A stretch of 64,000 bases of DNA, taken from contig CAWEYL010000006.1 of the NCBI GenBank assembly GCA_963813335.1, positions 1 through 64,000 on the forward strand. Reading direction: 5' to 3'. The DNA comes from an uncultured Chloroflexia bacterium. Its GTDB lineage: Bacteria; Chloroflexota; Limnocylindria; Limnocylindrales; CSP1-4. Of this stretch, positions 1 through 64,000 are shown piece by piece. The position numbers and the translations under genes were made by a program. The stretch's first letter is position 1. Every line of letters starts with the position of its first letter. The notes beneath the pieces are model-generated. The model made no database searches. It was not told the DNA's origin and was given only the letters and a program-made list of their open reading frames with translations.

Positions 1-481
1 GCTGTCGTTCTTCGGAGGGTTCATCCCGTACATCGGAAGCATCCTGACCACCCTCTTGGCGTTCTTCGTGACCCTGGCCCTCGGGACCCCGCAGGCCGCC
101 ACGATCATGGGCGTCTATACCATCGTCATCAACGTCGTCCAGGGCAACTTCGTGGCGCCGCTGGTCTACGGCCGCGCGGTCAACATCCATCCAGCCATCA
201 TCCTGCTCGCGATCCCGGCCGGCTCGGCACTGGCAGGGATCGCCGGGATGTTCCTGGTCGTGCCCTTCATCGGAGTGATCGCGACGACGTGGCGGACCGG
301 ACTCCTGGTCCTGGGCGACGGCCCGCTCCGTCCGGATGTCGGCCACGATCCGGCCACGGCTCGGACGAGGAGGGGGTGGCCACGGCCCACAACCCGGTCG
401 GTCACCCCGCCCCATCCCGCTCCGATACCATCGGTGGCGGCGGCGGCCAATCTGCTGACGAACGTGAGGTGTAGTCGATGA
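1..481 (+). CDS. AI-2E family transporter, 5'-truncated by window edge
   Basis: FIPYIGS and 'VQGNFVAPLVYGRAVNIHPAIILLAIPAGSALAGIAGMFLVVP' match the C-terminal signature of the AI-2E (PerM/TqsA) family. Confidence 0.8.
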   Translation, partial: LSFFGGFIPYIGSILTTLLAFFVTLALGTPQAATIMGVYTIVINVVQGNFVAPLVYGRAVNIHPAIILLAIPAGSALAGIAGMFLVVPFIGVIATTWRTGLLVLGDGPLRPDVGHDPATARTRRGWPRPTTRSVTPPHPAPIPSVAAAANLLTNVRCSR

Positions 482-2114
482 AGGGACGATCGGCCCTGAT
501 CGCCCTGGCCGGTGCCCAGTTCGTCATGGTCCTCGACCAGACGGTCATGGGGGTCTCGATCAGCCAGCTGGTCGCCGACTTCGACACGACCGTCACCACC
601 ATCCGGAGGCGATCATCACCCTCTACTGCCTCGTGATGGCCATGCTGATGCTCGCGGGCGGCAAGATCGGCGACATCATCGGGCGCCGCCGCGCCTTCAA
701 GATCGGCCTCGTCATCTACGGCTGCGGCTCCGCCATGACGGCGCTCGCCCCGACGGTGGCGATCCTCACGCTCGGGTGGTCGATCCTCGAGGGTATCGGC
801 GCCTCGCTCGTGCTCCCGGCGATGGTCGCGCTGATCGCCGGCAACTTCGAGGGCAAGGACCGCAAGGTCGCCTATGCGATCATCGGGGCGTCGCCGGCGC
901 CGGCATCGCCGTCGGTCCGATCCTCGGGGGCTGGGGCGACCACAGTGCTCTCCTGGCGGGTCGTCTTCGCGGGCGAGGTCGTTCTCGTCATCGGGATCTT
1001 CGTCATGACCCGGTTCGTCGGTGACGCCCTCAGAAGCGGGCCCAAACCTCGGCTCGACGTCGTCGGTGCCGCCCTGTCGGCATCAGGTCTCGGGCTGATC
1101 GTCCTCGGCACGCTCCAATCCAGCACCTGGGGCTTGATCGAGCCGAAAGACGCCCCGATCGCGCCCTTCGGCCTGGCCCCGACCCTCTTCGTGATCGCCG
1201 GCGGCGGGGTGCTGATGTGGGCGTTCGCGACCTGGCAGCGGCACCGTGAGGCGATCGGCAGCGACCCGCTGGTCCACCTTGACCTGCTCAAGATCCTGCC
1301 GCTTCGATCGGGCCTCATCGGTCTCTTCACGCAGAACCTCCTCCTGATGGGCGTCTTCTTCACGATCCCGCTCTATCTCCAGCTCGTCCTCGGCCTCGAC
1401 GCGCTCCAGACGGGCCTCAAGATGCTGCCGGTCTCGGTCGCGATGTTCGCGGCGTCCGTCGTGGGGTCGCGCCTCTCGGTCCGCTACCCGGTACGCGCGA
1501 TCACGAGGGCGGGGCTCATCCTCTCCGCTCTCGCGTGCGTCATGCTCCTGGCGACGATCAAGCCCGACCTCGCCGACCTGCTCTTCGCCGCATCGATGGG
1601 CGTGCTCGGTGCAGGGATGGGGCTGATCGCGTCGCAGCTCGGGCTCGTGGTCCAGTCGTCGGTGGACGCCTCCGGCCGTGGCGAGGCGGGCGGCCTGCAA
1701 TTCACCGGGCAACAGCTGGGCTCGTCCCTCGGCGTCGCCCTCATCGGCGCGATCGTCCTGTCGGGCCTCGCGGCGACGTTCGTCTCGAGCATCCAGGACG
1801 ACCCGAGGATCAGCCAGGAGGTCGCGGGACAGGTCGGGACCGCGGTCGATTCGGGGCTCGACTTCGTCTCGTCCGCGGGCGTCGAGGCTGCCGCTCAGGA
1901 GGCCGGGCTCGACGCCGCCACGACCGCCGCGATCGTGGACGACTACGAGCAGGCGCAGCTCAGGTCACTGAAAGCCGGCCTGCTCGCGGCGGCGATCCTC
2001 GCGCTCGTCTCGCTCGCGTTCACCGGAGGCCTGCCGGGGAAGGTGCCGCTGGGCCAGCCAGCGCCCGACGACGACTCGGTGGCCCCGGACAGGGTCGCGC
2101 CGGCGACGGCGTAG
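478..2114 (+). CDS. MFS transporter (DHA2/EmrB-like), apparent frameshifts near 605-630 and 890-940
   Basis: ATG at 478 reads MKGRSALIALAGAQFVMVLDQTVMGVSISQLV and continues in ORF 633-2114 with MFS motif A (GKIGDIIGRRR) and many TM helices. Confidence 0.8.
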
Positions 2115-2137
2115 CAGGGCGTCGAGCGTAGCCATCG

Positions 2138-2827
2138 ATGGAGCCCGAGCAACGCGATGAGGCCCGGACCGACGAGGTGGCCCGGCCATCCGTGAGCGGC
2201 GGGCGCACGTCCCGAGCGGCCGACGTCCTACCGCTCGATCGCTTCAACGCATTCACGGACGGCGTCTTCGCGATCGCCATCACGCTGCTCGTCCTCGAGC
2301 TCTCGGTCCCGACGATCGGTGGTCGCCTCCTGCCGGCGCTCGCCGAGCAGTGGCATGAGTTCCTCGGGTATCTGATCAGCTTCGTCTTCATCGGGGGCAT
2401 CTGGGTCAGCCACGCCGGCATGACGAAGTTGATGCGGCACGCCGACACCCTGGCGTATGGGCTCGACCTCCTGATGCTGCTCTTCGTGGGCGTCCTGCCG
2501 TTCTCGACCAACCTGATGGTCAGCCACCTCTCGGGTCCGGACGTCGAGGCCGCCGTCGTCATCTACGGCGTCAACGTGCTGCTGGCATCACTCGCGCTGA
2601 GCCTGCTGATGTTCTACATCGCCAGCGAACGGTCGCTCGTCGTGGACGGCGTCGCCGACGAGACCCTGGACGCGAAGGTCCGCCAACGATGGGTCCTGAT
2701 CGCCCTGAATGTCGCCGCCATCGCCCTCGCCGTCGTCGCCCCGCTTGCTGCCGTCGGCGTCTACCTGGTCATGACGATCCTCGCGCTGGCCCTCCCCCTG
2801 ATCCACCTTCGTCGGCGCCGGCACTAG
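2138..2827 (+). CDS. TMEM175 family potassium channel (DUF1211)
   Basis: Signature RFNAFTDGVFAIAITLLVLEL, plus YLISFVFIGGIWVSH. Confidence 0.88.
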   Translation: MEPEQRDEARTDEVARPSVSGGRTSRAADVLPLDRFNAFTDGVFAIAITLLVLELSVPTIGGRLLPALAEQWHEFLGYLISFVFIGGIWVSHAGMTKLMRHADTLAYGLDLLMLLFVGVLPFSTNLMVSHLSGPDVEAAVVIYGVNVLLASLALSLLMFYIASERSLVVDGVADETLDAKVRQRWVLIALNVAAIALAVVAPLAAVGVYLVMTILALALPLIHLRRRRH

Positions 2828-2861
2828 GACCGGGGCCGCAGGGGCACGGGGCGAGCCAGCG

Positions 2862-3296
2862 TCAAGCGCGCCGGTAGTCGATCTCCCACGCGACCTCCCA
2901 GGTCGCGCCGCCGTCCGTCGACCGTTGCCACTGCCAGCGGAACGCGTCGGGCGTGACGTCCAGCCAGACCATCCGCTGGACGACGGCGACCCCGCCCACC
3001 GTGGCCTCCCGCTGGAACGCGATGCGTCCGTCGACCTCGACGCCGACGAGATCCAGGTACGACCCGTTCGAGTCGACCCAGGTCTGGCGCCAGCGGGCGT
3101 CCGTCGTATCCCGGACGCTCAGGCTCCGGCCCAGCAGCGTGCCGTCCGTGTCGGCGCCATCGAACGACTCCTCGATCGCACGGCCGTCGAGGATCCGCCG
3201 GATCGTGTTGGTCCCGTGTCCGCCGTCCGCCCACGACACGACCCAGTCGCCAAGCCAGAAGTCGAGGGCCTCGGGCCCGAGCGGATCCGCGCTCAT
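2862..3296 (-). CDS. Hypothetical beta-barrel protein (DUF1579-like)
   Basis: Start MSADPLGPEALDFWLGDW overlaps the upstream stop; contains WRQTWVDSNG and STDGGATW motifs. Confidence 0.65.
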   Translation of the reverse strand: MSADPLGPEALDFWLGDWVVSWADGGHGTNTIRRILDGRAIEESFDGADTDGTLLGRSLSVRDTTDARWRQTWVDSNGSYLDLVGVEVDGRIAFQREATVGGVAVVQRMVWLDVTPDAFRWQWQRSTDGGATWEVAWEIDYRRA

Positions 3297-3706
3297 CCCG
3301 CCGCCTTCGCTTCGCTGATCTCGAGCAGGTGGCCGTCGGGGTCGCGGAAGAAGCCGCGGATCTCCCACTCGGACTCGACCAGGGGCGCGAGGAAGACGGC
3401 GCCGCGCTCGATCAGGGTGGCATGCGCGGCCCGGGCATCCGGGACGCGGATCGTCATCGAGTGGCTGACGGCGTCGGGATCGGCCGGCTCCGCGAACGTC
3501 ACGGTCGGCTTGTCGGCGGTCGGACCACCGCCGGTCACGAGCAGCAGCCACGTCCCGAATGCCTGGAGCACGCACGACGTCCCGCCGTACTCGCGGTAGA
3601 CGGTCGCGCCCAGCACGTCCCGATAGAACGTCCGCGCCCGCGCGATATCCGCGACCACGAGGATGTGTGTCAGTTCCATGCCGTCGGCCGGGAAGGCAGC
3701 GCCCAT
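3293..3706 (-). CDS. VOC/glyoxalase family protein
   Basis: THILVVADIARARTFYRDVLG ... FFRDPDGHLLEI. Confidence 0.85.
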   Translation of the reverse strand: MGAAFPADGMELTHILVVADIARARTFYRDVLGATVYREYGGTSCVLQAFGTWLLLVTGGGPTADKPTVTFAEPADPDAVSHSMTIRVPDARAAHATLIERGAVFLAPLVESEWEIRGFFRDPDGHLLEISEAKAAG

Positions 3707-3712
3707 GCCCGC

Positions 3713-3722
3713 AGCGTACCCT
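3713..3722. promoter_or_regulatory. Overlapping divergent -10 elements (leaderless bidirectional promoter)
   Basis: TACCCT (+, 3717-3722) lies 6 nt before ATG 3729; TACGCT (-, 3718-3713) lies 6 nt before ATG 3706. Confidence 0.55.
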
Positions 3723-3728
3723 CTCGCG

Positions 3729-4703
3729 ATGGTCACCTCGCCGCCCATCCGCGATGAGCGGACGGGCCTCCTCCTTGCGGCCGGGGCGGCCATCCTGTAC
3801 GGCGCGGCCTACCCGGCTACCGCCATCGCGCTCCACTCGTTCACACCGCTGGCGATCGCCGGGCTCGCCTGCACGATCGCGTTGCCCGTGGTCGTGGCCG
3901 GCGCCGCCTTCGGCCTGATCCCGCGCCCGTCCAAAGCCGCCCTGAACGCCCCGAGCCTCCTCCGCCTGCTGGTCCTCGCCGGGCTCGGCGGGCTCGGCTT
4001 CATCGCGGCGGTCAACCTCGCGGTCTCGCTCAGCGGCTCGACCGTCACAGGCTTCATCTCGCCGCTCTACGCCGTGGCCGCCGCGCTCTTCGCCGTCCCG
4101 ATCCTCGGCGAGCGCGTCCGACCCGCGGCGGTCGTCGGGTTCGTGCTGGCGATCGTCGGCACGGCCCTGCTCGCCGGCTTCGACCCCGACGGCGCGAACC
4201 TGCTCGGCATCGCGATGGGCGGCGCCGCCGCGGTCATGTTCGGGCTGTACATCGTGCTGGCCCGGCGCTGGGGTGGGCGGTATGCCCTCGACGGGACGTT
4301 GGTCACCGTCGCGAACCTCATCGGCCGGGGTCCGATCCTTCTGGCCGTCGAATGGCTCCGGGCGCCGGGCACGCTGATCCCCGCGAACCCGGAACCAGCG
4401 GCGGTCGTCGCCCTGCTCACGATCGCATTCGGGGCGAGCTCGACGGCGAACCTCCTGCTGATGGCCAGCGTCCGACGCGTCCCGGCCGGGCGGACGTCGG
4501 CCGCGCTGCTGCTGACCCCGCTGTCCTCGGCGGTCATCGCGGCCGTGATCCTCGGCGAGCGGCTGTCGCCCATCGAGCTCGTCGGGGCGGGGCTGATCCT
4601 CGCCGGTATCGCCGGGGCGAGCGGGCTGCTCGACCGGGCGATCGGCGCCCGTCGCGCCGCGCCGGCCGAGCCGGAGGACGCAGTCGCGGGGAGCAGCGGG
4701 TGA
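3729..4703 (+). CDS. DMT/EamA family transporter
   Basis: About 10 TM helices in two EamA repeats (PILGERV, VILGERLS). Confidence 0.85.
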   Translation: MVTSPPIRDERTGLLLAAGAAILYGAAYPATAIALHSFTPLAIAGLACTIALPVVVAGAAFGLIPRPSKAALNAPSLLRLLVLAGLGGLGFIAAVNLAVSLSGSTVTGFISPLYAVAAALFAVPILGERVRPAAVVGFVLAIVGTALLAGFDPDGANLLGIAMGGAAAVMFGLYIVLARRWGGRYALDGTLVTVANLIGRGPILLAVEWLRAPGTLIPANPEPAAVVALLTIAFGASSTANLLLMASVRRVPAGRTSAALLLTPLSSAVIAAVILGERLSPIELVGAGLILAGIAGASGLLDRAIGARRAAPAEPEDAVAGSSG

Positions 4704-5419
4704 TCCGCCGGGCCTGGCTCGCCCTGACCGCCGCGCCGCCGTACGCCGCGACGCATGCGGACCGGGCCACCTTCGACCTCGTCGGCCTCCGGCTGCCGGT
4801 CCGGGCGACAGTCGCCATCGCGGTCGTCACGCTGGTCCTGTTGTTCGACTACTCGCATACGTTCATGTCAGCGGACGCCGTCGCCCAGGGGCGCACGCCG
4901 GACGGGGCCCGCGCGCTCGCGATCGAGCGGTTGCTGCTGTTCGGGCTCGTCCCGCTGGTGGTGGTCCTGGTGGGCTTCCGCGACCGCCCGTCGCGCTACG
5001 GCCTGACCATCGGCGACTGGCGCTGGGGCGCGACGCTGACCGCCATCGGCTGCCTCGCCATGACCCCGGTCGTGCTCTGGTTCGCCAGCCAGCCGGACGC
5101 GCAGGCCTACTACGCGGTGAGTGCCGGCACGCCGGCCGACGTCGTCATCACGAACGCGATCGAGCTGACCGCGGTCGAGTTCGCGTTCCGCGGCTTCCTG
5201 ATGCTGACGCTGGTCCGGACGATCGGCCCGCTGGGCGTCGTCGTGGCTGCGATGCCGTTCGTCTTCGGCCACCTCGGCAAGCCCGAGCTCGAGCTCTTCT
5301 CGACGCTCGGCGGCGGCCTGGTCTACGGGTGGCTGGCGTGGCGGACCCGATCGATCGTCTGGGGATCGATCGGGCACACCTGGATCCTGAGCCTGGTCAT
5401 CCTCGCGTCCACGCCGTGA
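4700..5419 (+). CDS. CPBP (Abi/CAAX) family intramembrane protease
   Basis: GTGA overlap start; motifs VEFAFRG, FGHLGKPELE, GWLAWRTRSIVWGSIGH. Confidence 0.78.
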   Translation: MIRRAWLALTAAPPYAATHADRATFDLVGLRLPVRATVAIAVVTLVLLFDYSHTFMSADAVAQGRTPDGARALAIERLLLFGLVPLVVVLVGFRDRPSRYGLTIGDWRWGATLTAIGCLAMTPVVLWFASQPDAQAYYAVSAGTPADVVITNAIELTAVEFAFRGFLMLTLVRTIGPLGVVVAAMPFVFGHLGKPELELFSTLGGGLVYGWLAWRTRSIVWGSIGHTWILSLVILASTP

Positions 5420-5654
5420 TGACGTCCGAGTCGTCGTCGACGTCGATGCCGTGGCGCTTCGCCGCCATCACGATCCGCGACGCCGCCGAATGGCGCGCGC
5501 GAGCATCCTCGAAGTCGGTCTGCGAGAAGCGGCTGATGGCGTTGCGGACGTGCTCCTCGTCGTTGATCGGCAGGTGCCGCTCACCGGTCTTGTCGATGTA
5601 GGCGAACGACGAGTCGTGGAGCCGCTCGCGCTGCGCGGTGCTGAGCTCGGCCAT
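5397..5654 (-). CDS. Small conserved protein (DUF6582-like)
   Basis: MAELSTAQRERLHDSSFAY...LPINDEEHVRNAISRFSQTDF; upstream AAGGAGG RBS. Confidence 0.7.
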   Translation of the reverse strand: MAELSTAQRERLHDSSFAYIDKTGERHLPINDEEHVRNAISRFSQTDFEDARARHSAASRIVMAAKRHGIDVDDDSDVITAWTRG

Positions 5655-5768
5655 GGGTGACCTCCTTGTCGAGACACCATGACCCTGGGGACATCGAAGC
5701 CGCCCGTAGCATCGCCAGCGGACGGCTTGCAGGTCCCTATCGAGTGGCGGCCCGAGGCCGCGCGGGTT

Positions 5769-6311
5769 TCAGGCGCGGGCCGCGCCCTCGGCGCCCCAGC
5801 GCTTCACCTCGGCGTCGAGGTCGAGCGGCATCACGGCGCCGTTGTTCTCGTAGCCGCCCCACGCCTCGCGCGGGACGCGCCACATGATCTCGAACTCGTT
5901 GCCGTCCGGGTCGGCCCCGTAGAGCGACTTCGAGACGCCGTGGTCCGAGGCGCCGCCGAGGGCCCTGGCCTCGGACAGGATCCGGGCCGCCGCGGCGAGG
6001 TCGTCGATGGTCGGGACCTCCCAGGCCAGGTGGTACAGCCCGACCGAGCCGCGCGGCGGGCGCGGCGCATCCGGCCCGACCGAGAACAGCCCGAGGTCGT
6101 GGTGGTTGTCGCCGGCGCCGGCGCGCATGAAGACCGCGCGTCCGCCGAAGGCGCTCTCGACGACCTCGAAGCCGAGGACGTCGTGGTAGAAGGCCGCCGC
6201 CGCGGTGGCGTCGCGAACGTACAGGACGGCGTGGTTGAGGCGCGAGACCGGGATGCTCACGCGCGCAGTCTGCGCCTCGACCGGCGCGGCCGGTTCAACG
6301 GTCTGGGTCAC
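5769..6311 (-). CDS. VOC family protein (catechol 2,3-dioxygenase-like)
   Basis: LNHAVLYVRD, NHHDLGL, GLYHLAW, DHGVSKSLYGADPDGNEFE. Confidence 0.85.
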   Translation of the reverse strand: MTQTVEPAAPVEAQTARVSIPVSRLNHAVLYVRDATAAAAFYHDVLGFEVVESAFGGRAVFMRAGAGDNHHDLGLFSVGPDAPRPPRGSVGLYHLAWEVPTIDDLAAAARILSEARALGGASDHGVSKSLYGADPDGNEFEIMWRVPREAWGGYENNGAVMPLDLDAEVKRWGAEGAARA

Positions 6312-6958
6312 GCCGCCGCCTTCACCGCGGCCGGGGCGGCCACGAGCTTCCAGCCGGACTGCCAGCTGCCGCCGTTGGCGATGTTCAGGGTGATGTTGAG
6401 GAAGGCGAGGCCCTCGAGCTGGCGCGCCCGGGCGAGCGGTCCGACATCGACCGGGCTGAGCCCGGCGGAGGCGACCAGCTCGAGCACCGCCGCCTTCGAG
6501 GCGTCGTCGTCACCGGCCACGAACCCGTCCAGCTGGACGCCGCTCGTGATCGGGTCCGCCATGTTCGACCCGAAGAGCGTGTTGAACGCCTTGACGATGT
6601 GGGCGCGCGGGAGGAGCGCCGCGAGCTCCTCGGCGTTCGAGATGGTGCCGTCGATCTCGGGGCCGGCGGCGCCGAACGACATCCGGTTGGTGACGTCGAC
6701 CACGGTCTTGCCCGCGACGGCGTCGGCGATCTCCGCGGCCACGGCGGGCGCGCTCGCGAACGGGATGGCGAGGACGACGAGGTCACCGGCCGCGGCCGCG
6801 GCGGCGTTGGACGGGGCGATCGTGGCACCCGTGGCCGCGGCGACGGCGCCGGCGTCCTCGGGATCGCGCGAGGCGATCGTCACGGTGTGACCGGCCCGCA
6901 CGAAGGCGGTGGAAAGGGCCTTGCCGACATTGCCGGCGCCGATGATGCTGATGTCCAT
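6308..6958 (-). CDS. NADPH-dependent F420 reductase family oxidoreductase
   Basis: Rossmann motif IIGAGNVG, VVDVTN, IVKAFNT, DVGPLARARQLE. Confidence 0.85.
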   Translation of the reverse strand: MDISIIGAGNVGKALSTAFVRAGHTVTIASRDPEDAGAVAAATGATIAPSNAAAAAAGDLVVLAIPFASAPAVAAEIADAVAGKTVVDVTNRMSFGAAGPEIDGTISNAEELAALLPRAHIVKAFNTLFGSNMADPITSGVQLDGFVAGDDDASKAAVLELVASAGLSPVDVGPLARARQLEGLAFLNITLNIANGGSWQSGWKLVAAPAAVKAAA

Positions 6959-7047
6959 CCGGACGATCCTCCTGCGACCTGACGAGTTTGGCCTCGTCAA
7001 TACGTGTTTGCTATGGACAGACCCTACGCCCTGGAGTAGGCTGTTGT

Positions 7048-7060
7048 CAACATGATGTTG
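7048..7060. promoter_or_regulatory. Perfect inverted repeat, candidate operator of the XRE-cupin regulator
   Basis: CAACAT-G-ATGTTG in the divergent intergenic region between the F420 reductase and the regulator. Confidence 0.35.
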
Positions 7061-7071
7061 TGGAGAGCAAA

Positions 7072-7632
7072 GTGACGACGACGGAGTCCAGGCGCAAGCC
7101 CGCCGTGGGCGTGCAGATCAAGCGCTGGCGGACGGAGCGCGAGCTGACGCTCGCCAACGTCGCCGAACGCAGCGGCCTGAACGTGGGCTACCTGTCGCAG
7201 ATCGAGAACGACAAGGCCTCGCCCTCGCTCGGGTGCCTCATGGCGATCGCCGACGCGCTGGAGGTGCCGGCCGCCTGGTTCTTCGTCGACGACCTCCCGG
7301 CGCCGCTCGTGGTCCGGGCCGACGAGCGCCCGGTCAGCGAGTCCGAGTTGGGCCGGGTATCGCATGTCGACGGTCGGGCCTCGCGCGACATCTCGATCCT
7401 CGAGATCACCTCGACCAACGCCGGCGGACGCGTCGGACTGCACTCGCACGCCGGCGAGGAGCACCACCTCGTCCTGCGCGGGCACTTCCGGATGACCCAG
7501 GGCGAGCACGACATCGAGCTCGGGCCGGGCGACTACGTCCGCTGGGACGGCACGATCCCGCACGAGGGCGAGGTCGTGGGCGACGACCCGGACGCCGCCA
7601 TGCTGATCATCCGGATCCACCCGAGGGACTGA
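7072..7632 (+). CDS. XRE family HTH regulator with C-terminal cupin
   Basis: LTLANVAERSGLNVGYLSQIENDKASPS (HTH) and HSHAGEE...IPH (cupin). Start approximate (GTG after GGAG). Confidence 0.85.
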   Translation: MTTTESRRKPAVGVQIKRWRTERELTLANVAERSGLNVGYLSQIENDKASPSLGCLMAIADALEVPAAWFFVDDLPAPLVVRADERPVSESELGRVSHVDGRASRDISILEITSTNAGGRVGLHSHAGEEHHLVLRGHFRMTQGEHDIELGPGDYVRWDGTIPHEGEVVGDDPDAAMLIIRIHPRD

Positions 7633-7667
7633 CCCGCCGCAGCGGGCTCGCGCGTACCATCGACGGC

Positions 7668-8468
7668 GTGACCCGCCGAGCCGTCACCTACGCGTCCTAC
7701 CTGAAGATCGCGGAGCTGTTGAAGCTTCAGGTCGAGCGTTCGAGCGGGCCGGACGGCCCCGAGCATGACGAGCTGCTGTTCATCGTCATCCACCAGGTCT
7801 ACGAGCTCTGGTTCAAGCAGCTCCGCCACGAGCTGCGCGCGGTCCAGCAGGCGCTGGAGGCCGGCGACACGGACCGGGCGCTCCACCTGCTGAACCGGGT
7901 CCTCAAGATCCTCAAGACGCTCGTCGCCCAGGTCGACGTCCTCGAGACGATGACGCCGCTCCAGTTCCTCTCCTTCCGCGACCGCCTCGATTCGGCCTCC
8001 GGGTTCCAGTCCGCCGGCTTCCGCGAGATCGAGGCGATGCTTGGCTCCCGCGACCCGGGCGCGGCCGCAGCCCAGCCCAGGGGATCCGCGCCCCGACGCG
8101 CGATCGAGGCGGCCCAGGCCACACCGTCGGTCTGGGCGTCGTTCCTCGATTACCTGTCCGAGCGCGGCCACGAGATCCCCGACGACGTCATCGCGCGCGA
8201 GCCATCGGCGACCATCGAGCCCGACGAGGCGGTCCAGGAGGTCCTGGTCGCGGTCTACCGCGGGGACCCGGATGCCGCGCTCGTGGCAGAACGGCTGGTC
8301 GACCTCGACGAGGGGATCCAGGAGTGGCGCTACCGCCACGTCAAGATGGTGGAGCGCACGATCGGCACGAAGCGTGGGACCGGCGGCTCGAGCGGCGTGG
8401 AGTACCTGCGCTCGACCCTCTTCCGGCCGGTCTTCCCGGACCTCTGGGAGATCCGCTCCCGCCTGTGA
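7668..8468 (+). CDS. kynA: Tryptophan 2,3-dioxygenase
   Basis: HDELLFIVIHQVYELWFK, SASGFQS, WRYRHVKMVERTIGTKRGTGGSSG. Confidence 0.93.
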   Translation: MTRRAVTYASYLKIAELLKLQVERSSGPDGPEHDELLFIVIHQVYELWFKQLRHELRAVQQALEAGDTDRALHLLNRVLKILKTLVAQVDVLETMTPLQFLSFRDRLDSASGFQSAGFREIEAMLGSRDPGAAAAQPRGSAPRRAIEAAQATPSVWASFLDYLSERGHEIPDDVIAREPSATIEPDEAVQEVLVAVYRGDPDAALVAERLVDLDEGIQEWRYRHVKMVERTIGTKRGTGGSSGVEYLRSTLFRPVFPDLWEIRSRL

Positions 8469-8618
8469 CCCCGGCCGCTCGCATCCGATTCGCAACCGAC
8501 GCGGCGGCGCAACCTTCGGGGCGCGCGCGGTAGACTGCCGTCGACCCCAAGCGTCACCCGCGGACCCCTCACCCGTCCGCGGCCCCCTCGCCCCGCAACC
8601 CAAGTCAAGGTGGTGCTC

Positions 8619-9782
8619 ATGAAGGTCGGAGTGGCCAAGGAGAACGCGCCCGGAGAGCGGCGCGTCGCCCTGGTGCCCGAGGCGCTCGGCAAGCTCAAGG
8701 CGGCCGGGCTGGAGATCCTCGTCGAGACCGGCGCCGGCGCCGGATCGGCCCTGCCGGACGCCGCATACAAGGATGCCGGCGCGACCATCGTCTCGACCGA
8801 GGCGCTGTACCGCGATGCCGATGTCGTCCTGAAGGTCGCCAAGCCGTCGGCCGCCGAGGTCGCGATGCTGCGCCCCGGCCAGGCGGTCGTCGGGTTCCTC
8901 GCTCCGCTCATCGACCCGCGCGGGGCGAAGTCGCTGGCGGACGCGGGCGTGACCGCGATCAGCCTCGACGCGATCCCGCGGACGCTGTCGCGCGCCCAGA
9001 CGATGGACGCGCTGAGCTCGCAGGCCAACGTCGGCGGCTACAAGGCGGTCCTCATCGCCGCCAACGCCTACGGCCGCTACTTCCCGCTGCTGACCACCGC
9101 CGCCGGGACCGCCAAGCCCGCGAACCTGCTGATCCTGGGGATCGGCGTGGCCGGGCTGCAGGCCATCGGCACGGCCCGGCGCCTCGGCGCCGTGGTCAAG
9201 GCCTACGACGTCCGGCCCGAGACCCGCGAGCAGGCCGAGTCGCTCGGCGCGCAGTTCGTCAAGCTCAAGACGACCATCGACGCCACCGGCGCCGGCGGCT
9301 ACGCCCGCGAGCTGACGGCCGAGGAGCGCGCCGCCCAGCAGGCCGAGCTCAACGAGGTCATCGGCGGGATGGACGTGGTGATCACCACGGCCCAGGTCCC
9401 GGGCCGCAAGCCGCCGGTCCTGGTGACCGCGGAGGCCGTGAGCCTCATGAAATCAGGCTCGGTGATCGTCGACATGGCCGCCTCGAACCTCGGCGGCAAC
9501 TGCGAGCTGTCGCGGGCCGGCGAGACGATCGAGACCTCCAACGGCGTGACGGTCATCGCCCCGGACAACCTGCCGGCCTCGATGCCGGCCGGCGCCTCTG
9601 CGTTCTACGCCCGGAACATCTCCGCGCTGCTCCTCGGGATGGTCAAGGACGGGAACCTGAACCTCGACTTCGAGGACGAGGTCACCAAGTCGACCGTCAT
9701 CACCCACGGCGGGGCGATCCTGTCCGACGCCGTCAAGAAGCTGCTCGAGCCGGCCGCGCCGGCAGCTGGAGGTCCCGCATGA
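8619..9782 (+). CDS. pntAA: NAD(P) transhydrogenase subunit alpha, part 1
   Basis: ERRVALVP, SRAQTMDALSSQ, GIGVAGLQAI, GGNCEL. Confidence 0.93.
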   Translation: MKVGVAKENAPGERRVALVPEALGKLKAAGLEILVETGAGAGSALPDAAYKDAGATIVSTEALYRDADVVLKVAKPSAAEVAMLRPGQAVVGFLAPLIDPRGAKSLADAGVTAISLDAIPRTLSRAQTMDALSSQANVGGYKAVLIAANAYGRYFPLLTTAAGTAKPANLLILGIGVAGLQAIGTARRLGAVVKAYDVRPETREQAESLGAQFVKLKTTIDATGAGGYARELTAEERAAQQAELNEVIGGMDVVITTAQVPGRKPPVLVTAEAVSLMKSGSVIVDMAASNLGGNCELSRAGETIETSNGVTVIAPDNLPASMPAGASAFYARNISALLLGMVKDGNLNLDFEDEVTKSTVITHGGAILSDAVKKLLEPAAPAAGGPA

Positions 9783-10114
9783 CCCCCGAGGTCGAGACCC
9801 TGCTCAATGCGCTGACGCTCTTCGTCATCGCGATCCTGGTCGGGTTCGCGGTCATCAGCAAGGTCCCCGCGACGCTCCACACCCCGCTGATGTCGGGCGC
9901 GAACTCGATCCATGGGATCGTGCTGGTGGGCGGCATGCTGATCGCCGCGGAAGCCAACGACCCGGCCTCGCAGATCCTGTCGCTCGTGGCCGTGGCGTTC
10001 GCCTCGATGAACGTGGTCGGCGGCTACGTCGTGACCGACCGGATGCTCCAGATGTTCCGCAAGAAGCCGGTCGCCCCCGCGCCCGCTGCCTCCGCCACCG
10101 AGTCGGAGGCCTAG
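9779..10114 (+). CDS. pntAB: NAD(P) transhydrogenase subunit alpha, part 2
   Basis: VPATLHTPLMSGANSIHG, VTDRMLQMF; ATGA overlap with pntAA. Confidence 0.93.
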   Translation: MTPEVETLLNALTLFVIAILVGFAVISKVPATLHTPLMSGANSIHGIVLVGGMLIAAEANDPASQILSLVAVAFASMNVVGGYVVTDRMLQMFRKKPVAPAPAASATESEA

Positions 10115-10117
10115 CCG

Positions 10118-11546
<1,429 letters not shown>

Positions 11547-11576
11547 CCGAGGGGCGCAGCGGCAGCCGGGGGGCCG

Positions 11577-13928
<2,352 letters not shown>

Positions 13929-13962
13929 GGGCGTCACTCCTGGCATCGCGTGCGACCGGGCG

Positions 13963-15081
13963 CTAGGCCGACGGCACCACCGAGGCGCTCCCGGCATGGG
14001 GCACCGTGGCGTCGCGGAGCTCCATCGGAGCGAGCTCGCCGAGGCTCTCGGCAACCACGATCGCGTCGTCGCCCTCCTCGATGAGGAAGTCGACCGGCGG
14101 GTTGGTGAACGCCTGCCCGCCGCGGTTGACGGACAGGAGCGTCGCCCGGTGGTCCTCGCGGAGGCGGGCCGAGACCGCATCGACCGTCATGCCGCCGTAG
14201 TCCGACGGCAGCACGATCCGGTACAGCTCCGAGCCGATCCCACCGGACACGATGTCGGTGACCAGCGAGGTCAGCCCCGGATAGAGCGCCGACCGGGCAA
14301 GCAGGTGCGACGCCAGCTTGGAGCTCACGAGCAGCTCGTCGACCTCGGCACGGCGGAAGTGCATCTCGTGGCGAGGGTTGTTGACCTCCGAGACGACGCG
14401 GACGCCCGGGGCCGTGTGCTTGATCGCCATGATGGTCAGGATCGACTGCATGTCGGCCGCGTCGCTGCCGTCGATCGGGAACACGACGGCGACGGCGGCG
14501 TGCTCGAGGCCGGCACGGTCGAGATCCTCGGAGTTGGTGGCGTCGCCGCGGACGAAGTAGATCCCGGACCCGGCCGGGTTCTTGTCAGCATCGGTCAGGA
14601 CGACCACCTGCAGGTGATAGTCGTCGCCTTTCAGCTCCTCGATGAGGTCGCGCGCGGTCGAGTTCCAGCCGCACACGATGATGTGGTCCTTGAACCCGGA
14701 CGCACCCAAACCCTGGCCCTCCTTGAGCAGGAAATCGATGACCATCGCGACGAGGGCGCCGGTGATCATGCCGAGCATGGCGACCCCGAACAGGATCAGC
14801 AACCAGCCGACGATCCGGCCGGCCGGCGAGGTCACGTACGCCGAGTCGCCCTGGCCCAGGACGGTCGCGATCCCCCAGTTGAACGAGTCGAAGATGGACT
14901 CGAGGGTCCACGTCTTCTCGAACAGCGTGATGAAGATCGCGGCGACCAGCACGAACCCGACGATGCCCTCGGCGAGGGTCAGGAAGAAGCGCCGGTCGAG
15001 CGAACCCCCGACTCGCCGGATGTGCCACGCGACGCGCCGGATCAGCGGGCTGGCGAGCACGGGCATCGGGAGGCGAGCCAT
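13963..15081 (-). CDS. 2TM ion channel with RCK (TrkA-N/C) domains
   Basis: Two TM helices around pore segment WGIATVLGQGD; RCK motif HIIVCGWN, then GDAT. Confidence 0.8.
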   Translation of the reverse strand: MARLPMPVLASPLIRRVAWHIRRVGGSLDRRFFLTLAEGIVGFVLVAAIFITLFEKTWTLESIFDSFNWGIATVLGQGDSAYVTSPAGRIVGWLLILFGVAMLGMITGALVAMVIDFLLKEGQGLGASGFKDHIIVCGWNSTARDLIEELKGDDYHLQVVVLTDADKNPAGSGIYFVRGDATNSEDLDRAGLEHAAVAVVFPIDGSDAADMQSILTIMAIKHTAPGVRVVSEVNNPRHEMHFRRAEVDELLVSSKLASHLLARSALYPGLTSLVTDIVSGGIGSELYRIVLPSDYGGMTVDAVSARLREDHRATLLSVNRGGQAFTNPPVDFLIEEGDDAIVVAESLGELAPMELRDATVPHAGSASVVPSA

Positions 15082-15148
15082 CGCCCACGATCGTGCCACA
15101 GTCAGGACGTTCGGTCGCGGCGCCGACGGAGCCTGACCAGCACCGACC

Positions 15149-16894
15149 TTACGACGTCGTGTCCCGCTTGGCGTATGCCGCGATGACGTCCTCGATGAAC
15201 GGGTAGATCCCGTCGATCTCGGGCCGGAGGCCATACCTGACCGGGGCATCGACGAGGCCGGGCTCCAGTTCGCAGACGACGAACGTGGCGCCCCGCTTCT
15301 TGATCTCCGACGCGACCTGACGTATCGCTCCGGCACCCGAGTAGTCGATGTCACCGATCGACGCAGCGGACAGGCAGAACCACTCGATCTTCGGATCGGC
15401 CTCGTCCAGGATCTGCAGGACTTCTGCCGTGAACCGGGTCGCATTGGCGTAGTAGAGGCCCGCGGCGAAGCGATAGACCACGAGACCCGGTGCCGCCTGG
15501 ATGATCGCGCCGCTGGCGACTGGCGTCGCTTCGAGACGGCCCCCCGGGGTGATCGAGACGGTCGTGTCGAACGGCCGATACGCGTGCGACAGGTGTTCGA
15601 TGACCGACAGGACGATGGCCAGGATGATGGCCTGCTCGATGCCGACGACGACGACCGTCGCGGCGGTCAGGGCCGCCACGACGAACTCGCCGCCGCGGAC
15701 CCGAGCGACGCTCTGCATCCCGGCGATGTCGATGAGGCGGAGGCCGATCATCAGCACGACGGCGGCCAGGACCGCGTTCGGCATGTACGCCAGGGCTCCG
15801 GTCAGGAAGAGCAGGACCAGGACCGCGATGAGCCCGGCCGTCACCTGGGCGATCTGGCTCTTGCCGCCAGCACCGTCCACCATCTCGGTCTTGGTCGGGC
15901 TGCCGTTGACCACGAACGTGCCCGAGATCCCGGCGCCGATGTTGGCGAGGCCAAGGCCGATCAAGTCCACGTTCTCGTCGAAGCTGTCGTCGTACTTTGC
16001 CGCGTACGCGCGCGATGTGGCGGCGCTCTGCGCGAGGATGATGATGAAGCAGGAGAAGACCGTGGGCAGCAGGGCGGAGACGTTCGTCGTGGTGATGACG
16101 CCTTGTGGCAAGCCGATCGGCGGCAACCCGGCCGCGACCGACCCAAGCACCGTCGCCGAGGCCGGCAGGAATCCCAGCTTGCTGATCACGATCATCCCGA
16201 CGACCGCGATGAGTGCACCCGGGATCTTCCTGTCGATCCTCTCCGAGCCCAGGATGATCGACCAGACGGCGACCGCCACGAGGATCGTGGGCAGACAGTC
16301 CTGGGCCATCGTGCCGTCCTGGATGGTCGCGCCGAAGTTCTTCAGGGTCGTCGCGAACTTCTCCAGCGTCGTTCCACTGCCTTCGCTCACGCCGAGGACG
16401 CCGTGCAGCTGGCCCATGGCGACCTGGATACCGACCCCCGTGAGGAACCCGATCAGCACGCTGCGCGACAGGAAGTTGGCGATGAAGCCGAGTCGCAGGG
16501 CGCGCGCGGCGACGAGCACGAACGCCACCATCAGGGCGGCGAGGCTGGCCATCGCGACCCACTCGGTGGAGCCCGACGTGAGCCCGAGACCGGCCAGGCC
16601 GGCGAACAGGACGACGGCAGTGGCGGAGTCCGCCCCGACGACGAGGTGACGGGACGAGCCGAAGAGGGCGAACAGGAAGATGGGGATCACCATCGTGTAG
16701 AGCCCGGTGACCGGGGGCATGCCCGCCATGTTGGCGTAGCCCATCGTCTCCGGGATGGCCAGGGCCGCGAGTGTCGCGCCGGCGATCATGTCCGAGGGGA
16801 CACGTGCAGGATCGATCGGGAGGAGCCCCGCGAGGATCGGGAGCGGGCTCCCGCCAGCCTTGGACTTGCCCGGTTTCGGCGCCGCGCTGGCCAC
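15149..16894 (-). CDS. SulP family anion transporter with STAS domain
   Basis: DMIAGATLAALAIPETMGYA, LFGSSRHLVVG; STAS motifs GLYYANA and DIDYSG. Confidence 0.9.
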   Translation of the reverse strand: MASAAPKPGKSKAGGSPLPILAGLLPIDPARVPSDMIAGATLAALAIPETMGYANMAGMPPVTGLYTMVIPIFLFALFGSSRHLVVGADSATAVVLFAGLAGLGLTSGSTEWVAMASLAALMVAFVLVAARALRLGFIANFLSRSVLIGFLTGVGIQVAMGQLHGVLGVSEGSGTTLEKFATTLKNFGATIQDGTMAQDCLPTILVAVAVWSIILGSERIDRKIPGALIAVVGMIVISKLGFLPASATVLGSVAAGLPPIGLPQGVITTTNVSALLPTVFSCFIIILAQSAATSRAYAAKYDDSFDENVDLIGLGLANIGAGISGTFVVNGSPTKTEMVDGAGGKSQIAQVTAGLIAVLVLLFLTGALAYMPNAVLAAVVLMIGLRLIDIAGMQSVARVRGGEFVVAALTAATVVVVGIEQAIILAIVLSVIEHLSHAYRPFDTTVSITPGGRLEATPVASGAIIQAAPGLVVYRFAAGLYYANATRFTAEVLQILDEADPKIEWFCLSAASIGDIDYSGAGAIRQVASEIKKRGATFVVCELEPGLVDAPVRYGLRPEIDGIYPFIEDVIAAYAKRDTTS

Positions 16895-17034
16895 ATCGCC
16901 CTCCGAAGTCGAGGCTGACGGTGGGATCCCGGCCAGATCGTCGTCGCACCCGCGAGAGAGGCACTATAGCCACGAGCCGTGCGCTGGGGCGCCCCTACCG
17001 GACGTGAAGCGGATGGCGCCGAGGCGGGAGACCG

Positions 17035-18423
17035 ATGGCCGAACCGACGAACAAGCCCGACACGGGGCCAGGGTCCGCGACCGCCCGTCCGACACGCGAC
17101 ACGCTTCGGGCGGCGGGTGAGGCGGCGCGACAGCCTGCCCCGCTTGCATCCATGGGCACCTGGCGAGCGGCCGCGGACCGGCCGGACCCGATCGCCCTCC
17201 TGATCGAGCAGGGCGTCAGCCGGGTCCAGGAACTGGTCCCGGTCCGCTACGGGCGGATGAGCCTGTCGCCATTCTCGTTCTATCGCGGGGCCGCCCTGCC
17301 GATGGCAGCGGACCTTGCTCCCCGTCCGAGGACCGGGATCCGGGTCCAGCTGTGCGGCGATGCCCATCTGTCGAACTTCGGGCTCTTCGCCTCGCCGGAA
17401 CGCGAGGAACTGTTCGACATCGACGACTTCGACGAGACCCTCCACGGGCCGTTCGAGTGGGACCTCCAGCGCCTGGCCGCCAGCTTGATCGTCGCCGGGC
17501 GATCGCGTGGGTTCGCGGCCCACGACAGCCGGCACGCGGTCCATCGCGCGATCCGCTCCTATCGCGAGCGGATGATCGAGTACGCCGCCATGCGCGCGAT
17601 CGACGTCTACTACTCGTCCGTGCCGGTCGCGAGCATCATGACTTTCGTCAGCAAGCGCGCGCGGCCGATGATCGAGACGGCGATGCGGTCGGCCGCCCAC
17701 CATGACGCACTCCATGAGCTGCCCAAGCTCACGGAGGTCGTCGGCGGGGGTCGGCGGATCATCGACCACCCGCCGGTGATCGTGCACCGACCCGACGTCA
17801 CGAACCCGCTCGTCGAGTCCGTGATGGCCAGCTACCGAGCATCGATGCAGGAGGATCGGCTCGTCCTGCTCGACCGCTACGAGATCGTGGACTACGCCAT
17901 GAAGGTCGTCGGTGTCGGGAGCGTCGGCCTCTTCGCGGGGGTGGTGCTGCTCGATGCGGGCTCGGGCGGCGACCCCCTGTTCCTGCAGGTCAAGGAGGCA
18001 CAGGCATCGGTCCTGGAGCGGTTCCTCGGCCCCAGCGGCCAGCCGAGCCACGGAGCCCGGGTGGTCGCCGGCCAACGCCGCCTGCAAGCGGCGAGCGACG
18101 TCCTGCTCGGGTGGGCGGTCGGACCGCAGGGCCACCACTGGTATGTCCGCCAGCTGCAGGACCAGAAGGCCAGCGCCGTCGTCGAGGCGATGACGGTGGA
18201 GGATCTGATCGCCTGGGGTGAACTGTGCGGCTGGGCGCTCGCCCGCGGCCACGCCAGGTCCGGCGAACCGTCCACGATCGCCGGTTACCTCGGCACGGAC
18301 GACGCCTTCGACCGCGCGATGGGCACCTTCGCCGAGGCGTACGCGGACCAGACTGAACGCGACTTCGACGCGTTCACCGCGGCCATCAGCTCCGGCCGGA
18401 TCGCGGCTGAAACGGGCGTCTAG
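17035..18423 (+). CDS. DUF2252 family protein (kinase-like fold)
   Basis: RYGRMSLSPFSFYRG, CGDAHLSNFG, FDIDDFDE, KVVGVGSVG, LARGHARSG. Confidence 0.9.
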   Translation: MAEPTNKPDTGPGSATARPTRDTLRAAGEAARQPAPLASMGTWRAAADRPDPIALLIEQGVSRVQELVPVRYGRMSLSPFSFYRGAALPMAADLAPRPRTGIRVQLCGDAHLSNFGLFASPEREELFDIDDFDETLHGPFEWDLQRLAASLIVAGRSRGFAAHDSRHAVHRAIRSYRERMIEYAAMRAIDVYYSSVPVASIMTFVSKRARPMIETAMRSAAHHDALHELPKLTEVVGGGRRIIDHPPVIVHRPDVTNPLVESVMASYRASMQEDRLVLLDRYEIVDYAMKVVGVGSVGLFAGVVLLDAGSGGDPLFLQVKEAQASVLERFLGPSGQPSHGARVVAGQRRLQAASDVLLGWAVGPQGHHWYVRQLQDQKASAVVEAMTVEDLIAWGELCGWALARGHARSGEPSTIAGYLGTDDAFDRAMGTFAEAYADQTERDFDAFTAAISSGRIAAETGV

Positions 18424-18429
18424 GTCCGG

Positions 18430-18618
18430 TCAGGCCAGCGCGATCCGGATGCGCTTGTTGATGCGCCCCTTGGACTCGTAGCCGGTCACCCGGATCGCGC
18501 CCACCTCGCGGGTGTTGGCGACGTGGGTCCCGCCGTCGGCCTGGAGGTCCAGGCCGACGATCTCGATCGTGCGGATCTCCTCGATGCCTTCGGGGAGCAG
18601 GTTGACCTTGGTCCGGAT
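18430..18618 (-). pseudogene. alaX: Displaced native 3' end of the alanyl-tRNA editing gene (alaX)
   Basis: Translates IRTKVNLLPEGIEEIRTIEIVGLDLQADGGTHVANTREVGAIRVTGYESKGRINKRIRIALA* (62 aa), homologous to the C-terminus of ORF 28687-29436. Host-like GC3 codons and no start codon. Confidence 0.93.
18599..18618 (+). repeat. Left attachment site (direct repeat)
   Basis: AGGTTGACCTTGGTCCGGAT, 19/20 identical to 28865-28884; identical core GTCCGGAT at 18611-18618. Confidence 0.88.
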
Positions 18619-18750
18619 GATCCTGTCCCTTATCGCTTAGCAAACGCGGGATCACGCACGACCCCAGTTTGCTACGTTCACGGTGTTATGTCAGGGAATC
18701 CCGCACGACACAGCGGCAATGTCGGCTCGCCGTGACTCCGCCACTGTCGG

Positions 18751-19746
18751 TCAGGGGAGCTTCGCGATCGCAGCCTCGACAGCATCTGCCTCTCCCGCCA
18801 CGTGCACCACGAGAGCGTCACGTGACCAGAAGGCGACGGTGAACTCGTGACCTGACGCCCACTTGACAGTGCGTCCCGCAATCTCCCGCTGCTGCCACTT
18901 CCCCCGCGACGGCAGGTAGATGGCTGTACCAAACTCCGCGTCGAGGCGCTCCGCAGTGACCCCCGGCACGCCGTAGAGGCTGACGGTGAGCACGCCTGGT
19001 CCAGTTCCCCCCATCGCCGTCACGACTACGGCGTCGCGCGGTCGCGTGTCCAGCCGCTTGAGCGCCCTGTTGACGAGCGATGACCCCCAATGCGTCGCGC
19101 TAACCGAGGACACATCCATTGGTGGCGACGTGAGATCAGTCGGGATGAGCGCCTCAAGGTCCGGCGCCTCGTGCGGCATCTGCTCAGGCGTGGGCGGCCG
19201 TCCGACGGTGGCGCCGAGCTCTGCGGCGATCTCCGCCGTGACGCGTTCGATCTCCTCGAGCGACATCTCACGTGGTGGTGCGAACGAGGCGTTCGCTTGC
19301 CACGGGGTCGGTTCGTCGCTCTCGGGCTCGGGCGGTGGCTTCGGGCGTCCATCCGCTACCCAGTCTGCGTACAAGCGGTCCAGCGCTGGAGCGATCCGCG
19401 CGTAGCTGGCGGGATCGTCACCGACCGAATAGTCGGGTTCGTCGGCGAACACTCTGCCGTACTCGTCCACGTACGCGGAGTACCGCGCATCGCTGAACGC
19501 GCGCCCCTCAGCGTTCATGTCGGCTGGGAGGAGTTTCGTATCGATGTCGTCGGCGAGGTCTGACCCCGTCATCTCGCCTTGCTTCACGGCGACAACGTGA
19601 GACGCCGGAAACACCTTCGGGTTGTGGAGGTCGTGTCGGATGATCCATGCCAGGTAGAACCCGATGTGAGTGAACGCGTTCTCCGGTGGCTGACCCGCCG
19701 CAATGGCGCTGTCGAAGTGCCAGTCGAGTCTGTCGTATGTAGCCAT
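18751..19746 (-). CDS. Cargo protein: DUF7832-like N-terminal domain fused to a host lipoprotein-like C-terminal domain
   Basis: N-term YDRLDWH...THIGFYLAW...MNAEGRAF; Pro-rich linker; C-term DLEALIP...EIAGRTV...IAKLP resembles the 63517-64000 protein. Confidence 0.7.
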   Translation of the reverse strand: MATYDRLDWHFDSAIAAGQPPENAFTHIGFYLAWIIRHDLHNPKVFPASHVVAVKQGEMTGSDLADDIDTKLLPADMNAEGRAFSDARYSAYVDEYGRVFADEPDYSVGDDPASYARIAPALDRLYADWVADGRPKPPPEPESDEPTPWQANASFAPPREMSLEEIERVTAEIAAELGATVGRPPTPEQMPHEAPDLEALIPTDLTSPPMDVSSVSATHWGSSLVNRALKRLDTRPRDAVVVTAMGGTGPGVLTVSLYGVPGVTAERLDAEFGTAIYLPSRGKWQQREIAGRTVKWASGHEFTVAFWSRDALVVHVAGEADAVEAAIAKLP

Positions 19747-19849
19747 GGACGGGCGACCCCCTCGCGTGCGTTCCCAAGCTGGGCCCTTTGATATGCGTCA
19801 CGGAGAGCGTAGACCCACAGGCGGACGCCGCGAGCAGTGGTGGAGCCAC

Positions 19850-21019
19850 TCAGCGACGGAGAGCGTCGGGTCGCTCGAACGGTGAGCGGTAGGCGAGGCC
19901 CGTCGACAACTCGTGGCTGCTGTTGTGCAGCTTCACGAGGCGTTCGAGCGGGTTCCGGTAGTAGTGAACACGCGTCGGCCTGATCTTCGCCGGGTTGCGC
20001 CGAGGCGCTCCCCACTTCAACCGCGCATCACCGGGCGGCGTGTGGACGGTGTCGATGCGATCGAAGTCCTCGGGAGCGCCCGACAGGAACCAGAAGTAGG
20101 ACGACGCCTCCTGCGCCTCGCGGACTTCCGACATGACCACATCCCAGTCCCTGAGGATGAGGCGAGGAGGCCGTCGCGCCATCCTGCCGTAGACCTCGAC
20201 CTCGGCGGCGGCCATCGCGATGACGTACAGGAGCACCAGCTCGCTCGCGTAGTGGTCGAACATACCCATTCGATCAGGGGTGTTGCCGCCGAAGATCGCC
20301 TCGTAGCCACGCTTCGACGGATGCGCGTATCCGCTCAGGAACCCGTAGTGCACGTCCACCTGAATGTGCTTCCCGATCAGCAGTCCGTTCACGCGCAGCG
20401 CCTTCATGACCGCCGAGCGCCGGAACAGGTGGTTCCATGCCAGCGTCTGCTCGTCCGCCAGCTGCAGCATTAGCTTCTTCTCCCAGAACGGCGCAGCGAG
20501 CCGTCCGGCGTGCCACTTCGGTCCCAGGAATGGGTCGAACCGATCGACCTCGAAGTAGTAGTTCGAGATCGTCTGACCGCGGCCCTTCTTCGACTTGTCG
20601 CTGTGGAGTCCTCGGCGGACGACGTTCAGGTGGTGTTCGCGATCCCAGAACCAGCTATGGATGTCGGACCCGTCCTTCGCCTTCGCCGCTCGAAGGTCCG
20701 CATCCCACCTCGCGGCCTCCTTCTCCTTGGCATTCGAGTAGACGACGATGTAGCGGTTCGCGAGCAGGATCAGGCGATCCATCAGGTGGTGTTCGAGCGC
20801 GGCGCGGATGACGACGAGCGCGCTCGGGTAGTACCGGGCCTCGCTCAGAAGCAGCGCCGCGCGAAGATGGTGGGCGAGTTGCCCGGTGCGCTTCGCGTGC
20901 TCCATGTGCTGCATGTGCGCCACGCCGCCTGAACTGCCACGGCTCCCGATCGTTTCGAGGAGCCTCAGCATCCGCTCCGCGTGGGCAGGCAGCGTGCCGT
21001 GATCGTCCGTTGCGGTCAT
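19850..21019 (-). CDS. Cargo protein, DUF5677/HEPN-like (putative defence)
   Basis: Long ORF with IRAALEH and YGFLSGYAHPS motifs. Start uncertain (ORF open to 21133). Confidence 0.6.
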   Translation of the reverse strand: MTATDDHGTLPAHAERMLRLLETIGSRGSSGGVAHMQHMEHAKRTGQLAHHLRAALLLSEARYYPSALVVIRAALEHHLMDRLILLANRYIVVYSNAKEKEAARWDADLRAAKAKDGSDIHSWFWDREHHLNVVRRGLHSDKSKKGRGQTISNYYFEVDRFDPFLGPKWHAGRLAAPFWEKKLMLQLADEQTLAWNHLFRRSAVMKALRVNGLLIGKHIQVDVHYGFLSGYAHPSKRGYEAIFGGNTPDRMGMFDHYASELVLLYVIAMAAAEVEVYGRMARRPPRLILRDWDVVMSEVREAQEASSYFWFLSGAPEDFDRIDTVHTPPGDARLKWGAPRRNPAKIRPTRVHYYRNPLERLVKLHNSSHELSTGLAYRSPFERPDALRR

Positions 21020-21280
21020 CGGCACCGATGGTAGGCCGCCATCGGTTGCCGAGTTTCCGAAGATCGGTGGGACGGCCCTGGGACGAGCGCGGTCGCTGAG
21101 GCGGCTGGCAAGGACGACGAGCGACGATCGCACGCGATCCGACCACAGACAGGGGCGCGTCAGAGCGACCGCCTAATCCGCGTTGTTTTGGACAGGACAT
21201 GAAGGGCGCGCAGGCAGACGACAGCCCACGCGCCCCATTGCCCGATCCGTGCGCGCCCGGCTGACGCGCGGTGGGCGTGT

Positions 21281-22165
21281 CTAGTCGGTTGCCGTGGGCA
21301 ACTCGATGCCGAGTTCCTGCGCGAGGACCGGTGCCTCGCGCTGCCGCTGGTAGTCGGCCATCTTCACGACGTTGGAGGCGCGGATCTGCTCAACCGGCGT
21401 TCCGATCTTGTGGGCGACGCGAGACGCAGCGATGTCTCGCCGCGACAGTTCGAGTTCGTCCTGCGCCATCACCTCGATCTCGACCGCCTGCCGTCGATGA
21501 GGCACCGTCTTGTCGAGGTGGTGAGCGATCTCGCGATCGAGGTTGCCGTCGTCAGCGCCGACCTTCCTCGCTGCCGCGAGGTACTTCTGCGCGGCGTCGA
21601 GGTTGCCTGCCTGGAGCAGGCGCCGTGCCTCAGGGAGGAGGATGTTCCGCGCCTGCGCCCGCGATGGGTACTGCTCGGCGAGCGCGTTCGCCTCCATCTG
21701 CTCGCGGAGGCGGCGCATCTCGACCGCCGGATCGCCGACAGGATCGGACGCGCGCAGACGCGCTGCCTCCGTCCGCTGCCCGTGGTGCCACAGGAGCATC
21801 TCGCGCGAGTGACTCGTTTCGAGCGCGGCCAACTCCTTGAGGATCGCTGCGCCCTCGCGCTGGCGGTACTCGATGGGGTACCGATCTGACTGCGACTCGC
21901 TGTACCTCGCAGCGATCGCCGCGTACTGCTCGCGGAACGTCTTGCGCAGCGTTCGTGCCTTGTCTCTGCTCACCTTGACCTCCTGTTCTTGCTTGACTGA
22001 CTGGGCGATGGGTCCTCGGCGTGCGCGCAGCACGCCAATCTCCTGCTGGATCGCCTCGCGACGTTCAGGGGACGCTGGCGGCGTGCCCCACGCCCCGTCG
22101 CGTTCGAGCGCGAGCAGCAGCAACTTGTGGTCGATCGCTTGCAGGCGATCACGCGGCGTGGGCAT
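21281..22165 (-). CDS. Hypothetical alpha-helical/coiled-coil protein (294 aa)
   Basis: TGATG overlap with the upstream nuclease gene; E/R/A/Q-rich helical sequence. Confidence 0.75.
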   Translation of the reverse strand: MPTPRDRLQAIDHKLLLLALERDGAWGTPPASPERREAIQQEIGVLRARRGPIAQSVKQEQEVKVSRDKARTLRKTFREQYAAIAARYSESQSDRYPIEYRQREGAAILKELAALETSHSREMLLWHHGQRTEAARLRASDPVGDPAVEMRRLREQMEANALAEQYPSRAQARNILLPEARRLLQAGNLDAAQKYLAAARKVGADDGNLDREIAHHLDKTVPHRRQAVEIEVMAQDELELSRRDIAASRVAHKIGTPVEQIRASNVVKMADYQRQREAPVLAQELGIELPTATD

Positions 22166-22812
22166 CAGTACGGGTCCGACGATGCATCGCGCGAGGTGAC
22201 GAGGACCCCTGACCGCGACAGGTAGCGCGACTGACCCGACCCGATCCGCCAGTAGGTCGCGAGCATGAGCGCGACGATCAGGTCATCGTGGTCGCGACCG
22301 TCGCGCAGCGCCTCGTACGTGTCCGCGCCGCTCTGCGAGAACTTGGCGCGGAACGAGGCGTGCTGCTTCGCGATTTCCTTCCGCAGCGGAGTGTCGCGGA
22401 CGGCGATCTGACCGCTGCTCAACTTCGCCTCGTACTTGCCGACGAGGTTCCGCTTCGCGAGGTGCCCGCCGTTGTCGAGGATGCCCGCGGTCAGGATGAT
22501 CGGCTGCGCCCACAGCCTCAGACGACCGTCCCGTTTGGCCTGGCGGAACATGTCCTCGTAGACGGCACCGACCCCTGTCGCGTCGAACAGGAGGCGCGCG
22601 TCTTCGAGGCCTTCCCTCCCCATGACCGCGAGGGTGTCCGTCACGACCGACGTGTGCGGCGTGCCCAGTGCCCACTGCTGGGCGTAGGCGACGTCCCACC
22701 GCCATCGGTCGTGGTCCTGTGGGGCGTCCCTCGCGAGCATGATCCGCTCGACGATCACGAGCGCCGCCGGGTCCTGACGCTGACCCGGATCGAGGGCAAC
22801 AACAAGGTTCAT
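22165..22812 (-). CDS. Terminase large subunit nuclease (RNase H-like) domain as a stand-alone gene
   Basis: VVALDPGQRQDPAALVIV, FDATGVG, HDDLIVALMLA (acidic triad); own RBS GAGGAGGT and ATGA overlap. Confidence 0.82.
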   Translation of the reverse strand: MNLVVALDPGQRQDPAALVIVERIMLARDAPQDHDRWRWDVAYAQQWALGTPHTSVVTDTLAVMGREGLEDARLLFDATGVGAVYEDMFRQAKRDGRLRLWAQPIILTAGILDNGGHLAKRNLVGKYEAKLSSGQIAVRDTPLRKEIAKQHASFRAKFSQSGADTYEALRDGRDHDDLIVALMLATYWRIGSGQSRYLSRSGVLVTSRDASSDPY

Positions 22813-23570
22813 CTGGCCACCTCCTCAAAGAGGCCCGGCATGCCCTCGCCTTGCGCGAGCATCCGAGCGATGTCGTCTGGGCGGAAGATCGCGTCCGACG
22901 TGGACACGAACGCGCACTCGTACTCCTGCTGGTAGACCCACGACCCCAGCGACCGACGCTCCTCCTCGAGGAAGTCCGCGGAGATGCGCGGCACAGCGGA
23001 CGCCGGAACCTCGTACCGCTCCCACCCAGGACCGCCGTTCGCCCACGCGTCCCACCACCAACCGCGCTGACCGAACGGCGTGCTCAGGGCGATCAGGCGC
23101 CCGCCCGTGACCGCGAGCATCGGACGCACGGCGGCGTACATGTCGTCATCGATCCGCGATGCCTCGTCGAGGATCAGGAGGTCTGCCGAGAACCCGCGCA
23201 CCGTGCTCTCGGACGCCGGCAGCGAGATCACGCGCGACCCGTTCTCCGCTGTGAGGGTCGTCTGGTTGTCGCCTGTCTTGACGAGCGCGAGTTCCTTCCA
23301 CAGGTGGCGGACCTTGCCTGCGACCTCGCTCGACTGGCGCAGGCCCGCGGACACGATCAGGACGACGGAGTCAGGGACGCTGCTCGCCTGATGGACAGCG
23401 GCGACCGCTGCCGTCGTGCTCTTGCCGCTCTGGCGGCAGCAGTTCCACAACTGGCGCGGATGCCGCGACCGGAGCGCGCCGCGCTGCCAGTCGTCCGGCG
23501 TCATGCCGATCGACGAGCACAACTCGACTGGATCGAGCGCGCGGAGCAGATCGCGCGCGAGGGAGGTCAT
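22809..23570 (-). CDS. Terminase large subunit ATPase domain (Terminase_6-like) as a stand-alone gene
   Basis: Q-motif PDDWQ, Walker A CCRQSGKST, Walker B LLILDEASR, motif III ALSTP, and QEYECAF. Confidence 0.9.
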   Translation of the reverse strand: MTSLARDLLRALDPVELCSSIGMTPDDWQRGALRSRHPRQLWNCCRQSGKSTTAAVAAVHQASSVPDSVVLIVSAGLRQSSEVAGKVRHLWKELALVKTGDNQTTLTAENGSRVISLPASESTVRGFSADLLILDEASRIDDDMYAAVRPMLAVTGGRLIALSTPFGQRGWWWDAWANGGPGWERYEVPASAVPRISADFLEEERRSLGSWVYQQEYECAFVSTSDAIFRPDDIARMLAQGEGMPGLFEEVAR

Positions 23571-24067
23571 GCCTCGATCCTCCGCAGCGCGTTCGTCACG
23601 TCCGCGAGCGCGTCAGGGTGCCGCTGCAACGCCGCGAGGATCGTCATGCGCGTCCGCACCCACTCGTCGGACGTGGACAGGTTGAGCACCTGCACCGTCG
23701 ACTGGTTCTCGGGGCGCAGCTCGCCGCTCAGGCGTGCCAGCAACTCGATCGAGGCGCGCAGTTCGCGCGAGGCGCCCAGCAGCATCGACTCACGCTTCTC
23801 GTCGTGCGTCCGGTTGACGAGCGCCTCCAACTTCGAGACGAGGCCTTCGACGCGGTCGCGCGCGGTCGTCTCGATCTGGACGGCGGTCCCCTGCTCCGCG
23901 CGAAGCGCCGTCAGCGCCATCGACATGTGCCGGTCGCGATGCCGACGCAGCGCGTCGCGATCCATCGAGAACTGACGCCCAACGGCGGACAGCGAGCGTC
24001 CGGACACGATCAGCGCCTCGATCGCTGCCTTGTCCTCTGATGTGCAGGTGCGGCAGTACCCAGCCAT
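23567..24067 (-). CDS. Putative terminase small subunit (CxxC/HxxxH-flanked HTH plus coiled coil)
   Basis: MAGYCRTC...SLSAVGRQFSMDRDALRRHRDRH, then a helical region; directly upstream of and coupled (ATGA) to the TerL ATPase. Confidence 0.7.
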   Translation of the reverse strand: MAGYCRTCTSEDKAAIEALIVSGRSLSAVGRQFSMDRDALRRHRDRHMSMALTALRAEQGTAVQIETTARDRVEGLVSKLEALVNRTHDEKRESMLLGASRELRASIELLARLSGELRPENQSTVQVLNLSTSDEWVRTRMTILAALQRHPDALADVTNALRRIEA

Positions 24068-24525
24068 CAGCGCTGCTCCTGCCGCGATGCCTGCGCGAGT
24101 GCGCGCTCTCGCTGGCCGACGGGCTCCGGGGCGCCGGTCGCCAGATGTAGAGGGTGGGGGGTGGCCACACGTCGCACGGTCGGAACGCGGTCGCGGTTGA
24201 CGTAATCCGAGGTGGAGCGACCTGCGATCGACCGCGACCGCGAACCTGGACCTGCCGACCGATGCCTGACGTAACGGTGGGCAACCTGCGCCTGGCATCG
24301 ATCGCGGTCGGACCCGCTAGGAACGGATGCCCGTCCAACGTCCACGGCGGACGTGCCGTGTCTCATGAGCACACTCCTCATCGCTTTCACCACTCGATTG
24401 CACGCGTCGATCGCTCGCACGCACTCAGCGCTACGCGCCTCTGAGTGCGAGCGAAATCGCCTTTCGCTTGCACCGTCGCGTTCACCGGTGCAAGCGACCG
24501 ACTGCAAGCGACGAACCGCCTTCAC
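24067..24525 (-). CDS. Hypothetical ORF (possibly spurious; overlaps the repeat cluster)
   Basis: Start and stop overlap both neighbours (GTGA, TGATG), but no recognisable motifs. Confidence 0.35.
   Translation of the reverse strand: MKAVRRLQSVACTGERDGASERRFRSHSEARSAECVRAIDACNRVVKAMRSVLMRHGTSAVDVGRASVPSGSDRDRCQAQVAHRYVRHRSAGPGSRSRSIAGRSTSDYVNRDRVPTVRRVATPHPLHLATGAPEPVGQRERALAQASRQEQR
24411..24512. repeat. Inverted/direct repeat cluster, candidate replication origin or packaging site
   Basis: IR TCGCTCGCAC/GTGCGAGCGA (24411-20/24445-54); IR TCGCTTGCACCG/CGGTGCAAGCGA (24464-75/24486-97); DR TGCAAGCGAC (24489-98, 24503-12). Confidence 0.55.
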
Positions 24526-26321
24526 GCCGCACCGCCATCGAGTCGGAACACGCGCTTGTGCGACTTCCCCTGCGCGTCTGACTCGATCGCTTGGAGGTCG
24601 TGCAGGTCGGCGCGGATGGTGTTCGGCGACGCCGCGATGCCTTCTCGCGCCAGCGCGCTCCGCACCTCCTCGACAGACAGCGCGGCATCCGTGAGCAGCG
24701 CAGTGATCGCCTCGCGTCGCTTCCGCTGGTCGCCGCGCAGCGCTTGCGCTCGACTGACGCGCATGGCGATCACGCCCTCGCCTGACCCGCGATCCGCGTA
24801 GCGCTGCGTGTCGCGGTCGTAGGACAGGAGGAAGTAGGTCGGTTCGACCACTCGCCCCTTGACGTTGACCACGCGGTCGTCCGCGTCGCCGTTGGGGTCA
24901 GGCGCGAACTCGGCAAGGATGTCCACGGACGACGTGAGCGCGGTCGATCCTCGCGCCCTCGCGTCGTCCTTGCGGAAGTGGTGGACGACGATCACGGCGG
25001 CGCCAGCACGCGCGACGGTCGAGCGGATCAGCGCGATCGATCCCGTGACTTCGGCGGCGTCGTTCTCGTTCTCGATCCCTGCCCATTGAGCGAAGGTGTC
25101 GATGACGACGACCTCCGCTCTGCCTGCCTTCACCTCTCGCGAGGCGAGCACGAGCGCGTCCGTGAACGTCAGCGACGCTGCGACCGCCTCGGCGTACGCA
25201 AGCGTCCGTGCGCGCACGTCGTAGCGGTCGAGTTTCAGCGTGATCGGAGGTCCCCACTCCTCGGTGAGGATCAGCACCGACGCCTTCCTGATCGCGCGCC
25301 CGAGGAACATGTCGCCGCGCGTCAGGTGCCCCAACAGGTCGGACAGGAAGGACGACTTGCCTGCCTTCTCAGGACCCGACAGCAGCGTGATCCCTGATCG
25401 GTACAGGAGCGGATGCCAGATCCAGTCGAGGTTGGTTGGCATGATCGCCCCCAACTCCGACCGCGTAAGGAAGACGTGCGCCTCGTCAGGCGACGGCAGA
25501 TCGCGTCCACCCGCGAGGTGCCAGGCACGCCAATCCTTGCCGCCGCCCGTCAGAGGGTCGTAGTCAGGCGGTCGGATCGTCGCGACGTCCAACCCTGCGG
25601 CAACGATGCGGGCAGATAGTTCGCTTGAACCGTCGCTGCCTTCGGCGTCCGCATCGAAGGCGACAACGATCTTGCCCACGCCTCGCCGCCGCAGAGCGTC
25701 GATCTGAGAATGCGTCAGCGCGGTTGCTGCGCCTTTGGTGATGGCGAACGCGTCGATGCCGCGCGAGCGCAGGACGATGCAGTCGGATTCGCCTTCGGTA
25801 AGCACGATCGACGAGGGGTACTCGTCGAGCAGCGGCCAGATCGGAGGCGCCTTCGCCCCCTTCGGTGCCCATCCGTGTTCGCCGGTCAGCGGATCGCGCG
25901 TGCGGACGACGCTCGTGCCGCTGAACGTGAAGGCAACCTTGCCCTCGCGCTCCTCGATCGGCAGCGTGCCGACGAACCCGCGATCCACGCCGCAGTAGTC
26001 GGCGTACCAATCGAGCGGCGCCTGTCGCGTCCGTCGAGGCAGCGCGGTCAGGGGCGACACCTCGCTGCTGGTGGCGATGGAGACGTGACCGTTGCGCCGA
26101 CTGCCATCGACCGCTGCGACCACGTCGGCGTATCCGCATCCTGCGAAGCAGCGGACGAGGGCATCGCGCCCCTTCCGCTCCGTGACGTGCAGCGACGGTC
26201 GCCCGTCGTCGTGCGATGGGCAGCGCGCCATGATCGACCCGTCGCCCTGGTCTTCGATCGCGTCGAGGTGCGCGCGCCAGTAGCGCAGGTCGCGGACGCC
26301 GCGCGTGTTGACGGTCACCAT
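24522..26321 (-). CDS. Primase-helicase (Zn-binding + TOPRIM + AAA_25/RecA-like + C-terminal wHTH)
   Basis: CPSHDDGRPSL...CFAGC; LTEGESD...FDADAEG; Walker A SGPEKAGKS; Walker B VVVIDT; HHFRK...RGSTAL. Confidence 0.88.
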   Translation of the reverse strand: MVTVNTRGVRDLRYWRAHLDAIEDQGDGSIMARCPSHDDGRPSLHVTERKGRDALVRCFAGCGYADVVAAVDGSRRNGHVSIATSSEVSPLTALPRRTRQAPLDWYADYCGVDRGFVGTLPIEEREGKVAFTFSGTSVVRTRDPLTGEHGWAPKGAKAPPIWPLLDEYPSSIVLTEGESDCIVLRSRGIDAFAITKGAATALTHSQIDALRRRGVGKIVVAFDADAEGSDGSSELSARIVAAGLDVATIRPPDYDPLTGGGKDWRAWHLAGGRDLPSPDEAHVFLTRSELGAIMPTNLDWIWHPLLYRSGITLLSGPEKAGKSSFLSDLLGHLTRGDMFLGRAIRKASVLILTEEWGPPITLKLDRYDVRARTLAYAEAVAASLTFTDALVLASREVKAGRAEVVVIDTFAQWAGIENENDAAEVTGSIALIRSTVARAGAAVIVVHHFRKDDARARGSTALTSSVDILAEFAPDPNGDADDRVVNVKGRVVEPTYFLLSYDRDTQRYADRGSGEGVIAMRVSRAQALRGDQRKRREAITALLTDAALSVEEVRSALAREGIAASPNTIRADLHDLQAIESDAQGKSHKRVFRLDGGAA

Positions 26322-26512
26322 CGTCCACCGCCTGCCGTTGACACGACCCCGCGTGCTTCGCCGACGATCGATGGGCGCGGTGGGTTCAAGTGACGTTGAC
26401 GCCGCGCATCCCTTCCCCACCTGAGGTGACGGCATGGACAGGATCGACCACGTGACCCGCGAGACAACGGACGTGTGCTTGGAACTCGTGCAACAAGCGC
26501 TCGCGGAGGCAT
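26315..26512 (-). CDS. Hypothetical small ORF
   Basis: Fills the gap between coupled genes (TAG-ATG junction); no motifs. Confidence 0.3.
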   Translation of the reverse strand: MPPRALVARVPSTRPLSRGSRGRSCPCRHLRWGRDARRQRHLNPPRPSIVGEARGVVSTAGGGRW

Positions 26513-26809
26513 CTACGCGTCCTCCTCGATCGCGAACGGCACGTACCCGCACAAGCACCCGTATCGCTCTTCCAGTCGGTGTGCGAGCAGCGTTCGGATC
26601 ACCGTTGCCGCCTTCGCACGAGGACTCATCTCCTCGTCCGTGAACTGGGCGTCAAGCGAGGCGTAGAAGAGGCGGATCGCCGCGCCGCCAGCAGGCGACC
26701 TGAACTCCTCCCATCGCGCCGCGCCGTGGGCGCAGGCGAGCGTGATCGACCGCAATCCACGGTTATCTGGGCGGACAAGCAACTCCGCCCAACGCTCCTC
26801 GTCGGTCAT
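26513..26809 (-). CDS. Hypothetical protein (98 aa)
   Basis: ATGA overlap with the upstream gene; Cys/His motifs CAHG and H...YGCLC. Confidence 0.6.
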   Translation of the reverse strand: MTDEERWAELLVRPDNRGLRSITLACAHGAARWEEFRSPAGGAAIRLFYASLDAQFTDEEMSPRAKAATVIRTLLAHRLEERYGCLCGYVPFAIEEDA

Positions 26810-27102
26810 CGCGGCACGACTCGCAGCGCACGCCGATCGCGCTCGCGCTTCTCGACCATGCGGAGGAAGTGCATCCGCTGGGCGCGACGCGCGGCGAGGG
26901 TGCGTGCCGCCTCGCCGAGGTCAGGTGAGATCGTCACGTCGCACCCGAGCGAGCAGACGTGCCGCGTGCCGAACGTCGCGAGGAACGCCTCACGTGCCTG
27001 CTCGGTCATCGAGGCAGGGTCAGCGGCGCGGTTGATCGCCTTCTGCAGACCGCCGAGGCGACCAGCGCGAGCGCGCTTCTCGTGGAGCGTCAGTCCGTCC
27101 AC
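26806..27102 (-). CDS. Hypothetical protein (98 aa), basic
   Basis: RARAGRLGG...DPASMTEQAREAFLATF...ARRAQRMHFLRM; resembles small proteins of high-GC integrative elements; coupled to neighbours. Confidence 0.65.
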   Translation of the reverse strand: MDGLTLHEKRARAGRLGGLQKAINRAADPASMTEQAREAFLATFGTRHVCSLGCDVTISPDLGEAARTLAARRAQRMHFLRMVEKRERDRRALRVVPR

Positions 27103-27326
27103 GACAACGCCGCCTTGATCTTCGCGAGGGAGGTCGGACCCGGACGGATGACGCCGATCTCGTAGGCGGCGATCGACGTCTGTGGGACCTTCGCGATCGT
27201 CGCGAGGTCCATCTGCGACATGCCGAGCGTGATGCGTCGCTCGGTCATCTCACGTGCGAATGGAGAACGCGCAGCGAGCACGTCCTGTGGGATCAGCGCA
27301 GGTCCACGGGACCCACCGCGAGGCAT
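27090..27326 (-). CDS. XRE/Cro-like HTH protein
   Basis: RRITLGMSQMDLATIAKVPQTSIAAYEIGVIRP. Confidence 0.8.
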   Translation of the reverse strand: MPRGGSRGPALIPQDVLAARSPFAREMTERRITLGMSQMDLATIAKVPQTSIAAYEIGVIRPGPTSLAKIKAALSWTD

Positions 27327-27358
27327 AAGAAAACCCGTCTCCTTTCAAGGAGACGGGT
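27327..27358 (-). terminator. Intrinsic terminator-like hairpin downstream of the integrase
   Basis: Perfect 11-bp stem ACCCGTCTCCT/AGGAGACGGGT (27333-43/27348-58), 4-nt loop, followed by TTTCTT on the minus strand. Confidence 0.65.
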
Positions 27359-27611
27359 GCTGGTCGTCCGTTGCCTGCCGTGGCAGGTCGTCCCGTTCTT
27401 ACAACACGCTTCGCTGGCGAACCCGTCGGTCGATATTCGGTTCCTGCCCCCGATACTTGGCGACTTGGCGATGGTTGTCAACTCGACCAATGATCGACGT
27501 AGAACGTCGGTTTCGACGGTCGCTGACACGGCGGAGGGGCGTCGCTGGGTATCGACGCCCCTCGGGATCGTTCCTCCTGTCAGCGACCGTTCTGCGCGGT
27601 CGCGCGACCCG

Positions 27612-28568
27612 TCACACGAGGTCGCCAGGCGCACCTTGGGCGAAGTAGGCGGCACGCGCGCGCTCGTCCGCGGCGGAGGCACCGTAGCGCTGGAGCATCT
27701 CCGGCGATGACCACCCCATCAGGCGCATGAGCGCGTTCTCCTGCATGCCACCCTTGAGGTTGAGGTGCGCCGCCGTGTGGCGGAACTGGTGCGGATGCAC
27801 GTGCGCCAATCCGGCAGCGCGCGTCCGCTCCACCAACAGGTTGTTGAGCGCCGGAGGTTCCATCTGAGCGCCCATCTGCGACACCCACAGGAACGGCGAC
27901 GCGGCGTACTTGTGCGTTCGGCGGAGGCGGAGGTATCGCTGCAACGCCTGCGCCGACTTCGCACCGAACGGCACCACGCGTGCCTTCTTGCCCTTCGCGT
28001 TCTCGTGGCGGACTTGGACGAGGTGCTGATCGAGCAGCACATCGTCCATATGCAGGCCCATGAGTTCAGCGCGCCGCATCCCCGTGTCGAGCAGCAGGCG
28101 CAGGATCGCCGTGTCGCGACGATCGGCGAACGTCTTGCCTGAGCAGGCGTCGAGCAGCGCGCGCAGGTCCTCGATCGAGAGCACAGGCACGGGTTCCGTC
28201 GGTTTGGTCGGCGCCTGCATGCCGCGCATCGGCGTCTTCTCGACGATCTCCTCGTTGACCGCGAAGTTGAAGAACGCTCGAAGGCCCGCGTACCGCGTGT
28301 TTGCCGTGCCGGCGGAGTGCTTGCCCAACTGATCCGTCATGAACGCCTGGAGCATCGCGCGAGTGATCTCCGGCGTGCTGCGCGGGTACCCACGATCACC
28401 TAGGAAGCGATCCAGCGTCGCGAGCGTGAGGCGGTACGACTCGACCGTGCTGGGCGAACTGTTCCTCGCGCGCAGCGTGTCCGCGAACCACTGGAAGTCG
28501 GACATGAGCTGCGACGGCGCGGCGCTCGGAAGGGCGATCAGGTTGTTTGCAGCGGACGAGCGGGGCAT
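27612..28568 (-). CDS. int: Tyrosine recombinase/integrase
   Basis: DTGMRRAEL (R), AKGKK (K), HQFRH (HxxR), LMGWSS (W), LQRY (Y); N-terminal SAM-like domain; RBS AAGGAG. Confidence 0.95.
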   Translation of the reverse strand: MPRSSAANNLIALPSAAPSQLMSDFQWFADTLRARNSSPSTVESYRLTLATLDRFLGDRGYPRSTPEITRAMLQAFMTDQLGKHSAGTANTRYAGLRAFFNFAVNEEIVEKTPMRGMQAPTKPTEPVPVLSIEDLRALLDACSGKTFADRRDTAILRLLLDTGMRRAELMGLHMDDVLLDQHLVQVRHENAKGKKARVVPFGAKSAQALQRYLRLRRTHKYAASPFLWVSQMGAQMEPPALNNLLVERTRAAGLAHVHPHQFRHTAAHLNLKGGMQENALMRLMGWSSPEMLQRYGASAADERARAAYFAQGAPGDLV

Positions 28569-28686
28569 GACGGTGACTCCTTGCGACCGATCTTACGTCG
28601 GCGGCTGCGCATCCTGAGTTCCGTCTCCGAATAATGTCAACCAACATCGCTGTGGCAACGGATTAGGTCAACCAGAAGGTTGACGA

Positions 28687-29436
28687 TTATTCGTCCACCA
28701 GTGCGATCCTGATCCGCTTGTTGATCCGCCCCTTCGACTCGTACCCCTGAACACGAATCTGACCAACTTCGCGCGTGTTCGAGACGTGCGTCCCACCGTC
28801 GGCCTGCAAGTCAAGCCCGACGATTTCTATCGTCCGAATCTGCTCGATGTCTTCAGGCGGCAGAAGGTTGACCTTTGTCCGGATCAGGTCCGGGATCGCG
28901 AACGCCTCGGCGCGCGGGAGGACGTTGACCTTGACGTCGCGCTGGGCGGCCAGCTCGCGGTTGACGGTCGCCTCGATCTCGTCGACGAGGTCGCCCGACA
29001 TCCGCTCGAACTCGAAGTCCATCCGCGCGGTCCCGGGCTCCATGTTGCCGCCCGTGACATGGGCGCCGTAGTCGCGCCACACGACCCCGCAGAGGGCGTG
29101 CAGCGCGGTATGGGTCCGCATGAGGGTGAGACGGCGCGCCCAGTCGAGGTCGACCTCGACGAGGTCGCCCACCGCGGGCGGGCCATCGTCGTCGGGCTCG
29201 AGCTCGTGGACGATCTCGCCATCGGCCTTGCGCGCGGAGCGGACCGTCCACGACCGCCCGTCCGCGGTCCGCAGGATGAGACCGCGGTCGGCCGGTTGCC
29301 CGCCGCCGCCCGGATAGAAGACCGTCCGGTCGAGGACGACCAGAACGGCGTCGCCCGCCTCGATCGCGACGACGCGCGCCGCGACGCGCTGCAGGTAGGC
29401 GTCCGAATAGGCGAGCTGCTCGCCGCTGGGTGTCAT
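28687..29436 (-). CDS. alaX: Alanyl-tRNA editing protein (AlaX-M type), chimeric: 3' end supplied by the element
   Basis: TVFYPGGGGQPAD, MRTHTALH, DLQADGGTH. The segment from the att core to the stop (28687-28884) is element-derived. Confidence 0.92.
   Translation of the reverse strand: MTPSGEQLAYSDAYLQRVAARVVAIEAGDAVLVVLDRTVFYPGGGGQPADRGLILRTADGRSWTVRSARKADGEIVHELEPDDDGPPAVGDLVEVDLDWARRLTLMRTHTALHALCGVVWRDYGAHVTGGNMEPGTARMDFEFERMSGDLVDEIEATVNRELAAQRDVKVNVLPRAEAFAIPDLIRTKVNLLPPEDIEQIRTIEIVGLDLQADGGTHVSNTREVGQIRVQGYESKGRINKRIRIALVDE
28865..28884 (+). repeat. Right attachment site (direct repeat)
   Basis: AGGTTGACCTTTGTCCGGAT; core GTCCGGAT at 28877-28884. Confidence 0.88.
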
Positions 29437-29449
29437 GCCGCGGCGCCGG

Positions 29450-29938
29450 TCACTGGACCGTGAGGTTCCCCGTCATGTTGGCGTGCACGATGCAGTGGAA
29501 CGTGTACGCGCCGGGTGCGAGCGCCGGGACGTCATAGGTCTTGTGGGCGACCCCGGCGAAGACCTGGCCGTTGAAGACCTCGGTCCCGCCAGCGTCCTTG
29601 ATCTGGACGTTGTGCTGCGTCGAGGCGTCCTCGTTGTCGAAGTCGATCTGGAAGGGCGTGTTCGCCGGGGCCTTGATGTCGGTCGTGGTGAAGGCGATGC
29701 CCTGGGCGACGACCGGGATCGGCGCGCCGGCGGCCCCGGCCGAGGCGCCCGCGGATGCCGCCGCGGACCCCGACGGAGCGGCCGACGCCGAGGCCGCCGC
29801 GCTCGCCGACGGCGCGGCGCTCGGGACCGGGGTTGCGGGCGGCGCGGGCGTGTAGGTCCAGCCGGCGGACGCGCTGGTGCAGGCGGTCACCGCAAGTACG
29901 GTCAGGAGGGCGAGGGGGATGCGGAGCGCATGACGCAT
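29450..29938 (-). CDS. Cupredoxin-domain lipoprotein
   Basis: Lipobox VTAC, Ala/Ser/Pro linker, type-1 copper ligands HN...CIVHANM. Confidence 0.85.
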   Translation of the reverse strand: MRHALRIPLALLTVLAVTACTSASAGWTYTPAPPATPVPSAAPSASAAASASAAPSGSAAASAGASAGAAGAPIPVVAQGIAFTTTDIKAPANTPFQIDFDNEDASTQHNVQIKDAGGTEVFNGQVFAGVAHKTYDVPALAPGAYTFHCIVHANMTGNLTVQ

Positions 29939-30200
29939 GGGTGAAGAGGCACCTTTCGTGGGCTGGGCGGGTCCATCGGGTCGTGGTCCCTCATGAATCT
30001 ATCCCGCGGGCGGCGTCCTGTCGCGCCGGCGACGGGCGTGGCGGCGCGGGCCCGACCACCTCACGTAGTACTTCTGGGCTATCCACCCCGGACCATCGGG
30101 CCGGTTGTGGCTCCCCGACCACGCGGCCTAGTCTCGCCATCCACCTCCCGGACCCGGTGGGTGGCAGACGACACCAAACAGCTGGATCGGAGCTTTCCCG

Positions 30201-30302
30201 ATGATCAAGGAATACGTTGGGCGGGCCTGGAAGCTCGCTGTGACCGTCGGACCGCTCGTCGCGGTCGCCCTCGCCCTCGCCGCTGGTACCAAGTGGCACT
30301 AG
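30201..30302 (+). CDS. Small hydrophobic peptide (33 aa), not in the ORF track
   Basis: MIKEYVGRAWKLAVTVGPLVAVALALAAGTKWH*, GGAG RBS at 30189-30192, downstream terminator. Confidence 0.6.
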   Translation: MIKEYVGRAWKLAVTVGPLVAVALALAAGTKWH

Positions 30303-30381
30303 AGGCGAACTGAACCTCGCTGTCTCATTTCGCTGCTTCGCCAGGAGTCCATTCCGAAACGAAGCGATAGGCGACCCTCGG

Positions 30382-30410
30382 AACCCGGAGACCCTCCCTC
30401 CGGGTTTCGT
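30382..30410 (+). terminator. Intrinsic terminator
   Basis: Stem AACCCGGAG/CTCCGGGTT (30382-90/30398-406), 7-nt loop, T-rich tail. Confidence 0.6.
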
Positions 30411-30430
30411 GGTGTCTGGGGTCGGATCCC

Positions 30431-33400
30431 CTAGCGCGGCGCCCGCTCGGTCAGGCCGAGCCGGATCGCCACCGCGGCTGCCTCCACGCGGCCCGACACC
30501 TCGAGCTTCGACAGGATGTTCCCGACGTGGACGCCGACCGTCTTCTGGCTGATGAAGAGGCGCTCCCCGATCTCGCGGTTGGTGCGGCCCTGCGCGACGA
30601 GCGCGAGGACCTCCCGCTCCCGCCCGCTCAGCCCGAAGGTGTCCGGGCGTCTCGTGGTCGGGGCCGGGTCGCCGGCGATCGTCCGGACCAGCGCGGACCG
30701 GCCGTTCCCGTCGTGCGACCCGCCCGCGTCGACCGGGACGAGGACCGCCGCGGCTCCGCCCCCTTCCCCACCCGGGCGCAGCATCGCCGCCACCTCGTCC
30801 GGAAGCTCGATCCGCGCCCGGCCGGCCAGCTCCTCCAGGTCGCGAACGAGCGGCCGCGCGCCGAGGGCCACGGCCAGCCGCACGGATTCGAGCAGGGGCC
30901 GGCGGGCCGCCGCGCGACCGGATCGGGCACCGTCGGAGGCGAGCAGCGCCTCGGCCTGGCGCCAGAGAGCCAGCGCTTCCTCGTACGGCGCGTCGAGGTC
31001 GGCCCACCGGCGGGCGACCTTCGCCCAGACCGCCGCGTCGTCGTCGCCTTCGAGCCGCCGCTGGTACCCGCGCGCTGTCGCGAGGTACGCCTCGGCGATG
31101 CGCCGCGAGCCGGTGGTCGTCGGCGCACCGGACGCCTCGACCAACCCGGTCGCCACGGCCAGGACCTCCGCGGTCCGCGACCGCGCGGCGGCCAGCGGCG
31201 CGAGCTGCCGGCGCTCGTGCGCCTCGGCGCCTGCCGCGGCGTCGACGCGGGCGACCATCGCGGTCATCCGCGCGGCGAGGACCCACTCCTCGGAGGTCCG
31301 GACCAGGGCCCAGCCGCGCTCCACCGACCGTCCGGCGTCCGCGACGTCGCCACGCCACAACGCGTACGAGGCCGCCGCCAGGTAGTACGGCGCGGCCAGC
31401 TGCGGCTCGCGCAGGGCATCGAACTCGAGCACGGTCTGGCCGAGCAGCCGCCCGGCGCGCGCGCCGGATTCGGTCTCGATCTCGATGGTCGGCCAGCTGG
31501 ACGATGCCCATCAGGAAGGCGACCCCGGTCGGCCGCCAGGCCAGCGCCCGGGCGCTCAGCCGGCGCGCCTCCGGCCAGCGGCCCAGCAGGACCAGCGACT
31601 CCATGACGTTGCCCGCCAGGAAGTTGCCGTAGACCGCCTCGAGGCCCGCCTGCCGGGCGTCCTCGATGCCGCGGTAGGCGACCTCGACCGCCTCGGCCCG
31701 ACGGCCGACGAGGTCCAGCACGGTGGTCAGGTTGGCCGTCACCCGGAAGAGCGCGTCGGGGTCGTCGACCTCCCGGGCGGCGGTCTCGGCCTCGCGCAGG
31801 AGCTCGATCGCGGCGTTCGGGTCGCGTCCCCAGGCGAGCGCGACGGCGAGCGTGGTCGTGGCGTGGATCTCCTGGTCGCGGGCGGCTGGCCCGCAGGCGC
31901 GCGCGACCCTGATGGCGTCGCGCGCGAGCCGCTGGGCGTCGGAGAACAATCCGTCCAGCATCGACATCTGCGCGAACGAGGCGAGGACCGTCGCCCGCTC
32001 CGGGGTCGCGTCGCGCGGGATCAGCTCCACGGCGCGGCGAGCGGCGGCGCGCGCGCCCACCGCATCGCCGGCCGCCCGGCGGACCAGGCCCAGCCGCTCG
32101 TAGAGGAGGCCGATGCGGACGCGGTCGCGGCGGGCATCGAGCGCGCCGATCGCCGCTTCCAGGTATGCCGTCGCGCGTGAGGTCCGCCCGATGGCGAAGG
32201 CGGCCTCGGCCGCCCGCTCCTGGAGGTCGGCCCGGTCCGAGCTGCGCACGTCGACGCGGCGCCGCGATCCAGCACCCACGGTCCCGGCCCGGTCGCTGAG
32301 CGACAGCGCCAGCTCGAGGGCGTCCAGCTCGTCCGCGGCCGCGTGGCGGGCCGCGGCGAGATCCGCCGCCTCGATCGCGGACCGTCGGGCGGCCGGCGCG
32401 TCGTGCGCCTCGAGCCAGTGCCGGGCGGCCGCCGCGGGCACATCGGCCAGGGCCGCGGCCAGTGACGCGTGATGCCGGGTCCGCGCCAGCGGCAGCAGGT
32501 CCCGTTCGACCGCCGTGCCGATCAGCTCGTGCCGGAACCCCACCGCGCCGTCGCGCTCCACGAGGAACCCGTGCTCGACCGCTTCCGCCAGTCCGGCCGT
32601 GACGTCGGCGTCCAGGATCCCGTCGCCGCGCCGCGGCGAGCTGCTCGAGCGCGGCGCCGGGCGCGACGTGTCGATCTCGAAATCGGCGGCGATCCGGGCC
32701 AGCCGCGCCGGGTCCACCAGCCGCCCGGCCGGGGCCAGCAGGCGCAGCACCCGCCGGCACTCGACGGAGCGGACGGCCAGCCGCCCGACGACCAGCTCGT
32801 CGAGCGAGCCCGACAGGGAGGCGGTCGGCAGCTCGCGCCGGGCGGCCAGCAGCTCCTCGGCCACGAGCGGGCTCCCGCCGGACCGTTCGGCGACCAGCAG
32901 CAACAGGCTCGCCGACGTGCGCTCGCCCTCGATGCCTTCGATCAGCGCGGCCAGCTCCGCGCGGTCGAGCCGCGGCATCGACAGCCGCTCGAGCGGGTGC
33001 GGTGCGTCGGTGATGGTCGCCACCGCGGCGACCCACGGGTCGTCGTGCGGGATGATGTCCGGCTGGTCGGAGGCGACCAGCACGAGCCGCTGGTCCGCGG
33101 CGATCCGGGCGAGGAACGTGACCAGGCTGCGGGTCGCGGCATCGGCGCGGTGGAGGTCCTCGAGGATCAGCACCACCGGTCGCCGCTCGCCGAGCCGGCC
33201 AAGCATCCCGAGTACGCCCTCCATGGTCCGTGCCTGACGGCGTTCTGGCGCCCCCGGGCGGATCCCGTCGAACGACCAGCCACGCCGCTCGAGGTGGGCC
33301 CGCAGCGGCGGGAGCAGCCGCGCGACCTCCACTGCCGCCGGTCCGAGCACCGCATCGAGGTCGTCGTCCGGGAGCGCGGCCAGCACCGGCCCGATGGCCC

Positions 33401-33650
33401 GGACCAGCGGCCCGTACGGCTCGTCGGTGCCGGCGGGCATCGCACCACCGCGGAGGACGGTCATCGGCTCGCTCAACGCGGCGATCCGGCCGGTCGCCTC
33501 GTCGAAGAAGCGGCTGATGCCCACACCCGCGGGGCCGCTGACCAGCATCGCCCGGGCGCGGCCATGGGCCGCATCGTCGAGCACGGCCGCGAGCCGCGCG
33601 AAGGCGTCCTCGCGTCCGACGTACCGCGCGCTCACGTATCGGCCGGGCAT
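30431..33650 (-). CDS. Large ATP-binding LuxR-family (LAL/MalT-like) regulator, apparent frameshift near 31490
   Basis: YVGRE, SGPAGVGISR (degenerate Walker A), LILEDLHRAD, TPR-like helices; C-terminal LSGREREVLALVAQGRTNREIGERLFIS in ORF 30431-31432. Confidence 0.88.
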
Positions 33651-33730
33651 GGGCCATTCTATGCCGGCCCCTGCACGCCAACGGACGGCCGTCGCACGCG
33701 GCGGGCGGGCCTGCCCTACGCTGCCCCACG

Positions 33731-34663
33731 ATGACCGACGGCCGACCCGCCCCCCACCCGGACAACACGCTCAACGAGCTGACCGGCGAGGAGTGGCTCT
33801 ACTTCACCAAGTCGGTCCTGACCACGGCGTACCCGTCGGAGCTCGGCCATGCGGCACGGCGGGCCCACGGCGCGAACAAGCCGCCGCGGCTGATGGCCCG
33901 GCTGATCGAGTTCTTCACGCGGACCGGCGAGCTCGTCCTGGACCCGTTCGCCGGCGTCGGCGGGACGCTCCTCGGCGCGGCCATCGCGCGCGGGCCGCGG
34001 CGCGCGATCGGGATCGAGCTGGAGCCGCGCTGGGTCGAGGTCTACGAGGCCGTCGCGCGCGACCTCAGCGCCGAGCGCCAGGGGGCCGGCCCGCAGATCG
34101 CCGACCTCGGGCCGACCGATCCGGGCGGCCCGCGCGGCTTCGACCCATCCGGCTGCGAGCTCCGGCTCGGCGACGCGCTGGCACTGCTGCCGTCGTTCCC
34201 CGATGACTCCGTCGACTTCGTCGCGACCGACCCGCCGTACAACGTCCAGCTGCCGCTGACCATGGCCGGCGGCAAGCTGGCGGAAGCGCACGCGAACCGG
34301 CGGACCGACTACGCGATGGTCACCGACTCAGCGGCGGACCTCGCCAACGCCCCGGACTACGCGACCTTCCTCGACCGGATGGGCGACGCCTTCGCCGAGA
34401 TCGAGCGGGTGCTGCGGCCCGGCCGCTACGCGGTGTTCATCGTCCGCGACGCGTACCAGGGCGGACGCTACCTGTTCACGGCGGCGGACCTCGCGGCTCG
34501 CGCGGCGGCCACCGGGCTGGTGCCCAAGGGCGACCTGATCTGGTACCAGGCGGGGACCCGCCTACGGCCGTACGGCTACCCGCGGGCGTTCGTCCCGAAC
34601 ATCGCGCACCAGCACATCATCGTGCTGCGCAAGGACCCGGAGCGGCGTCAGACGGCTCGCTGA
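33731..34663 (+). CDS. DNA N4/N6 methyltransferase (orphan)
   Basis: Motif I VLDPFAGVGGT, catalytic motif TDPPY, RVLRPGRY. Confidence 0.82.
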   Translation: MTDGRPAPHPDNTLNELTGEEWLYFTKSVLTTAYPSELGHAARRAHGANKPPRLMARLIEFFTRTGELVLDPFAGVGGTLLGAAIARGPRRAIGIELEPRWVEVYEAVARDLSAERQGAGPQIADLGPTDPGGPRGFDPSGCELRLGDALALLPSFPDDSVDFVATDPPYNVQLPLTMAGGKLAEAHANRRTDYAMVTDSAADLANAPDYATFLDRMGDAFAEIERVLRPGRYAVFIVRDAYQGGRYLFTAADLAARAAATGLVPKGDLIWYQAGTRLRPYGYPRAFVPNIAHQHIIVLRKDPERRQTAR

Positions 34664-36210
34664 CGCGCGGCGAGGTAGGCGGCCAGGACGTCGTCGTCGA
34701 TGTCGCTGTCGGACTCGCCCATCGTCCACGTGTCGGCGGAGACCGGCAGGCTGGCGGTCGGGGATTCCACGACGGCCGGCGCCGGGCCGACGACGTCCCC
34801 GAGGGTCATCTTGTGGATCCAGCCGCGGCCGCCGTTGGGGGCCTGGACGAGACAGTAGACGCCCTGCCGCTCCATGACCACGACCTCGTCGCCGGTGCCG
34901 AGGACGCCGATCTCGTTGGCGCGCAGCTCGTCGGGGGCGTCCAGGAGGCGGACCACGGTGTAGCGGACGAAGCGACGCTCCTGGCCGGCCATGGCCAGGC
35001 CGTCGTCGAAGCGCAGCCGTGGCGCGTCGTCGGCCTCCCGCAGCGGGTCGGCCTTGCGGGCCAGCATCAGCGACGGCCGGCGCCAGCGTGGGAGGAGCGA
35101 TTCCATCTCGGGGGTCAGGTCGTCACCGACGAGGTCCAGGTCCTCCGCCTCGCCGTCCGCCGCACCGGCCGCGCCGTCGGCACCGATCCCGATGCCCCGC
35201 GACGCGAGATCGGCGAGCTCGTCGTCGGTCCCGGGCTGCTGCTCGTCGCGGCGCTTGCGGCCGAACAGCCCCAGCGCCATGGACGCCGTGGCGACACCGG
35301 TGGTCGTGACCAGGGTCGGGGCGAGCGGGAGGATCGGCAGGTGCGGCGGGAGCCCGATGAAGGTCAGGACGGCCGCCATGGGGCCCCACGCGGTCGGGTC
35401 GGCCGGGTGGCCCCCGGTCGGGCGCGGCCCGCTGGGCGGATCGGGCTGGCCGCCCGTGCCGTCGCCGGGCGTGTCCGTGCCGCTGCCCGGCGGGACGAGG
35501 GCGATCGCGTCCGGGGACGCGCTCGGGGCGGGCGTCGCCGTGGGGAAGACGAGGATCCAGGGCGGCGGCGTGCCGTCGGGCGTCGAGCCGCCGTCCGCCA
35601 TCCCCCCGACGACCGTCGGGACCACCACGCCGCCGGCCACCGGCGTCGCGGTCGGCGACGGCTTGACCAGCTGGGGCGCCACGACGGGCGCCGGATCCGG
35701 GCGGTGCGTGGCGGTCGGCGGCCGGGACGTCGGCTTCGGCCTGGGCTTGGGCGTCGGCTTCGGGCTCGGCGTCGGCTTCGGGCTCGGCTTGGCCGGCACC
35801 GCGACGACGATCGTGCCCGCGGGCAGGCTGACCAGCACGTTCCGGTCGCTGCGCGCCTCGAAGGCCACGGCATGGCTGCCGATCGGCAGGAGACCCGACC
35901 AGCGGTAGGTGATGCCGTCGCTCCAGTCGCGATCGCCGTTGCGCGACATCCAGTGGGTCGTGCCGTCGATGCGTACGCGGACCCAGTCCGGCACCCAGTG
36001 GCGGCCAGACGAACCGTCGGTGTAGGTCACCCGGAGGCCGAAGGTCGTCGAGGGGCTGCCGGTGCGCGGGTCCACGACCGGATCGCTGAGCGCCGGGCCG
36101 GCCGCGGCGACCGGTCCGGCCACCAGCGCGAGCAGCCACAGGGCAGCGCTGACCGCCACGATCGGGGCGGACGCTCGTGTGGTGACCCGCGGTCGATGCG
36201 CGACGCGCAC
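34648..36210 (-). CDS. Secreted/membrane protein with Pro-rich linker and C-terminal SH3-like domain
   Basis: Signal peptide, KP(T/S)P repeats, TM segment followed by GRKRR, and GDEVVV...GRGWIH. Confidence 0.6.
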   Translation of the reverse strand: MRVAHRPRVTTRASAPIVAVSAALWLLALVAGPVAAAGPALSDPVVDPRTGSPSTTFGLRVTYTDGSSGRHWVPDWVRVRIDGTTHWMSRNGDRDWSDGITYRWSGLLPIGSHAVAFEARSDRNVLVSLPAGTIVVAVPAKPSPKPTPSPKPTPKPRPKPTSRPPTATHRPDPAPVVAPQLVKPSPTATPVAGGVVVPTVVGGMADGGSTPDGTPPPWILVFPTATPAPSASPDAIALVPPGSGTDTPGDGTGGQPDPPSGPRPTGGHPADPTAWGPMAAVLTFIGLPPHLPILPLAPTLVTTTGVATASMALGLFGRKRRDEQQPGTDDELADLASRGIGIGADGAAGAADGEAEDLDLVGDDLTPEMESLLPRWRRPSLMLARKADPLREADDAPRLRFDDGLAMAGQERRFVRYTVVRLLDAPDELRANEIGVLGTGDEVVVMERQGVYCLVQAPNGGRGWIHKMTLGDVVGPAPAVVESPTASLPVSADTWTMGESDSDIDDDVLAAYLAARQRAV

Positions 36211-36407
36211 GCTGGCATTGCCTCCTGCAGCCTCGGGCAGTCTTCGGTGCCCGTGCGAGGATGGCTTCGTGCAGGGGGGTCCGACAATGGTACGGGGGTC
36301 ACGCAGCGCACGGGACCACCGGCGGTCGGGACCGGACCGGTAAGGTCCGTGGCGGTCTGGTGTGGCGAGTGGTCCGACCGGCCGGCCGTCGGTAGCCCGG
36401 AGAGGCC

Positions 36408-37124
36408 ATGGGCATCCGCCGCCGGACGGCGCACCATCCGCGAATGCAGCTGACGACGATGGGGATGGAGGATCGACGAAGAGGCGGATCGGTCGTCACC
36501 GGGACGATCGAGGGGGCGATCCTCGCCCTCGGAGGCCTGCTCGTCGCCTACGTCGCCATCCGCACCCCGTTCCTCGCGCTGCTGACGCATGCCCTGCGCC
36601 CCGGGGCGACCCCGCCGGATGGGACCCTCACCATCGTGGTGCTGATGGTCGTGCCGATCGCCTTCGTGGCCGTCGGGACCGACCGGCTGGCGCGGGTCGT
36701 GGCGGCCATCCGGGACCGCCATCGCCGGCGCGACTGGGTCGGGCTGCTGCCGGCCGGGATCGTGGCGTCGCGGACCGTGGACCTGGGTGACGGCCGTCCG
36801 GCCCCGACCCTCGTCGCCGGTCCCTACGGCCTCGCCGTCGTCCGCGAGGTCGACATCGCGACGGCCGAGGACGTGGAGCTCGCGACGCGCGACACGGACC
36901 GGATCCGCCGCTGGCTGACGCGCCACGAACAGGACTTCGTCGTCCGCCTCTACACCGCGGTCGCCGCGCCGGAGCATGACCTCGTGCGCACGCCGGCGTG
37001 CGCGCTCGTCACCCCGGAGCAGCTGCCGTCATGGCTGGCCATGCTGCCGAACCAGCGCAGCCTGACGTCGAGCCGACGCGACCGGCTCGCCCGGATGCTC
37101 GGGGCGGCCGACGCGGACTGGTAG
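36408..37124 (+). CDS. Hypothetical membrane protein (two TM, possible degenerate NERD-like domain)
   Basis: Two hydrophobic segments then LVAGPYGLAVVRE; start uncertain. Confidence 0.55.
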   Translation: MGIRRRTAHHPRMQLTTMGMEDRRRGGSVVTGTIEGAILALGGLLVAYVAIRTPFLALLTHALRPGATPPDGTLTIVVLMVVPIAFVAVGTDRLARVVAAIRDRHRRRDWVGLLPAGIVASRTVDLGDGRPAPTLVAGPYGLAVVREVDIATAEDVELATRDTDRIRRWLTRHEQDFVVRLYTAVAAPEHDLVRTPACALVTPEQLPSWLAMLPNQRSLTSSRRDRLARMLGAADADW

Positions 37125-37195
37125 GGGAGCCAGGACTCGAACCTGGAACCAGCGGGATATAAGCCCGCCGCTCTGACCGATTGAGCTACTCCCCC
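37119..37195 (-). tRNA. tRNA-Ile(UAU)
   Basis: GGGGGAG-TA-GCTC-AATCGGTCA-GAGC-G-GCGGG-CTTATAT-CCCGC-TGGTT-CCAGG-TTCGAGT-CCTGG-CTCCCCT-A-CCA; anticodon TAT at 37161-37159. Confidence 0.9.
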
Positions 37196-37244
37196 GCCGC
37201 GATGCTACACCCGTCGACCAGGTGATCCGGCGACAGGCCGAGCC

Positions 37245-37544
37245 TCAGTTGCTCCCGCCGAGCAGGCGTCCGGCGATCGCCCGCAGGCTGAAGGGCCGCG
37301 GCTGGAGGCCGTCGCTGCCGTTGGTCCCACCGTCGAGCGCCAGGGCGTGCGACCCGGTGGTCCCGTAGGCGCGTGCCGGGAGCGACGACGCGTAGCGGTG
37401 CTCCTCGGGGGTCTGGTCCATCTCGAGCGGCAGCTCGTCGGGGTCGAAGGGCCGCGGCGTCAGATCGACCGGCGCAGCCGGGCGCGCATACGCAGGAGCC
37501 CCGTAGAGCTTCGGCAGCGCGACATGCTGTTCGTCGATGGACAA
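37245..37544 (-). CDS. Hypothetical protein (99 aa)
   Basis: TTG start after GAGGT; host-like codon usage. Confidence 0.6.
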   Translation of the reverse strand: MSIDEQHVALPKLYGAPAYARPAAPVDLTPRPFDPDELPLEMDQTPEEHRYASSLPARAYGTTGSHALALDGGTNGSDGLQPRPFSLRAIAGRLLGGSN

Positions 37545-37679
37545 CGCGGGACCTCGATCTGGGCGGCGAGGCGTCGGTCGGGGCCGACCCTATCCGATGA
37601 TAGCGTCGGAAGATACCGGAGCATAGTACCGATGGGCGTCCGTTCCCGTGCGCGGACGGGCATGACCCGGTGCGTCCGG

Positions 37680-38093
37680 TCAACCCATGATCGGGCGGAT
37701 CACCTGCACCGCGACGACCATCACCAGCCAGGCGATGGGCACGGCTGCGAAGAAGCCCAGCGCCGCGCTCCAGCCGCTCCGGCGGACGACCGTCCCTGAG
37801 CCCGTCGGCTGGGGGACGATGAGGTACGTGACGACGCTGCCGATCAGCAGCACGAGGATCGCGTACAGCGCCAGGCCGAGGAGGCGCAGGTCGCCGCCCG
37901 GCAGCACGACACCCCGGCTCAGCGCGACGTCGTAGGCGACGTACAGGACGGCCAGGACGACCGCCACGATCAGGCTGGACGCGACGGCGCGGACGATCGG
38001 CCGGGGCGCGTTGCGGAACTGGCGCCAGCGGACCTCGGCCCACGAGCGCTGGCGGACCGGGCCGGCCGGGGGGACGGGTCGTTCGGCCGTCAT
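37680..38093 (-). CDS. Hypothetical membrane protein (3 TM)
   Basis: Three hydrophobic helices; abuts the upstream gene. Confidence 0.65.
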   Translation of the reverse strand: MTAERPVPPAGPVRQRSWAEVRWRQFRNAPRPIVRAVASSLIVAVVLAVLYVAYDVALSRGVVLPGGDLRLLGLALYAILVLLIGSVVTYLIVPQPTGSGTVVRRSGWSAALGFFAAVPIAWLVMVVAVQVIRPIMG

Positions 38094-38094
38094 C

Positions 38095-39330
38095 TCAGTC
38101 GTTGCCCAGGATCGTGAGCGTCCGGCGGGGCGGGATGGTCTCCGGCGTGTGGGCCGCCAGCAGCGCGACCCCCTCGGCGAAGCGGTCCAGCTCCTCGTCG
38201 GACGTGAAGAAGCCGACGCTGATCCGAAGCGCGTCGAGGCTGTCGATGGTGCGGGCGATGGCGAAGACGCGACTGCCCAGCTCGGCGAGCGCGGCCGCGG
38301 CGGGCCAGCCGGCGATCCGGAAGGTGACCAGCGTGGCCATCTGGTGCATCGGCGTCAGGACCGTCACGCCGGGGATCGCCGCGAGGCGATCGGCCGCGCC
38401 GCGGGCCGTCGCCTGCCCGCGCGCGTGGATCCAGTCGAGCCCCACGAACATCGACAGCCACGAGATGGCCCGCGCCATCCCGAGCACCGACGGGCGGTGC
38501 ATGCCCGACCACTCGAAGCGGCGCGCGTTCGGGTGGAAGACCGCCGTGCCGTCGGCCGCGTGCTGCTCGAAGCTGAAGTGGCCGGCCAGGGCGGGCGTGA
38601 GACGCTCGACGAGCCACGGGCGGACCGCCAGCGCGCCCATGCCCTCGGGTCCGAGCAGCCACTTCTGGGCCGCGACCGCGTAGGCGTCGGCGCCGGTCGC
38701 CTCGAGGTCGGTGCGGATCGCGCCGGCGCTCTGCGCGCCGTCGACGACGAGGATCGCCTCGTGGTCGTGGGCCAGCTCGGCGATCCGGGCGATCGGCAGG
38801 ACCGCGCCGGTCGTCCACAGGACATGCGAGGCAAGGACCAGGCGGGTCTTCGGGGTGATGGCCGCCTCGATGGCGGACAGGGTCCGGGCGTCGTCGCCGC
38901 CGTCGCCGATGTCCACGATGTCGGCCCCGACGCCGACCGCCCGGGCGGCATAGACCGGACCGAGGACGCCGATGTGCTCGGCGTTCGTGGTGACGATGTG
39001 GTCGCCGATGCCGAGGCCGAGGGCCAGGACGACCGCGTTGATGCCGTCGGTCGTGGAGTGGGTCAACGCGATCGCCGCTGGATCCGTGGTCAGCAGGGCA
39101 GCCACCGCGGCCCGTGCCTCGGCCAGCCGCTCCTGGAACTCGAGCCAGTCGTCCATGTGTCCGCGGCCCTGGGCGAGCTCGCGCGCGGACGCATCGGCCA
39201 TCGCGGCCGCGACCTCGACGGGGAGCGGCCCGACCGAGCCGGTATTGAGGTAGATGCCCGCGGCGAGGGCCGGCAGCGCTGCGCGAACAGCCGCCAGTCG
39301 CTCCGGGTCGGGCATGAACGGGGCGACCAC
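38095..39330 (-). CDS. Class V PLP-dependent enzyme (cystine lyase/EgtE/CefD-like)
   Basis: YLNTGSVGP, THSTTDG, VDGAQSAG, AQKWLLGPEG; no NifS/SufS catalytic Cys loop. Confidence 0.85.
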   Translation of the reverse strand: MVAPFMPDPERLAAVRAALPALAAGIYLNTGSVGPLPVEVAAAMADASARELAQGRGHMDDWLEFQERLAEARAAVAALLTTDPAAIALTHSTTDGINAVVLALGLGIGDHIVTTNAEHIGVLGPVYAARAVGVGADIVDIGDGGDDARTLSAIEAAITPKTRLVLASHVLWTTGAVLPIARIAELAHDHEAILVVDGAQSAGAIRTDLEATGADAYAVAAQKWLLGPEGMGALAVRPWLVERLTPALAGHFSFEQHAADGTAVFHPNARRFEWSGMHRPSVLGMARAISWLSMFVGLDWIHARGQATARGAADRLAAIPGVTVLTPMHQMATLVTFRIAGWPAAAALAELGSRVFAIARTIDSLDALRISVGFFTSDEELDRFAEGVALLAAHTPETIPPRRTLTILGND

Positions 39331-39335
39331 GGCCG

Positions 39336-39342
39336 TATCATA
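39336..39342. promoter_or_regulatory. Overlapping divergent -10 elements
   Basis: TATCAT (+, 39336-41) lies 7 nt before ATG 39349; TATGAT (-, 39342-37) lies 6 nt before GTG 39330. Confidence 0.6.
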
Positions 39343-39348
39343 TCGGCG

Positions 39349-40194
39349 ATGAGCGGCCTCGCCCGTCCCGAGCATCTCGCCACGACGGACTGGCTCGCAG
39401 AGCAGCTGGGCCGCCCCGGTATCCGCGTGGTCGACGCGCGCTGGCGGCCGGACGGCAACGCCCCCGCCGTCTACGCCAGCGGCCACGTCCCGGGTGCGGT
39501 CCCGATCGACTGGCGGGTCGACCTGAGCGACGACCAGCCGGAGGGCGAGGCGATCCTGCTCGCCGGACCGGACCGGATGGCCGCCCTCGCGGCACGGCTC
39601 GGGATCGCGAACGGCACGACCGTGGTCGTCTACGACGATACCCAGGGCCTGTACGCGGCCCGCGTCTGGTGGAGCCTGCTCGCCTACGGGCACGGCTCCG
39701 TGCGCATCCTCGACGGCGGCTACCCGGCCTGGGTCGGCGGCGACAACCCCGTCTCGAATGCCCAGGTCCAGGTGCCGGCGGGCCCCGGCTTCGACCTGCG
39801 GGGACCGGGCCGGATCCGACTGACCACCGCCGACGTCCGCGGGCTCCTCGGCTCCCCGGACGTCCTGCTCCTCGACGCCCGGCCCGCGGCGGACTACAAG
39901 GGCTTCGAGGGCAACACCAAGCGCCTGGGCCACATCCCCGGGGCGCTCAACGTGCCGGTGGGGGCGATGAGCCGGCCGGGCGAGCAGCGGCTCCGCGACG
40001 GCGCCGACCTGCGCCGCCAGCTCCACGCCGCGAACGTGAGCCGCGGGCGCCGGATGGTCTGCTACGACGGCTCCGGGGTCGCGGCCGCGAAGCTCGCCTG
40101 GATCCTGACGCTCCTCGGCCACGAGGACGTCGCCGTCTACGACGGCGGCTGGGCCGAATGGGGCGACCGGCTCGACCTGCCGGTCGATCGGTAG
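39349..40194 (+). CDS. Two-domain sulfurtransferase (rhodanese/SseA-like)
   Basis: GHVPGA, AARVWW, LDGG, GHIPGA, VYDGGWAEW; active loop reads CYDGSGV. Confidence 0.85.
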   Translation: MSGLARPEHLATTDWLAEQLGRPGIRVVDARWRPDGNAPAVYASGHVPGAVPIDWRVDLSDDQPEGEAILLAGPDRMAALAARLGIANGTTVVVYDDTQGLYAARVWWSLLAYGHGSVRILDGGYPAWVGGDNPVSNAQVQVPAGPGFDLRGPGRIRLTTADVRGLLGSPDVLLLDARPAADYKGFEGNTKRLGHIPGALNVPVGAMSRPGEQRLRDGADLRRQLHAANVSRGRRMVCYDGSGVAAAKLAWILTLLGHEDVAVYDGGWAEWGDRLDLPVDR

Positions 40195-40216
40195 GGCGGG
40201 TCGGGGCCCGCAGGCC

Positions 40217-41917
40217 CTAGCCCTTCCGCGCGCTGGCGGTGACCAGCTGCTCGGCGCCCTGTTGGAGGCCCTCGTAGAGCGCGGTCACGGTCTCGACCGT
40301 GTCGATCTCGTCCGCTGACTTGTCGGGCCGGAGCGCCACGATCCGCGGGAAGCGCAGCGAGAACCCCGACTTGTGGCGGTTCGAGCGCAGGATCACGTCG
40401 AAGCCGATCTCGACGACGACCGTCGGCTCGACCTGGCGGTAGCGCCCGTATCGCGCCACGGTGTGCGCCTCGAACCAGCGGGTCATCTCGGCGATCTCGG
40501 CGTCGGTCAGGCCGCTGTAGGCCTTGCCGATCGTGACCAGCCGGTCGTGCTCGGTATCGCGGACCGCGAACGTGTAGTCGCTCAGCACGCCGTGACGCTT
40601 GCCATGGCCGACCTCCACGCCGACCACCACGCAGTCGATGGTCGCGAGCGCCTTCTTCATCTTCAGCCAGCCGAGACCGCGCCGGCCCGGCGAGTAGCCG
40701 CTCTCGGGGTCCTTGACCATCAGGCCCTCGTTGCGCCGCCCGCGCGCGTCGAGGAAGGCGGCCTCCAGCGCGTCGGCATCTGCCGCCACGGCAAGGGTCG
40801 AACGCGCGAACCGGCCGCCGTCGCCGGCGAGCGGCAGGTCGATCGCCTCCAGGCGCCGGCGTCGCTCCGCGAGCGGGACCCGCAGCAGCGGCTCGATCGG
40901 CGCGCCATCGCCGGCCCCCAGCGCCAGCGCATCGAAGGCGACGAAGATGACCGGCACCTCGGCCTGGATCGCCGCCGACGGCGTCTTGCGCCCGAGCCGA
41001 GCCTGGAGCGCGACGAACGGCAGCACGACGCCGTCCTTCCAGCCGAGGATCTCGCCGTCGAGGATGCCGTCCCATCCGAGCGCCGTCGACGCGGCGGCCA
41101 CCTCGGGGAACTGCCCCGTCACGTCGTGCAGGTCGCGCGAGAAGAGGCGGACCTCCCGGCCCCGCTTGTGGAGCTGCGCCCGGATGCCGTCGTACTTGTC
41201 CTCGACCCAGACCTCGGGCCCGAGGCGCCGGACGATCTCGGCGGCATCCTCGGCCGGCGAGGCGAGCATGAACTTGAGCGGGTGGAAGACCGTCATCTCC
41301 GCCTCGGCCAGCCGGTCGTCGCGGGCGAGGGTGGCGAGCCGGCCGACGTCCCCGGTCAGCATGCCGGCCCACTTGACCTCGTCGAGCGGGCGGTCGAAGG
41401 CCTTCGCGATGGCCGCCTCCAGCAGCCCTTCCCGGAGCCCGATCCGAAGGTCGCCGCCGAGCACCTTGACGATGCCCTTGACGGTCGCCGGGTCTGATCG
41501 CTCGAGGATCGGCCGCAGGATCGCGACCTTCCTCGCGGGCCCGGAGGCCGCTTCGATCGCCGCGAACGCGGCGGCCACCTCGGGGAGGGTCGGGCTGACC
41601 TCGGGCGGCGGCGCATGCCCGACCCCGGCCAGGACGTCCTCGACGGCGAGCCCGAGGTCGGAATGACGGTCGTAGGCGGCGCCGAGCGCCTCGCGGTCCA
41701 CCCCGGCGATCTCGGCGATCGCGGTGGCCATCGCCGACCAGCCGAGGCCGATGGACCGCTGGTCCGCCTCCGCGAACGGCCGCCCGGTCAGGAACACCGC
41801 GGCCACCGGGAGCTCGTCGGGGGAGAGGCCGCGGAGGTACTCCGCGAGCAGGGCGGTCTTCTCGGAGGTCCGGGTCGTCGACGCGACGCGCTCCGCCACC
41901 TCGCTCCAGCGTCGCAT
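40217..41917 (-). CDS. ligB: ATP-dependent DNA ligase (LigB-type)
   Basis: Motif I EDKYDGIR, ILDGE, AFDAL, EGLMVK, WLKMK, LRFPR. Confidence 0.9.
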   Translation of the reverse strand: MRRWSEVAERVASTTRTSEKTALLAEYLRGLSPDELPVAAVFLTGRPFAEADQRSIGLGWSAMATAIAEIAGVDREALGAAYDRHSDLGLAVEDVLAGVGHAPPPEVSPTLPEVAAAFAAIEAASGPARKVAILRPILERSDPATVKGIVKVLGGDLRIGLREGLLEAAIAKAFDRPLDEVKWAGMLTGDVGRLATLARDDRLAEAEMTVFHPLKFMLASPAEDAAEIVRRLGPEVWVEDKYDGIRAQLHKRGREVRLFSRDLHDVTGQFPEVAAASTALGWDGILDGEILGWKDGVVLPFVALQARLGRKTPSAAIQAEVPVIFVAFDALALGAGDGAPIEPLLRVPLAERRRRLEAIDLPLAGDGGRFARSTLAVAADADALEAAFLDARGRRNEGLMVKDPESGYSPGRRGLGWLKMKKALATIDCVVVGVEVGHGKRHGVLSDYTFAVRDTEHDRLVTIGKAYSGLTDAEIAEMTRWFEAHTVARYGRYRQVEPTVVVEIGFDVILRSNRHKSGFSLRFPRIVALRPDKSADEIDTVETVTALYEGLQQGAEQLVTASARKG

Positions 41918-41945
41918 GGCGGCGATGGTATACCGTGCCCAGACC

Positions 41946-42638
41946 ATGGCCGATCGGAGCTGGTTCCCGGAGTCCCTGCCCGGCGAGAAGGTCGTCCTGC
42001 GGCGCCACGTGTCCGGCAACCTGCAGGCCTTCCGGCGCTGGTATGCCGACCGCGAGATCGCCCGGCTCGCGCGCTACCAGGAGACCCCGATGCGCGAGGA
42101 GGAGATCACGCGCTTCTTCGAATCGCGGGTGATCGGCACCGAGGCGCTGGCCATGGCCGTCCACGTCCGCGCCACGGACCGGCTGATCGGCACGTGCGCC
42201 TTCAGCCAGCTCGACGCGGAGAACGGCTCGGCGCTCTACCACATCACCATCGGCGAATCCGATGCGTGGGGCCATGGCTACGGCACGGAGGCGACCCAGC
42301 TGATGCTGGATCACGCCTTCGGGACGCTCGGGCTGCACCGCATCGCGCTGTTCGTCTTCGAGTTCAACGAGCGGGCCGTGCGCGCCTACCGGCGTTGCGG
42401 GTTCGTCGTGGAGGGGCGCGCGCGCGAATCGATCTGGCGCGACGGCCGCTGGTGGGACGAGCTGGCGATGAGCGTGCTCCAGTCCGACTGGCGCCAGACC
42501 CGCGGTCACCTGGTCGCGGACGCGACCGACACGGACGCCGCCGACCTCGACGGGAGCGACGAGGCAGGACCGACCGGAGACGCCGTGGGTGCCGGCGGGA
42601 CGGACCGGCTGCGCCGGGTGATCGGGAGGTGGCGATGA
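41946..42638 (+). CDS. GNAT N-acetyltransferase (RimJ/RimL family)
   Basis: WGHGYGTEA, LGLHRIAL, NERAVRAYRRCGFVVEG. Confidence 0.88.
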   Translation: MADRSWFPESLPGEKVVLRRHVSGNLQAFRRWYADREIARLARYQETPMREEEITRFFESRVIGTEALAMAVHVRATDRLIGTCAFSQLDAENGSALYHITIGESDAWGHGYGTEATQLMLDHAFGTLGLHRIALFVFEFNERAVRAYRRCGFVVEGRARESIWRDGRWWDELAMSVLQSDWRQTRGHLVADATDTDAADLDGSDEAGPTGDAVGAGGTDRLRRVIGRWR

Positions 42639-42913
42639 CGACGACCGGCGCCGCGGCCGATGCCGCGCGAGCGGAGGTCCGCGAGCTCATCGAGGCCAAG
42701 GGCCACGCCGTCGACAACGCGCGGGCCGTGGTGGACCGGCTGGAGGCCGCCTTCGCGGCCGGCGACCTGGTCCGGACCCCCTCGATGGACCTCTACCTCG
42801 GCGACCTGATGCGCGCGCTCGAGCAGGACGACGGCCAGAAGCTCGGCGGCAAGAGCGCCGAGGCCTCGCGCTTCATCCTGCGCGCGATCGACCGCGAGCT
42901 CGACCAGGCCTGA
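42635..42913 (+). CDS. Hypothetical protein (92 aa)
   Basis: GGAGGT RBS, ATGA overlap, host-like codons. Confidence 0.65.
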   Translation: MTTTGAAADAARAEVRELIEAKGHAVDNARAVVDRLEAAFAAGDLVRTPSMDLYLGDLMRALEQDDGQKLGGKSAEASRFILRAIDRELDQA

Positions 42914-43225
42914 CGGGGGTCGGGGCGTGGTGGCCCGGACGCGGGGGCCACGCCTTCCGTCCGCTCCTATGTCGCCCATTCATCAGACACGAGGAAGGCG
43001 GGCAGACAAGCCGCACTCTTGGGCACCGGCGCCCCGGTGTGCGTGCGTGGCGCCGCTCGAGCCGCGCTCGAACGAGGCGCGGATCCCGGCTCGTCGAGCC
43101 TCTATCCATCCCGTAGGCCAGAAGGTATGAATGAGTGACATCGACGCCGGAACAGGCCGGACAGGGCCCGGAACCGGGCCGGGCGGGTCGCCCAGTGCCG
43201 GTTCCCACGGCAGGAGGAGGACATC

Positions 43226-43696
43226 GTGAGCGGACCACCCAGCCCTCCGGACCTGGACCAGGCGACACGCCGCGCACTCGCGGTCGGCCTGTTCAACCGG
43301 ACGTGGGAGCTGCTGGAGACGCCGGACCGGACACCCGCCCAGGTCGACGAGATGATCCACGCGGCGCATGCCTCCCGCTACCACTGGGGCGAGGTCGCCG
43401 AGGACGTCCACCTCGCCCGGGGCGAGTGGCAGTGCGCCCGGGTGTACGCGGTGCTCGGGCGCGCGGAGCCCACGCTGTGGCACGCCCGCCGCTGCGTGGA
43501 GCTCGCGGAGGCCGACGAGGCGCGTGAGGACTGGGATCTCGCCGCGGCCTACGAGGCGATGGCGCGCGCCCACCACGTCGCAGGCGACGCCGCGTCGGCC
43601 GCCGGATGGAAGGCGAAGGCGCAGGCGGCCCTCGCCGGGGTCGCGGACGCGGAGGACCGCGAGGTCATCGAGGCGGATCTCGCCGCGCTCCCCTGA
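43226..43696 (+). CDS. Conserved hypothetical helical protein
   Basis: LFNRTWELLE...MIHAAHASRYHW...ARGEWQCARVY; AGGAGG RBS. Confidence 0.75.
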   Translation: MSGPPSPPDLDQATRRALAVGLFNRTWELLETPDRTPAQVDEMIHAAHASRYHWGEVAEDVHLARGEWQCARVYAVLGRAEPTLWHARRCVELAEADEAREDWDLAAAYEAMARAHHVAGDAASAAGWKAKAQAALAGVADAEDREVIEADLAALP

Positions 43697-43756
43697 CCCG
43701 CTCCCGCGGCCGTAGACTGTGGACCTCCCCACGACACCGCCCGGAGGCGCCTTCCC

Positions 43757-44707
43757 GTGACCGACCTCAAGACCGGCATCCTGCTCTGGAACCAGGCGAC
43801 CTCCTGGCCCGACCAGCTCGCGGCGGCCCGCCTTGTCGACCGCCTGGGCTACGACCACATCTGGGCGTGGGACCACCTCTACGCGATCTTCGGCGACCCG
43901 TACCAGCCGATCTTCGAGGGCTGGACCTCGCTCGCGGCATTCGCCATGGCGACGGACCGGGCGCGGCTCGGCCTGCTCGTGGGCGCCAACACGTTCCGCA
44001 ACCCGGGCCTGGTCGCCAAGACCGCGGCCACCCTCGACCACATCAGCGGCGGGCGGGCGATCCTCGGCATCGGCGGCGCGTGGATGGAGCCCGAGCACCG
44101 GGCCCACGGGATCGAGTTCGGGACCGGCTTCGGCCAGCGGCTCGACTGGCTGCATGAATCGGTCGGCGCGATGCGTGGCGTCCTCGACGGGGAGTCGGTC
44201 ACCTCGGCACCGGGCGGCCGCTACCAGTTCGACGACCTGCGCCACCAGCCGCTGCCGCTCCAGCGGCGGCTGCCGATCATGATCGGCGGCTCGGGCGAGA
44301 AGAAGACCCTGCGGACCGTCGCGACGTATGCCGACATGTGGAATGGGATGGGCAGCGTCGAGAAGATGCAGCACAAGGTCGAGGTGCTCCAGGGGCACTG
44401 CGACGCGGTCGGCCGCGACATCGGCGAGATCGAGTTCACGCTCGGGGTCAAGCTCACGATCCGCGACTCGGCCGCCGAGGCGGAGCGCGTCCAGCACGCG
44501 GCGATGGCCCACAACCGGACCCCGCTCTCGGAGGTCGCGGACGACGACACGTTCTGGAACGGCAACCCGGAGCAGATCGCCGACCGGCTGCGCCCGTACG
44601 TCGAGATGGGCTTCCGCACAGTCATCTCGGAGCAGCCGGCGCCGTACGACACCGAGACGCTCGAGCGGTTCGTCGGCGAGGTGAAGCCGCTCATCGACGC
44701 CGGGTGA
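43757..44707 (+). CDS. LLM-class (F420/flavin-dependent) oxidoreductase
   Basis: WAWDHL, FRNPGLVAK, DHISGGRAILGIG, IMIGGSGEKKTL. Confidence 0.9.
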   Translation: MTDLKTGILLWNQATSWPDQLAAARLVDRLGYDHIWAWDHLYAIFGDPYQPIFEGWTSLAAFAMATDRARLGLLVGANTFRNPGLVAKTAATLDHISGGRAILGIGGAWMEPEHRAHGIEFGTGFGQRLDWLHESVGAMRGVLDGESVTSAPGGRYQFDDLRHQPLPLQRRLPIMIGGSGEKKTLRTVATYADMWNGMGSVEKMQHKVEVLQGHCDAVGRDIGEIEFTLGVKLTIRDSAAEAERVQHAAMAHNRTPLSEVADDDTFWNGNPEQIADRLRPYVEMGFRTVISEQPAPYDTETLERFVGEVKPLIDAG

Positions 44708-44735
44708 CCGAGCGGGTCACGACGGAGCCGGACCG

Positions 44736-45977
44736 ATGAGCGCGACTGCCGCCACCGTCGAGTTCGAACACGTCACCAAGCGCTACGACGCGCACGCGAC
44801 GGACACCCCGGGCGCCGTCAACGACCTGTCGCTGTCGGTCCCGGCCGGCAGGATCTGCGTGCTCGTGGGGCCGTCCGGCTGCGGCAAGACGACGTCGCTC
44901 AAGATGGTCAACCGGCTGATCGAGCCGACGAGCGGACGGATCCTCATCGACGGGGTCGATGCCGCCACCCGCGACGTCGACGAGCTGCGGCGCTCGATCG
45001 GCTACGTCATCCAGCAGGTCGGCCTGTTCCCGCACCAGACGATCGGCGAGAACGTGGCGGTCGTGCCACGGTTGCTGGGCTGGGACAAGGCCCGCCAGCG
45101 CGAGCGCGCCGACGAGCTCCTGGCGCTGATCGGGCTGGACCCGGCGAGCTACCGCGACCGCTACCCGAGCCAGCTGTCGGGCGGGGAGCGCCAGCGCGTC
45201 GGGGTCGCCCGGGCGCTCGCGGCCGACCCGCCGATCATGCTGATGGACGAGCCCTTCGGGGCGGTCGATCCGATCGTGCGGGAGCGCCTGCAGAACGAAT
45301 TCCTGCGGCTGCAGGAGGAGCTGGCCAAGACCATCCTGTTCGTGACCCACGACATCGACGAGGCGATCAAGATGGGCGACCTCGTCGCGGTCATGCGGGC
45401 CGGCGGCCACCTCGCCCAGTTCGGCCCGCCGGCCGAGATCCTGGCGGCGCCGGCCAACGAGTTCGTCGCCCGCTTCGTGGGCGCTGACCGCGGCCTGAAG
45501 CGCCTCTCCCTGCGACGGGTCGCCGAGCTGGAGCTGCGGACGCCGGTGCTCGCACGCGCGGGCGATGACGCCGGGGAGGTCCGCCGCCGGCTCGCCGCCG
45601 ACCCCTTCCACTACGCCCTCCTGGTCGACGACGACGACCGGCCGATCGGCTGGGTCGACGATGACGCGATCCCCGCAGCGGGGCCGATCCCGGTCGAGGC
45701 CGCCGAGCCGATGTCGCCGCTGCTCGACCGACGCACCACCATGCGCGACGCGCTGTCGATGCTGCTCGACGCGGCCGTCCAGGCCGGCATCGTGGTCGAC
45801 CGCACGGGCAAGGTCCGCGGCATCGTCACGGTCGACCAGGTGGCCGGGTTCATGCGCGAGACCGCCGAGCCCGGTGCCGCGACGATGGCCGACGGGCGCC
45901 CGACCGCCGACGACGAGGAGGCCGGCGGCGGGATGGTCGCGGCCGCCGAGCCCGAGCCCGGCGAAGCCGTCCGATGA
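44736..45977 (+). CDS. Osmoprotectant ABC transporter ATPase with CBS domains
   Basis: [27 protein letters not shown]. Confidence 0.9.
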   Translation: MSATAATVEFEHVTKRYDAHATDTPGAVNDLSLSVPAGRICVLVGPSGCGKTTSLKMVNRLIEPTSGRILIDGVDAATRDVDELRRSIGYVIQQVGLFPHQTIGENVAVVPRLLGWDKARQRERADELLALIGLDPASYRDRYPSQLSGGERQRVGVARALAADPPIMLMDEPFGAVDPIVRERLQNEFLRLQEELAKTILFVTHDIDEAIKMGDLVAVMRAGGHLAQFGPPAEILAAPANEFVARFVGADRGLKRLSLRRVAELELRTPVLARAGDDAGEVRRRLAADPFHYALLVDDDDRPIGWVDDDAIPAAGPIPVEAAEPMSPLLDRRTTMRDALSMLLDAAVQAGIVVDRTGKVRGIVTVDQVAGFMRETAEPGAATMADGRPTADDEEAGGGMVAAAEPEPGEAVR

Positions 45978-46642
45978 TCGACTGGGCCTGGCTCGCGGAC
46001 CACCTCGACGAGCTGGCGTTCCGGACCGTCCAGCACCTGGTCCTGACGGCGATCGCGGTCGGCATCGGCTTCCTGATCGCGTTCGGCCTCGCCCTCTGGT
46101 CCGTCCGCCGGCGGGCGGTCTACGGCCCGGTCATCGCCCTGACCGGTGTCGCCTACACCATCCCGAGCCTGGCGATGTTCGCCCTGTTCATCCCGATCAC
46201 CGGCATCTCGATCCTGACGGCGGAGATCCCCCTGGTCCTCTACACGCTGCTGATCCTCGTGCGCAACATGGTGGCCGGCTTCGACACGGTGCCGCGCGAC
46301 GTCCTCGAGGCGGCGGATGGGATGGGCTACCCGCGCGACCGCCGGCTGTGGCGCATCGAGCTCCCGCTCGCGATCCCGCTGATCGTGTCGGGCGTCCGGC
46401 TCGCGACGGTCTCGACCATCGGCCTCGTGACGATCACCGGGATCCTCGGCGACCGCTTCGGCGGTCTCGGCTTCTTCATCTTCGAGGGCATCCGCCACTC
46501 GTTCCCCACCGAGATCCTGATGGGTGCGATCCCGTCGATCCTGCTGGCCGTCGGGATCGACCTGCTGCTGGTCGGCCTCGAGCGCCGCATCACGCCGTGG
46601 TCCGCGCCGGAACGGGCCGCGACCAGGCCGACGACCGCCTGA
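45974..46642 (+). CDS. Osmoprotectant ABC transporter permease
   Basis: YTIPSLA and EAA loop EAADGMG...IELPLA. Confidence 0.88.
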   Translation: MIDWAWLADHLDELAFRTVQHLVLTAIAVGIGFLIAFGLALWSVRRRAVYGPVIALTGVAYTIPSLAMFALFIPITGISILTAEIPLVLYTLLILVRNMVAGFDTVPRDVLEAADGMGYPRDRRLWRIELPLAIPLIVSGVRLATVSTIGLVTITGILGDRFGGLGFFIFEGIRHSFPTEILMGAIPSILLAVGIDLLLVGLERRITPWSAPERAATRPTTA

Positions 46643-47371
46643 TGGACCTCCTGAGCGAGACGATCGCCTGGCTGACGGACCCGGCCAACTGGTCGGGCCC
46701 GAGCGGCATCCCCACCCGCATGGCGGAGCACATCGTCCTGTCGGCGGCATCGCTCCTGATCGCCATCGCCATCGCCCTCCCGCTCGGCCTGTGGGTCGGC
46801 CACACCCGGCGCGCGACCAGGGTCGTGGTCAACATCGCGAACCTCGGCCGGGCTGTGCCGACCCTCGCGGTCATCGCGCTGGTCCTGCCGATCACGGCCG
46901 CGATCGACCCGCAGAGCGGGTTCAAGATCTACCCGGCGGTGATCGCGATGGTGGTGCTGGCGATCCCCCCGATCCTGGTCAACGCCCAGACCGGGGTCAT
47001 GGGCGTCGACGCCGACCTCGTCGAGGCGGGGCGCGGGATGGGGATGCGCGGCGGCCAGCTGTTGCGTCGCGTGGAGGTCCCGGTCGCGCTGCCGATCATC
47101 CTCGGCGGGGTGCGGTCCGCGGCGGTCCAGGTCGTCGCGACCCTGACCCTGGCGGCCATCTTCGGCGGCCCGGGACTCGGCCGGTATCTCGTGGAAGGCA
47201 TCGCCCAGGTCGACGACGGGATGCTGTTCGGGGGCGTCGTCCTGGTGGCCGGCCTGTCGCTCGTGACGGAGGCCTCGTTCGCCGCTGCTCGGGCGCCTCA
47301 TCGTCTCGCCGGGCGTCCGCGGACCGACCGCCGAGCCGTGGATCGCGGGTCCGCTCGGGGCCGCACGCTGA
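46642..47371 (+). CDS. Osmoprotectant ABC transporter permease, apparent frameshift near 47283
   Basis: GRAVPTLA, EAGRGMGM; shifting frame near 47283 gives the typical end LLGRLIVSPG. Confidence 0.82.
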
Positions 47372-47485
47372 CGGTTCACGGAATCGATATCGGGCCGACG
47401 AGAACCTGACACCCAGTTGTCACGTACGAAGTGATAAGGTCGGCGCGTTTTCGCGTCTTCCGCGCGACGGTATAGGAGGAGACCC

Positions 47486-48385
47486 ATGCGGTTGTCCCGC
47501 GTGCTTGCCCTTGGGGCGTCGGTGCTGGTGCTGTTCGGCGCCTGCTCGACGGGTGGGGGCAAGCCAGCCATCAAGATCGGTTCCGACGGCTTCGACGAAG
47601 CCAAGGTCGTGGCCGAGGTCTACGCCCAGGTGCTCGAGGCGAACGGCTACACCGTCGACCGCGCCGGCATCGGTCTGGGCACGCGCAAGGTCACGGCGGC
47701 CGCCATCGAGAGCGGCCAGATCGATCTGAAGCCCGAATACCTCGGCGGCGGACTGGCGTACTACGCGCCTGGCACGACCACGACGAACTCGGATACCAAC
47801 AAGCAGCTGCTCACGGCGGCCCTGCAGCCGAAGGGCATCTCGGTCCTGGCCTACACGCCGGGGCAGGACACCAACGCGTTCGTCGTCCGCAAGGAGACGG
47901 CCGACCAGTACAGCCTCACGAAGATGAGCGACCTCACCGCCCACCAGGACGATCTCAAGTGGGCGCTCGCGACCGATTGCCCGACCAACCCGGTCTGCGC
48001 AGCCGCACTCAAGAGCGCCTACGGCCTCGAGCCCAAGAACGTGACGCTCCTGGACGCCTGCAGCGGCCCGATGGCCGATGCGCTCCTCCAGAAGACGGTC
48101 GACGTGGCCGAGCTCTGCTCGACCGGCCCCGAGATCATCGTCAACGGGTGGGTCCGCCTCGAGGACGACAAGGGGACGCAGCCGGCCGAGAACATCTCGC
48201 CGATCGTCCGCGACGACTTCCTCGCGAAGACCGACAAGGCCGCCTTCTCGAAGCTCCTCGACGACGTGTCGGCCAAGATCGATACGGCGACGCTGGCCGA
48301 CCTGTACAAGCAGGTCGCCATCGACAAGAAGGACCTCGCGGTCGTGGCCAAGACCTGGCTGCAGGCCCAGGGCATCGTCAAGTAG
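47486..48385 (+). CDS. Osmoprotectant ABC transporter substrate-binding lipoprotein
   Basis: Lipobox FGAC, IDLKPEY, LEDDK; AGGAG RBS. Confidence 0.88.
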   Translation: MRLSRVLALGASVLVLFGACSTGGGKPAIKIGSDGFDEAKVVAEVYAQVLEANGYTVDRAGIGLGTRKVTAAAIESGQIDLKPEYLGGGLAYYAPGTTTTNSDTNKQLLTAALQPKGISVLAYTPGQDTNAFVVRKETADQYSLTKMSDLTAHQDDLKWALATDCPTNPVCAAALKSAYGLEPKNVTLLDACSGPMADALLQKTVDVAELCSTGPEIIVNGWVRLEDDKGTQPAENISPIVRDDFLAKTDKAAFSKLLDDVSAKIDTATLADLYKQVAIDKKDLAVVAKTWLQAQGIVK

Positions 48386-48439
48386 TCCAGCCGGTCGGGC
48401 CACCGGTCCGACCGTCGCCGATCATGTCGGACCCTCGGC

Positions 48440-49483
48440 TCAGGCCGGGGGTCCGTCGATTCCGGGGGCGGCGTCCGTGACGTCGGCCGCTCCGGCCGTT
48501 GCCACCGCCGCGGTCCCTGCGGCGGCGGCCGCCCGACGGCCCCGTCCGGCGATGATCGCCACGACCCCGCCGATCGAGGTCACCGCGAGGATCGTCGCGT
48601 GGACCAGGAGCGCCATCGCGACCGCCTCGTTCTGGCCGAACCCGAAGGTCGTCGCGATGGCCGCCGCGGTCAGCTCGAATGTCCCCACGAAGCCCGGCCC
48701 CGACGGCACGATCGTCGCGAGCGCCACGCCCGTGGCGATCAGCGCCCCCTGCGCCAGCGTCAGCTCGATGCCGACGGCCTGGCCGCCGGCCAGGAACGTG
48801 ACGATCGAGGCGCCCCACGCCAGCGCGCTCAGGGCGATCGCCGCGGCCAGCGTCCGCGGCCGCCCGGCGACCTGGAGGCCCTCGCGCAGCCGCCGTCCGA
48901 GCTCCACGATCCGGGGCCAGCGCTCCAGGAACGCCACGACGCGGTCCGCGCCGGGCAGCCGGTGGGCCGCCATCCCGAGCCCGAGGGCGACCACCAGCAG
49001 CGTCACGAATGCAAGTCCGAGCAGGACGGCGCTGGTCATGACCCCGCGCACGCTCAGCACCAGCACGCTGAGGGCGGCGATCGTGACCACCATCACGGTG
49101 TCCACGATCCGCTCGACGACGACGGTCCCCAGCACGGTCGTCCGGCTGATCCCCTCCCCTTCGCCGAGCGCGTGGCTGCGCACGAGCTCGCCGAGCCGCG
49201 CCGGCAGGATGTTGTTGGCGAGGTAGCCGAGGTACGTGTAGCCGAGGACGCGCCGGTAGGGCAGCGCCGCGATCGGCGCGAGAAGCGCCTGCCAGCGCGC
49301 GCCGCGCGCGCCGATGTCGACCAGCGTCGTCGCGAACATCACCAGGATCCAGGCGGGCGCCGCGCCGCGCAGGACGTCGATGACCTCGGGGACGTCGACC
49401 GACCCCAGCAGGATCCGGATCGCGACGAGGCTGACCCCGATCCCGAAGGTCCCCCGCAGGAGCGCCCCTCTGCTGACCCGCAC
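48440..49483 (-). CDS. Lysylphosphatidylglycerol synthase TM/flippase-like protein (UPF0104)
   Basis: RWQALL, NNILPARLGE, VVERIVD, PSGPGFVGTFE. Confidence 0.85.
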   Translation of the reverse strand: MRVSRGALLRGTFGIGVSLVAIRILLGSVDVPEVIDVLRGAAPAWILVMFATTLVDIGARGARWQALLAPIAALPYRRVLGYTYLGYLANNILPARLGELVRSHALGEGEGISRTTVLGTVVVERIVDTVMVVTIAALSVLVLSVRGVMTSAVLLGLAFVTLLVVALGLGMAAHRLPGADRVVAFLERWPRIVELGRRLREGLQVAGRPRTLAAAIALSALAWGASIVTFLAGGQAVGIELTLAQGALIATGVALATIVPSGPGFVGTFELTAAAIATTFGFGQNEAVAMALLVHATILAVTSIGGVVAIIAGRGRRAAAAAGTAAVATAGAADVTDAAPGIDGPPA

Positions 49484-49499
49484 CGTCGCGGCGCCTCCG

Positions 49500-50264
49500 T
49501 CAGTCCGGGCGGTCGTCGCGGGCGACGAGCTTGGGCGAGCGCCGGACCTTCAGGCGGTGCAGCAGGTAGCGGCCGACGACCCGCAGGGTCGAGAGGCCGT
49601 AGACGACGCTGCGCTTGAACCCCACCGAGGAGGCCTCCTCGAAGTAGCGCGTCGGGACCGCGATCTCGCCGATCCGCCGGCGCATACCCGCGGCGACGAC
49701 CTGGGCCACCAGCTCCTGGTCGAACACGAAGTCGTCGCTGTTGCGGTGGTACGGGATCGTCTCGAGCAGGTGGCGGCTGTAGGCGCGCAGGCCGGTGTGG
49801 TACTCGGACAGGTGCAGCCCGAATGCGACGTTCTCCACCCAGGTGAGGAACCGGTTCGAGACGTACTTCCAGCGCGGCATCCCGCCCGCCAGCGGGTCGC
49901 CGAGGAACCGGCTGCCCAGCATCAGGTCGCGCTCGCCGGCCGCGATCGGGGCGATCAGGGCCGGGATCCGCGTCGCGTCGTACTGGTAGTCGGGGTGGAG
50001 CATGACGACGATGTCGGCATCGGCCGCGAGCGCCGCGTCGTAGCAGGTCTTCTGGTTGCCGCCGTAGCCGCGGTTCTGGCTGTGGATGATGACGTCGAGG
50101 CCGAGGTGCCGGGCGACCTCGACCGTCTCGTCGCGGGAGACGTCGTCGACGAGGATGATCCGCTCGACCAGGTCGTGCGGGATGTCGGCGTACGTCCGCT
50201 CCAGGGTCCGGGCGGCGTTGTAGGCCGGCATGACGATGACCAGGCGCGGTCGGGCGGGGTCCAC
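49500..50264 (-). CDS. GT2 glycosyltransferase (polyprenol-phosphate glycosyltransferase-like)
   Basis: [29 protein letters not shown]. Confidence 0.88.
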
Positions 50265-50361
50265 CGCGCGAAGGGTACCCGATGCCGGACGGTCACCGGC
50301 TCGTCATCGACGGTATGCGACGATATCGGCGTTCCCATCGATCCTCGAGGACGCACGCCCC

Positions 50362-50964
50362 ATGTTCGAACGACTCTTCGGGTCCGGCGAGAAGGACCCC
50401 GCGATGGCCAGCCGGATCCCGCCCGGCCAGTACAAGACCGACAAGTTCCCGGTGCTCCACTACGGCTCGGTCCCGAAGACCGACCTCGCGACCTGGGACT
50501 TCCGCGTCTGGGGCGAGGTCGACTCGCCGTTCACGCTGACCTGGGAGCAGTTCAAGGCGCTGCCGCGCAAGACGGTCACGACGGACATCCACTGCGTCAC
50601 CCGCTGGACCAAGCTCGACACGACGTGGGAAGGCGTGCCGATCCAGGCCATCCTCGAGATGGCCGGTGTCCGGCCGTCGGCGACCCACGTCGTCTCGCAC
50701 GCCGAGCAGGGCTACACCGCGAACGTGCCGCTGGCGGTCCTCGATGACGACGACGTCCTGCTGGCCGACACGTTCGCCGGCGAGCCGCTCGAGCTCGAGC
50801 ACGGCTACCCGCTCCGCCTCGTCATCCCGAAGCGCTACTTCTGGAAGAGCAGCAAGTGGGTCCGCGGCCTGGAGTTCCTCGACCACGACCAGCTCGGCTT
50901 CTGGGAGCGCTACGGCTACAACAACGATGCCGACCCCTGGAAGGAAGAGCGCTTCAGCGAGTAG
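50362..50964 (+). CDS. Sulfite oxidase-like molybdopterin oxidoreductase (YuiH-like)
   Basis: [34 protein letters not shown]. Confidence 0.9.
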
Positions 50965-50998
50965 CGCGGTCGGCGCGCCCGCACGTCCCGGAGGGCCC

Positions 50999-51394
50999 AT
51001 GACGGATCGACGGCGGACCATCGGCGAGCTGCTCGACGCGGCGCGCGAGCGGATCGACCGGCTCACGCCCCAGCAGGCACGAGCGGAGGTCGAGGACGGG
51101 GCCCTGCTCATCGACATCCGCTGCCAGGAGCTGCGCGTCGCGGCCGGCGCGGTCCCGGGCGCCCGCCACGTGCCCCTGTCGGTGCTGTACTGGCGGCTCG
51201 ACCCGACGTCCGGGAGCGACGATCCGGCGATCAGCGACCCCGACCGCCGGGTCATCCTGCTGTGCGCCCACGGCTATTCGTCCAGCCTCGCCGCGGCGAC
51301 CCTGCGCGACATCGGCTTCAGCCGCGCGACCGACGTGGACGGCGGATTCGAGGCGTGGGCCGCCGCGGGGCTGCCGGTCGAGCCGCTCGCCTAG
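50999..51394 (+). CDS. Single-domain rhodanese-like protein
   Basis: LIDIR, VPGA, LCAHGYSS, DVDGGFEAW. Confidence 0.85.
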   Translation: MTDRRRTIGELLDAARERIDRLTPQQARAEVEDGALLIDIRCQELRVAAGAVPGARHVPLSVLYWRLDPTSGSDDPAISDPDRRVILLCAHGYSSSLAAATLRDIGFSRATDVDGGFEAWAAAGLPVEPLA

Positions 51395-52614
51395 GCCGGG
51401 CGCGTCTCGCGCATGCGGACCAGCACGACGAGACCCGACGCCGCCGTCAGCGCGGCGATGGCGCCGATCGCGAACGGCATGCCCGCCCGATCGGCGAGGA
51501 CGCCGGCGACGATGGCGCCGATCGCGAAGCCCAGGTCGCGCCAGAGCCGATAGACCCCGACCGCGGCGCCGCGCCAGGCGGGTGCCGCGACATCGGCGAC
51601 GGCGGCCAGCAGGGCGGGATAGACCATGGCGGTGCCGAGGCCGAGCAGGGCGGCTTCGAAGAGCCAGGGACCGAACCCCGACGACGCGGCGATGAGGCCG
51701 ATGGCCGCGGCCTGCAGCAGCATCCCCCCGACGATGAGCCCCTTGCGTCCGATCCGGTCCGAGAGGGCACCGGTGCCGACCTGGGCGACGCCCCAGACCG
51801 CGGGATAGACCGCGGCGAGCACCCCGATCTCGGCGATGGCCAGGCCGTGCGACGCGTAGAACAGCGGCAGGAGACCCCACGCCATCCCGTCGTTGAGGTT
51901 GTTCACCAGACCGGCCTGCGATGCCGCCGAGAGCGAGGGATCGCCGAGCGTGGTCCGGGCGAAGACCGCACGCCACGGGATGGGCGGCCCGGGCGATGCC
52001 TCGAGCGCCACGTGACCGCGCGTCTCATGTACGAACAGCACCGAGACGCCGAGGCCGAGGCCGGCGATCGCGAGACCGAGGAAGAACGGCTCGGGCCGGA
52101 GACCGGCCTGGGCCGCGATGTACCCCGTGGCGAGCGCCGTGAGCGCGACCGCGAGGTAGCCGGCCGCCTCGTTCAGCCCCATCGCGAGGCCGCGGCGAGC
52201 CGGCCCGACGAGGTCGATCTTCATGATCACCGTGCTGGACCAGGCCAGCCCCTGGTTGAGCCCGAGCAGGACGTTCGCCACGATCACCCAGCCCCAGACC
52301 GGCGCCCAGATGAGGAGCAGCGGGACGGGCAGCCCGATGAGCCAGCCCGCGACGAGAACGGGCTTGCGCCCATAGCGGTCGGCCAGGGCGCCGGCGGCCA
52401 GGTTGGCGACGGCCTTGGTCACGCCGAAGGCGAGGATGAACGTCAGGATCGCCGTGAACCCGGTGAGCCCGAAGACGTCCCGCGCCATCAACGGCAGGAG
52501 CGTCCGCTCCTGGCCGAGCATCCCGCCCACCAGGCCGTTGACGCCGACCAGCAGCGCGAACTGGCCCGCGTTGGCGCGCAGCCCGAGTCGCGGGGTCGAG
52601 GCCGGGGCCGTCAT
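51391..52614 (-). CDS. MFS transporter
   Basis: GALADRYGRK and GALSDRIGRK motifs; about 12 TM helices. Confidence 0.88.
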   Translation of the reverse strand: MTAPASTPRLGLRANAGQFALLVGVNGLVGGMLGQERTLLPLMARDVFGLTGFTAILTFILAFGVTKAVANLAAGALADRYGRKPVLVAGWLIGLPVPLLLIWAPVWGWVIVANVLLGLNQGLAWSSTVIMKIDLVGPARRGLAMGLNEAAGYLAVALTALATGYIAAQAGLRPEPFFLGLAIAGLGLGVSVLFVHETRGHVALEASPGPPIPWRAVFARTTLGDPSLSAASQAGLVNNLNDGMAWGLLPLFYASHGLAIAEIGVLAAVYPAVWGVAQVGTGALSDRIGRKGLIVGGMLLQAAAIGLIAASSGFGPWLFEAALLGLGTAMVYPALLAAVADVAAPAWRGAAVGVYRLWRDLGFAIGAIVAGVLADRAGMPFAIGAIAALTAASGLVVLVRMRETRPA

Positions 52615-52677
52615 CGCCCGAGTATGGGCGTGCCCGCTCGTCGGTCGGCCCCCTGCCGATTCCGGGCGTCGGTCCAC

Positions 52678-52708
52678 TTGACCTTCAAGTGGCTCGAAGG
52701 TGTACGGT
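52678..52708 (+). promoter_or_regulatory. MerR-type promoter/operator
   Basis: -35 TTGACC (52678-83), 19-nt spacer, -10 TACGGT (52703-08); dyad ACCTTCAAG-TGG-CTCGAAGGT (52681-701); GTG start 6 nt after the -10. Confidence 0.8.
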
Positions 52709-52714
52709 CGTCGG

Positions 52715-53557
52715 GTGAAGGTCTCCGAACTCGCCGAGCGTGCCGGGATCGCGCCATCCGCGGTCCGCTGGTACGAGTCCGTCGGTATCCTGCCCGCCGC
52801 GACCCGGCGGCCCAACGGCTACCGCGAGTACGCCGAGGAGGACCTGGCACGCCTTCGGCTCGTCGTGAGCCTTCGTCGCCTCGGCCTCGGGCCGGAGGAC
52901 GCGGGTCGGATGGCGCGACTGTGCCTCGAGCGCGGCGAAGTCGACCACGACCTGGTGCCGCTGATCGCCGGTCAGCGGGCCGCGATCGCCCGGCAACGTG
53001 ACGACCTGGACCGCCTTGATGGCGAGCTGATCGACCTGGAAGCCACGATCGCCGCCGCTGGCCGCGCGCGCGGCCGCAGGAAGGAACGTCCGATGCCCGA
53101 AGAACCGATCCGCGTGCTGTTCGTGTGCACCGGCAACAGCGCTCGAAGCCAGATCGCCGAAGCCGTCCTGGCTCGTCTCGGCGGCGCCGACTTCGCCGTC
53201 TTCTCGGCCGGCACGGAGCCCAAGGGCGTCAACCCGCTCGCCGTCGCGGTCCTCGACGATGCCGGGATCGATTGGTCGGGCGCACGCAGCAAGTCCGTTG
53301 ACGAGTACCTGGGGCAACCCTTCGACTACGTGATCACGGTCTGCGACCGCGCCCGCCAGTCCTGCCCGGTCTTCCCGGGCACGCACAACACCCTGCACTG
53401 GGGCCTCGAGGACCCCGCCGAGGTCGAAGGCGCCGACGACGTCCGTCGCGCGGCCTTCCAGCGGACCTACCTGGAGCTCAACCAGCGCATCCGCCCGTTC
53501 GTCGAGGTCGCCCTGCGCGCGGCCGGCCGCGGTCGGCGGGCGTCCCTTGCGGGTTGA
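52715..53557 (+). CDS. MerR-family regulator fused to an LMW-PTP-type arsenate reductase (ArsC)
   Basis: VSELAERAGIAPSAVRWYESVG...NGYREY (MerR); FVCTGNSARSQ and ITVCDRARQSCPVFPG (ArsC). Confidence 0.88.
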   Translation: MKVSELAERAGIAPSAVRWYESVGILPAATRRPNGYREYAEEDLARLRLVVSLRRLGLGPEDAGRMARLCLERGEVDHDLVPLIAGQRAAIARQRDDLDRLDGELIDLEATIAAAGRARGRRKERPMPEEPIRVLFVCTGNSARSQIAEAVLARLGGADFAVFSAGTEPKGVNPLAVAVLDDAGIDWSGARSKSVDEYLGQPFDYVITVCDRARQSCPVFPGTHNTLHWGLEDPAEVEGADDVRRAAFQRTYLELNQRIRPFVEVALRAAGRGRRASLAG

Positions 53558-53618
53558 AAGCCTTCAGTCGACACCGTGCCATCGGGCCCTCGTGATCGGG
53601 CCGAACGCCCCATGCGGT

Positions 53619-53640
53619 ACATCAGGCGTTCGTGTGATGT
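53619..53640. promoter_or_regulatory. Inverted repeat upstream of acr3, candidate ArsR operator
   Basis: ACATCA-N10-TGATGT. Confidence 0.4.
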
Positions 53641-53703
53641 TCATCGGGTGATGACACATTCCCGAGCACGCGGCCGACTGCGGTCCACGCGGCCGCCTGA
53701 CCG

Positions 53704-54803
53704 ATGACCGCCCGACTGCTCGCGAAGCTCGAGGACTTCCGCCTCCTGCCCTTCTTCGTGCTCGTTCAGCATGGCGATCGGCATCGCCATCGGGAACCTG
53801 CTCTCGGTCTCGGACTTCGCTCTGACCCCGCCCATCGAGTCGATCAAGGCGATCGCGGCCGGGACCTTCGAGGCAAGCGTCCCGAACCTGATCTCGCTGG
53901 GCGTCCCGATCGGCCTGTTCGCGATGATGTACCCGGCGATGACGAACATCCGCCTCGACGAGGTCGGGCATGCGGCGCGGTCGCCGCGGCAGCTCCTAGT
54001 GCTGTTGGGCTTCAACTACCTCGTCGCGCCGTTCGTCATGCTCGCTCTCGCCAACGTCTTCGTCAGCGACCCGGAGCTGCACACGGGCCTTGTCCTGTAC
54101 GGCCTCGCTCCGTGCATCGCGATGGTCATCATCTTCACGTACCTGGCCCGCGGCAACGCCGCCATGGCGCTCGTCTTCGTCGCGCTCAACTCGGTCATCC
54201 AGATGATCCTCATCCCGGTCTACGCGCGGCTGCTTGATCGGGAACGTCGAGTTCGACGTGACGGTCGTCGCCCAGAGCGTCGTCCTGTATCTCGGTCTGC
54301 CGCTCGTGCTCGGGGTGCTGACGCGATACCTCGTCACGAAGCGCGGCGGCGAGGCGGCGATGGATCGGCTCAAGCCCGGCCTGACCGCGATGTCGATCCT
54401 CGGCCTGCTGTTCACGCTGATCGTCATGTTCGCCCTGAAGGGCGACCTGATCCTGCAGCGTCCGGCCGTCGTCATCGAGATGGCCATCCCGATGATCCTG
54501 TTCTTCCTGACCATGTTCTTCGTGGTCCTGTTCGTCGGCTGGCGCCTGCGGTTCAGCTACGCGGATGCCGTGGCCGTCGCGTTCAGCGCGACCGGTCGCG
54601 ACTTCGAGATCGCCATCGCGATCGCGATCACGGCGTTCTCGCCGACCGTCGCGCTCGCGACCGTCGTCGGGCCGCTGATCGAGGTCCCGGTGATGCTGTT
54701 CCTCGTGTGGTCGGCGATGCGCCTCGCGCCGCGCTGGTTCGGGGTCAGGCCGGGCGAGGCGACGCCGCCCGCCGTCCCGGCGACCGCCAGGCAGGTGGCG
54801 TGA
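53704..54803 (+). CDS. acr3: Arsenite efflux permease Acr3, apparent frameshifts near 53768 and 54235
   Basis: GLFAMMYP, GLAPCIAMV, GRDFEIAIA and VVGPLIEVP spread over three frames. Confidence 0.85.
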
Positions 54804-55138
54804 TGGCCACCCGCATGGAACTGCCGGTCCTGCCGGAACTGCGACTCCAGGTCGTGCCGCCCGACGTGAAGGACGTCGCGGCGAGCGCCGCCCTTCTTGG
54901 GGACCCGATCCGGGCCGGCATCATCGCCATCCTCGGTTCCGGTCCGCATTGCGTCTGCGAGATGGCGGCAGCCCTGGGTGAACGCCAGAACAACGTGAGC
55001 AATCACCTGGCGAAGCTGCGCCGCGCCGGTCTGGTCCGTGCCAGCCGGCACATGGTCGACGCCCGCTGGGTCTACTACGAGCGCGACGAGACCGCCTGTG
55101 CCGCGGCGCTATCGGCGTTCCAACGCCTGCTGCGATGA
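54803..55138 (+). CDS. arsR: ArsR/SmtB family regulator
   Basis: GDPIR...HCVCEM...VSNHLAKLRRAGLV; TGATG overlap with acr3. Confidence 0.85.
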   Translation: MATRMELPVLPELRLQVVPPDVKDVAASAALLGDPIRAGIIAILGSGPHCVCEMAAALGERQNNVSNHLAKLRRAGLVRASRHMVDARWVYYERDETACAAALSAFQRLLR

Positions 55139-56178
55139 CGACACTCGCCGTCCATCGGACCCACCTGCCGTTCTGGCCCGGCGTGGTCCTCGGGGTCATC
55201 GCGTGGCTGATCGCGTGGTTCATCACGCTGCCCCTGGCGAACTGGGTCGCCTACGACCTGCTCGGCCTCCAGGAGGGCTCGCAGCTCGGCGATGCGGTCG
55301 CCTTCTTCCTGTACGACGTGCCCAAGGTCCTGCTGCTGCTGACCGGGATCGTCACGCTCGTCTCGTTCCTCCGTTCGTACGTGTCCCCGGAGCGTGTCCG
55401 GTCCGCCCTCGCCGGCCGTGGCGTGCTGCCGGGGACGATGGCGGCCGCCGGCTTCGGGGTCGTCACCCCCTTCTGCTCGTGCTCGGCGGTTCCGCTGTTC
55501 ATCGGCTTCGTCGAGGTCGGCGTCCCGCTCGGCGTCACCTTCGCGTTCCTCATCGCCTCGCCGATGGTCAATGAGATCGCCATCGTTCTCTTGTGGGGCC
55601 TGTTCGGTCCCGCCGTCACCCTGATGTACATCGCCGCCGGACTCGTCGTCGCTGTCGTGGCGGGCCTGATCATCGGCCGGCTCCACCTGGAGCGCTACGT
55701 GGAGCCGTACGTCTGGGAGATCAAGGCGGGTGGCGCCCGCCCCATCGAGATGAAGCTGACCCTCGAGGACCGGGTTCGTGACGCGTGGACATCCACCCGC
55801 AGCCTCGTCTGGAAGGTCCTGCCGTTCGTGCTGATCGGGATCGGCATCGGTGCCGTCATCCACGGCTTCGTCCCGACGGACCTCGTGGTGTCCATCGGCG
55901 GCAGCGGCAACCCGCTCGCCGTGCCGGCCCTGGTGCTGCTCGGCGTCCCCCTCTACAGCAACGCGGCCGGGACGATCCCGATCATCGAGGTGCTCATCGC
56001 CAAGGGCCTGCCGATGGGCTCGGCCCTTGCCTTCATGATGGCCATCACTGCCCTGTCGTTCCCGGAGATGGTCATCCTCCGGCGGGTCATGAAGCCGCAG
56101 CTCATCGGGGTCTTCGCCGGCGTGGTCGCTGTCGGGATCCTGTTCGTCGGCTACCTGTTCAACGCCCTGTACGCCTGA
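55135..56178 (+). CDS. ArsP/DUF318 family permease
   Basis: TPFCSCSAVP, FLIASPMVNE, GVPLYSNAAG, LSFPEM. Confidence 0.88.
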   Translation: MTTLAVHRTHLPFWPGVVLGVIAWLIAWFITLPLANWVAYDLLGLQEGSQLGDAVAFFLYDVPKVLLLLTGIVTLVSFLRSYVSPERVRSALAGRGVLPGTMAAAGFGVVTPFCSCSAVPLFIGFVEVGVPLGVTFAFLIASPMVNEIAIVLLWGLFGPAVTLMYIAAGLVVAVVAGLIIGRLHLERYVEPYVWEIKAGGARPIEMKLTLEDRVRDAWTSTRSLVWKVLPFVLIGIGIGAVIHGFVPTDLVVSIGGSGNPLAVPALVLLGVPLYSNAAGTIPIIEVLIAKGLPMGSALAFMMAITALSFPEMVILRRVMKPQLIGVFAGVVAVGILFVGYLFNALYA

Positions 56179-56191
56179 AGAGGAGGACGCC

Positions 56192-56437
56192 ATGCGCGTC
56201 ATCGAAGTGCTCGGTCCCGGCTGCCAGAAGTGCCAGTACACCGAGAAGGTGGTTCGCGAGGTGGTGGACGCCGCCGGCATCGACGCCGAGGTCCGGCATG
56301 TGACCGACTTTGGTGAGATCGCCGCGCGCGGCGTCATGTCGACCCCGGGGCTCGTCATCGACGGCACCGTCGTGCTCGCGGGCCGCGTCCCGACGCGCGA
56401 ACAGGTCGCCGGTTGGCTGGGTGTCCACGCTGCCTGA
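56192..56437 (+). CDS. Small redox-active disulfide (thioredoxin-like) protein
   Basis: VLGPGCQKC...GVMSTPGLVIDG; GAGGAG RBS. Confidence 0.88.
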   Translation: MRVIEVLGPGCQKCQYTEKVVREVVDAAGIDAEVRHVTDFGEIAARGVMSTPGLVIDGTVVLAGRVPTREQVAGWLGVHAA

Positions 56438-56552
56438 CCACGCTCGAACGACCCCGGCATAGGGTCATCGAATTGCCGGCCCCGTCAACAGGGGCCGAGT
56501 GCCCCTCCCGCGCACAGGTTCCCGACGCGACTCGGCACTTCCGAGGTAGGAG

Positions 56553-56891
56553 CTAGGCGCGCGCCTCGAGGACGGGCAGCCGGCGCGAGGTCGGTGGCGG
56601 GAGGCCGAGGCTCGGCCCGAAGCCGCCCGCCAGCTCGCGGAACCGCGCGACCGCCGGGGGTCGCAGCGAGTACCAGACCCAGGTGCCCCGTCGCTCGCCC
56701 TGGATCCAGCCGGCGTCGCGGAGGACCTTGAGGTGGTGCGAGACCGTCGGCTGGCTCACGTCGCAGCATGCGGTGAAGTCGCAGGCGCACACCTCGGCCA
56801 CGTCGCTCAGCTGGCGCAGGATCGCAAGCCGGGTGGGGTCGGCGGCGGCCTGCAGGAGCAGCACGTCCGGGTCGGTCTGTCGTTTCATCAC
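56553..56891 (-). CDS. arsR: ArsR/SmtB family regulator
   Basis: ADPTRL...EVCACDFTACCDVSQPTVSHHLKVLR. Confidence 0.88.
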   Translation of the reverse strand: MMKRQTDPDVLLLQAAADPTRLAILRQLSDVAEVCACDFTACCDVSQPTVSHHLKVLRDAGWIQGERRGTWVWYSLRPPAVARFRELAGGFGPSLGLPPPTSRRLPVLEARA

Positions 56892-56895
56892 GACT

Positions 56896-56935
56896 ACTGT
56901 ATTGACAGATGTCTATATCGTCAAGTATCAATACA
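56896..56935. promoter_or_regulatory. Divergent arsR/arsM promoter-operator
   Basis: IR TGTATTGA (56898-905)/TCAATACA (56928-35); TTGACA on +; TTGACG-N17-TACAGT on - just before the arsR start. Confidence 0.65.
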
Positions 56936-56970
56936 CCACACACCCGCCACGGATCCAGGAGCCGACAACC

Positions 56971-57780
56971 ATGACCACCGAGACCATCCATGAGACCGTC
57001 CGCCAGCACTATGCCGACGCGGCGGTCCGCGCCTCCCAGGGCACGTCCTGCTGCAGCGACCCCGAGACGATCGGCGCCAACCTGTACTCCGCGCTCGAGC
57101 GCGACGAGCTGCCCGACGCGGCCGTTCTCGCGTCGCTGGGCTGCGGCAACCCGATCGCGGTCGCCGACCTCCATCCCGGCGAGCGCGTGCTCGACCTCGG
57201 CTCGGGCGGCGGCATCGATGTCCTGTTGTCCGCGAAGCGGGTCGGCCCGACCGGCCGCGCCTTCGGCGTCGACATGACCGACGAGATGCTCGCCCTCGCC
57301 CAGCACAACGCCGCCGAGGCAGGTGCCACCAACGTCGAGTTCCTCAAGGGCCATATCGAGGCGATCCCGCTGCCGGCCGAGTCGATCGACGTCGTCATCA
57401 GCAACTGCGTGGTCAACCTCGCCGCCGACAAGCCCGCCGTGTTCGCCGAGATCGCCCGCGTCCTGCGGCCGGGCGGGCGGATCGGCATCAGCGACATCGT
57501 CGCCGACGACGAGCTCAGCCCGGAGCAGCGCGCCGAGCGCGGCTCCTACGCCGGCTGCATCGCCGGGGCGCTGTCGATGTCGGAGTTCCGCGACGGGCTG
57601 GCGGCGGTCGGCCTCACCGACGTCTCGATCACGCCGTCCCACACGGTGGTCGAGGGGATGGTCAGCGCGATCATCAAGGCATCGAAGCCGGCCGATGCGC
57701 GGCCGCTCATCGACCTCGCCGCACCGCGCGACCTCCCGATGGCCGAGGCCGGCTGCTGCGGCGGGGCGGGCTGCTGCTGA
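56971..57780 (+). CDS. arsM: Arsenite S-adenosylmethionine methyltransferase
   Basis: SLGCGNP, LDLGSGGGID, ISNCVVNL, GCIAGA; Cys-rich ends. Confidence 0.92.
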   Translation: MTTETIHETVRQHYADAAVRASQGTSCCSDPETIGANLYSALERDELPDAAVLASLGCGNPIAVADLHPGERVLDLGSGGGIDVLLSAKRVGPTGRAFGVDMTDEMLALAQHNAAEAGATNVEFLKGHIEAIPLPAESIDVVISNCVVNLAADKPAVFAEIARVLRPGGRIGISDIVADDELSPEQRAERGSYAGCIAGALSMSEFRDGLAAVGLTDVSITPSHTVVEGMVSAIIKASKPADARPLIDLAAPRDLPMAEAGCCGGAGCC

Positions 57781-57840
57781 TGGAGGCCGCGCGCGCCGAG
57801 GCAGGCGACTGGACGCTCGCTCGAGCGACGGCCTGACGTC

Positions 57841-58761
57841 GTGTCAGGGGCCGCGGTCGCCAGGCGTGATCTCGTGGCGCTGGTCATGGCCGCCACCTGC
57901 TGGGGCCTCGGAACGGTCGTCAGCAAGGCGGCACTCAGCGAGGTCCCGCCGCTCACGTTGCTTCCCATCCAGCTGTCCGCCAGCCTCGCCGTCCTCGGCC
58001 TCCTCATGTGGCGTCAAGGGGTCTCGTTCCGCAGCGACGGTTCGCCGCTCCTCGGTCGCCTGGGTCTCCTGAATCCGGGGCTCGCGTATGCCCTGAGCCT
58101 CATCGGGCTCACCACGATCACCGCCAGCATGTCGGTGCTGCTCTGGGCACTCGAGCCATTGCTGATCCTCCTGCTGGCCGCGTGGTTCCTGCACGAGCGG
58201 ATGACCGTCGCCTTCGGGATCCTCTCCCTGGTGGCCGTCCTCGGGATGGTCGTCATCGTCTATGACCCCGGGTCGACCAGCGGTCAGACGATCGGGGTGG
58301 CCCTGACCCTGGCGGGCATCGGCTGCTGCGCGGCCTATTCCGTGATCGCACGGCGCTGGATCCCGGGCGCCCGGGAGACGAGCCAGGTCGTCGTCGCCCA
58401 ACAGGCGCACGCCCTGGTTCTTGCCCTCGGGCTGGTCGTCGTGGCCGGGCTTGCCGGCGGCGCGTTCGTGCCCGCCTCACTCACCCTGCTCGGACTCGCC
58501 AGCGCGATCGGATCGGGTGTCCTCTACTACGCGGGCGCCTACTGGTTCTACCTCGGCGCGTTGCGCCACGTGCCGGCCTCGCTCGCGGCCACGTCCTTCT
58601 ACCTGATCCCGGTCGTCGGGGTCGCAGCCGGTGCGCTGTTGCTTGGCGAGCGACTCGACCCGAAGCAGTGGGTCGGGGTGGCGATCGTCCTCGGGGCCAT
58701 CATCGGGATCGTGCGGCAGCCATCGAGTCGGACAGCGGCGGTGGTCGAGGTAAGGCTGTGA
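57841..58761 (+). CDS. DMT/EamA family transporter
   Basis: Two EamA repeats (FLHER, LLGERL). Confidence 0.85.
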   Translation: MSGAAVARRDLVALVMAATCWGLGTVVSKAALSEVPPLTLLPIQLSASLAVLGLLMWRQGVSFRSDGSPLLGRLGLLNPGLAYALSLIGLTTITASMSVLLWALEPLLILLLAAWFLHERMTVAFGILSLVAVLGMVVIVYDPGSTSGQTIGVALTLAGIGCCAAYSVIARRWIPGARETSQVVVAQQAHALVLALGLVVVAGLAGGAFVPASLTLLGLASAIGSGVLYYAGAYWFYLGALRHVPASLAATSFYLIPVVGVAAGALLLGERLDPKQWVGVAIVLGAIIGIVRQPSSRTAAVVEVRL

Positions 58762-58768
58762 ACGGCCC

Positions 58769-59604
58769 TCAGCTGCGGCGGGCGCCGCCCAGCACTCGAG
58801 CGTCCGGCGTGAACAGGCGGAGCCGTTCACCGAGGAGCAGGATCTCGCGGTCGAGGATCCGGATCAGGCCCTCGAGCCGCGCGACGGTCGTGTCGGCCTC
58901 GAGCAGCGCCTGGCGGCGCGGCAGCTCGATCGAGACGATGCCCGAGAGCAGGTAGGAGAGGACGGTCGGGTCGTCCGGGATCACCAGGTCCGCGGCCGAC
59001 ACCTCCTCCTCGCTCGTCGTCGTCCGGGCCCGCGTCGTCGGGCTCGGCGACCGCCGCGATCGCGCCCATGATCTCCTCGTCGGTGACGGCGTCCTCATCG
59101 TCGTCGTCGTCCGTCGTCCGCGCCGGAGCCGGCCGCCTCGACCTCGACCTGGATGTCGAGCACGTCGGCCGTCTCGCCGTCGCGCGCCCGCATCAGCTCC
59201 AGGTAGCGCACGAAGCGCCCGATGGCCGTCGCCGCCAGCCGCTCGGCTCGCGGCTCGTCGCCGACCTCGTCGTCCAGCGGCGTCACGTCCGCCACGAGGT
59301 ACGCCGCGCTCCCCGCGTCGACCGAATCGATCAGGAAGCGACCGGTCCCGGCCGCGAGCAGGTCGTAGCGCCCGTCCGGATAGCGCCCGGCCCGGCGGAT
59401 CTCGGCGAAGGCGCCGACCCCGGCCAGCGTCGAGATGCTGCGCGGCCCGACCTCGCGGCCGTCGCGGATGAGGACGACCCCGAACGGCTCGCCGGTATCG
59501 AGGCAGCGCCGGGTCATCTCGCGGTAGCGCTCCTCGAAGATGTGGAGGGGCACCACGATCCCCGGGCAGAGCACGGTGTGGAGCGGGAAGAGCGGGATCT
59601 TCAT
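58769..59604 (-). CDS. LON peptidase substrate-binding (N-terminal) domain protein, apparent frameshifts near 59030-59100
   Basis: MKIPLFPLHTVLCPGIVVPLHIFEERY and PDDPTVLSY...RQALLEA lie in different frames. Confidence 0.8.
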
Positions 59605-59678
59605 CGGTCCGGGACCTGCATGAGCGCGGCCATCGGGTGTCGCCGCCGCCGCATCGAGTCTAGTCCGATGGCCGGGTC

Positions 59679-61281
59679 CTAGCCGGCCTCGGGCTCCAGG
59701 CGCGCGGGCGCGAAGGGCGGTCGGCGGACGGTGCGGTCGGCGTCCGACCACGGTCGCTCGGTCGCGACCCTGCCCTCCGGGTTGCCGTCGAAGACGTGCT
59801 GGCGGCCCTTGCCCAGGGCCTTGGCCTGGTACATGGCCACGTCGGCGTCGCTCAGCAGGGCGTCGACCCCGTGCATCGCCTCGGTGTCCACGGCCACGCC
59901 GATGCTCGCGTTGACCTCGACGGGGACGCCGGCGACGGCTCAGCGGCGCCCCCATCGCCGCGAGCAGCCGCTCCGCGACGGTGGTGGCGTAAGCGGGGTC
60001 CGGGATGTCGAGCAGGAGCACACCGAACTCGTCGCCACCGAGGCGCGCGGCCACGTCCGTGGACCGCAGGCCGTCGCGGATCCGCGCGGCCACCGCTACC
60101 AGCAGCTCGTCACCAGCGGCGTGCCCGAGGCTGTCGTTCACGGTCTTGAAGTCGTCGAGGTCCACGAACAGGGCGGCCAGCGAGCCGACACGCTGCCGGG
60201 CCGCGAGCGCCGCGTCCGCCCGGTCGACGAAGCGGCGCCGGTTGGCCAGCCCCGTCAACGGGTCGTGGAAGGCCTGGTAGCTGAGCTGCGATTCGAGGGC
60301 GCGACGCTTGGCGACGTCGCGGGCCAGGATGCCCACGAGGCCGTACAGGCGGGCCAGCACCAGCAGCGAGAGGAGCGCGGTGCCGGCGGCGATGACCGCC
60401 AGCCCGCTGTCCGCATCTGGCCCGAGCGTCACGAGCAGCGGGCCCGTCACCATCGCGGCGGCCAGACAGATCATGCGGACCGGGCCGAGCCAGGTGACCG
60501 CGACCGGCGCGGGGTCGGTCAGGCGCCGCATCGACGGATGGGCGACGGCCGTCCCGAACAGGATGTAGGCGATCAGGTAGAGGCTGTCGAGCGGACCACC
60601 CGCGACGTACGACTCGTCGAGGTTCTGGAACGCGTAGATCTGGTCGGCGACGAGCAGCGCCACCAGGCTCAGCGCGAGCATCCGGAATGCCGGCGTCCTC
60701 GCGCCCGGGGTCGTCAACAGGCCCATCGCCACGCCGATCAGCAGCAGGTCCGCGATCGGGTAGGCGAGGCTGATCGCGAGCGACAGCGTGTCGAGCTCTG
60801 TGTCGGCGGTGAGCGGGCGGATGAAGAAGGTCCACGACAGGATCGCGACGGCGGTCGTCAGGATCGAGGCGTCGAGCAGACCGCCCCGGTCGCCGTCACC
60901 GAGCCGGCGCCTGATCAGCAGCAGCAGCCCGGCCGCGATGAAGGGGTAGCCCGCGAGGTACAGGACGTCGGCCAGGGACGGGAATGGCGACTCGCCGATC
61001 GCCTCGTACCAGTTCCACATGACGTCGCCGGCGACGAACAGGCCCTGCCCGACGGCCATGAGCCACCACGGGAGCCGGCGGTCGGGCTTGTTGCGCGCGA
61101 TCGCGACGAACGCCACCACGACCGCGGACCCGCCGACGATGTCGTAGAACCAGCTCTGGCTGAGGCTGCCGCTCTCGAGGAGCCGGTGGACCACGAGTGC
61201 CAGCGCCCCGAGCGCGAAGTACGCGGCCCAGAGCGGGATGCGACCCGTGGAGCGTCGTTCGTTGGTCAAGTGCCGTACCAC
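59679..61281 (-). CDS. Membrane-bound diguanylate cyclase (GGDEF), apparent frameshift near 59940
   Basis: Multi-TM N-terminus; HDPLTGLANR, DLDDFKTVNDSLGH, RLGGDEF; ADVAMYQAK in ORF 59679-59897. Confidence 0.87.
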
Positions 61282-61451
61282 CGGAAGCGTCGTTCAGCGG
61301 CGTCGATCCGGCCCATGGGTCGACAGTACCGGCGCCCCCGCGCGATGGTCCGACGCACCTCCGCGGAAACGAGCGAACCCGCCGGTCGCCCGGCGGGTCC
61401 TTCGCATCAGATCGAGGTCCGGCGCCTCGTGGCGCCGGAGCGGGGTGTGGG

Positions 61452-61850
61452 TCAGTGGGCGCAGGACCGGGCGGTGCCCTCGTCGTCCGCGGTGCGGAAG
61501 CTCGACCCGCAGCCGCAGGCGGCGACCGCGTTCGGGTTGTTGACCGTGAAGCCGGCGCCCATGAGCGTGTCGACGTAGTCGATCTCGGCGCCGGTCAGCA
61601 GCTTCACGCTGCCGTCGTCCACGTAGACCTTGATGCCCTTCGAATCGAGGACCCGGTCCTCGGGCGTCGGCGCGTCCTCGAGCATCATCCCGTAGCGGAA
61701 CCCGGAGCAGCCACCGGAGTAGACATAGACCCGCAGGCCGATAGCCGGATTGGTCTCGGCGGCCGTCAGCTCCTGGAGCTTCGAGACGGCGGCATCGGTG
61801 AGGGACACGACCGTCGTCCCCGGGTCGGTCGTCGTCTGCGGTTCGATCAT
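61452..61850 (-). CDS. A-type Fe-S cluster carrier (ErpA/IscA/HesB family)
   Basis: GGCSGFRY and NPNAVAACGCGSSF. Confidence 0.92.
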   Translation of the reverse strand: MIEPQTTTDPGTTVVSLTDAAVSKLQELTAAETNPAIGLRVYVYSGGCSGFRYGMMLEDAPTPEDRVLDSKGIKVYVDDGSVKLLTGAEIDYVDTLMGAGFTVNNPNAVAACGCGSSFRTADDEGTARSCAH

Positions 61851-62252
61851 GCGGGCAGGTCCTCGATGATGTCGCCTTCGGGTCTGCCGGCGTGCCCGGC
61901 TTCTCGGCGTGCCGCTCATCGTACGCACGTCAACCGGTTTCGACAAGCACCCGCGTCGAAACTCTCGGCGATGGCGGCACTGGGACCTCCGACCGACTCG
62001 CAGGGTCGCGGCTCCGCTCGTTCCTGATGCACGATGAGCGGCGCGCTGGCGTTCCTCGCAGGGTATGCACCTCGGATGCATCAGCGCGCGACGGTGGCGC
62101 CGATCCTGTTCCTCGCGGTCCCAGTCTCACGACTCGTGTATGCAGCCGAGGTGCATCACGTTCTCAGTGCGCTACTCCCCGGCGGAACATGCATATCCGG
62201 GCTCGCGGGGCGGACGGGCGAGCCGGGCGCGGCGCGGAGGCCCGGGCCGACC

Positions 62253-63485
<1,233 letters not shown>

Positions 63486-63516
63486 CGACCGATCGTATCC
63501 CAGTCGGCGGCGCCCC

Positions 63517-64000
63517 CTATGGCAGCTGCGCGATGAGCTCCTCGGCTTGCTTCTTGCTGCCGGCAGTCAGGATGATCACGCCGTCGCCCTTGATGTACGT
63601 GTAGTCGAACTTCCCGGCGTCTCCCTGGTAGACGGTCTTGCCACCCAACGTGGTCTCCGTGAAGGTCTGCTTCTCCTTCACCGCCTCGGCCTTCAGCAGG
63701 TCCCGGAGCTGCCCCTCGTCGACGCCGTTGATGCGAATGATGGTCACGGCGCAGCCTGCGTCCCCGGCCAGCGCGAACCCGGCGGCGGCGCTGACGTCCG
63801 CGGTGGTCTTGCCCATCGCGTTCAGCGCCGCCTCGATGCCGGCGGCTCCCTCGTTGTCGGGATTGAAGACGTCCTTGCCCTTGAGGCTGAGCTTCTGGGC
63901 CTTTGCCCCGCACATGGTGTCGGGGATGACCGCCTCGAGATCCTTATCCTCGCTCGGGAACGTGTAGCCCGGGACGACCTGGCTCGCGGCGGGCTGGCTG
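63517..64000 (-). CDS. Hypothetical (probably exported) protein, 5'-truncated
   Basis: Frame open to the window edge: ...[18 protein letters not shown]...TTLGGKTVY...IAQLP. Confidence 0.7.

Follow-up and report, generated by a model that had tools for sequence, protein, structure and literature searches.

An Att-Bounded Element With TerS-Like and TerL Genes and No Recognisable Virion Genes in a Chloroflexia Genome, Probably a Phage Satellite of Undescribed Kind

Introduction

Can a small mobile element which carries the genes of a packaging motor and none for a shell be a phage parasite, and does it belong to any described kind? This question is raised by an island located within the window considered here, i.e., the whole stretch of 64,000 nucleotides of a Chloroflexia genome that was analysed. 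The strategies known for satellites are redirection of the helper terminase (P4, cos-type PICIs, and Rpp), supply of the small terminase subunit only (SaPIs), and building of the whole head (cf-PICIs). A sequence-only reading of the window proposed a distinct satellite type, either bringing a complete motor to helper procapsids or using terminase parts for interference with helper packaging. Here, we addressed if the island is a discrete element, if its genes and relatives conform to any described family, and how the satellite interpretation compares with its alternatives.

Results

Boundaries of the Element and Its Target Gene

The mobile island, with all its genes on the minus strand, spans 10,266 bp according to the spacing of the core repeats (Table 1) and is inserted at the 3′ end of an alaX-type gene. 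Its ends are marked by a 166-nt direct repeat with 79% identity between the copies (18435-18600 versus 28698-28863), terminated by a 20-nt core, AGGTTGACCTT[G/T]GTCCGGAT. The interrupted gene (28687-29436) is an alaX-type editing gene (NCBIfam AlaXM, 5.3e-77) whose 3′ end constitutes the repeat, and in its hybrid form it is full length, covering positions 2-233 of the 234 in the AlaXM profile. When compared with 11 congeners at the 3′ terminus of alaX, the left (attL) copy is 81.5-90.7% identical and the right (attR) one only 76.6-81.8%; since the left copy is nearer than the right to uninterrupted congener alaX in 10 of 11 loci, it represents the displaced native end. All 11 congener loci examined are empty, having no element genes within 1.5 kb of alaX. 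Core spacing and these empty sites bear out the att-bounded element proposed initially and reveal a discrete insertion which restores its own target gene.

Gene Order and Replication Module

ORF coordinates together with Pfam and PHROG matches reproduced the gene order read from the letters, namely integrase, HTH regulator, small ORFs, primase-helicase, repeats, TerS-like gene, TerL ATPase, TerL nuclease, helical protein, and cargo, as well as its placement on one strand with overlapping junctions (13, 4, 4, 4, and 1 nt). Relative to the nearest copy, dN/dS falls between 0.03 and 0.15 in all eight core genes, indicating purifying selection. Own integration and replication functions are represented by the integrase, the primase-helicase, and iterons. 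Homologues of the HTH_3 regulator (53-55%) are found in two related elements, L026 and L027, the first of which also contains, at the equivalent position, a 60% identical homologue of the conserved small ORF. The second small ORF, without family matches in Pfam or PHROGs, occupies a replaceable slot: unrelated sequence substitutes for the segment 26371-26814 in the copy residing in genome G117, and one metagenome contig has the slot replaced as well, with a joint from 26370 to 26824. For the primase-helicase, dN/dS is 0.090 over 599 codons, and the true start probably lies downstream of the annotated one, the nearest copy being a 599-aa ORF. Five of the six matches to TCGCTYGCA in the window are concentrated in the iteron cluster behind this gene, and lineage-specific repeats occupy the equivalent position after the replicase gene in L026, L027, and L041; the cluster is a candidate for the replication origin or pac site.

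Table 1. Features of the element and its flanks in the coordinates of the window.
Feature	Position	Strand	Evidence
attL side, displaced native alaX 3′ end plus core 18599-18618	18435-18618	-	Direct-repeat search, congener comparison
Element proper, 10,266 bp	18619-28884	-	Core spacing, empty congener sites, G117 copy
Cargo gene 1, DUF7832-domain protein, 331 aa	18751-19746	-	Pfam PF25191, 3.3e-22
Cargo gene 2, about 390-427 aa	19850-21133	-	ORF; family searches
Conserved all-helical protein, 294 aa, conserved core in the last ~230 aa	21281-22165	-	AlphaFold2; dN/dS 0.149
TerL nuclease-domain protein, 215 aa	22165-22812	-	phrog_27743, 4.6e-20
TerL ATPase-domain protein, 253 aa	22809-23570	-	phrog_7579, 1.7e-59; Terminase_6N, 6.2e-12
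TerS-like DNA-recognition protein (predicted), 166 aa, invariant CxxC...HxxxH, then helical regions	23567-24067	-	hhalign, position; dN/dS 0.032
Cluster of iterons and palindromes immediately behind the primase-helicase stop (candidate origin or pac site)	24411-24511		TCGCTYGCA matches, inverted repeats
Primase-helicase (zinc-finger region, Toprim, AAA_25)	24522-26558	-	AAA_25, 1.6e-24; Toprim_2, 3.5e-9; PHROG primase/helicase families
Small ORF, 98 aa, replaceable slot	26513-26809	-	Segment swapped in relatives
Small conserved ORF, 98 aa	26806-27102	-	dN/dS 0.092
HTH_3 (Xre-type) regulator, 78 aa	27090-27326	-	Pfam HTH_3, 5.6e-6
Tyrosine integrase (int), 318 aa	27612-28568	-	Pfam Phage_integrase, 5e-30; phrog_1, 1.1e-51; dN/dS 0.085
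attR side, element-borne replacement alaX 3′ end plus core 28865-28884	28687-28884	-	Direct-repeat search

Cargo Genes and Absence of Virion Genes

Cargo varies among relatives, and both cargo genes are missing from the G117 copy; since the latter is nearly identical otherwise, the DUF7832 and 427-aa proteins do not belong to the core. The DUF7832 protein has no match in PADLOC or NCBIfam, and the product of the second gene has none in Pfam, PHROGs, PADLOC, or NCBIfam, its nearest ESM Atlas clusters being bacterial hypothetical proteins, with DUF5677 in 18% of the members of one of them. As had been noted from the sequence, no gene for portal, capsid, protease, tail, or lysis proteins can be recognised: these families are absent from the Pfam matches of 11 of 11 ORFs and the PHROG matches of 10 of 11 (DUF7832 protein excepted), and 12 reference head proteins gave no match to the element. 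In its small size and its lack of recognisable virion genes, the mobile unit agrees with the general description of a satellite.

Terminase Genes

Alignment with relatives places the start of the TerS-like gene at the Met codon at 24067, giving 166 aa, not 243. The protein belongs to a family of 10,454 representative clusters. In hhalign comparisons it reached a probability of 100% against two phage proteins, one from Thermus phage Riverbug (1.2e-42) and one from Meiothermus phage MMP17 (3e-39), each encoded by the gene that immediately precedes TerL. TerS PHROGs match, weakly, five of 59 family members and the “DNA binding protein” annotation eight of 59; the best Foldseek hits, phage protein 2ao9 (E 1.2) and Sf6 TerS (E 3.3), are not significant, and in Riverbug the TerS annotation sits on a different gene. 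Designation of this protein as TerS-like is a prediction made from gene position and homology to unstudied phage genes.

The large subunit is divided between two genes. The ATPase part (dN/dS 0.056) matches T4 gp17 and, at 5e-10, 4zni in PDB, and G49-K50, D135-E136, and S163-T164-P165 are invariant across 26 sequences, so that Walker A, Walker B, and coupling motifs of a TerL ATPase are all in place. The nuclease part (dN/dS 0.060) matches, as a profile at about 1e-6, TerL nuclease domains of known structure (5m1f, 5m1q, and 5tge) and retains three acidic motifs, LDPG, D77, and HDD, which we take to be the catalytic acidic residues; profile and motifs together identify an RNase-H-like nuclease of TerL type. 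The split itself, in correction of the initial reading, is nothing special to the element, since many related true phages possess it: numerous related split-TerL viral contigs carry portal, scaffold, and capsid genes.

Conserved Helical Protein

The gene following the TerL nuclease starts with a 1-nt overlap over its stop codon and has 34 detected homologues, with no known family emerging from Pfam, PHROGs, or the homologue search. Its AlphaFold2 model (pLDDT 88.8) consists of nine helices and finds no significant counterpart in PDB or BFVD (best E 0.13-0.16); the all-helical product thus has neither the HK97 nor the portal fold, either of which was named at the outset as fatal for the satellite interpretation. 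The protein occurs in the syntenic elements L025, L026, L027, L041, and L043, and many homologues are encoded on contigs the longest of which measure 9.3-11.2 kb. A search of the viral contig collection with the profile of this protein gave no match. That this conserved, translationally coupled protein might act as a capsid-size or portal-adaptor factor is the weakest of our suggestions and amounts to a guess.

Relatives and Their Distribution

The second circumstance named as fatal, that homologous loci would normally be full prophages, did not materialise, because close syntenic relatives are att-bounded elements of 9.6-10.8 kb with the same gene order. The G117 copy, also in alaX, comprises 10,780 bp with different cargo and matches the element in two blocks with identities of 94% and 90%, and another alaX copy (G111) shows 35-70% amino-acid identity. 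Syntenic relatives within this size range and with their own att repeats were found in other genomes at two other integration sites, one of them tRNA-Pro; in genome G032, a 10,616-bp element is bounded by 78-nt repeats, and a 9,563-bp one between exact 51-nt tRNA-Pro repeats contains primase-helicase, TerS-like, split TerL, and integrase genes. Since these relatives are not full prophages and neither of the two folds applies to the helical protein, the element belongs to a distinct, conserved, capsid-less family equipped with TerS-like and TerL genes. Its distribution is patchy, with TerL_A present in 16 of 301 genomes of the order and the helical protein in five of 401 genomes of the class. 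Among viral contigs, three with terminal overlaps (11,694, 12,458, and 15,124 bp) carry primase and split TerL and no structural PHROGs among the ORFs tested; the 15-kb circle encodes ParA and has no detected integrase, so some members may be plasmid-like instead of phage-dependent.

Discussion

Comparison With Known Systems

The claim that the element fits no known satellite family was upheld, the families being compared by their published descriptions as far as the cited texts go. Classical PICIs resemble it in a size of about 10-15 kb, att bounds, a terminal tyrosine integrase, regulators, a primase/replicase gene followed immediately by an iteron origin, a gene for a small terminase (predicted in the element), and cargo that varies and is located at the end opposite the integrase. 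According to these descriptions, PICIs depend on the TerL of the helper (PMC10690885; PMC10085698), whereas the element possesses TerL ATPase and nuclease genes itself, has all genes on one strand, resides in a Chloroflexia host, and shows no detected homologue of PICI capsid-remodelling or interference genes; despite functional analogues of int, regulator, pri-rep with ori, and, by prediction, terS, assignment to this class was rejected on account of the element's own TerL. Carriage of TerL together with a predicted TerS, and hence presumably self-specified packaging, links the element with cf-PICIs, for which terL is given as the marker separating them from PICIs (PMC10085698). As described, however, cf-PICIs also encode major capsid protein, protease, portal, head-tail adaptor and connector, and HNH (PMC10690885; PMC10085698); this class was rejected too, the element having only terS-like and terL genes, no recognisable cf-PICI head genes, and a helical protein of neither HK97 nor portal type.

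With P4, the satellite of P2, the element has in common, by available accounts, the nature of an integrative replicon of ~11 kb with its own primase-helicase and about one-third of the helper genome size. The small all-helical Sid protein of P4 resizes the helper capsid; the helical protein described here is comparable to it by description, with no Sid similarity found. P4 has no terminase and uses the P2 enzyme on a cos site, unlike the element with its own terminase, and a P4-like identity was rejected for this reason and for the lack of sid, psu, delta, alpA, and epsilon among Pfam/PHROG matches of the 11 ORFs. An actinomycete-type integrative conjugative element (AICE) or mobilisable island was rejected as well, no FtsK/TraB-like or relaxase family being present among Pfam matches of these ORFs. 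The closest TerL proteins of isolated phages belong to Thermus phage Riverbug and Meiothermus phages MMP7/MMP17, with which the ATPase part shares 52% and 44.6% identity, and a zinc/HTH gene directly upstream of TerL is common to the element, Riverbug, and MMP17; yet all three have complete phage genomes of 33-34 kb, in which TerL is one fused protein of ~415 aa and which include portal, head, and tail genes, none of them recognisable in the element.

Satellite Interpretation and Its Alternatives

Own genes for integration, replication, and packaging, the absence of shell genes, and conservation as a family make a new phage parasite the most likely identity of the element. We consider it rather probable that the element represents an undescribed kind of phage satellite, integrative and self-replicating, which brings a whole terminase to helper procapsids. 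From the initial proposal, the distinct conserved capsid-less family stood up to analysis, while helper dependence and packaging did not gain support and are something we infer: the host genome (81% complete) gave no match for portal PF04860, phrog_64, and phrog_12 or capsid PF05065, four other carrier genomes gave none for portal phrog_64 and phrog_12, and neither an excised circle junction nor a packaged form of this element was seen, the matching sequence runs containing fragments of relatives only.

That no helper was found in five genomes would also suit an integrative or plasmid-like element which uses terminase parts for defence, by poisoning or diverting the packaging of an invader, or for processing its own concatemers, and which is transferred by another route. 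Such use would be in line with ParA on the related 15-kb circle, with variable cargo as in defence islands, with the loss of two of the three acidic nuclease motifs in relatives of the L028, L029, L031, and L033 type, and with interference of satellites in helper packaging, exemplified in the cited account by PLE (PMC11417361). We nevertheless hold it unlikely, as none of the seven element proteins tested matched PADLOC defence families, Pfam matches of the 11 ORFs include no relaxase, coupling protein, or FtsK/TraB-like translocase, a complete co-translated set of TerS-like and TerL genes with intact ATPase and nuclease motifs suits packaging and exceeds the needs of interference, and the narrow size range would be left unexplained.

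A quick tree of TerL_A revealed polyphyly of the capsid-less state, which could equally reflect repeated decay of small capsid-forming elements. The element may also be viewed as a relic of a prophage or of a small capsid-forming satellite after deletion of head genes, its terminase having no present function. More distant TerL relatives (35-54% identity) do include true phages; within the same bacterial family, TerL is accompanied by portal and major head protein genes in L035 and L036, by head protease in L031, and by a virion structural protein in L033. Decayed copies also exist, represented by a truncated helical gene between alaX fragments (L042), a 3.4-kb partial duplicate (G144), and a third copy of att accompanied by part of a gene (L027). 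A published precedent is NitKor-E1 of Nitrosopumilus koreensis AR1 (Krupovic et al., 2019), a single archaeal case in which, besides a tyrosine integrase, TerS and TerL lie next to each other and are the sole genes of head-tailed viruses, and which the cited text files as a cryptic integrated element, enigmatic and “likely a relic,” its authors stating that terminase was previously unseen in non-viral elements (PMC6563490). The likeness to NitKor-E1, as described there, concerns gene content; here, a bacterial family is observed with conserved synteny, size, replication module, and purifying selection. Decay is hard to reconcile with dN/dS of 0.03-0.15 for the TerS-like protein, both TerL halves, and the helical protein, with retained catalytic motifs, with recurrence of gene order and 9.6-10.8-kb size in relatives of 35-70% amino-acid divergence at three att sites with intact repeats, and with the element's own replicase, iterons, and circular-assembling relatives, so that we regard a relic as improbable. 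Selection on all eight core genes, intact motifs, and recurrent att-bounded units also led to rejection of the defective prophage category. Hardly credible is a minimal virus with unrecognisable shell proteins, for example, the helical or 427-aa protein as a novel capsid component: although no known family could be assigned to three proteins large enough for such a role, the helical one is all-alpha, the 427-aa and DUF7832 proteins are not core, ~0.9 kb of core coding capacity is left for head, portal, tail, and lysis, and terminases act with portal-bearing HK97-type heads.

Proposed Life Cycle and Implications

Under the satellite interpretation, infection by a helper phage, no resident one having been found, would trigger excision of the element and its replication from its own origin; the TerS-like protein would recognise a site on the element DNA, the element's own TerL ATPase and nuclease proteins would dock on the helper portal, and the DNA would be cut and pumped into helper-made procapsids, to which helper tails would then be added. 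The nearest phages measure 32.9-34.1 kb, and the element with its about 10-11 kb corresponds to roughly one-third of such a genome; a normal head of a 33-34-kb phage might thus accommodate approximately three tandem copies, or a reduced head one copy. Evenly balanced in our estimation is the broader proposition of a widespread satellite class, composed of integrative or episomal replicons with a whole terminase and no shell genes, which would seize helper procapsids at the portal with the helical protein as adaptor or head-size factor and whose terminase module would have undergone exchange or re-acquisition on several occasions, perhaps in step with helpers.

If the satellite interpretation is true, a complete motor without a head fills a gap between the known satellite strategies, and a foreign TerL can dock on a helper portal. 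Satellite-finding tools, which model no such arrangement, would gain a new marker set, and “orphan” terminase genes in genomes and MAGs, now scored as prophage remnants or viral contigs, would have to be reread. The range of satellites would come to include Chloroflexia, a group for which the literature searched describes none. The compact two-piece TerL enzymes that occur naturally in this family could serve the biochemistry of packaging motors.

Integration Site and Boundaries

G+C content varies within 64-78% along the window, and the host assembly comprises 2.54 Mb in 7 contigs with 81% completeness. The direct repeat of 166 nt (79% identity; 18435-18600 and 28698-28863), which ends with a 20-nt core whose copies lie 10,266 bp apart and differ by one mismatch, represents the 3′ end of an alaX-type alanyl-tRNA editing gene. 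In other species of the same genus, alaX is uninterrupted in 11/11 loci, with no element genes at distances up to 1.5 kb from it, while the left repeat copy is nearer than the right one to the native alaX ends in 10 of these 11 (81.5-90.7% versus 76.6-81.8%). The element is therefore delimited as 18619-28884, and the att-bounded unit of 10,266 bp proposed from the sequence alone holds. The element supplies a substitute 3′ end and alaX stays whole, the native end being stranded at 18435-18618.

Among the sequencing runs listed, 24 share words with the element (best value, 0.16 of words), and no RNA run with such words is found among them. Four contig sets gave only fragments of relatives with 85-99% identity to the element; the start of one contig falls exactly at 18611. 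One low-depth joint (18588 to 28856) resembling an empty site and the lack of the circle junction (attP) in the same contig sets are too weak to count either way. The sole tRNA gene of the window (37119-37195) encodes tRNA-Ile with anticodon TAT, an isoacceptor uncommon in bacteria, and a protein of 1,219 aa with AAA_16 and TPR domains is encoded two genes away from the element (29991-33650) at local G+C of 72-78%.

Gene Content

All eleven ORFs of the element occupy the minus strand in the order initially described (Table).

Table. Features of the element and its integration site.
Feature	Position	Strand	Basis or remark
alaX-type alanyl-tRNA editing gene, 249 aa	28687-29436	minus	NCBIfam AlaXM 5.3e-77, profile positions 2-233 of 234
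Tyrosine integrase	27612-28568	minus	Pfam and PHROG matches
Xre-type HTH protein	27090-27326	minus	Pfam and PHROG searches
98-aa ORF (orf98a)	26806-27102	minus	No family
98-aa ORF (orf98b)	26513-26809	minus	No family
Primase-helicase	24522-26558	minus	Toprim_2, AAA_25
454-bp spacer	24068-24521		Repeats and palindromes within
166-aa zinc/HTH protein (TerS-like)	23567-24067	minus	Alignment of relatives
TerL ATPase	22809-23570	minus	phrog_7579 1.7e-59; PDB 4zni 5e-10
TerL nuclease	22165-22812	minus	phrog_27743 4.6e-20; profile versus 5m1f, 5m1q, 5tge ~1e-6
294-aa helical protein	21281-22165	minus	Homologues; model of nine helices
427-aa protein	19850-21133	minus	No family; no Pfam, PHROG, PADLOC or NCBIfam match
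DUF7832 protein	18751-19746	minus	Pfam

Overlaps of 4, 4 and 1 nt join the last four core genes. TerL ATPase retains three motifs that show no variation in 26 sequences (G49-K50, D135-E136, S163-T164-P165), and three acidic motifs are retained in TerL nuclease. Five of the six window matches to TCGCTYGCA (2.79 expected by chance over the whole 64 kb) are gathered amid palindromes at 24411-24511, immediately past the stop of primase-helicase, and other repeats occupy the same position in related elements, a pattern resembling that of a replicase-specific origin.

The TerS-like frame of 243 aa suggested earlier starts too early, as relatives align from Met at 24067. The resulting protein shares invariant CxxC...HxxxH with its relatives and obtains no name from Pfam or PHROGs; its profile recovers 10,454 representative clusters, the majority 155-170 aa long. 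By hhalign (probability 100%) it corresponds to a gene of no name that immediately precedes TerL in both Thermus phage Riverbug (1.2e-42) and Meiothermus phage MMP17 (3e-39). It is therefore the protein that conservedly accompanies this TerL clade in true phages and, by inference, a putative small terminase subunit. Matches to TerS PHROGs are weak and confined to few members of the family, the fold search with its model gave no significant match, and the TerS label in the deposited annotation of Riverbug belongs to another gene.

Absence of Shell Genes

Neither Pfam (all 11 ORFs) nor PHROGs (10 of them, all but the DUF7832 protein) assigned any element ORF to structural families, no ORF is similar to any of twelve reference portal, head and protease proteins of related phages, and intergenic gaps span only 103-454 bp, so that no gene is hidden there; the absence of portal, capsid and protease genes noticed in the sequence-only reading is thereby confirmed. 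The helical protein is the only core protein of no family large enough to matter. Its model (pLDDT 88.8) consists of nine helices and has nothing significant in PDB (best E 0.16) or in BFVD (best E 0.13), so that the HK97 or portal fold considered previously for this product did not emerge. By hhalign, its profile shows no similarity to the gene following TerL in Riverbug or to a small ORF of L052, a viral contig with split TerL; the profile has no match in the viral contig collection and at least four loci each in genome and in metagenome contigs, as scanned with one peptide pattern. The element's proteins of no family had no match in PADLOC or NCBIfam. Largest among the unknowns are the 427-aa and DUF7832 proteins; both are missing from the near-identical copy in genome G117 and so are cargo.

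Family of Related Elements

ORFs were taken from homology and strand-specific ORF lists, GC3-based calling having picked the wrong strand (68% GC). The copy in G117, a genome of the same genus, is also inserted in alaX, measures 10,780 bp and matches the window element with DNA identity of 94% and 90% in two blocks, carrying different cargo (DUF5131) and a different gene in the orf98b slot. Between these two copies, dN/dS is 0.03-0.15 in all eight core genes. In another genus, genome G111 holds the same gene order at alaX, where its contig ends, with identities of 70% for integrase, 55% for HTH, 60% for orf98a, 36% for primase-helicase, 36% for TerS-like protein, 42% for TerL ATPase and 35% for helical protein. 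Genome G032 contains an element of 10,616 bp with the same gene order between 78-nt repeats (contig 8) and one of 9,563 bp between exact 51-nt tRNA-Pro repeats (contig 2), composed of primase-helicase, TerS-like, TerL ATPase, TerL nuclease, two small genes and integrase. Syntenic loci, which the sequence-only reading had proposed to look for, are thus available as repeat-bounded units of 9,563-10,780 bp in G117 and G032. Cargo is unlike in every element (VanZ, DUF2321, methylases, proteasome-like subunit). Of 401 genomes sampled across the class, 5 encode the helical protein, and these 5 belong to one family; TerL ATPase is encoded in 16 of 301 sampled across the order. This is a family of elements, not an accident.

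Three viral contigs with split TerL overlap at their ends and hence have circular assemblies: L052 measures 11,694 bp and carries integrase and primase, L066 measures 12,458 bp and carries primase, and L102 measures 15,124 bp and carries ParA and primase. No structural PHROGs were detected among the 10, 3 and 10 ORFs tested, respectively. At 362-1042 and 13606-14475, L102 encodes a ParA-like partition protein and an additional TerL-like ORF (phrog_13702), with no integrase detected, and by this gene set looks like a plasmid-style version of the element type.

The orf98b slot (26371-26814) and its counterpart in the otherwise 90-94% identical G117 copy (L025, 13246-13695) are unrelated in sequence, and the same swap is found in one metagenome contig (joint 26370 to 26824, 459 other letters); the slot may be a specificity or immunity cassette.

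Split TerL and Its Relatives

Stand-alone TerL ATPase is very common, being represented by 5,614 clusters at E <= 1e-20, the best 120 of which are all 187-308 aa long (lengths to 443 were searched). Relatives in the viral contig collection number 242; among the best 80, TerL is encoded by two ORFs in 59, by one long ORF in 20 and is cut in 1. Split TerL as a mark of capsid-less elements was rejected: when 148 ORFs following 42 split loci were scanned with PHROGs, portals (phrog_64, 18 members; phrog_104, 12), scaffold and head proteins were recovered, and the first count, associating split TerL with lack of portal and fused TerL with its presence, was an artefact of few reference proteins. The splitting of TerL thus characterizes a large clade of phages rather than satellites, and is not peculiar to the element. 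Portals were recovered by phmmer chaining in only 5/42 split loci. TerL nuclease had no tblastn match in phage records.

Farther TerL relatives from the same bacterial family adjoin portal and major head protein (L035, L036), head protease (L031) or virion protein (L033). In the quick TerL-ATPase tree, capsid-less loci need at least three origins, Thermus and Meiothermus phages are nearest to the window's clade, and the G111 and G032 elements fall in another TerL clade, though sharing the helical protein with the window element; modules have been exchanged. Shorter TerL nucleases (162-243 aa) of L028 (9224-9955), L029 (9198-9860), L031 (10332-10820) and L033 (2731-3279) have lost the first and third acidic motifs, keeping the central Asp alone, and so may be nuclease-dead. 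L031 (9043-10332) and L032 (9047-10354) have the zinc/HTH N-terminus of the TerS-like protein in frame with TerL ATPase, a possible TerS-TerL fusion; in L031 a head-protease-like gene of 558 aa follows, so small relatives bearing capsid genes exist in the same bacterial family.

Comparison With Known Elements

According to their published descriptions, PICIs have TerS at most, while cf-PICIs combine terL with capsid, protease, portal and connectors (PMC10690885, PMC10085698); in VEIMEs, 8% of which encode terminases (PMC12822802), and in tycheposons either TerS or a capsid gene is present, EPIPs combine TerS with parts of head and tail, and MiniFlayer and MulchRoom possess full head modules and no primase. 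As far as these descriptions go, the element is unlike all of them. The sole published parallel found is the archaeal NitKor-E1, likewise having integrase, TerS and TerL; its authors state that terminase was not previously identified in non-viral elements and regard it as likely a relic (PMC6563490). No description of capsid-less satellites that form a family and encode both TerS and TerL was found in the literature, where supplementary gene tables (VEIME, SatelliteFinder, tycheposon) could hold cases.

Proposed Mode of Transfer

The data show a discrete gene-restoring insertion whose genes for integration, replication and packaging enzymes are under selection, whose size and gene order recur, and which has no shell genes. 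Its best reading, which we consider rather probable, is a new variant of phage satellite. The sequence-only reading is borne out in its observation and, as to interpretation, in part. The use of terminase parts for defence or another non-packaging purpose is rather unlikely, the motifs of both TerL proteins being retained; a relic, as supposed for NitKor-E1, is quite improbable beside dN/dS values of this order, and a cryptic virus is hardly credible.

As a satellite, the element would depend on a helper phage for transfer, its own recognition protein and two-piece TerL loading its DNA into helper procapsids. Genomes of the nearest phages measure 32.9-34.1 kb against 9.6-10.8 kb of the elements (circular relatives to 11.6-12.5 kb), which therefore make about one-third of a head-full, the same proportion as P4 to P2; this would be compatible with a head filled by three copies in tandem or with a smaller head taking a single one. 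The helical protein, whose translation is coupled to that of the nuclease, may serve head resizing or act as a motor-to-portal adaptor. PF04860 and PF05065 are absent from the incomplete host assembly, phrog_64 and phrog_12 from five carrier genomes, all incomplete, and no resident helper phage was found by portal and capsid families in these incomplete genomes.

Decayed and Duplicated Copies

Decayed copies of the element type are present as well. G032, with its two distinct terminase-bearing elements, has a third att copy and a 30-codon fragment of the helical gene on contig 8 (L027, 16151-19665) and more broken copies on contig 20 (L039), which suggests that integration took place in tandem or more than once, with later decay. 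In the metagenome contig L042 (107-6403), intact alaX runs directly into a helical gene cut down to residues 120-294, and another 3′ fragment of alaX lies 5.4 kb off; the locus represents a decayed family member in the att site used by the window element. In genome G144, a 3.4-kb block exists in two copies of 99% identity and inverted orientation (L029, 8966-12353; L030, 7700-11090), ~1 Mb apart on one contig; it comprises the TerS-like gene, the pair of TerL genes and a portion of the gene for primase.

Follow-up and report, generated by a model that had tools for sequence, protein, structure and literature searches.

An integrative element in alaX of an uncultured Chloroflexota bacterium that probably supplies the 3' end of its target gene

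Two alaX 3' ends and the sequence between them

Why does alaX have two 3' ends at this locus, and which of them is the host's own? In the window (the whole 64,000-nt stretch of DNA analyzed here, from a metagenome-assembled genome of 7 contigs that is 81% complete, hereafter G000), alaX (28687-29436, minus strand) terminates in a copy of low GC3 (28687-28884), and 10,266 bp separate this expressed 3' end from a host-type remnant (18430-18618). The remnant TGA lies at 18430-18432 and the convergent DUF2252 ORF ends at 18423, a gap of 6 nt that agrees with the original prediction. Protein alignment of the 62-aa remnant with the 65-aa copy likewise reproduces the predicted 56 of 62 identical residues, one Pro insertion and a 2-aa extension. 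By repeat search, 18435-18600 aligns with 28698-28863 (79% identity) and 18593-18618 with 28859-28884 (88% identity), and the 20-bp repeat at 18599-18618 and 28865-28884 contains one mismatch.

The whole 249-aa AlaX matches the NCBIfam AlaXM model (NF040865) over profile positions 2-233 of 234 with 258.7 bits, below the equivalog cut-off of 300 bits; on sequence the protein appears AlaX-M-like, rather than a certified equivalog. The Pfam tRNA_SAD match spans residues 200-242 of AlaX in its fused form. DGGTH sits within this match and aligns with CGGTH of Pyrococcus AlaRS (2zze), confirming that the motif lies in the replaced part, which amounts to about a quarter of AlaX and includes the catalytic-site motif. 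The HxxxH motif occurs as HTALH, opposite HTGTH in the alignment with 2zze. At the CxxxH position, both copies and 19/19 relatives have DGGTH, which we read as a Cys-to-Asp variant of the CxxxH editing motif.

We conclude that alaX very probably holds an integrative element, an island of about 10 kb, that supplies its own diverged 3' end. Site-specific integration of this kind had been predicted, and the architecture, the host-like remnant, the empty sites and the recurrence in relatives all support it. The target would be the gene for a free-standing AlaX-M-type tRNA(Ala) editing protein of the uncultured Chloroflexota host, and an element of ~10.3 kb (about 18619-28876) would have inserted at about codon 185 through tyrosine-integrase site-specific recombination. 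The attP site would bear the element's own last 62-65 alaX codons directly upstream of int, and integration would fuse the host 5' part in frame to the element copy and leave the host end promoterless at the far junction. Because the host 5' part joins the element copy in frame, alaX stays whole, including tRNA_SAD and DGGTH. The element copy would then be passed on within the element lineage under purifying selection, with repeated patching by host sequence. Features of the locus are collected in Table 1.

Table 1. Features of the alaX locus and the element within it, by window coordinates.
Feature	Coordinates	Strand	Evidence or remark
DUF2252 gene, convergent host neighbor of the alaX remnant	17035..18423	+	Pfam PF10009, E 2.8e-135
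Native alaX 3' end remnant, attR side, 62 codons + stop	18430..18618	-	GC3 0.98; pS 0.37 to same-genus ends
attR copy of the 20-bp repeat	18599..18618	-	Homology with the element copy begins at 18618
Inverted repeat, 7-nt arms, 21-nt spacer, distal arm beside attR	18639..18673	-	Same motif flanks attR in G296 and G219
Cargo gene, DUF7832 domain	18751..19746	-	Pfam PF25191, E 3.3e-22; missing from the G296 element
Cargo gene, 427 aa	19850..21133	-	Hypothetical-protein Atlas matches only
Conserved all-helical core protein, 294 aa	21281..22165	-	96% identity in G296, 35% in G219
Probable nuclease half of split TerL	22165..22812	-	phrog_27743, E 4.6e-20
TerL ATPase half, 253 aa	22809..23570	-	Pfam Terminase_6N, E 6e-12; phrog_7579, E 1.7e-59
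166-aa protein directly upstream of TerL	23567..24067	-	N-terminal helix-turn-helix-like region and long helices
Primase-helicase (Toprim + AAA_25)	24522..26558	-	Pfam AAA_25, E 1.6e-24; Toprim_2, E 3.5e-9
HTH_3 (Cro/CI-type) regulator	27090..27326	-	Pfam PF01381, E 5.6e-6; PHROG transcription regulators
Terminator-like hairpin past the integrase gene, 11-bp stem, T-run	27333..27358	-	Pattern match only
Tyrosine integrase	27612..28568	-	Pfam Phage_integrase, E 5e-30; SAM-like N domain; phrog_1, E 1.1e-51
Segment between the new alaX stop and int	28631..28684	-	Inverted repeat 28667-28684; promoter-like site 28631-28658
Element-borne replacement alaX 3' end, attL side, 65 codons + stop	28687..28884	-	GC3 ~0.74; pS outlier, 0.56
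attL copy of the 20-bp repeat, predicted to contain the strand exchange	28865..28884	-	Homology position 21 is the first element-type state
Host-derived alaX 5' part, 184 codons	28885..29436	-	GC3 0.94

Origin and divergence of the two copies

The remnant and the element copy are identical at 148 of 186 nt, and a Nei-Gojobori comparison of the two 3' ends gave dN 0.072 and dS 1.16, with a ratio of 0.063 (rounded, 0.06 at a dS of 1.2). The third positions of the element copy had been described as heavily changed toward A/T. The direction is right for 15 of the 28 that differ (G/C to A/T), and none changed from A/T to G/C, but this is only about half, the other 13 being C to G. GC3 falls to 0.73-0.74 in the element copy, compared with a host mean of 0.95. 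Measured against 18 same-genus alaX ends (ending types were compared over 19 same-genus relatives), the remnant has the same pS that is found between hosts (0.37), and the expressed copy has the higher value given in Table 1. By this measure the outlier is the expressed copy, and the remnant resembles the host ends.

The element copies of G000 and a second genome, G219, have a pS of 0.74 and a dN/dS of 0.03, with synonymous divergence saturated. The element copies of G000, L059 and G219 have derived residues in common (S, Q, Q and ...VDE-stop). With regard to the suggestion that integration may alter editing, four of the six substituted residues are found in at least one of the 19 same-genus AlaX endings. 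The predicted purifying selection on the element copy is upheld by a dN/dS of 0.03-0.06 and by the retention of derived residues, but it accounts for only part of the pattern. Because four of six duplicated sites have an expressed copy that matches the remnant exactly or almost exactly in its 5' part and departs from it beyond, recombination appears to patch the copies besides purifying selection. The first mismatch between copies falls at position 51 in G296, 67 in G278 and 114 in G392; in G417, one codon differs at 27-30 and the next mismatch comes only at 117. Within G000, and likewise within G219, expressed copy and remnant diverge from position 9 onward. The original prediction had placed the crossover in GTCCGGAT, a placement that the window does not permit, the bound being homology positions 1-20. 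At homology position 21 (28864) comes the first state that the element copies share and that few hosts have, and comparison with L059 and G219 suggests an exchange within positions 7-14.

Empty sites and recurrence among relatives

All same-genus genomes with a whole alaX (19/19) have the remnant-type ending, and neither an integrase nor a second 3' copy was found in the 1.5-kb alaX flanks of those 19 genomes. Outside this count are G002 and G018, with no match, G003, with a weak, alaS-like match (E 8e-16), and G017 and G022, in which the frame is broken. The expectation that element-free relatives lack the 28687-type ending thus holds within the genus, but not fully beyond it, where a weak form occurs: some element-free alaX genes of other genera carry part of the 28687-type signature. 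An uninterrupted DUF2252-alaX junction, anticipated in relatives, was not found; DUF2252 lies beside alaX in 0/19 same-genus loci, and the region downstream of alaX is variable.

Only three integrases with at least 67% identity were found among 301 family genomes: those of G296 (95%), G219 (70%) and G278 (67%, truncated). All three adjoin alaX and are accompanied by a downstream host-type remnant, bearing out the predicted association of integrase homologues with duplicated alaX 3' ends. The L059 integrase (98%), from a species-wide scan, also adjoins alaX, on a contig that stops after int, too early for a remnant to be seen. Chance is excluded because the same architecture, an alaX with an element-type 3' end beside a close integrase homologue, recurs in these other assemblies (G296, G219, G278 and L059). 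Integrase-less relics with tandem alaX ends are present in two further genera, with spacings of 1.86 kb in G417 and 2.26 kb in G392, and homology begins at an identical octamer in G000, G296, G219 and G392.

The elements of G000 and G296 share 94.1% identity over 5,278 nt, whereas the flanking host DNA shares 71-81% and the alaX 5' parts 77% in protein. Because the element is far more alike between these two species than their chromosomes are, it moved recently. Core gene order is conserved, with protein identities of 95-99.6% in G296 and 27-70% in G219. The attL junction is bridged by contigs from three runs of three studies at 85-95% identity. None of the public runs contains more than 16% of the element's words, and they yielded no excised circle, attP junction or empty site of the same population; the IMG/VR and JGI metagenome scans found no close integrase relatives. 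Both alaX 3' copies of G296 have 1-nt indels, similar to the frame breaks in G017 and G022; either alaX is broken in G296 or these are errors in a long-read assembly.

More distant integrase relatives (41-50% identity) lie close to tRNA genes: at 25 of 26 loci one is found no more than ~270 nt from the start of the integrase, a count that includes L039 (unpublished genome G121) and is 24/25 without it. The neighboring genes are those for tRNA-Gly-TCC (9), Met (6), Lys (3), Gly-CCC (2), His (2), Arg (2) and Thr (1). The tRNA-Gly region and the alaX site show no sequence resemblance (best local match 12 nt). It is possible, and we suggest it tentatively, that elements have long docked at the alaX 3' end throughout the family and that element and host gene ends have been repeatedly exchanged there. 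The nearest relatives of the integrase clade at alaX are tRNA-gene-targeting integrases. If excision now and then ran by homologous recombination within the 190-bp homology, the element would gain a host-type 5' segment and the host would keep an element-type patch, and decay of the element would fix its end as the host's sole alaX end. If so, the active-site-bearing C-terminal quarter would evolve largely via alleles shuttled by a satellite-like element.

Gene content, lifestyle and comparison with known systems

The integrase gene begins 118 nt beyond the new alaX stop, and the protein scores 105 bits against PF00589 (curated cut-off 27.1). Columns invariant across four homologues (R165/166, K192-195, H260, R263, W286 and Y295) probably represent the catalytic R-K-H-x-x-R-[H/W]-Y residues, by our own reading of the alignment. 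The segment past the element-type alaX stop, in which the inverted repeat has 7-nt arms and a 4-nt spacer, is conserved in G296, L059, G219, G278, G417 and G392. The primase-helicase product also matches PHROG primase and primase/helicase families.

The TerL ATPase ORF and the nuclease-like ORF (215 aa) are separate and overlap by 4 nt. The ATPase half shares 51% identity with residues 1-231 of the TerL of Thermus phage Riverbug, and the nuclease half 31% with residues 305-399 (E 3e-5). Riverbug and MMP17 TerL are single proteins of ~417 aa, unlike the two-ORF TerL here, and the split is kept in the G296 and G219 elements. The 166-aa ORF also overlaps the ATPase ORF by 4 nt, and its product has the length called in databases. 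Fold searches gave no significant match for the models of this protein (AF2, pLDDT 81) or of the 294-aa core protein (AF2, pLDDT 88, helices throughout); from its gene position and shape, the 166-aa protein is a possible small terminase (TerS). The 427-aa cargo protein has no match in Pfam, PHROG, NCBIfam or PADLOC, and its gene is mostly missing in G296, with no protein match and nucleotide similarity restarting at 21094. Searches of Pfam, PHROGs and NCBIfam found no capsid, portal or tail genes in the element, four core ORFs remaining without identity, and the 81%-complete genome has no other Terminase_6N or Phage_capsid match that would be a sign of a helper prophage.

There is about an even chance that the element is a phage-satellite-like island, with its own replication and packaging into another phage's particles. 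It could instead be a decayed prophage remnant without structural genes, immobile alone or with a helper, a reading that would leave the end replacement unchanged and that we consider rather unlikely. While the missing structural genes, a two-ORF TerL that could be a pseudogenizing break, and the clear relics that G278, G417 and G392 carry at this site would all suit such decay, the compact gene order and the TerL split are kept in both G296 and the distant G219, and the similarity of the element between two species, far above that of their chromosomes, points to recent movement. Homologues of two core genes on many 9-12 kb metagenome contigs also argue against decay, as a lead only.

Integrase action at a defined core might be dispensed with altogether if the ~190-bp alaX homology alone allowed insertion and loss, through homologous recombination. 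The shared stretch is long (186 nt, 80%), and the identity or near-identity of 5' parts at four of six sites looks as if some excisions cross over inside it. This is nonetheless improbable, given an intact integrase gene beside attL whose product has the invariant columns R, K, H-x-x-R, W and Y, an identical octamer start in four independent elements, copies in G000 and G219 that differ from position 9 on, and distant integrase relatives at tRNA genes in 25/26 loci, as is typical of site-specific integrases. Homologous exchange probably adds to integrase action without replacing it. That the layout is an assembly artefact, or that the roles are reversed, with the 28687-type end native and the 18430 fragment foreign, is largely refuted and highly improbable. 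The source, a metagenome-assembled genome in 7 contigs and 81% complete, invites the suspicion, but the two-copy layout is present in the independent assemblies of G296, G219, G278, G417 and G392, and the attL junction also in L059 and in contigs of three other runs. Moreover, the 18430 copy is the host-like one in GC3 and in distance to 18 same-genus genes, and the integrase adjoins the other copy.

An integrative element that brings its own 3' end for alaX follows an integration trick already known (the e14/icd type), here at a new target gene, and reveals no new mechanism. To our knowledge, alaX has not been reported before as an integration target, and we know of no described phage satellites in the host phylum. 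The few well-documented insertions into essential-type protein genes with replaced ends thereby gain another target gene, in a phylum that has barely been studied. Intact elements, relics and empty sites over four genera form a natural series suited to the study of how a borrowed end diverges, is functionally maintained and is exchanged back and forth with that of the host. The integrase, together with its ~200-bp attP, is a candidate site-specific tool for bacteria without a genetic system, and the element itself, compact and with a terminase but no capsid genes found, is a candidate for the first phage satellite in this lineage.

PICI and capsid-forming PICI satellites, of ~10-17 kb, carry an integrase, a regulator, a primase-type gene and packaging gene(s) and no tail genes, with variable accessory genes at one end. 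The alaX element resembles them in size and in its integrase, regulator, replication gene, packaging gene(s) and variable cargo, and tail genes were likewise not found in it. It is unlike PICIs in having a large terminase, split in two, and unlike capsid-forming PICIs in that capsid genes were not found. Site choice sets the alaX clade (at least 67% identity) apart: its target is a protein gene, and its nearest relatives, same-family integrases at 41-50%, sit at tRNA genes. As far as the account of dusA-specific integrases and islands across many genomes goes (Farrugia et al., 2015; PMC4482086), those elements are similar in that an integrase lineage is devoted to one conserved protein-coding gene of tRNA biology; they use the 5' end of the gene, the alaX element the 3' end. 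The SXT/R391 ICEs at prfC likewise integrate by a tyrosine integrase within a conserved, translation-related gene. SXT had been cited as a case of prfC 3'-end replacement, which is incorrect, as it uses the prfC 5' end; it is also a conjugative element of ~100 kb, in contrast to ~10 kb at a 3' end here.

Phage 21 follows the same icd 3'-end replacement scheme as e14. For e14 at icd of Escherichia coli, one later account describes insertion in the 3' part, a diverged replacement end and an icdC pseudogene (PMC13626634, citing Hill et al., 1989), and chimeric alleles resulting from excision or recombination (PMC13626634). The parallel drawn with icd in the original prediction is apt: alaX shares with these systems a tyrosine-integrase element, a diverged replacement 3' end and a host end left as a downstream pseudogene. 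It differs from e14 and phage 21 in its alaX target, its Chloroflexota host and its integrase lineage, and in being a 10-kb island without structural genes found, with relics and mosaics over at least four genera.

Duplicated alaX 3′ ends and the native copy

The alaX gene runs unbroken into a repeated stretch that forms its present 3′ end, and a second copy of that end lies 10,266 bp downstream, its stop codon 6 nt from that of the convergent DUF2252 gene. The upstream, expressed copy encodes 65 residues and the downstream copy (the remnant) 62, of which 56 are identical; the expressed copy carries one additional proline and a two-residue extension. This geometry and alignment agree with the original prediction in every particular. 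The two ends are identical at 148 of 186 nucleotides, with dN 0.072 and dS 1.16 by the Nei-Gojobori method (ratio 0.063). A third-position shift toward A/T had also been predicted, and 15 of the 28 third-position differences do change G/C to A/T; the other 13 change C to G, and none runs in the reverse direction. GC3 is 0.98 in the downstream copy, 0.74 in the upstream copy and 0.94 in the remainder of alaX. The Pfam tRNA_SAD domain (residues 200-242) and, as foreseen, the DGGTH motif both fall inside the replaced part, where DGGTH aligns with the CGGTH of the Pyrococcus AlaRS editing domain.

Coordinates of features in the window and in two related loci (L053 in genome G296, L054 in genome G219)
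Feature	Sequence	Position	Strand	Remark
pntB ORF	window	10118-11704	plus	
pntB to alaX remnant	window	11550-18430		variable region
alaX remnant (host-type copy)	window	18430-18618		62 residues
Split TerL	window	22165-23570	minus	two ORFs
Tyrosine integrase (int)	window	27612-28568	minus	terminator-like hairpin after gene
alaX	window	28687-29436	minus	249 aa
Expressed (element) copy of alaX end	window	28687-28884	minus	65 residues
Interval bounding the exchange	window	28865-28884		homology positions 1-20
AAA_16 ATPase gene	window	29991-33650	minus	1,219 aa
tRNA-Ile	window	37119-37195	minus	anticodon TAT
alaX 3′ copies with 1-nt indels	L053	about 6426; about 17196		
Split TerL	L053	10547-11949		two ORFs
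Cargo	L054	7516-9589		N6/N4 DNA methylase, proteasome-subunit-like protein
Split TerL	L054	11857-13270		two ORFs

Over the first 60 codons of the repeat, compared with 18 same-genus alaX genes, mean pS to the same-genus ends was 0.37 for the remnant, equal to the host-to-host value of 0.37, and 0.56 for the expressed copy, an outlier. All 19 same-genus genomes with a whole alaX have the remnant-type ending, with LLPEGI or LLPPGI throughout, THVANT in 18 (THVSNT in locus L008) and RVTGY in 16. None of these 19 loci shows the added proline, nor does any have an integrase or another copy in its 1.5-kb flanks. Among the remaining five same-genus genomes, two gave no match, one gave a weak match (E 8e-16, a level typical of alaS genes) and two have alaX broken over frames. 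The uninterrupted DUF2252-alaX junction that the original prediction had envisaged in relatives did not appear: DUF2252 lies downstream of alaX at 0 of the 19 loci, and empty sites are present instead. The sequence 3′ of alaX varies between genomes, the conserved neighbor being pntB, which ends near 11550 in the window.

The region between pntB and the remnant encodes a UvrA-like ABC ATPase, a TrkA-N/ion-channel protein, a SulP permease and DUF2252, and its content differs among same-genus genomes, making up a variable region beside the attachment site. In genome G023 pntB lies ~40 nt after alaX, and other same-genus genomes have unrelated genes there. The window's pntB ORF matches its profile in frame at positions 3-276 of 456 only, and tblastx matches of relatives' pntB run on to about 11550; the gene may contain a frameshift or an assembly indel. 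Upstream of alaX, the AAA_16 ATPase gene has 75-80% GC against 65-70% in its surroundings. A tRNA-Ile gene with anticodon TAT lies beyond it; AUA is usually decoded in bacteria by a lysidine-modified CAT tRNA, and a TAT anticodon is uncommon.

At most 16% of the element's words were recovered from any public run. Contigs of X1-X4 from sequencing runs carry related elements and include contigs bridging attL. Joints skipping about 10.4-10.7 kb (18566/18618 to 29006-29282) were rejected as empty sites, their sides being short (22-38 nt) and 85% alike. What excludes misassembly is only that the two-copy layout recurs in independent assemblies.

Relatives and gene content of the element

An integrase match at E ≤ 1e-30 occurs in 110 of 301 same-family genomes, and only three of the 301 encode an integrase at least 67% identical: G296, of the same genus (95%), and G219 (70%) and G278 (67%, truncated), both of another genus. 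In all three the integrase adjoins alaX with duplicated 3′ ends, the arrangement for which a search had originally been suggested; the orientation is conserved, and the host-type remnant lies downstream at distances of 10.8 kb, 16.7 kb and 2.7 kb, respectively. One further case, L059, came from scanning a single genome per species: its integrase is 98% identical and adjoins alaX, and the contig stops after int. The core of the G296 element shows 95-99.6% protein identity with different cargo, and the G219 element retains the gene order at 27-70% protein identity. Because the elements of the window and G296 are 94.1% identical over 5,278 nt, whereas the flanking chromosome is 71-81% identical, the element has recently passed from one species to another. 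Among the cargo genes of the 16.7-kb G219 element are those for an N6/N4 DNA methylase and a proteasome-subunit-like protein.

When 401 family genomes were searched at the DNA level, tandem alaX ends lacking an integrase turned up in G417 and G392, which belong to two further genera; each has an expressed copy with an element-type tail and post-stop inverted repeat and a distal host-type copy. Two matches were also obtained in G049, G134, G356, G386, G400 and G430. Both alaX 3′ copies of G296 contain 1-nt indels at nearly the same place, and in the few-contig assemblies of G017 and G022 alaX is split over frames; these breaks may be real or may stem from long-read indel errors.

Of the 26 loci (in the series L026-L052) with the next-nearest integrases (41-50% identity), 25 have a tRNA gene no farther away than about 270 nt; L039 is from the unpublished genome G121. 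Three unpublished genomes (G121, G231, G393) enter only the 301-genome integrase tally, the 401-genome DNA search and one of the 26 tRNA loci. tRNA-Gly(TCC) is the commonest of these tRNAs, and the tRNA 5′ end faces the integrase gene in L027 and L028, the two loci inspected for this. The tRNA-Gly regions of the related integrases showed no similarity to the alaX site that would indicate target mimicry. Scans of IMG/VR and JGI metagenomes, with a single query and a 4-sequence alignment, found no close integrase relative; the integrases returned (L060-L066) are only 24-28% identical and were left unused.

The 118-nt spacer between the new alaX stop and int contains a 7-nt inverted repeat and one promoter-like site. 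Past the integrase follow an HTH_3 protein, two small ORFs, a Toprim/AAA_25 primase-helicase, a 166-aa protein with a helix-turn-helix-like region at its N-terminus, a split large terminase (TerL), a conserved, all-helical 294-aa protein and two cargo genes, for a 427-aa protein without assigned function and a DUF7832 protein. Of the two TerL ORFs, the one for the ATPase (253 aa) is 51% identical to residues 1-231 of the TerL of Thermus phage Riverbug; the other (215 aa), nuclease-like and overlapping the first by 4 nt, aligns to residues 305-399 of the Riverbug protein. Three alaX elements keep this split into two ORFs, whereas each of the nearest phage TerL proteins is one polypeptide. No capsid, portal or tail genes were recognized between the two alaX copies.

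AF2 gave confident models for both the 294-aa and the 166-aa protein (pLDDT 88 and 81), and with a cut-off of E ≤ 0.001 Foldseek returned no structural match to either. A hit to the Sf6 small terminase, ranked 9 for a core-protein model (E 3.1), was not counted as evidence. An Atlas search with the core and cargo proteins gave hypothetical clusters only, 18% of one cluster carrying a link to DUF5677, and PADLOC matched none of the cargo genes. Homologues of the 294-aa and 166-aa proteins (P0001-P0069) lie on many metagenome contigs of 9.3-11.8 kb, near the element's size, which may be free or separately assembled copies.

Descent and proposed exchange of the element-borne end

The element copies of the window, L059 and G219 share the derived residues THVS, VGQI, VQGY and a terminal VDE-stop. 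Those of the window and G219 are saturated at synonymous sites (pS 0.74), with dN/dS 0.03. Because derived residues are held in common at such divergence, these data support long descent inside the element lineage under purifying selection. The long-term purifying selection proposed originally is therefore upheld by ratios of 0.03-0.063 and the shared residues, but not as the sole process, given the host-like 5′ parts of some expressed copies. In the window and G219, differences between the two copies are evenly distributed over the repeat. In the other four (G296, G278, G417 and G392) the 5′ part of the expressed copy matches the remnant exactly or almost so, and the copies diverge beyond it: the first mismatch falls at position 51 in G296, 67 in G278 and 114 in G392, and in G417 one codon differs (27-30) before the next difference at 117. 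Excision may sometimes proceed by homologous recombination inside the 190-bp homology; the departing element would then gain a host-type 5′ segment, and the host would keep an element-type patch. Chimeric icd alleles are known to arise on e14 excision (PMC13626634).

Seventeen element-type sites, defined from three element copies against 20 host copies, were painted onto other sequences. The expressed-type ending occurs in 0 of 19 element-free same-genus relatives, but part of its signature is present in single-copy alaX of other genera: G375 has 7 of the 17 states, G256 has 6, and G251 and G349 have 4 each. The rare ATA-GAA codon pair occurs in G375 and G349, and a QIRVQGY...VVDE ending in G256. 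These partial signatures may be patches left by exchange, relics, native variation or traces of the donor lineage of the element copy; with host copies drawn almost entirely from one genus, the painting distinguishes introgression from neither native variation nor a donor lineage.

The homology, numbered along alaX from the start of the repeat (28884 / 18618), begins with an identical octamer in the window, G296, G219 and G392. The copies in the window first differ at position 9 and next at position 21, which has the first state common to the element copies of the window, L059 and G219 and rare in hosts. The exchange is therefore bounded only to positions 1-20, and its original placement in the octamer is not established. 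At position 6 the L059 junction reads C and every other element-side copy reads G; the G219 expressed copy is element-type by position 15. If one site is common to all, it would tentatively lie at positions 7-14.

AlaX function and comparison with known systems

AlaX scored 258.7 bits against NCBIfam AlaXM (cut-off 300), with Asp replacing the motif's Cys, and is by sequence AlaX-M-like, not a certified family member. The expressed end has six substitutions, and four of them also occur in at least one of the 19 same-genus AlaX endings. The D for G and the Q of RVQGY are absent from these 19; the Q is present in G256 and G417, of other genera. Neither L059 nor the contigs of three other samples have the extra proline. 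A large change of editing activity is not expected, because most substitutions occur in relatives and the proline is absent from L059.

Among the papers listed by searches of PMC open-access and bioRxiv texts, none describes alaX as an attachment site, in line with the original prediction; the papers listed were off-topic, and supplementary tables of island catalogues may include alaX. SXT, which the prediction had cited as replacing the 3′ end of prfC, integrates at the 5′ end of that gene (PMC2654960). Should they prove true, the element's satellite-like character and an exchange of gene ends across the family could raise the significance of the system. Integration of e14 at icd works like that of the alaX element, the two differing in target gene, phylum and integrase lineage. 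Phage 21 at icd works likewise, and differs from the alaX element in the same three respects.

Follow-up and report, generated by a model that had tools for sequence, protein, structure and literature searches.

A large terminase divided between an ATPase gene and a nuclease gene in a 10.3-kb integrative element of an uncultured Chloroflexia bacterium

The element and its genes

The DNA analysed here (64,000 nucleotides of contig CAWEYL010000006.1 from an uncultured Chloroflexia bacterium, hereafter the window) harbors an element of about 10.26 kb in which the large terminase (TerL) is encoded by two genes (Table 1). Besides this pair, the element houses an integrase, a primase and a TerS-like gene, and no capsid genes were detectable in it. 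The flanking direct repeats (D1/D7) are 79-88% identical, have a spacing of 10,263-10,266 bp and, when aligned, show mismatches mostly at intervals of three. The alaX-like gene whose 3' end forms the integrase-side repeat is matched by Pfam tRNA_SAD/tRNA-synt_2c. An integrase, att repeats on both flanks and replication genes of its own, all within 10.26 kb at an alaX-like 3' end, give the element a PICI-like organization, in which these features lie within about 5-20 kb.

Table 1. Position of the genes, signals and repeats of the element in the window
Feature	Position	Strand	Basis or remark
Far-side flanking repeat, displaced gene 3' end	18435-18618		Other border of the ~10.26-kb element
Two genes (331 aa and 427 aa), probably cargo	18751-21133	minus	No match in NCBIfam or PADLOC
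294-aa helical protein	21281-22165	minus	Start overlaps nuclease stop by 1 nt; same coupled operon
TerL nuclease gene, 215 aa, RNase H/RuvC-like fold	22165-22812	minus	Profile against PDB, AF2/Foldseek, invariant acidic residues
ATGA overlap	22809-22812	minus	ATPase stop TGA and nuclease start ATG share 4 nt; plus strand reads tcat
Shine-Dalgarno-like GAGGAGGTGG	22817-22826	minus	Inside last ATPase codons; 7 nt from GGAGG to nuclease ATG
TerL ATPase gene, 253 aa	22809-23570	minus	Pfam Terminase_6N, PHROG 7579, profile against 4zni/4znj
Probable small terminase, TerS-like, ~166 aa	23567-24067 (longest ORF to 24298)	minus	Stop overlaps ATPase start by 4 nt
Primase-helicase, Toprim + AAA_25	24522-26558	minus	AAA_25 E 1.6e-24, Toprim_2 E 3.5e-09, PHROG primase/helicase families
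Small HTH regulator, 78 aa	27090-27326	minus	Weak NCBIfam repressor-family matches, below cut-offs
Tyrosine integrase	27612-28568	minus	Pfam Phage_integrase E 5e-30
Integrase-side flanking repeat	28698-28884		3' end of alaX-like gene 28687-29436

Both terminase genes lie on the minus strand, a point that the first-pass annotation had left out; the rest of its gene layout was borne out. The gene upstream of the ATPase gene is probably a small terminase. Its product contains a CxxC motif, an HTH and a helical region, and in 40 loci a homologue immediately precedes the ATPase gene. Pfam Terminase_2 matches one of the 31 members of this family (E 3.5e-13), and a small terminase in the PDB is a weak hit (E 0.12).

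No family match was found for the 294-aa protein in Pfam, PHROGs, NCBIfam or PADLOC. It has 34 relatives at E<=0.001 in a large database, mostly close ones and many of them on contigs of about 10-11 kb; a metagenome scan with it returned a single contig of 6.9 kb. Its gene is kept behind the nuclease gene only in locus L004. The 427-aa ORF had no match in Pfam, and neither it nor the 331-aa ORF matched NCBIfam or PADLOC; the 427-aa protein lies near protein Atlas clusters, 18% of them with DUF5677, which is a lead only. No structural gene was matched in the element when the 294-aa and 427-aa ORFs were compared with Pfam, PHROGs, NCBIfam and PADLOC, and the 331-aa ORF with NCBIfam and PADLOC only, and these three ORFs could hide divergent structural proteins. 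Searches with PF05065, PF04860 and PF03354 found no portal, HK97-type capsid or second terminase in the 81%-complete host genome, a result that falls short of showing their absence, and so no helper phage was identified.

The ATPase and nuclease genes and their junction

The 253-aa ATPase gene encodes the ATPase core and lid as well as the former interdomain linker. Pfam Terminase_6N matches the protein with 46.1 bits (cut-off 22; E 6.2e-12) over positions 6-214 of the 215 in the profile, and PHROG 7579, whose profile is just 239 positions long, matches it with an E of 1.7e-59. The profile of 38 ATPase relatives hit the ATPase-domain chains of P74-26 TerL (4zni/4znj; E 1.6e-18), aligning with residues 14-259 of the 274-residue domain chain. 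Walker A (NCCRQSGKS, N43-K50), Walker B (D135-E136) and the coupling motif STP (S163-T164-P165) are invariant in the 38 aligned genes, and the C-terminal tail, which is the former linker, is conserved. ATP hydrolysis and DNA translocation are predicted activities of this protein. At E<=1e-10 there are 5630 relatives, of which the best 120 are nearly all 241-308 aa long, lengths of up to 443 aa being allowed.

The nuclease protein had no Pfam family at E<=0.01, so it has no Terminase_6C match of its own; among its 38 relatives, 24 do match Terminase_6C (best E 2.7e-07). This missing match is made up for by the profile of the 38 relatives, which hit the nuclease chains of G20c and P74-26 TerL (5m1q/5m1f/5tge) with E values from 4e-16 to 1e-15. 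Both domains of the Thermus G20c/P74-26 TerL are homologous to the split pair. Searching 50,697 phage records with the protein by tblastn gave nothing at E<=1e-5, homology emerging only with profiles, and a search for related loci by nuclease peptide patterns returned only the window's own record and one weak match because the patterns are too divergent. The AF2 model (pLDDT 88.3, pTM 0.86) matched, among the Foldseek PDB hits listed, terminase structures throughout, almost all of them nuclease domains or full-length large terminases: G20c (2.3e-6), HCMV UL89, SPP1 G2P, Sf6, T4, HK97 and P22. Residues D8, D14, D77, G80, G82, K120 and H175-D176-D177 are invariant across the 38 aligned genes, and in the alignment with the G20c chain the metal-binding acidic residues among them (D8, D14, D77, D176-D177) fall on its DfGknqD, DtwGvG and HDD stretches. 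The profile match, the predicted fold and the invariant acidic residues identify the second gene as a true TerL nuclease. With the nuclease profile, 3901 representatives were retrieved at E<=1e-30, the best 150 of which are all 194-296 aa long. In loci L029 and L044 the nuclease gene is tandemly duplicated, with the first acidic motif and the H of HDD missing from one of the copies.

The 253-aa and 215-aa ORFs and the motifs quoted for them in the first-pass annotation were recovered, the motifs being conserved in the 38 relatives, and its ATGA overlap and strong ribosome binding site are present as given in Table 1. The ATPase stop codon (22809-22811) is followed by a separate nuclease start, so the locus does not encode a single-chain TerL. 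The break falls at the interdomain linker, as had been proposed: it agrees with the domain-chain borders of P74-26/G20c TerL, the place where crystallographers cut that protein into its domains. None of the sequencing runs screened was the source sample (they shared at most 0.24 of the sampled words), and the junction was therefore checked on contigs of relatives in place of raw reads of that sample. Logan contigs of relatives from two other studies bridge it with 0 gaps and without a frame-fusing indel, in agreement with the earlier view that no indel artefact is involved. The two-gene split is confirmed as genuine: its position coincides precisely with the interdomain linker, and it does not stem from an assembly error. 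Of the 38 ATPase/nuclease pairs, 11 have the same 4-nt overlap and 25 have a 5-base Shine-Dalgarno-like word in the 20 nt ahead of the nuclease start.

Related loci and comparison with known systems

An ATPase ORF of about 250 aa with a separate nuclease ORF was found in 47 of 63 non-self related genome loci and in 12 of 17 IMG/VR loci (together 59 of 80). According to the record titles, the split loci belong to Chloroflexota, Actinomycetota, Bacillota, Pseudomonadota, Acidobacteriota, Nitrospirota, Gemmatimonadota and Methanoperedens archaea. One carrier of the pair is a bacterial isolate, Ferruginivarius sediminum (locus L030). The question raised earlier, whether the closest homologues are split or single-chain, is answered by mostly split loci. 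In the closest cultured phages, Thermus Riverbug and Meiothermus MMP17/MMP7, TerL is a single chain of about 416 aa. Riverbug TerL shares 52% identity with the window ATPase, the C-terminal halves of the Riverbug and MMP17 TerL match the split-nuclease profile (E 4e-25 and 2e-20), and the gene upstream of the ATPase is common to Riverbug (gp33, E 3e-58); however, the TerL of these phages is one polypeptide, while that of the window has a stop and a new start in the linker. A quick tree of the relatives requires five changes between split and fused forms, so the history is not one clean fission. One nuclease type shared by all fused relatives was considered and rejected on comparing fused TerLs with the split-nuclease profile. 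Most sampled split loci are small integrase/primase elements without detected structural genes. Phage-like contigs with their own portal and major head genes also carry the split TerL, and for this reason the split was rejected as a mark of satellites. The split is old and widespread; it is real, though not unique.

As described in PMC11920828, two separate genes encode the ATPase and nuclease domains in cluster AY Arthrobacter phages. In these phages (e.g. BillyTP, PP978841) the genes are consecutive, slightly overlapping and located between TerS and portal, and are annotated as such in GenBank. The uniqueness implied by the first-pass annotation was therefore overstated, since two-gene TerL is in print for this cluster and stand-alone relatives run into thousands. 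The BillyTP genes (gp2/gp3, 359 and 198 aa) did not match the split-lineage profiles in a two-sequence search (E 0.12 and 0.016), so the fission in cluster AY is independent and the architecture alone is common. Furthermore, the AY phages are complete, plaque-forming and cultured, whereas the window pair lies in a 10-kb element. The TerL of cyanophage Mic1 is described as interrupted by inteins and restored to a single protein by splicing (PMC7156551). Genes interrupted by introns or inteins and the window genes both look interrupted, but here nothing is inserted and two proteins are predicted to be made.

The layout of the element resembles that of PICIs and cf-PICIs, which likewise carry integrase, regulator, primase/replication, packaging and accessory genes within about 7-12 kb and between att repeats; the median PICI size is given as 9.5 kb (PMC10085698). 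The same source assigns TerS alone to PICIs, and TerL plus genes for capsid, portal and adaptor to cf-PICIs. In contrast to PICIs, the window element, which may depend on a helper, has a TerS-like gene plus a complete two-piece TerL. In contrast to cf-PICIs, no major capsid, portal or head-tail adaptor genes were detected in it. Relatives of 7.0, 9.4 and 11.6 kb (the last with a terminal repeat) have a similar integrase/primase/TerS-like make-up and no detectable capsid genes. The compact relatives have clean tRNA-derived repeats, or a terminal repeat on one contig. The module of primase, TerS-like, ATPase, nuclease and 294-aa genes is kept in a Limnocylindrales MAG, where both terminase genes are 70-76% identical to those of the window. 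The likeness between the window element and its small relatives, as judged from their gene content, suggests that they are terminase-carrying satellites.

A probable two-subunit large terminase and its alternatives

We regard an ancient fission at the linker, which produced a true two-subunit TerL whose halves most likely reassemble and work as an ordinary TerL, as the best explanation (probability of about 0.85). As part of this explanation, the split would characterise a large lineage of TerL proteins akin to the Thermus G20c/P74-26 TerL, and would have been inherited by the window element and not evolved for it. The first gene would supply the ATPase motor domain and the conserved C-terminal tail, and the second, translationally coupled to it, the RuvC/RNase H-like nuclease domain. 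The halves most likely rejoin non-covalently, with the ATPase tail docked on the nuclease. Together with the upstream TerS-like protein, the reassembled TerL would cut concatemeric DNA and pump DNA into a procapsid, and the capsid-less window element would use the capsids of a helper phage. The predicted ATPase-nuclease complex scored 0.82, against 0.18 for the best of three controls, passing a mark that 58 out of 80 solved complexes, and 2 out of 110 mismatched pairs, attained; as these proteins are halves of a split gene with solved fused relatives, the pass may echo those structures and not true binding. At least 74% of contacts agree between runs, the partner pLDDT is at least 74, and the predicted interface joins ATPase residues 224-248 with nuclease residues 124-156. 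The cultured cluster AY phages, with their independent two-gene TerL, provide a functional precedent.

The subunits may instead have been sub-functionalised, so that the nuclease or the ATPase acts alone or with subunits of a helper phage, for example interfering with helper packaging. The first-pass annotation pointed in this direction with a satellite adaptation comprising variable stoichiometry, mixing with helper terminase or a lone nuclease. The prevalence of small elements among the sampled split loci is in favor of this reading, as is the diverged tandem nuclease copy in L029/L044, which shows that a separate gene can diverge. However, the split in phage-like contigs with portal and major head genes must serve ordinary packaging there, the two genes are adjacent and coupled in nearly all loci, and the predicted interface uses the conserved ATPase tail. 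In addition, the work on P74-26 TerL, the closest relative with a solved structure, reports that its isolated nuclease domain neither binds nor cleaves DNA and that the ATPase domain is needed (PMC5389665). We therefore consider sub-functionalisation unlikely, and the earlier proposal is not supported, given the phage-like contigs and the inert isolated P74-26 domain.

Even less probable is a programmed ribosomal frameshift or bypass that would yield a fused TerL. Recoding of this kind has been proposed for the interrupted terminase gene of Streptomyces phage Hau3 (PMC10732093), and the ORFs overlap here. However, the 38 pairs have no common geometry, the nuclease gene lying in frame +2 in 23 pairs, in frame +1 in 12 and, after a stop codon, in the ATPase frame in 3, and the genes lie 160 nt to 1.9 kb apart in several loci (L041, L045, L034, L035, L083, L085/L064), some with an intervening ORF. 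The Shine-Dalgarno-like word ahead of the nuclease start in most pairs also speaks against it.

A degraded prophage, with the ORFs as pieces of a dead TerL gene, has slightly lower odds still. Capsid, portal and tail genes were not detected in the element and the 81%-complete genome yielded no helper prophage, as would fit decay. Against it, the catalytic and nucleotide-binding residues are invariant and variation among environmental relatives is concentrated at third codon positions in both frames (among the variant sites listed, 10 of 10 for the ATPase gene and 18 of 24 for the nuclease gene, with 190 further differences beyond them). The intact flanking repeats, the integrase, the module kept in the Limnocylindrales MAG and the repeats of the compact relatives argue in the same direction. 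Finally, a one-base assembly or sequencing error that broke a single-chain TerL in a long-read MAG has a negligible probability: the closest cultured phages are single-chain and the first-pass annotation, on its own account alone, reported such errors elsewhere in the assembly, but the two-gene layout recurs across independent assemblies, the bridging contigs have no gap, the nuclease ORF has its own start codon and Shine-Dalgarno sequence, and junctions vary among loci from -83 to +11 nt, in all three relative frames and with inserted genes in some.

A two-subunit TerL that is natural and widely conserved implies that the covalent tether between motor and nuclease is dispensable. It offers a ready-made test system for the models derived from P74-26, in which a flexibly tethered nuclease is activated only at the end of packaging (PMC5389665). 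Thousands of 'hypothetical' proteins of about 220 aa beside short 'terminase' genes can now be named, and split terminase pairs should not be flagged as frameshifted pseudogenes. Two-gene TerL is already known from cluster AY; for the split lineage, its satellite-like context or terminase-only satellites we found no paper, and the VEIME/SatelliteFinder supplementary datasets, which lay outside the scope of this search, may list terminase-bearing elements. More tentatively, these elements may form an undescribed cross-domain class of capsid-less integrative satellites of 7-12 kb that would use their own TerS-like, ATPase and nuclease proteins to fill helper procapsids with their own DNA, and a two-piece TerL may ease swapping or duplication of the nuclease; we hold this as possible rather than probable. 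If true, it would be a hijacking strategy between that of PICIs, with TerS only, and that of cf-PICIs, with their own capsid. To our knowledge, no satellites have been characterised in the soil and sediment phyla and archaea concerned, and should these small elements without capsid genes turn out to be satellites, they would represent a new packaging-hijack strategy in these groups.

Identity and layout of the two TerL genes

With 46.1 bits the ATPase protein exceeded the Pfam Terminase_6N cut-off of 22, and it matched PHROG 7579, 'terminase large subunit' (E 1.7e-59). The PHROG 7579 profile is 239 positions long, so this is a family of short proteins. A profile of 38 ATPase relatives matched the ATPase-domain chains 4zni and 4znj of the crystallised TerL of Thermus phage P74-26 (E 1.6e-18), aligning over residues 14-259 of the 274-residue chain, and likewise T4 gp17. 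The aligned ATPase genes show no variation in Walker A (NCCRQSGKS), Walker B (DE) or STP. The nuclease protein itself matched no family in the Pfam scan, and matched PHROG 27743 (function unknown, 233 positions) with E 4.6e-20. Pfam Terminase_6C was matched by 24 of its 38 relatives, and the 38-relative profile matched the nuclease-domain chains 5m1q, 5m1f and 5tge of G20c/P74-26 TerL (E 4e-16 to 1e-15). An AlphaFold2 model built from this alignment has pLDDT 88.3 and pTM 0.86. Among the Foldseek matches listed against the PDB, every one is a terminase structure (G20c, HCMV UL89, SPP1 G2P, Sf6 gp2, P74-26, T4 gp17, HK97, D6E, P22 and E217), nearly all being nuclease domains or full-length large terminases. 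D8, D14, D77, K120 and H175-D176-D177 are invariant in the 38 relatives, and in the G20c chain the acidic residues line up with the stretches DfGknqD, DtwGvG and HDD. Since both halves match domain chains, the natural break lies where structural biologists cut P74-26/G20c-type TerL into two soluble domains.

The ATPase stop and the nuclease start have four bases in common, preceded by GAGGAGGTGG, whose GGAGG lies 7 nt from the nuclease ATG. The ATPase start is also overlapped by 4 nt by the end of the upstream ORF, and the start of a downstream 294-aa ORF overlaps the nuclease stop by 1 nt. These overlaps join the four genes into a single predicted translationally coupled block. The upstream gene probably encodes the small terminase (TerS). 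Its product shows a CxxC, an HTH and a helical region, Terminase_2 was matched by 1 of 31 relatives, and the gene stands upstream of the ATPase in 40 loci. It is homologous (E 3e-58) to gp33 of Thermus phage Riverbug and not to the gene annotated TerS there; the TerS label in the Riverbug record may be on the wrong gene.

Coordinates of features in the window and in related loci (L-numbers, loci with relatives of the window ATPase gene)
Sequence	Feature	Position	Strand	Remarks
Window	TerL ATPase ORF	22809-23570	minus	253 aa
Window	TerL nuclease ORF	22165-22812	minus	215 aa
Window	Shared stop/start	22809-22812		tcat on plus strand, ATGA on coding strand
Window	GAGGAGGTGG	22817-22826		
Window	Integrative element	18435-28884		10.26 kb
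Window	Flanking direct repeats	18435-18618 and 28698-28884		about 185 nt, 79-88% identity, 10,263 bp apart
Window	tRNA-Ile	37119-37195		anticodon TAT; sole tRNA gene in window
X2 record 11	Junction contig	22435-22964		window positions
X3 record 19	Junction contig	22744-22872		window positions
L002 (Riverbug)	gp33	2517-2999		annotated 'hypothetical protein'
L002 (Riverbug)	Gene annotated TerS	4355-4759		
L008	Element	1385-8472		6,997 bp; exact tRNA-Arg 3'-end repeats
L006	Element	1738-11226		9,447 bp; tRNA-Met gene, exact 3'-end repeats
L071	IMG/VR contig	1-11694		11,694 bp; 123-bp terminal direct repeat
L029	Tandem nuclease genes	1036-2240		
L044	Tandem nuclease genes	6732-7960		
L041	Intervening ORF	6754-7416		
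L045	Intervening ORF	6725-8611		
L034/L035	Intervening ORF	about 6760-7080		
L039	Major-head homologue	about 4570-5460		

Conservation and evolution of the split

One genome per prokaryotic species was scanned, giving 64 loci with an ATPase relative, one of them the window's own record. A short ATPase ORF with a separate ORF matching the nuclease profile was found in 47 of the 63 non-self loci, and a fused-length ORF in 6 (L054, L057, L058, L060, L061 and L066); the rest are truncated at contig ends or broken. The window nuclease used alone as query already matched 38 of the 50 downstream ORFs. Of the 17 IMG/VR loci, 12 are split and 5 fused-length. The record titles of the split loci name many bacterial phyla and Methanoperedens archaea. 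Homologues are thus mostly split, and the first-pass annotation was right to call the split genuine and not an indel.

Junction geometry varies. The 4-nt overlap recurs in 11 of 38 ATPase-nuclease pairs, the others ranging from an 83-nt overlap, an extreme that is probably a mis-called start, to an 11-nt gap. Relative to the ATPase, 23 of the nuclease genes are in frame +2 and 12 in frame +1, and 3 share the ATPase frame beyond a stop; an SD-like word precedes the nuclease start in 25 of the 38 pairs. The two genes lie 160 nt to 1.9 kb apart in L041, L045, L034/L035 and L083/L085/L064; in L041, L045 and L034/L035 ORFs of other kinds sit between them. The varied geometry and frames, the separated genes, the SD-like words and the conserved split make programmed recoding across the junction unlikely. 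Public sequencing runs contained at most 0.24 of the sampled words, and the junction was judged on contigs of relatives, not on source reads. Two of these, from contig sets of two other studies (X2 and X3), bridge it without a gap. Among the differences listed between X2/X3 contigs and the window (190 further ones lie outside the listing), all 10 within the ATPase ORF and 18 of the 24 within the nuclease ORF are at third codon positions of the respective frame, so both frames are under purifying selection. Conserved split, varied geometry, gap-free bridging contigs and codon-position pattern exclude both an indel artefact and a dead gene.

A collection of 5.8 billion proteins contains 5630 ATPase relatives at E<=1e-10, named 'hypothetical protein', 'terminase family protein' or 'terminase large subunit domain-containing protein' in their sources; the best 120 of the 5630 are nearly all 241-308 aa, with lengths up to 443 allowed. 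The nuclease profile matched 14,560 cluster representatives (50% identity) at E<=0.001, of which 3901 pass E<=1e-30. The best 150 are all 194-296 aa and are therefore stand-alone proteins. A quick maximum-likelihood tree, built on 79 ATPase domains of which 59 are split, 12 fused and 8 undetermined, scatters the fused forms at several places among mostly split ones; its placements are provisional given a short search and some long branches. Parsimony requires 5 changes, at least 2 of them forced by strongly supported branches. The TerL split is real, ancient and widespread.

Fused TerL of Thermus and Meiothermus phages have the nuclease type of the split genes (E 4e-25 and 2e-20). The split-nuclease profile did not match fused TerL of the Planctomycetota-related kind or several viral ones (E>0.05), and the C-terminal motif set of these proteins differs from that of the split nucleases. 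With more than one C-terminal type on the same family, the ATPase domain has been combined with more than one nuclease module. L054, L060, L078, L080 and L081 encode fused TerL with a window-family ATPase and a C-terminal nuclease of another type, which suggests that nuclease modules were swapped there. L029 and L044 carry tandem full-length nuclease-domain genes after the ATPase gene; the first copy, in which the initial acidic motif and the HDD histidine are missing, is possibly an inactive paralogue.

The integrative element and its relatives

The TerL pair belongs to an element whose insertion site is the 3' end of an alaX-like gene; this 3' end forms the flanking repeat. Most differences between the repeat copies fall at intervals of three, as if the gene gained a replacement end from the element. 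Within the element lie genes for a tyrosine integrase, a small HTH protein and a primase-helicase (Toprim/AAA_25), two ORFs of 98 aa, the TerS-like gene, both TerL genes and three uncharacterised genes (294, 427 and 331 aa). Family scans detected no capsid, portal or tail families in it; the last three ORFs could be divergent structural proteins. Close relatives of the 294-aa protein are encoded on many contigs of 10.0-11.3 kb, near the element's size; these contigs may be separately assembled or excised copies. In the host genome (2.54 Mb, 81% complete) the TerL pair is single-copy, and three common capsid, portal and terminase families had no match there.

Related elements have a similar make-up. 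The L008 element combines the TerS-like, ATPase and nuclease genes with those for an integrase, an HTH protein and a Rep_O-like protein and with one uncharacterised gene, and that of L006 carries a DNA methylase-Mrr fusion as cargo. Virion-related genes in both are limited to the TerS-like gene and split TerL. The terminal repeat of L071 indicates a complete 11.6-kb genome, with integrase, primase, RusA, TerS-like gene and split TerL; ten ORFs scanned gave no match to structural-gene families. Two pooled scans agree with this picture. Among 139 larger ORFs of 26 split loci the commonest PHROG families are integrases, primases and methyltransferases. Of 114 ORFs that closely follow the nuclease gene, drawn from 47 loci, only 3 matched a portal family (L069, L070 and L072). 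In L070 the portal (E 1.2e-96) directly follows the nuclease and a major head protein (E 1.1e-69) comes a few genes later; L069 and L072 also have relatives of these two proteins. These three contigs are phage-like and fall in the window gene's strongly supported clade of the ATPase tree. The split is therefore a lineage trait used also by complete phage-like genomes, which rules out a satellite invention. Variable stoichiometry, mixing with helper terminase and a nuclease acting alone, the functions first proposed for the split, are not supported, as phage-like genomes share it. In a Bacillota clade (L027, L037, L039 and L046) the TerS-like gene is closely preceded by a gene homologous to that for the major head protein of L070, a different and possibly capsid-forming arrangement.

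Probable partner dependence and other two-gene terminases

In P74-26 TerL the main DNA-binding site is in the ATPase domain, which is needed for cleavage (PMC5389665, in the part consulted). By analogy, the stand-alone nuclease of the window would need its ATPase partner. The predicted ATPase-nuclease complex scored 0.82, a mark attained by 58 of 80 solved complexes and by 2 of 110 mismatched pairs; the best of the 3 controls scored 0.18. Runs agree in 74% or more of the contacts, and partner pLDDT is at least 74. The modelled interface places the conserved ATPase tail (residues 224-248, with a PLF-like motif at its end) on nuclease residues 124-156. The prediction supports partner dependence as likeness, not binding, and the pass may reflect the solved structures of fused relatives.

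A TerL encoded by two genes has already been published for the Arthrobacter cluster AY phages (PMC11920828, in the part consulted), and GenBank annotates it as genes 2 and 3 of phage BillyTP. These genes do not match the profiles of the window family, so the cluster AY fission is independent. In the literature and the passages of satellite papers covered (supplementary tables aside), we found neither a description of the window TerL lineage nor satellites with TerS and TerL without capsid genes. Compared with the split, the more novel lead is a candidate class of small, seemingly capsid-less integrative elements carrying a whole terminase. The window-family split is a new, very large and independent case of the phenomenon already noted in cluster AY phages, where plaque-forming phages can work with TerL in two pieces.
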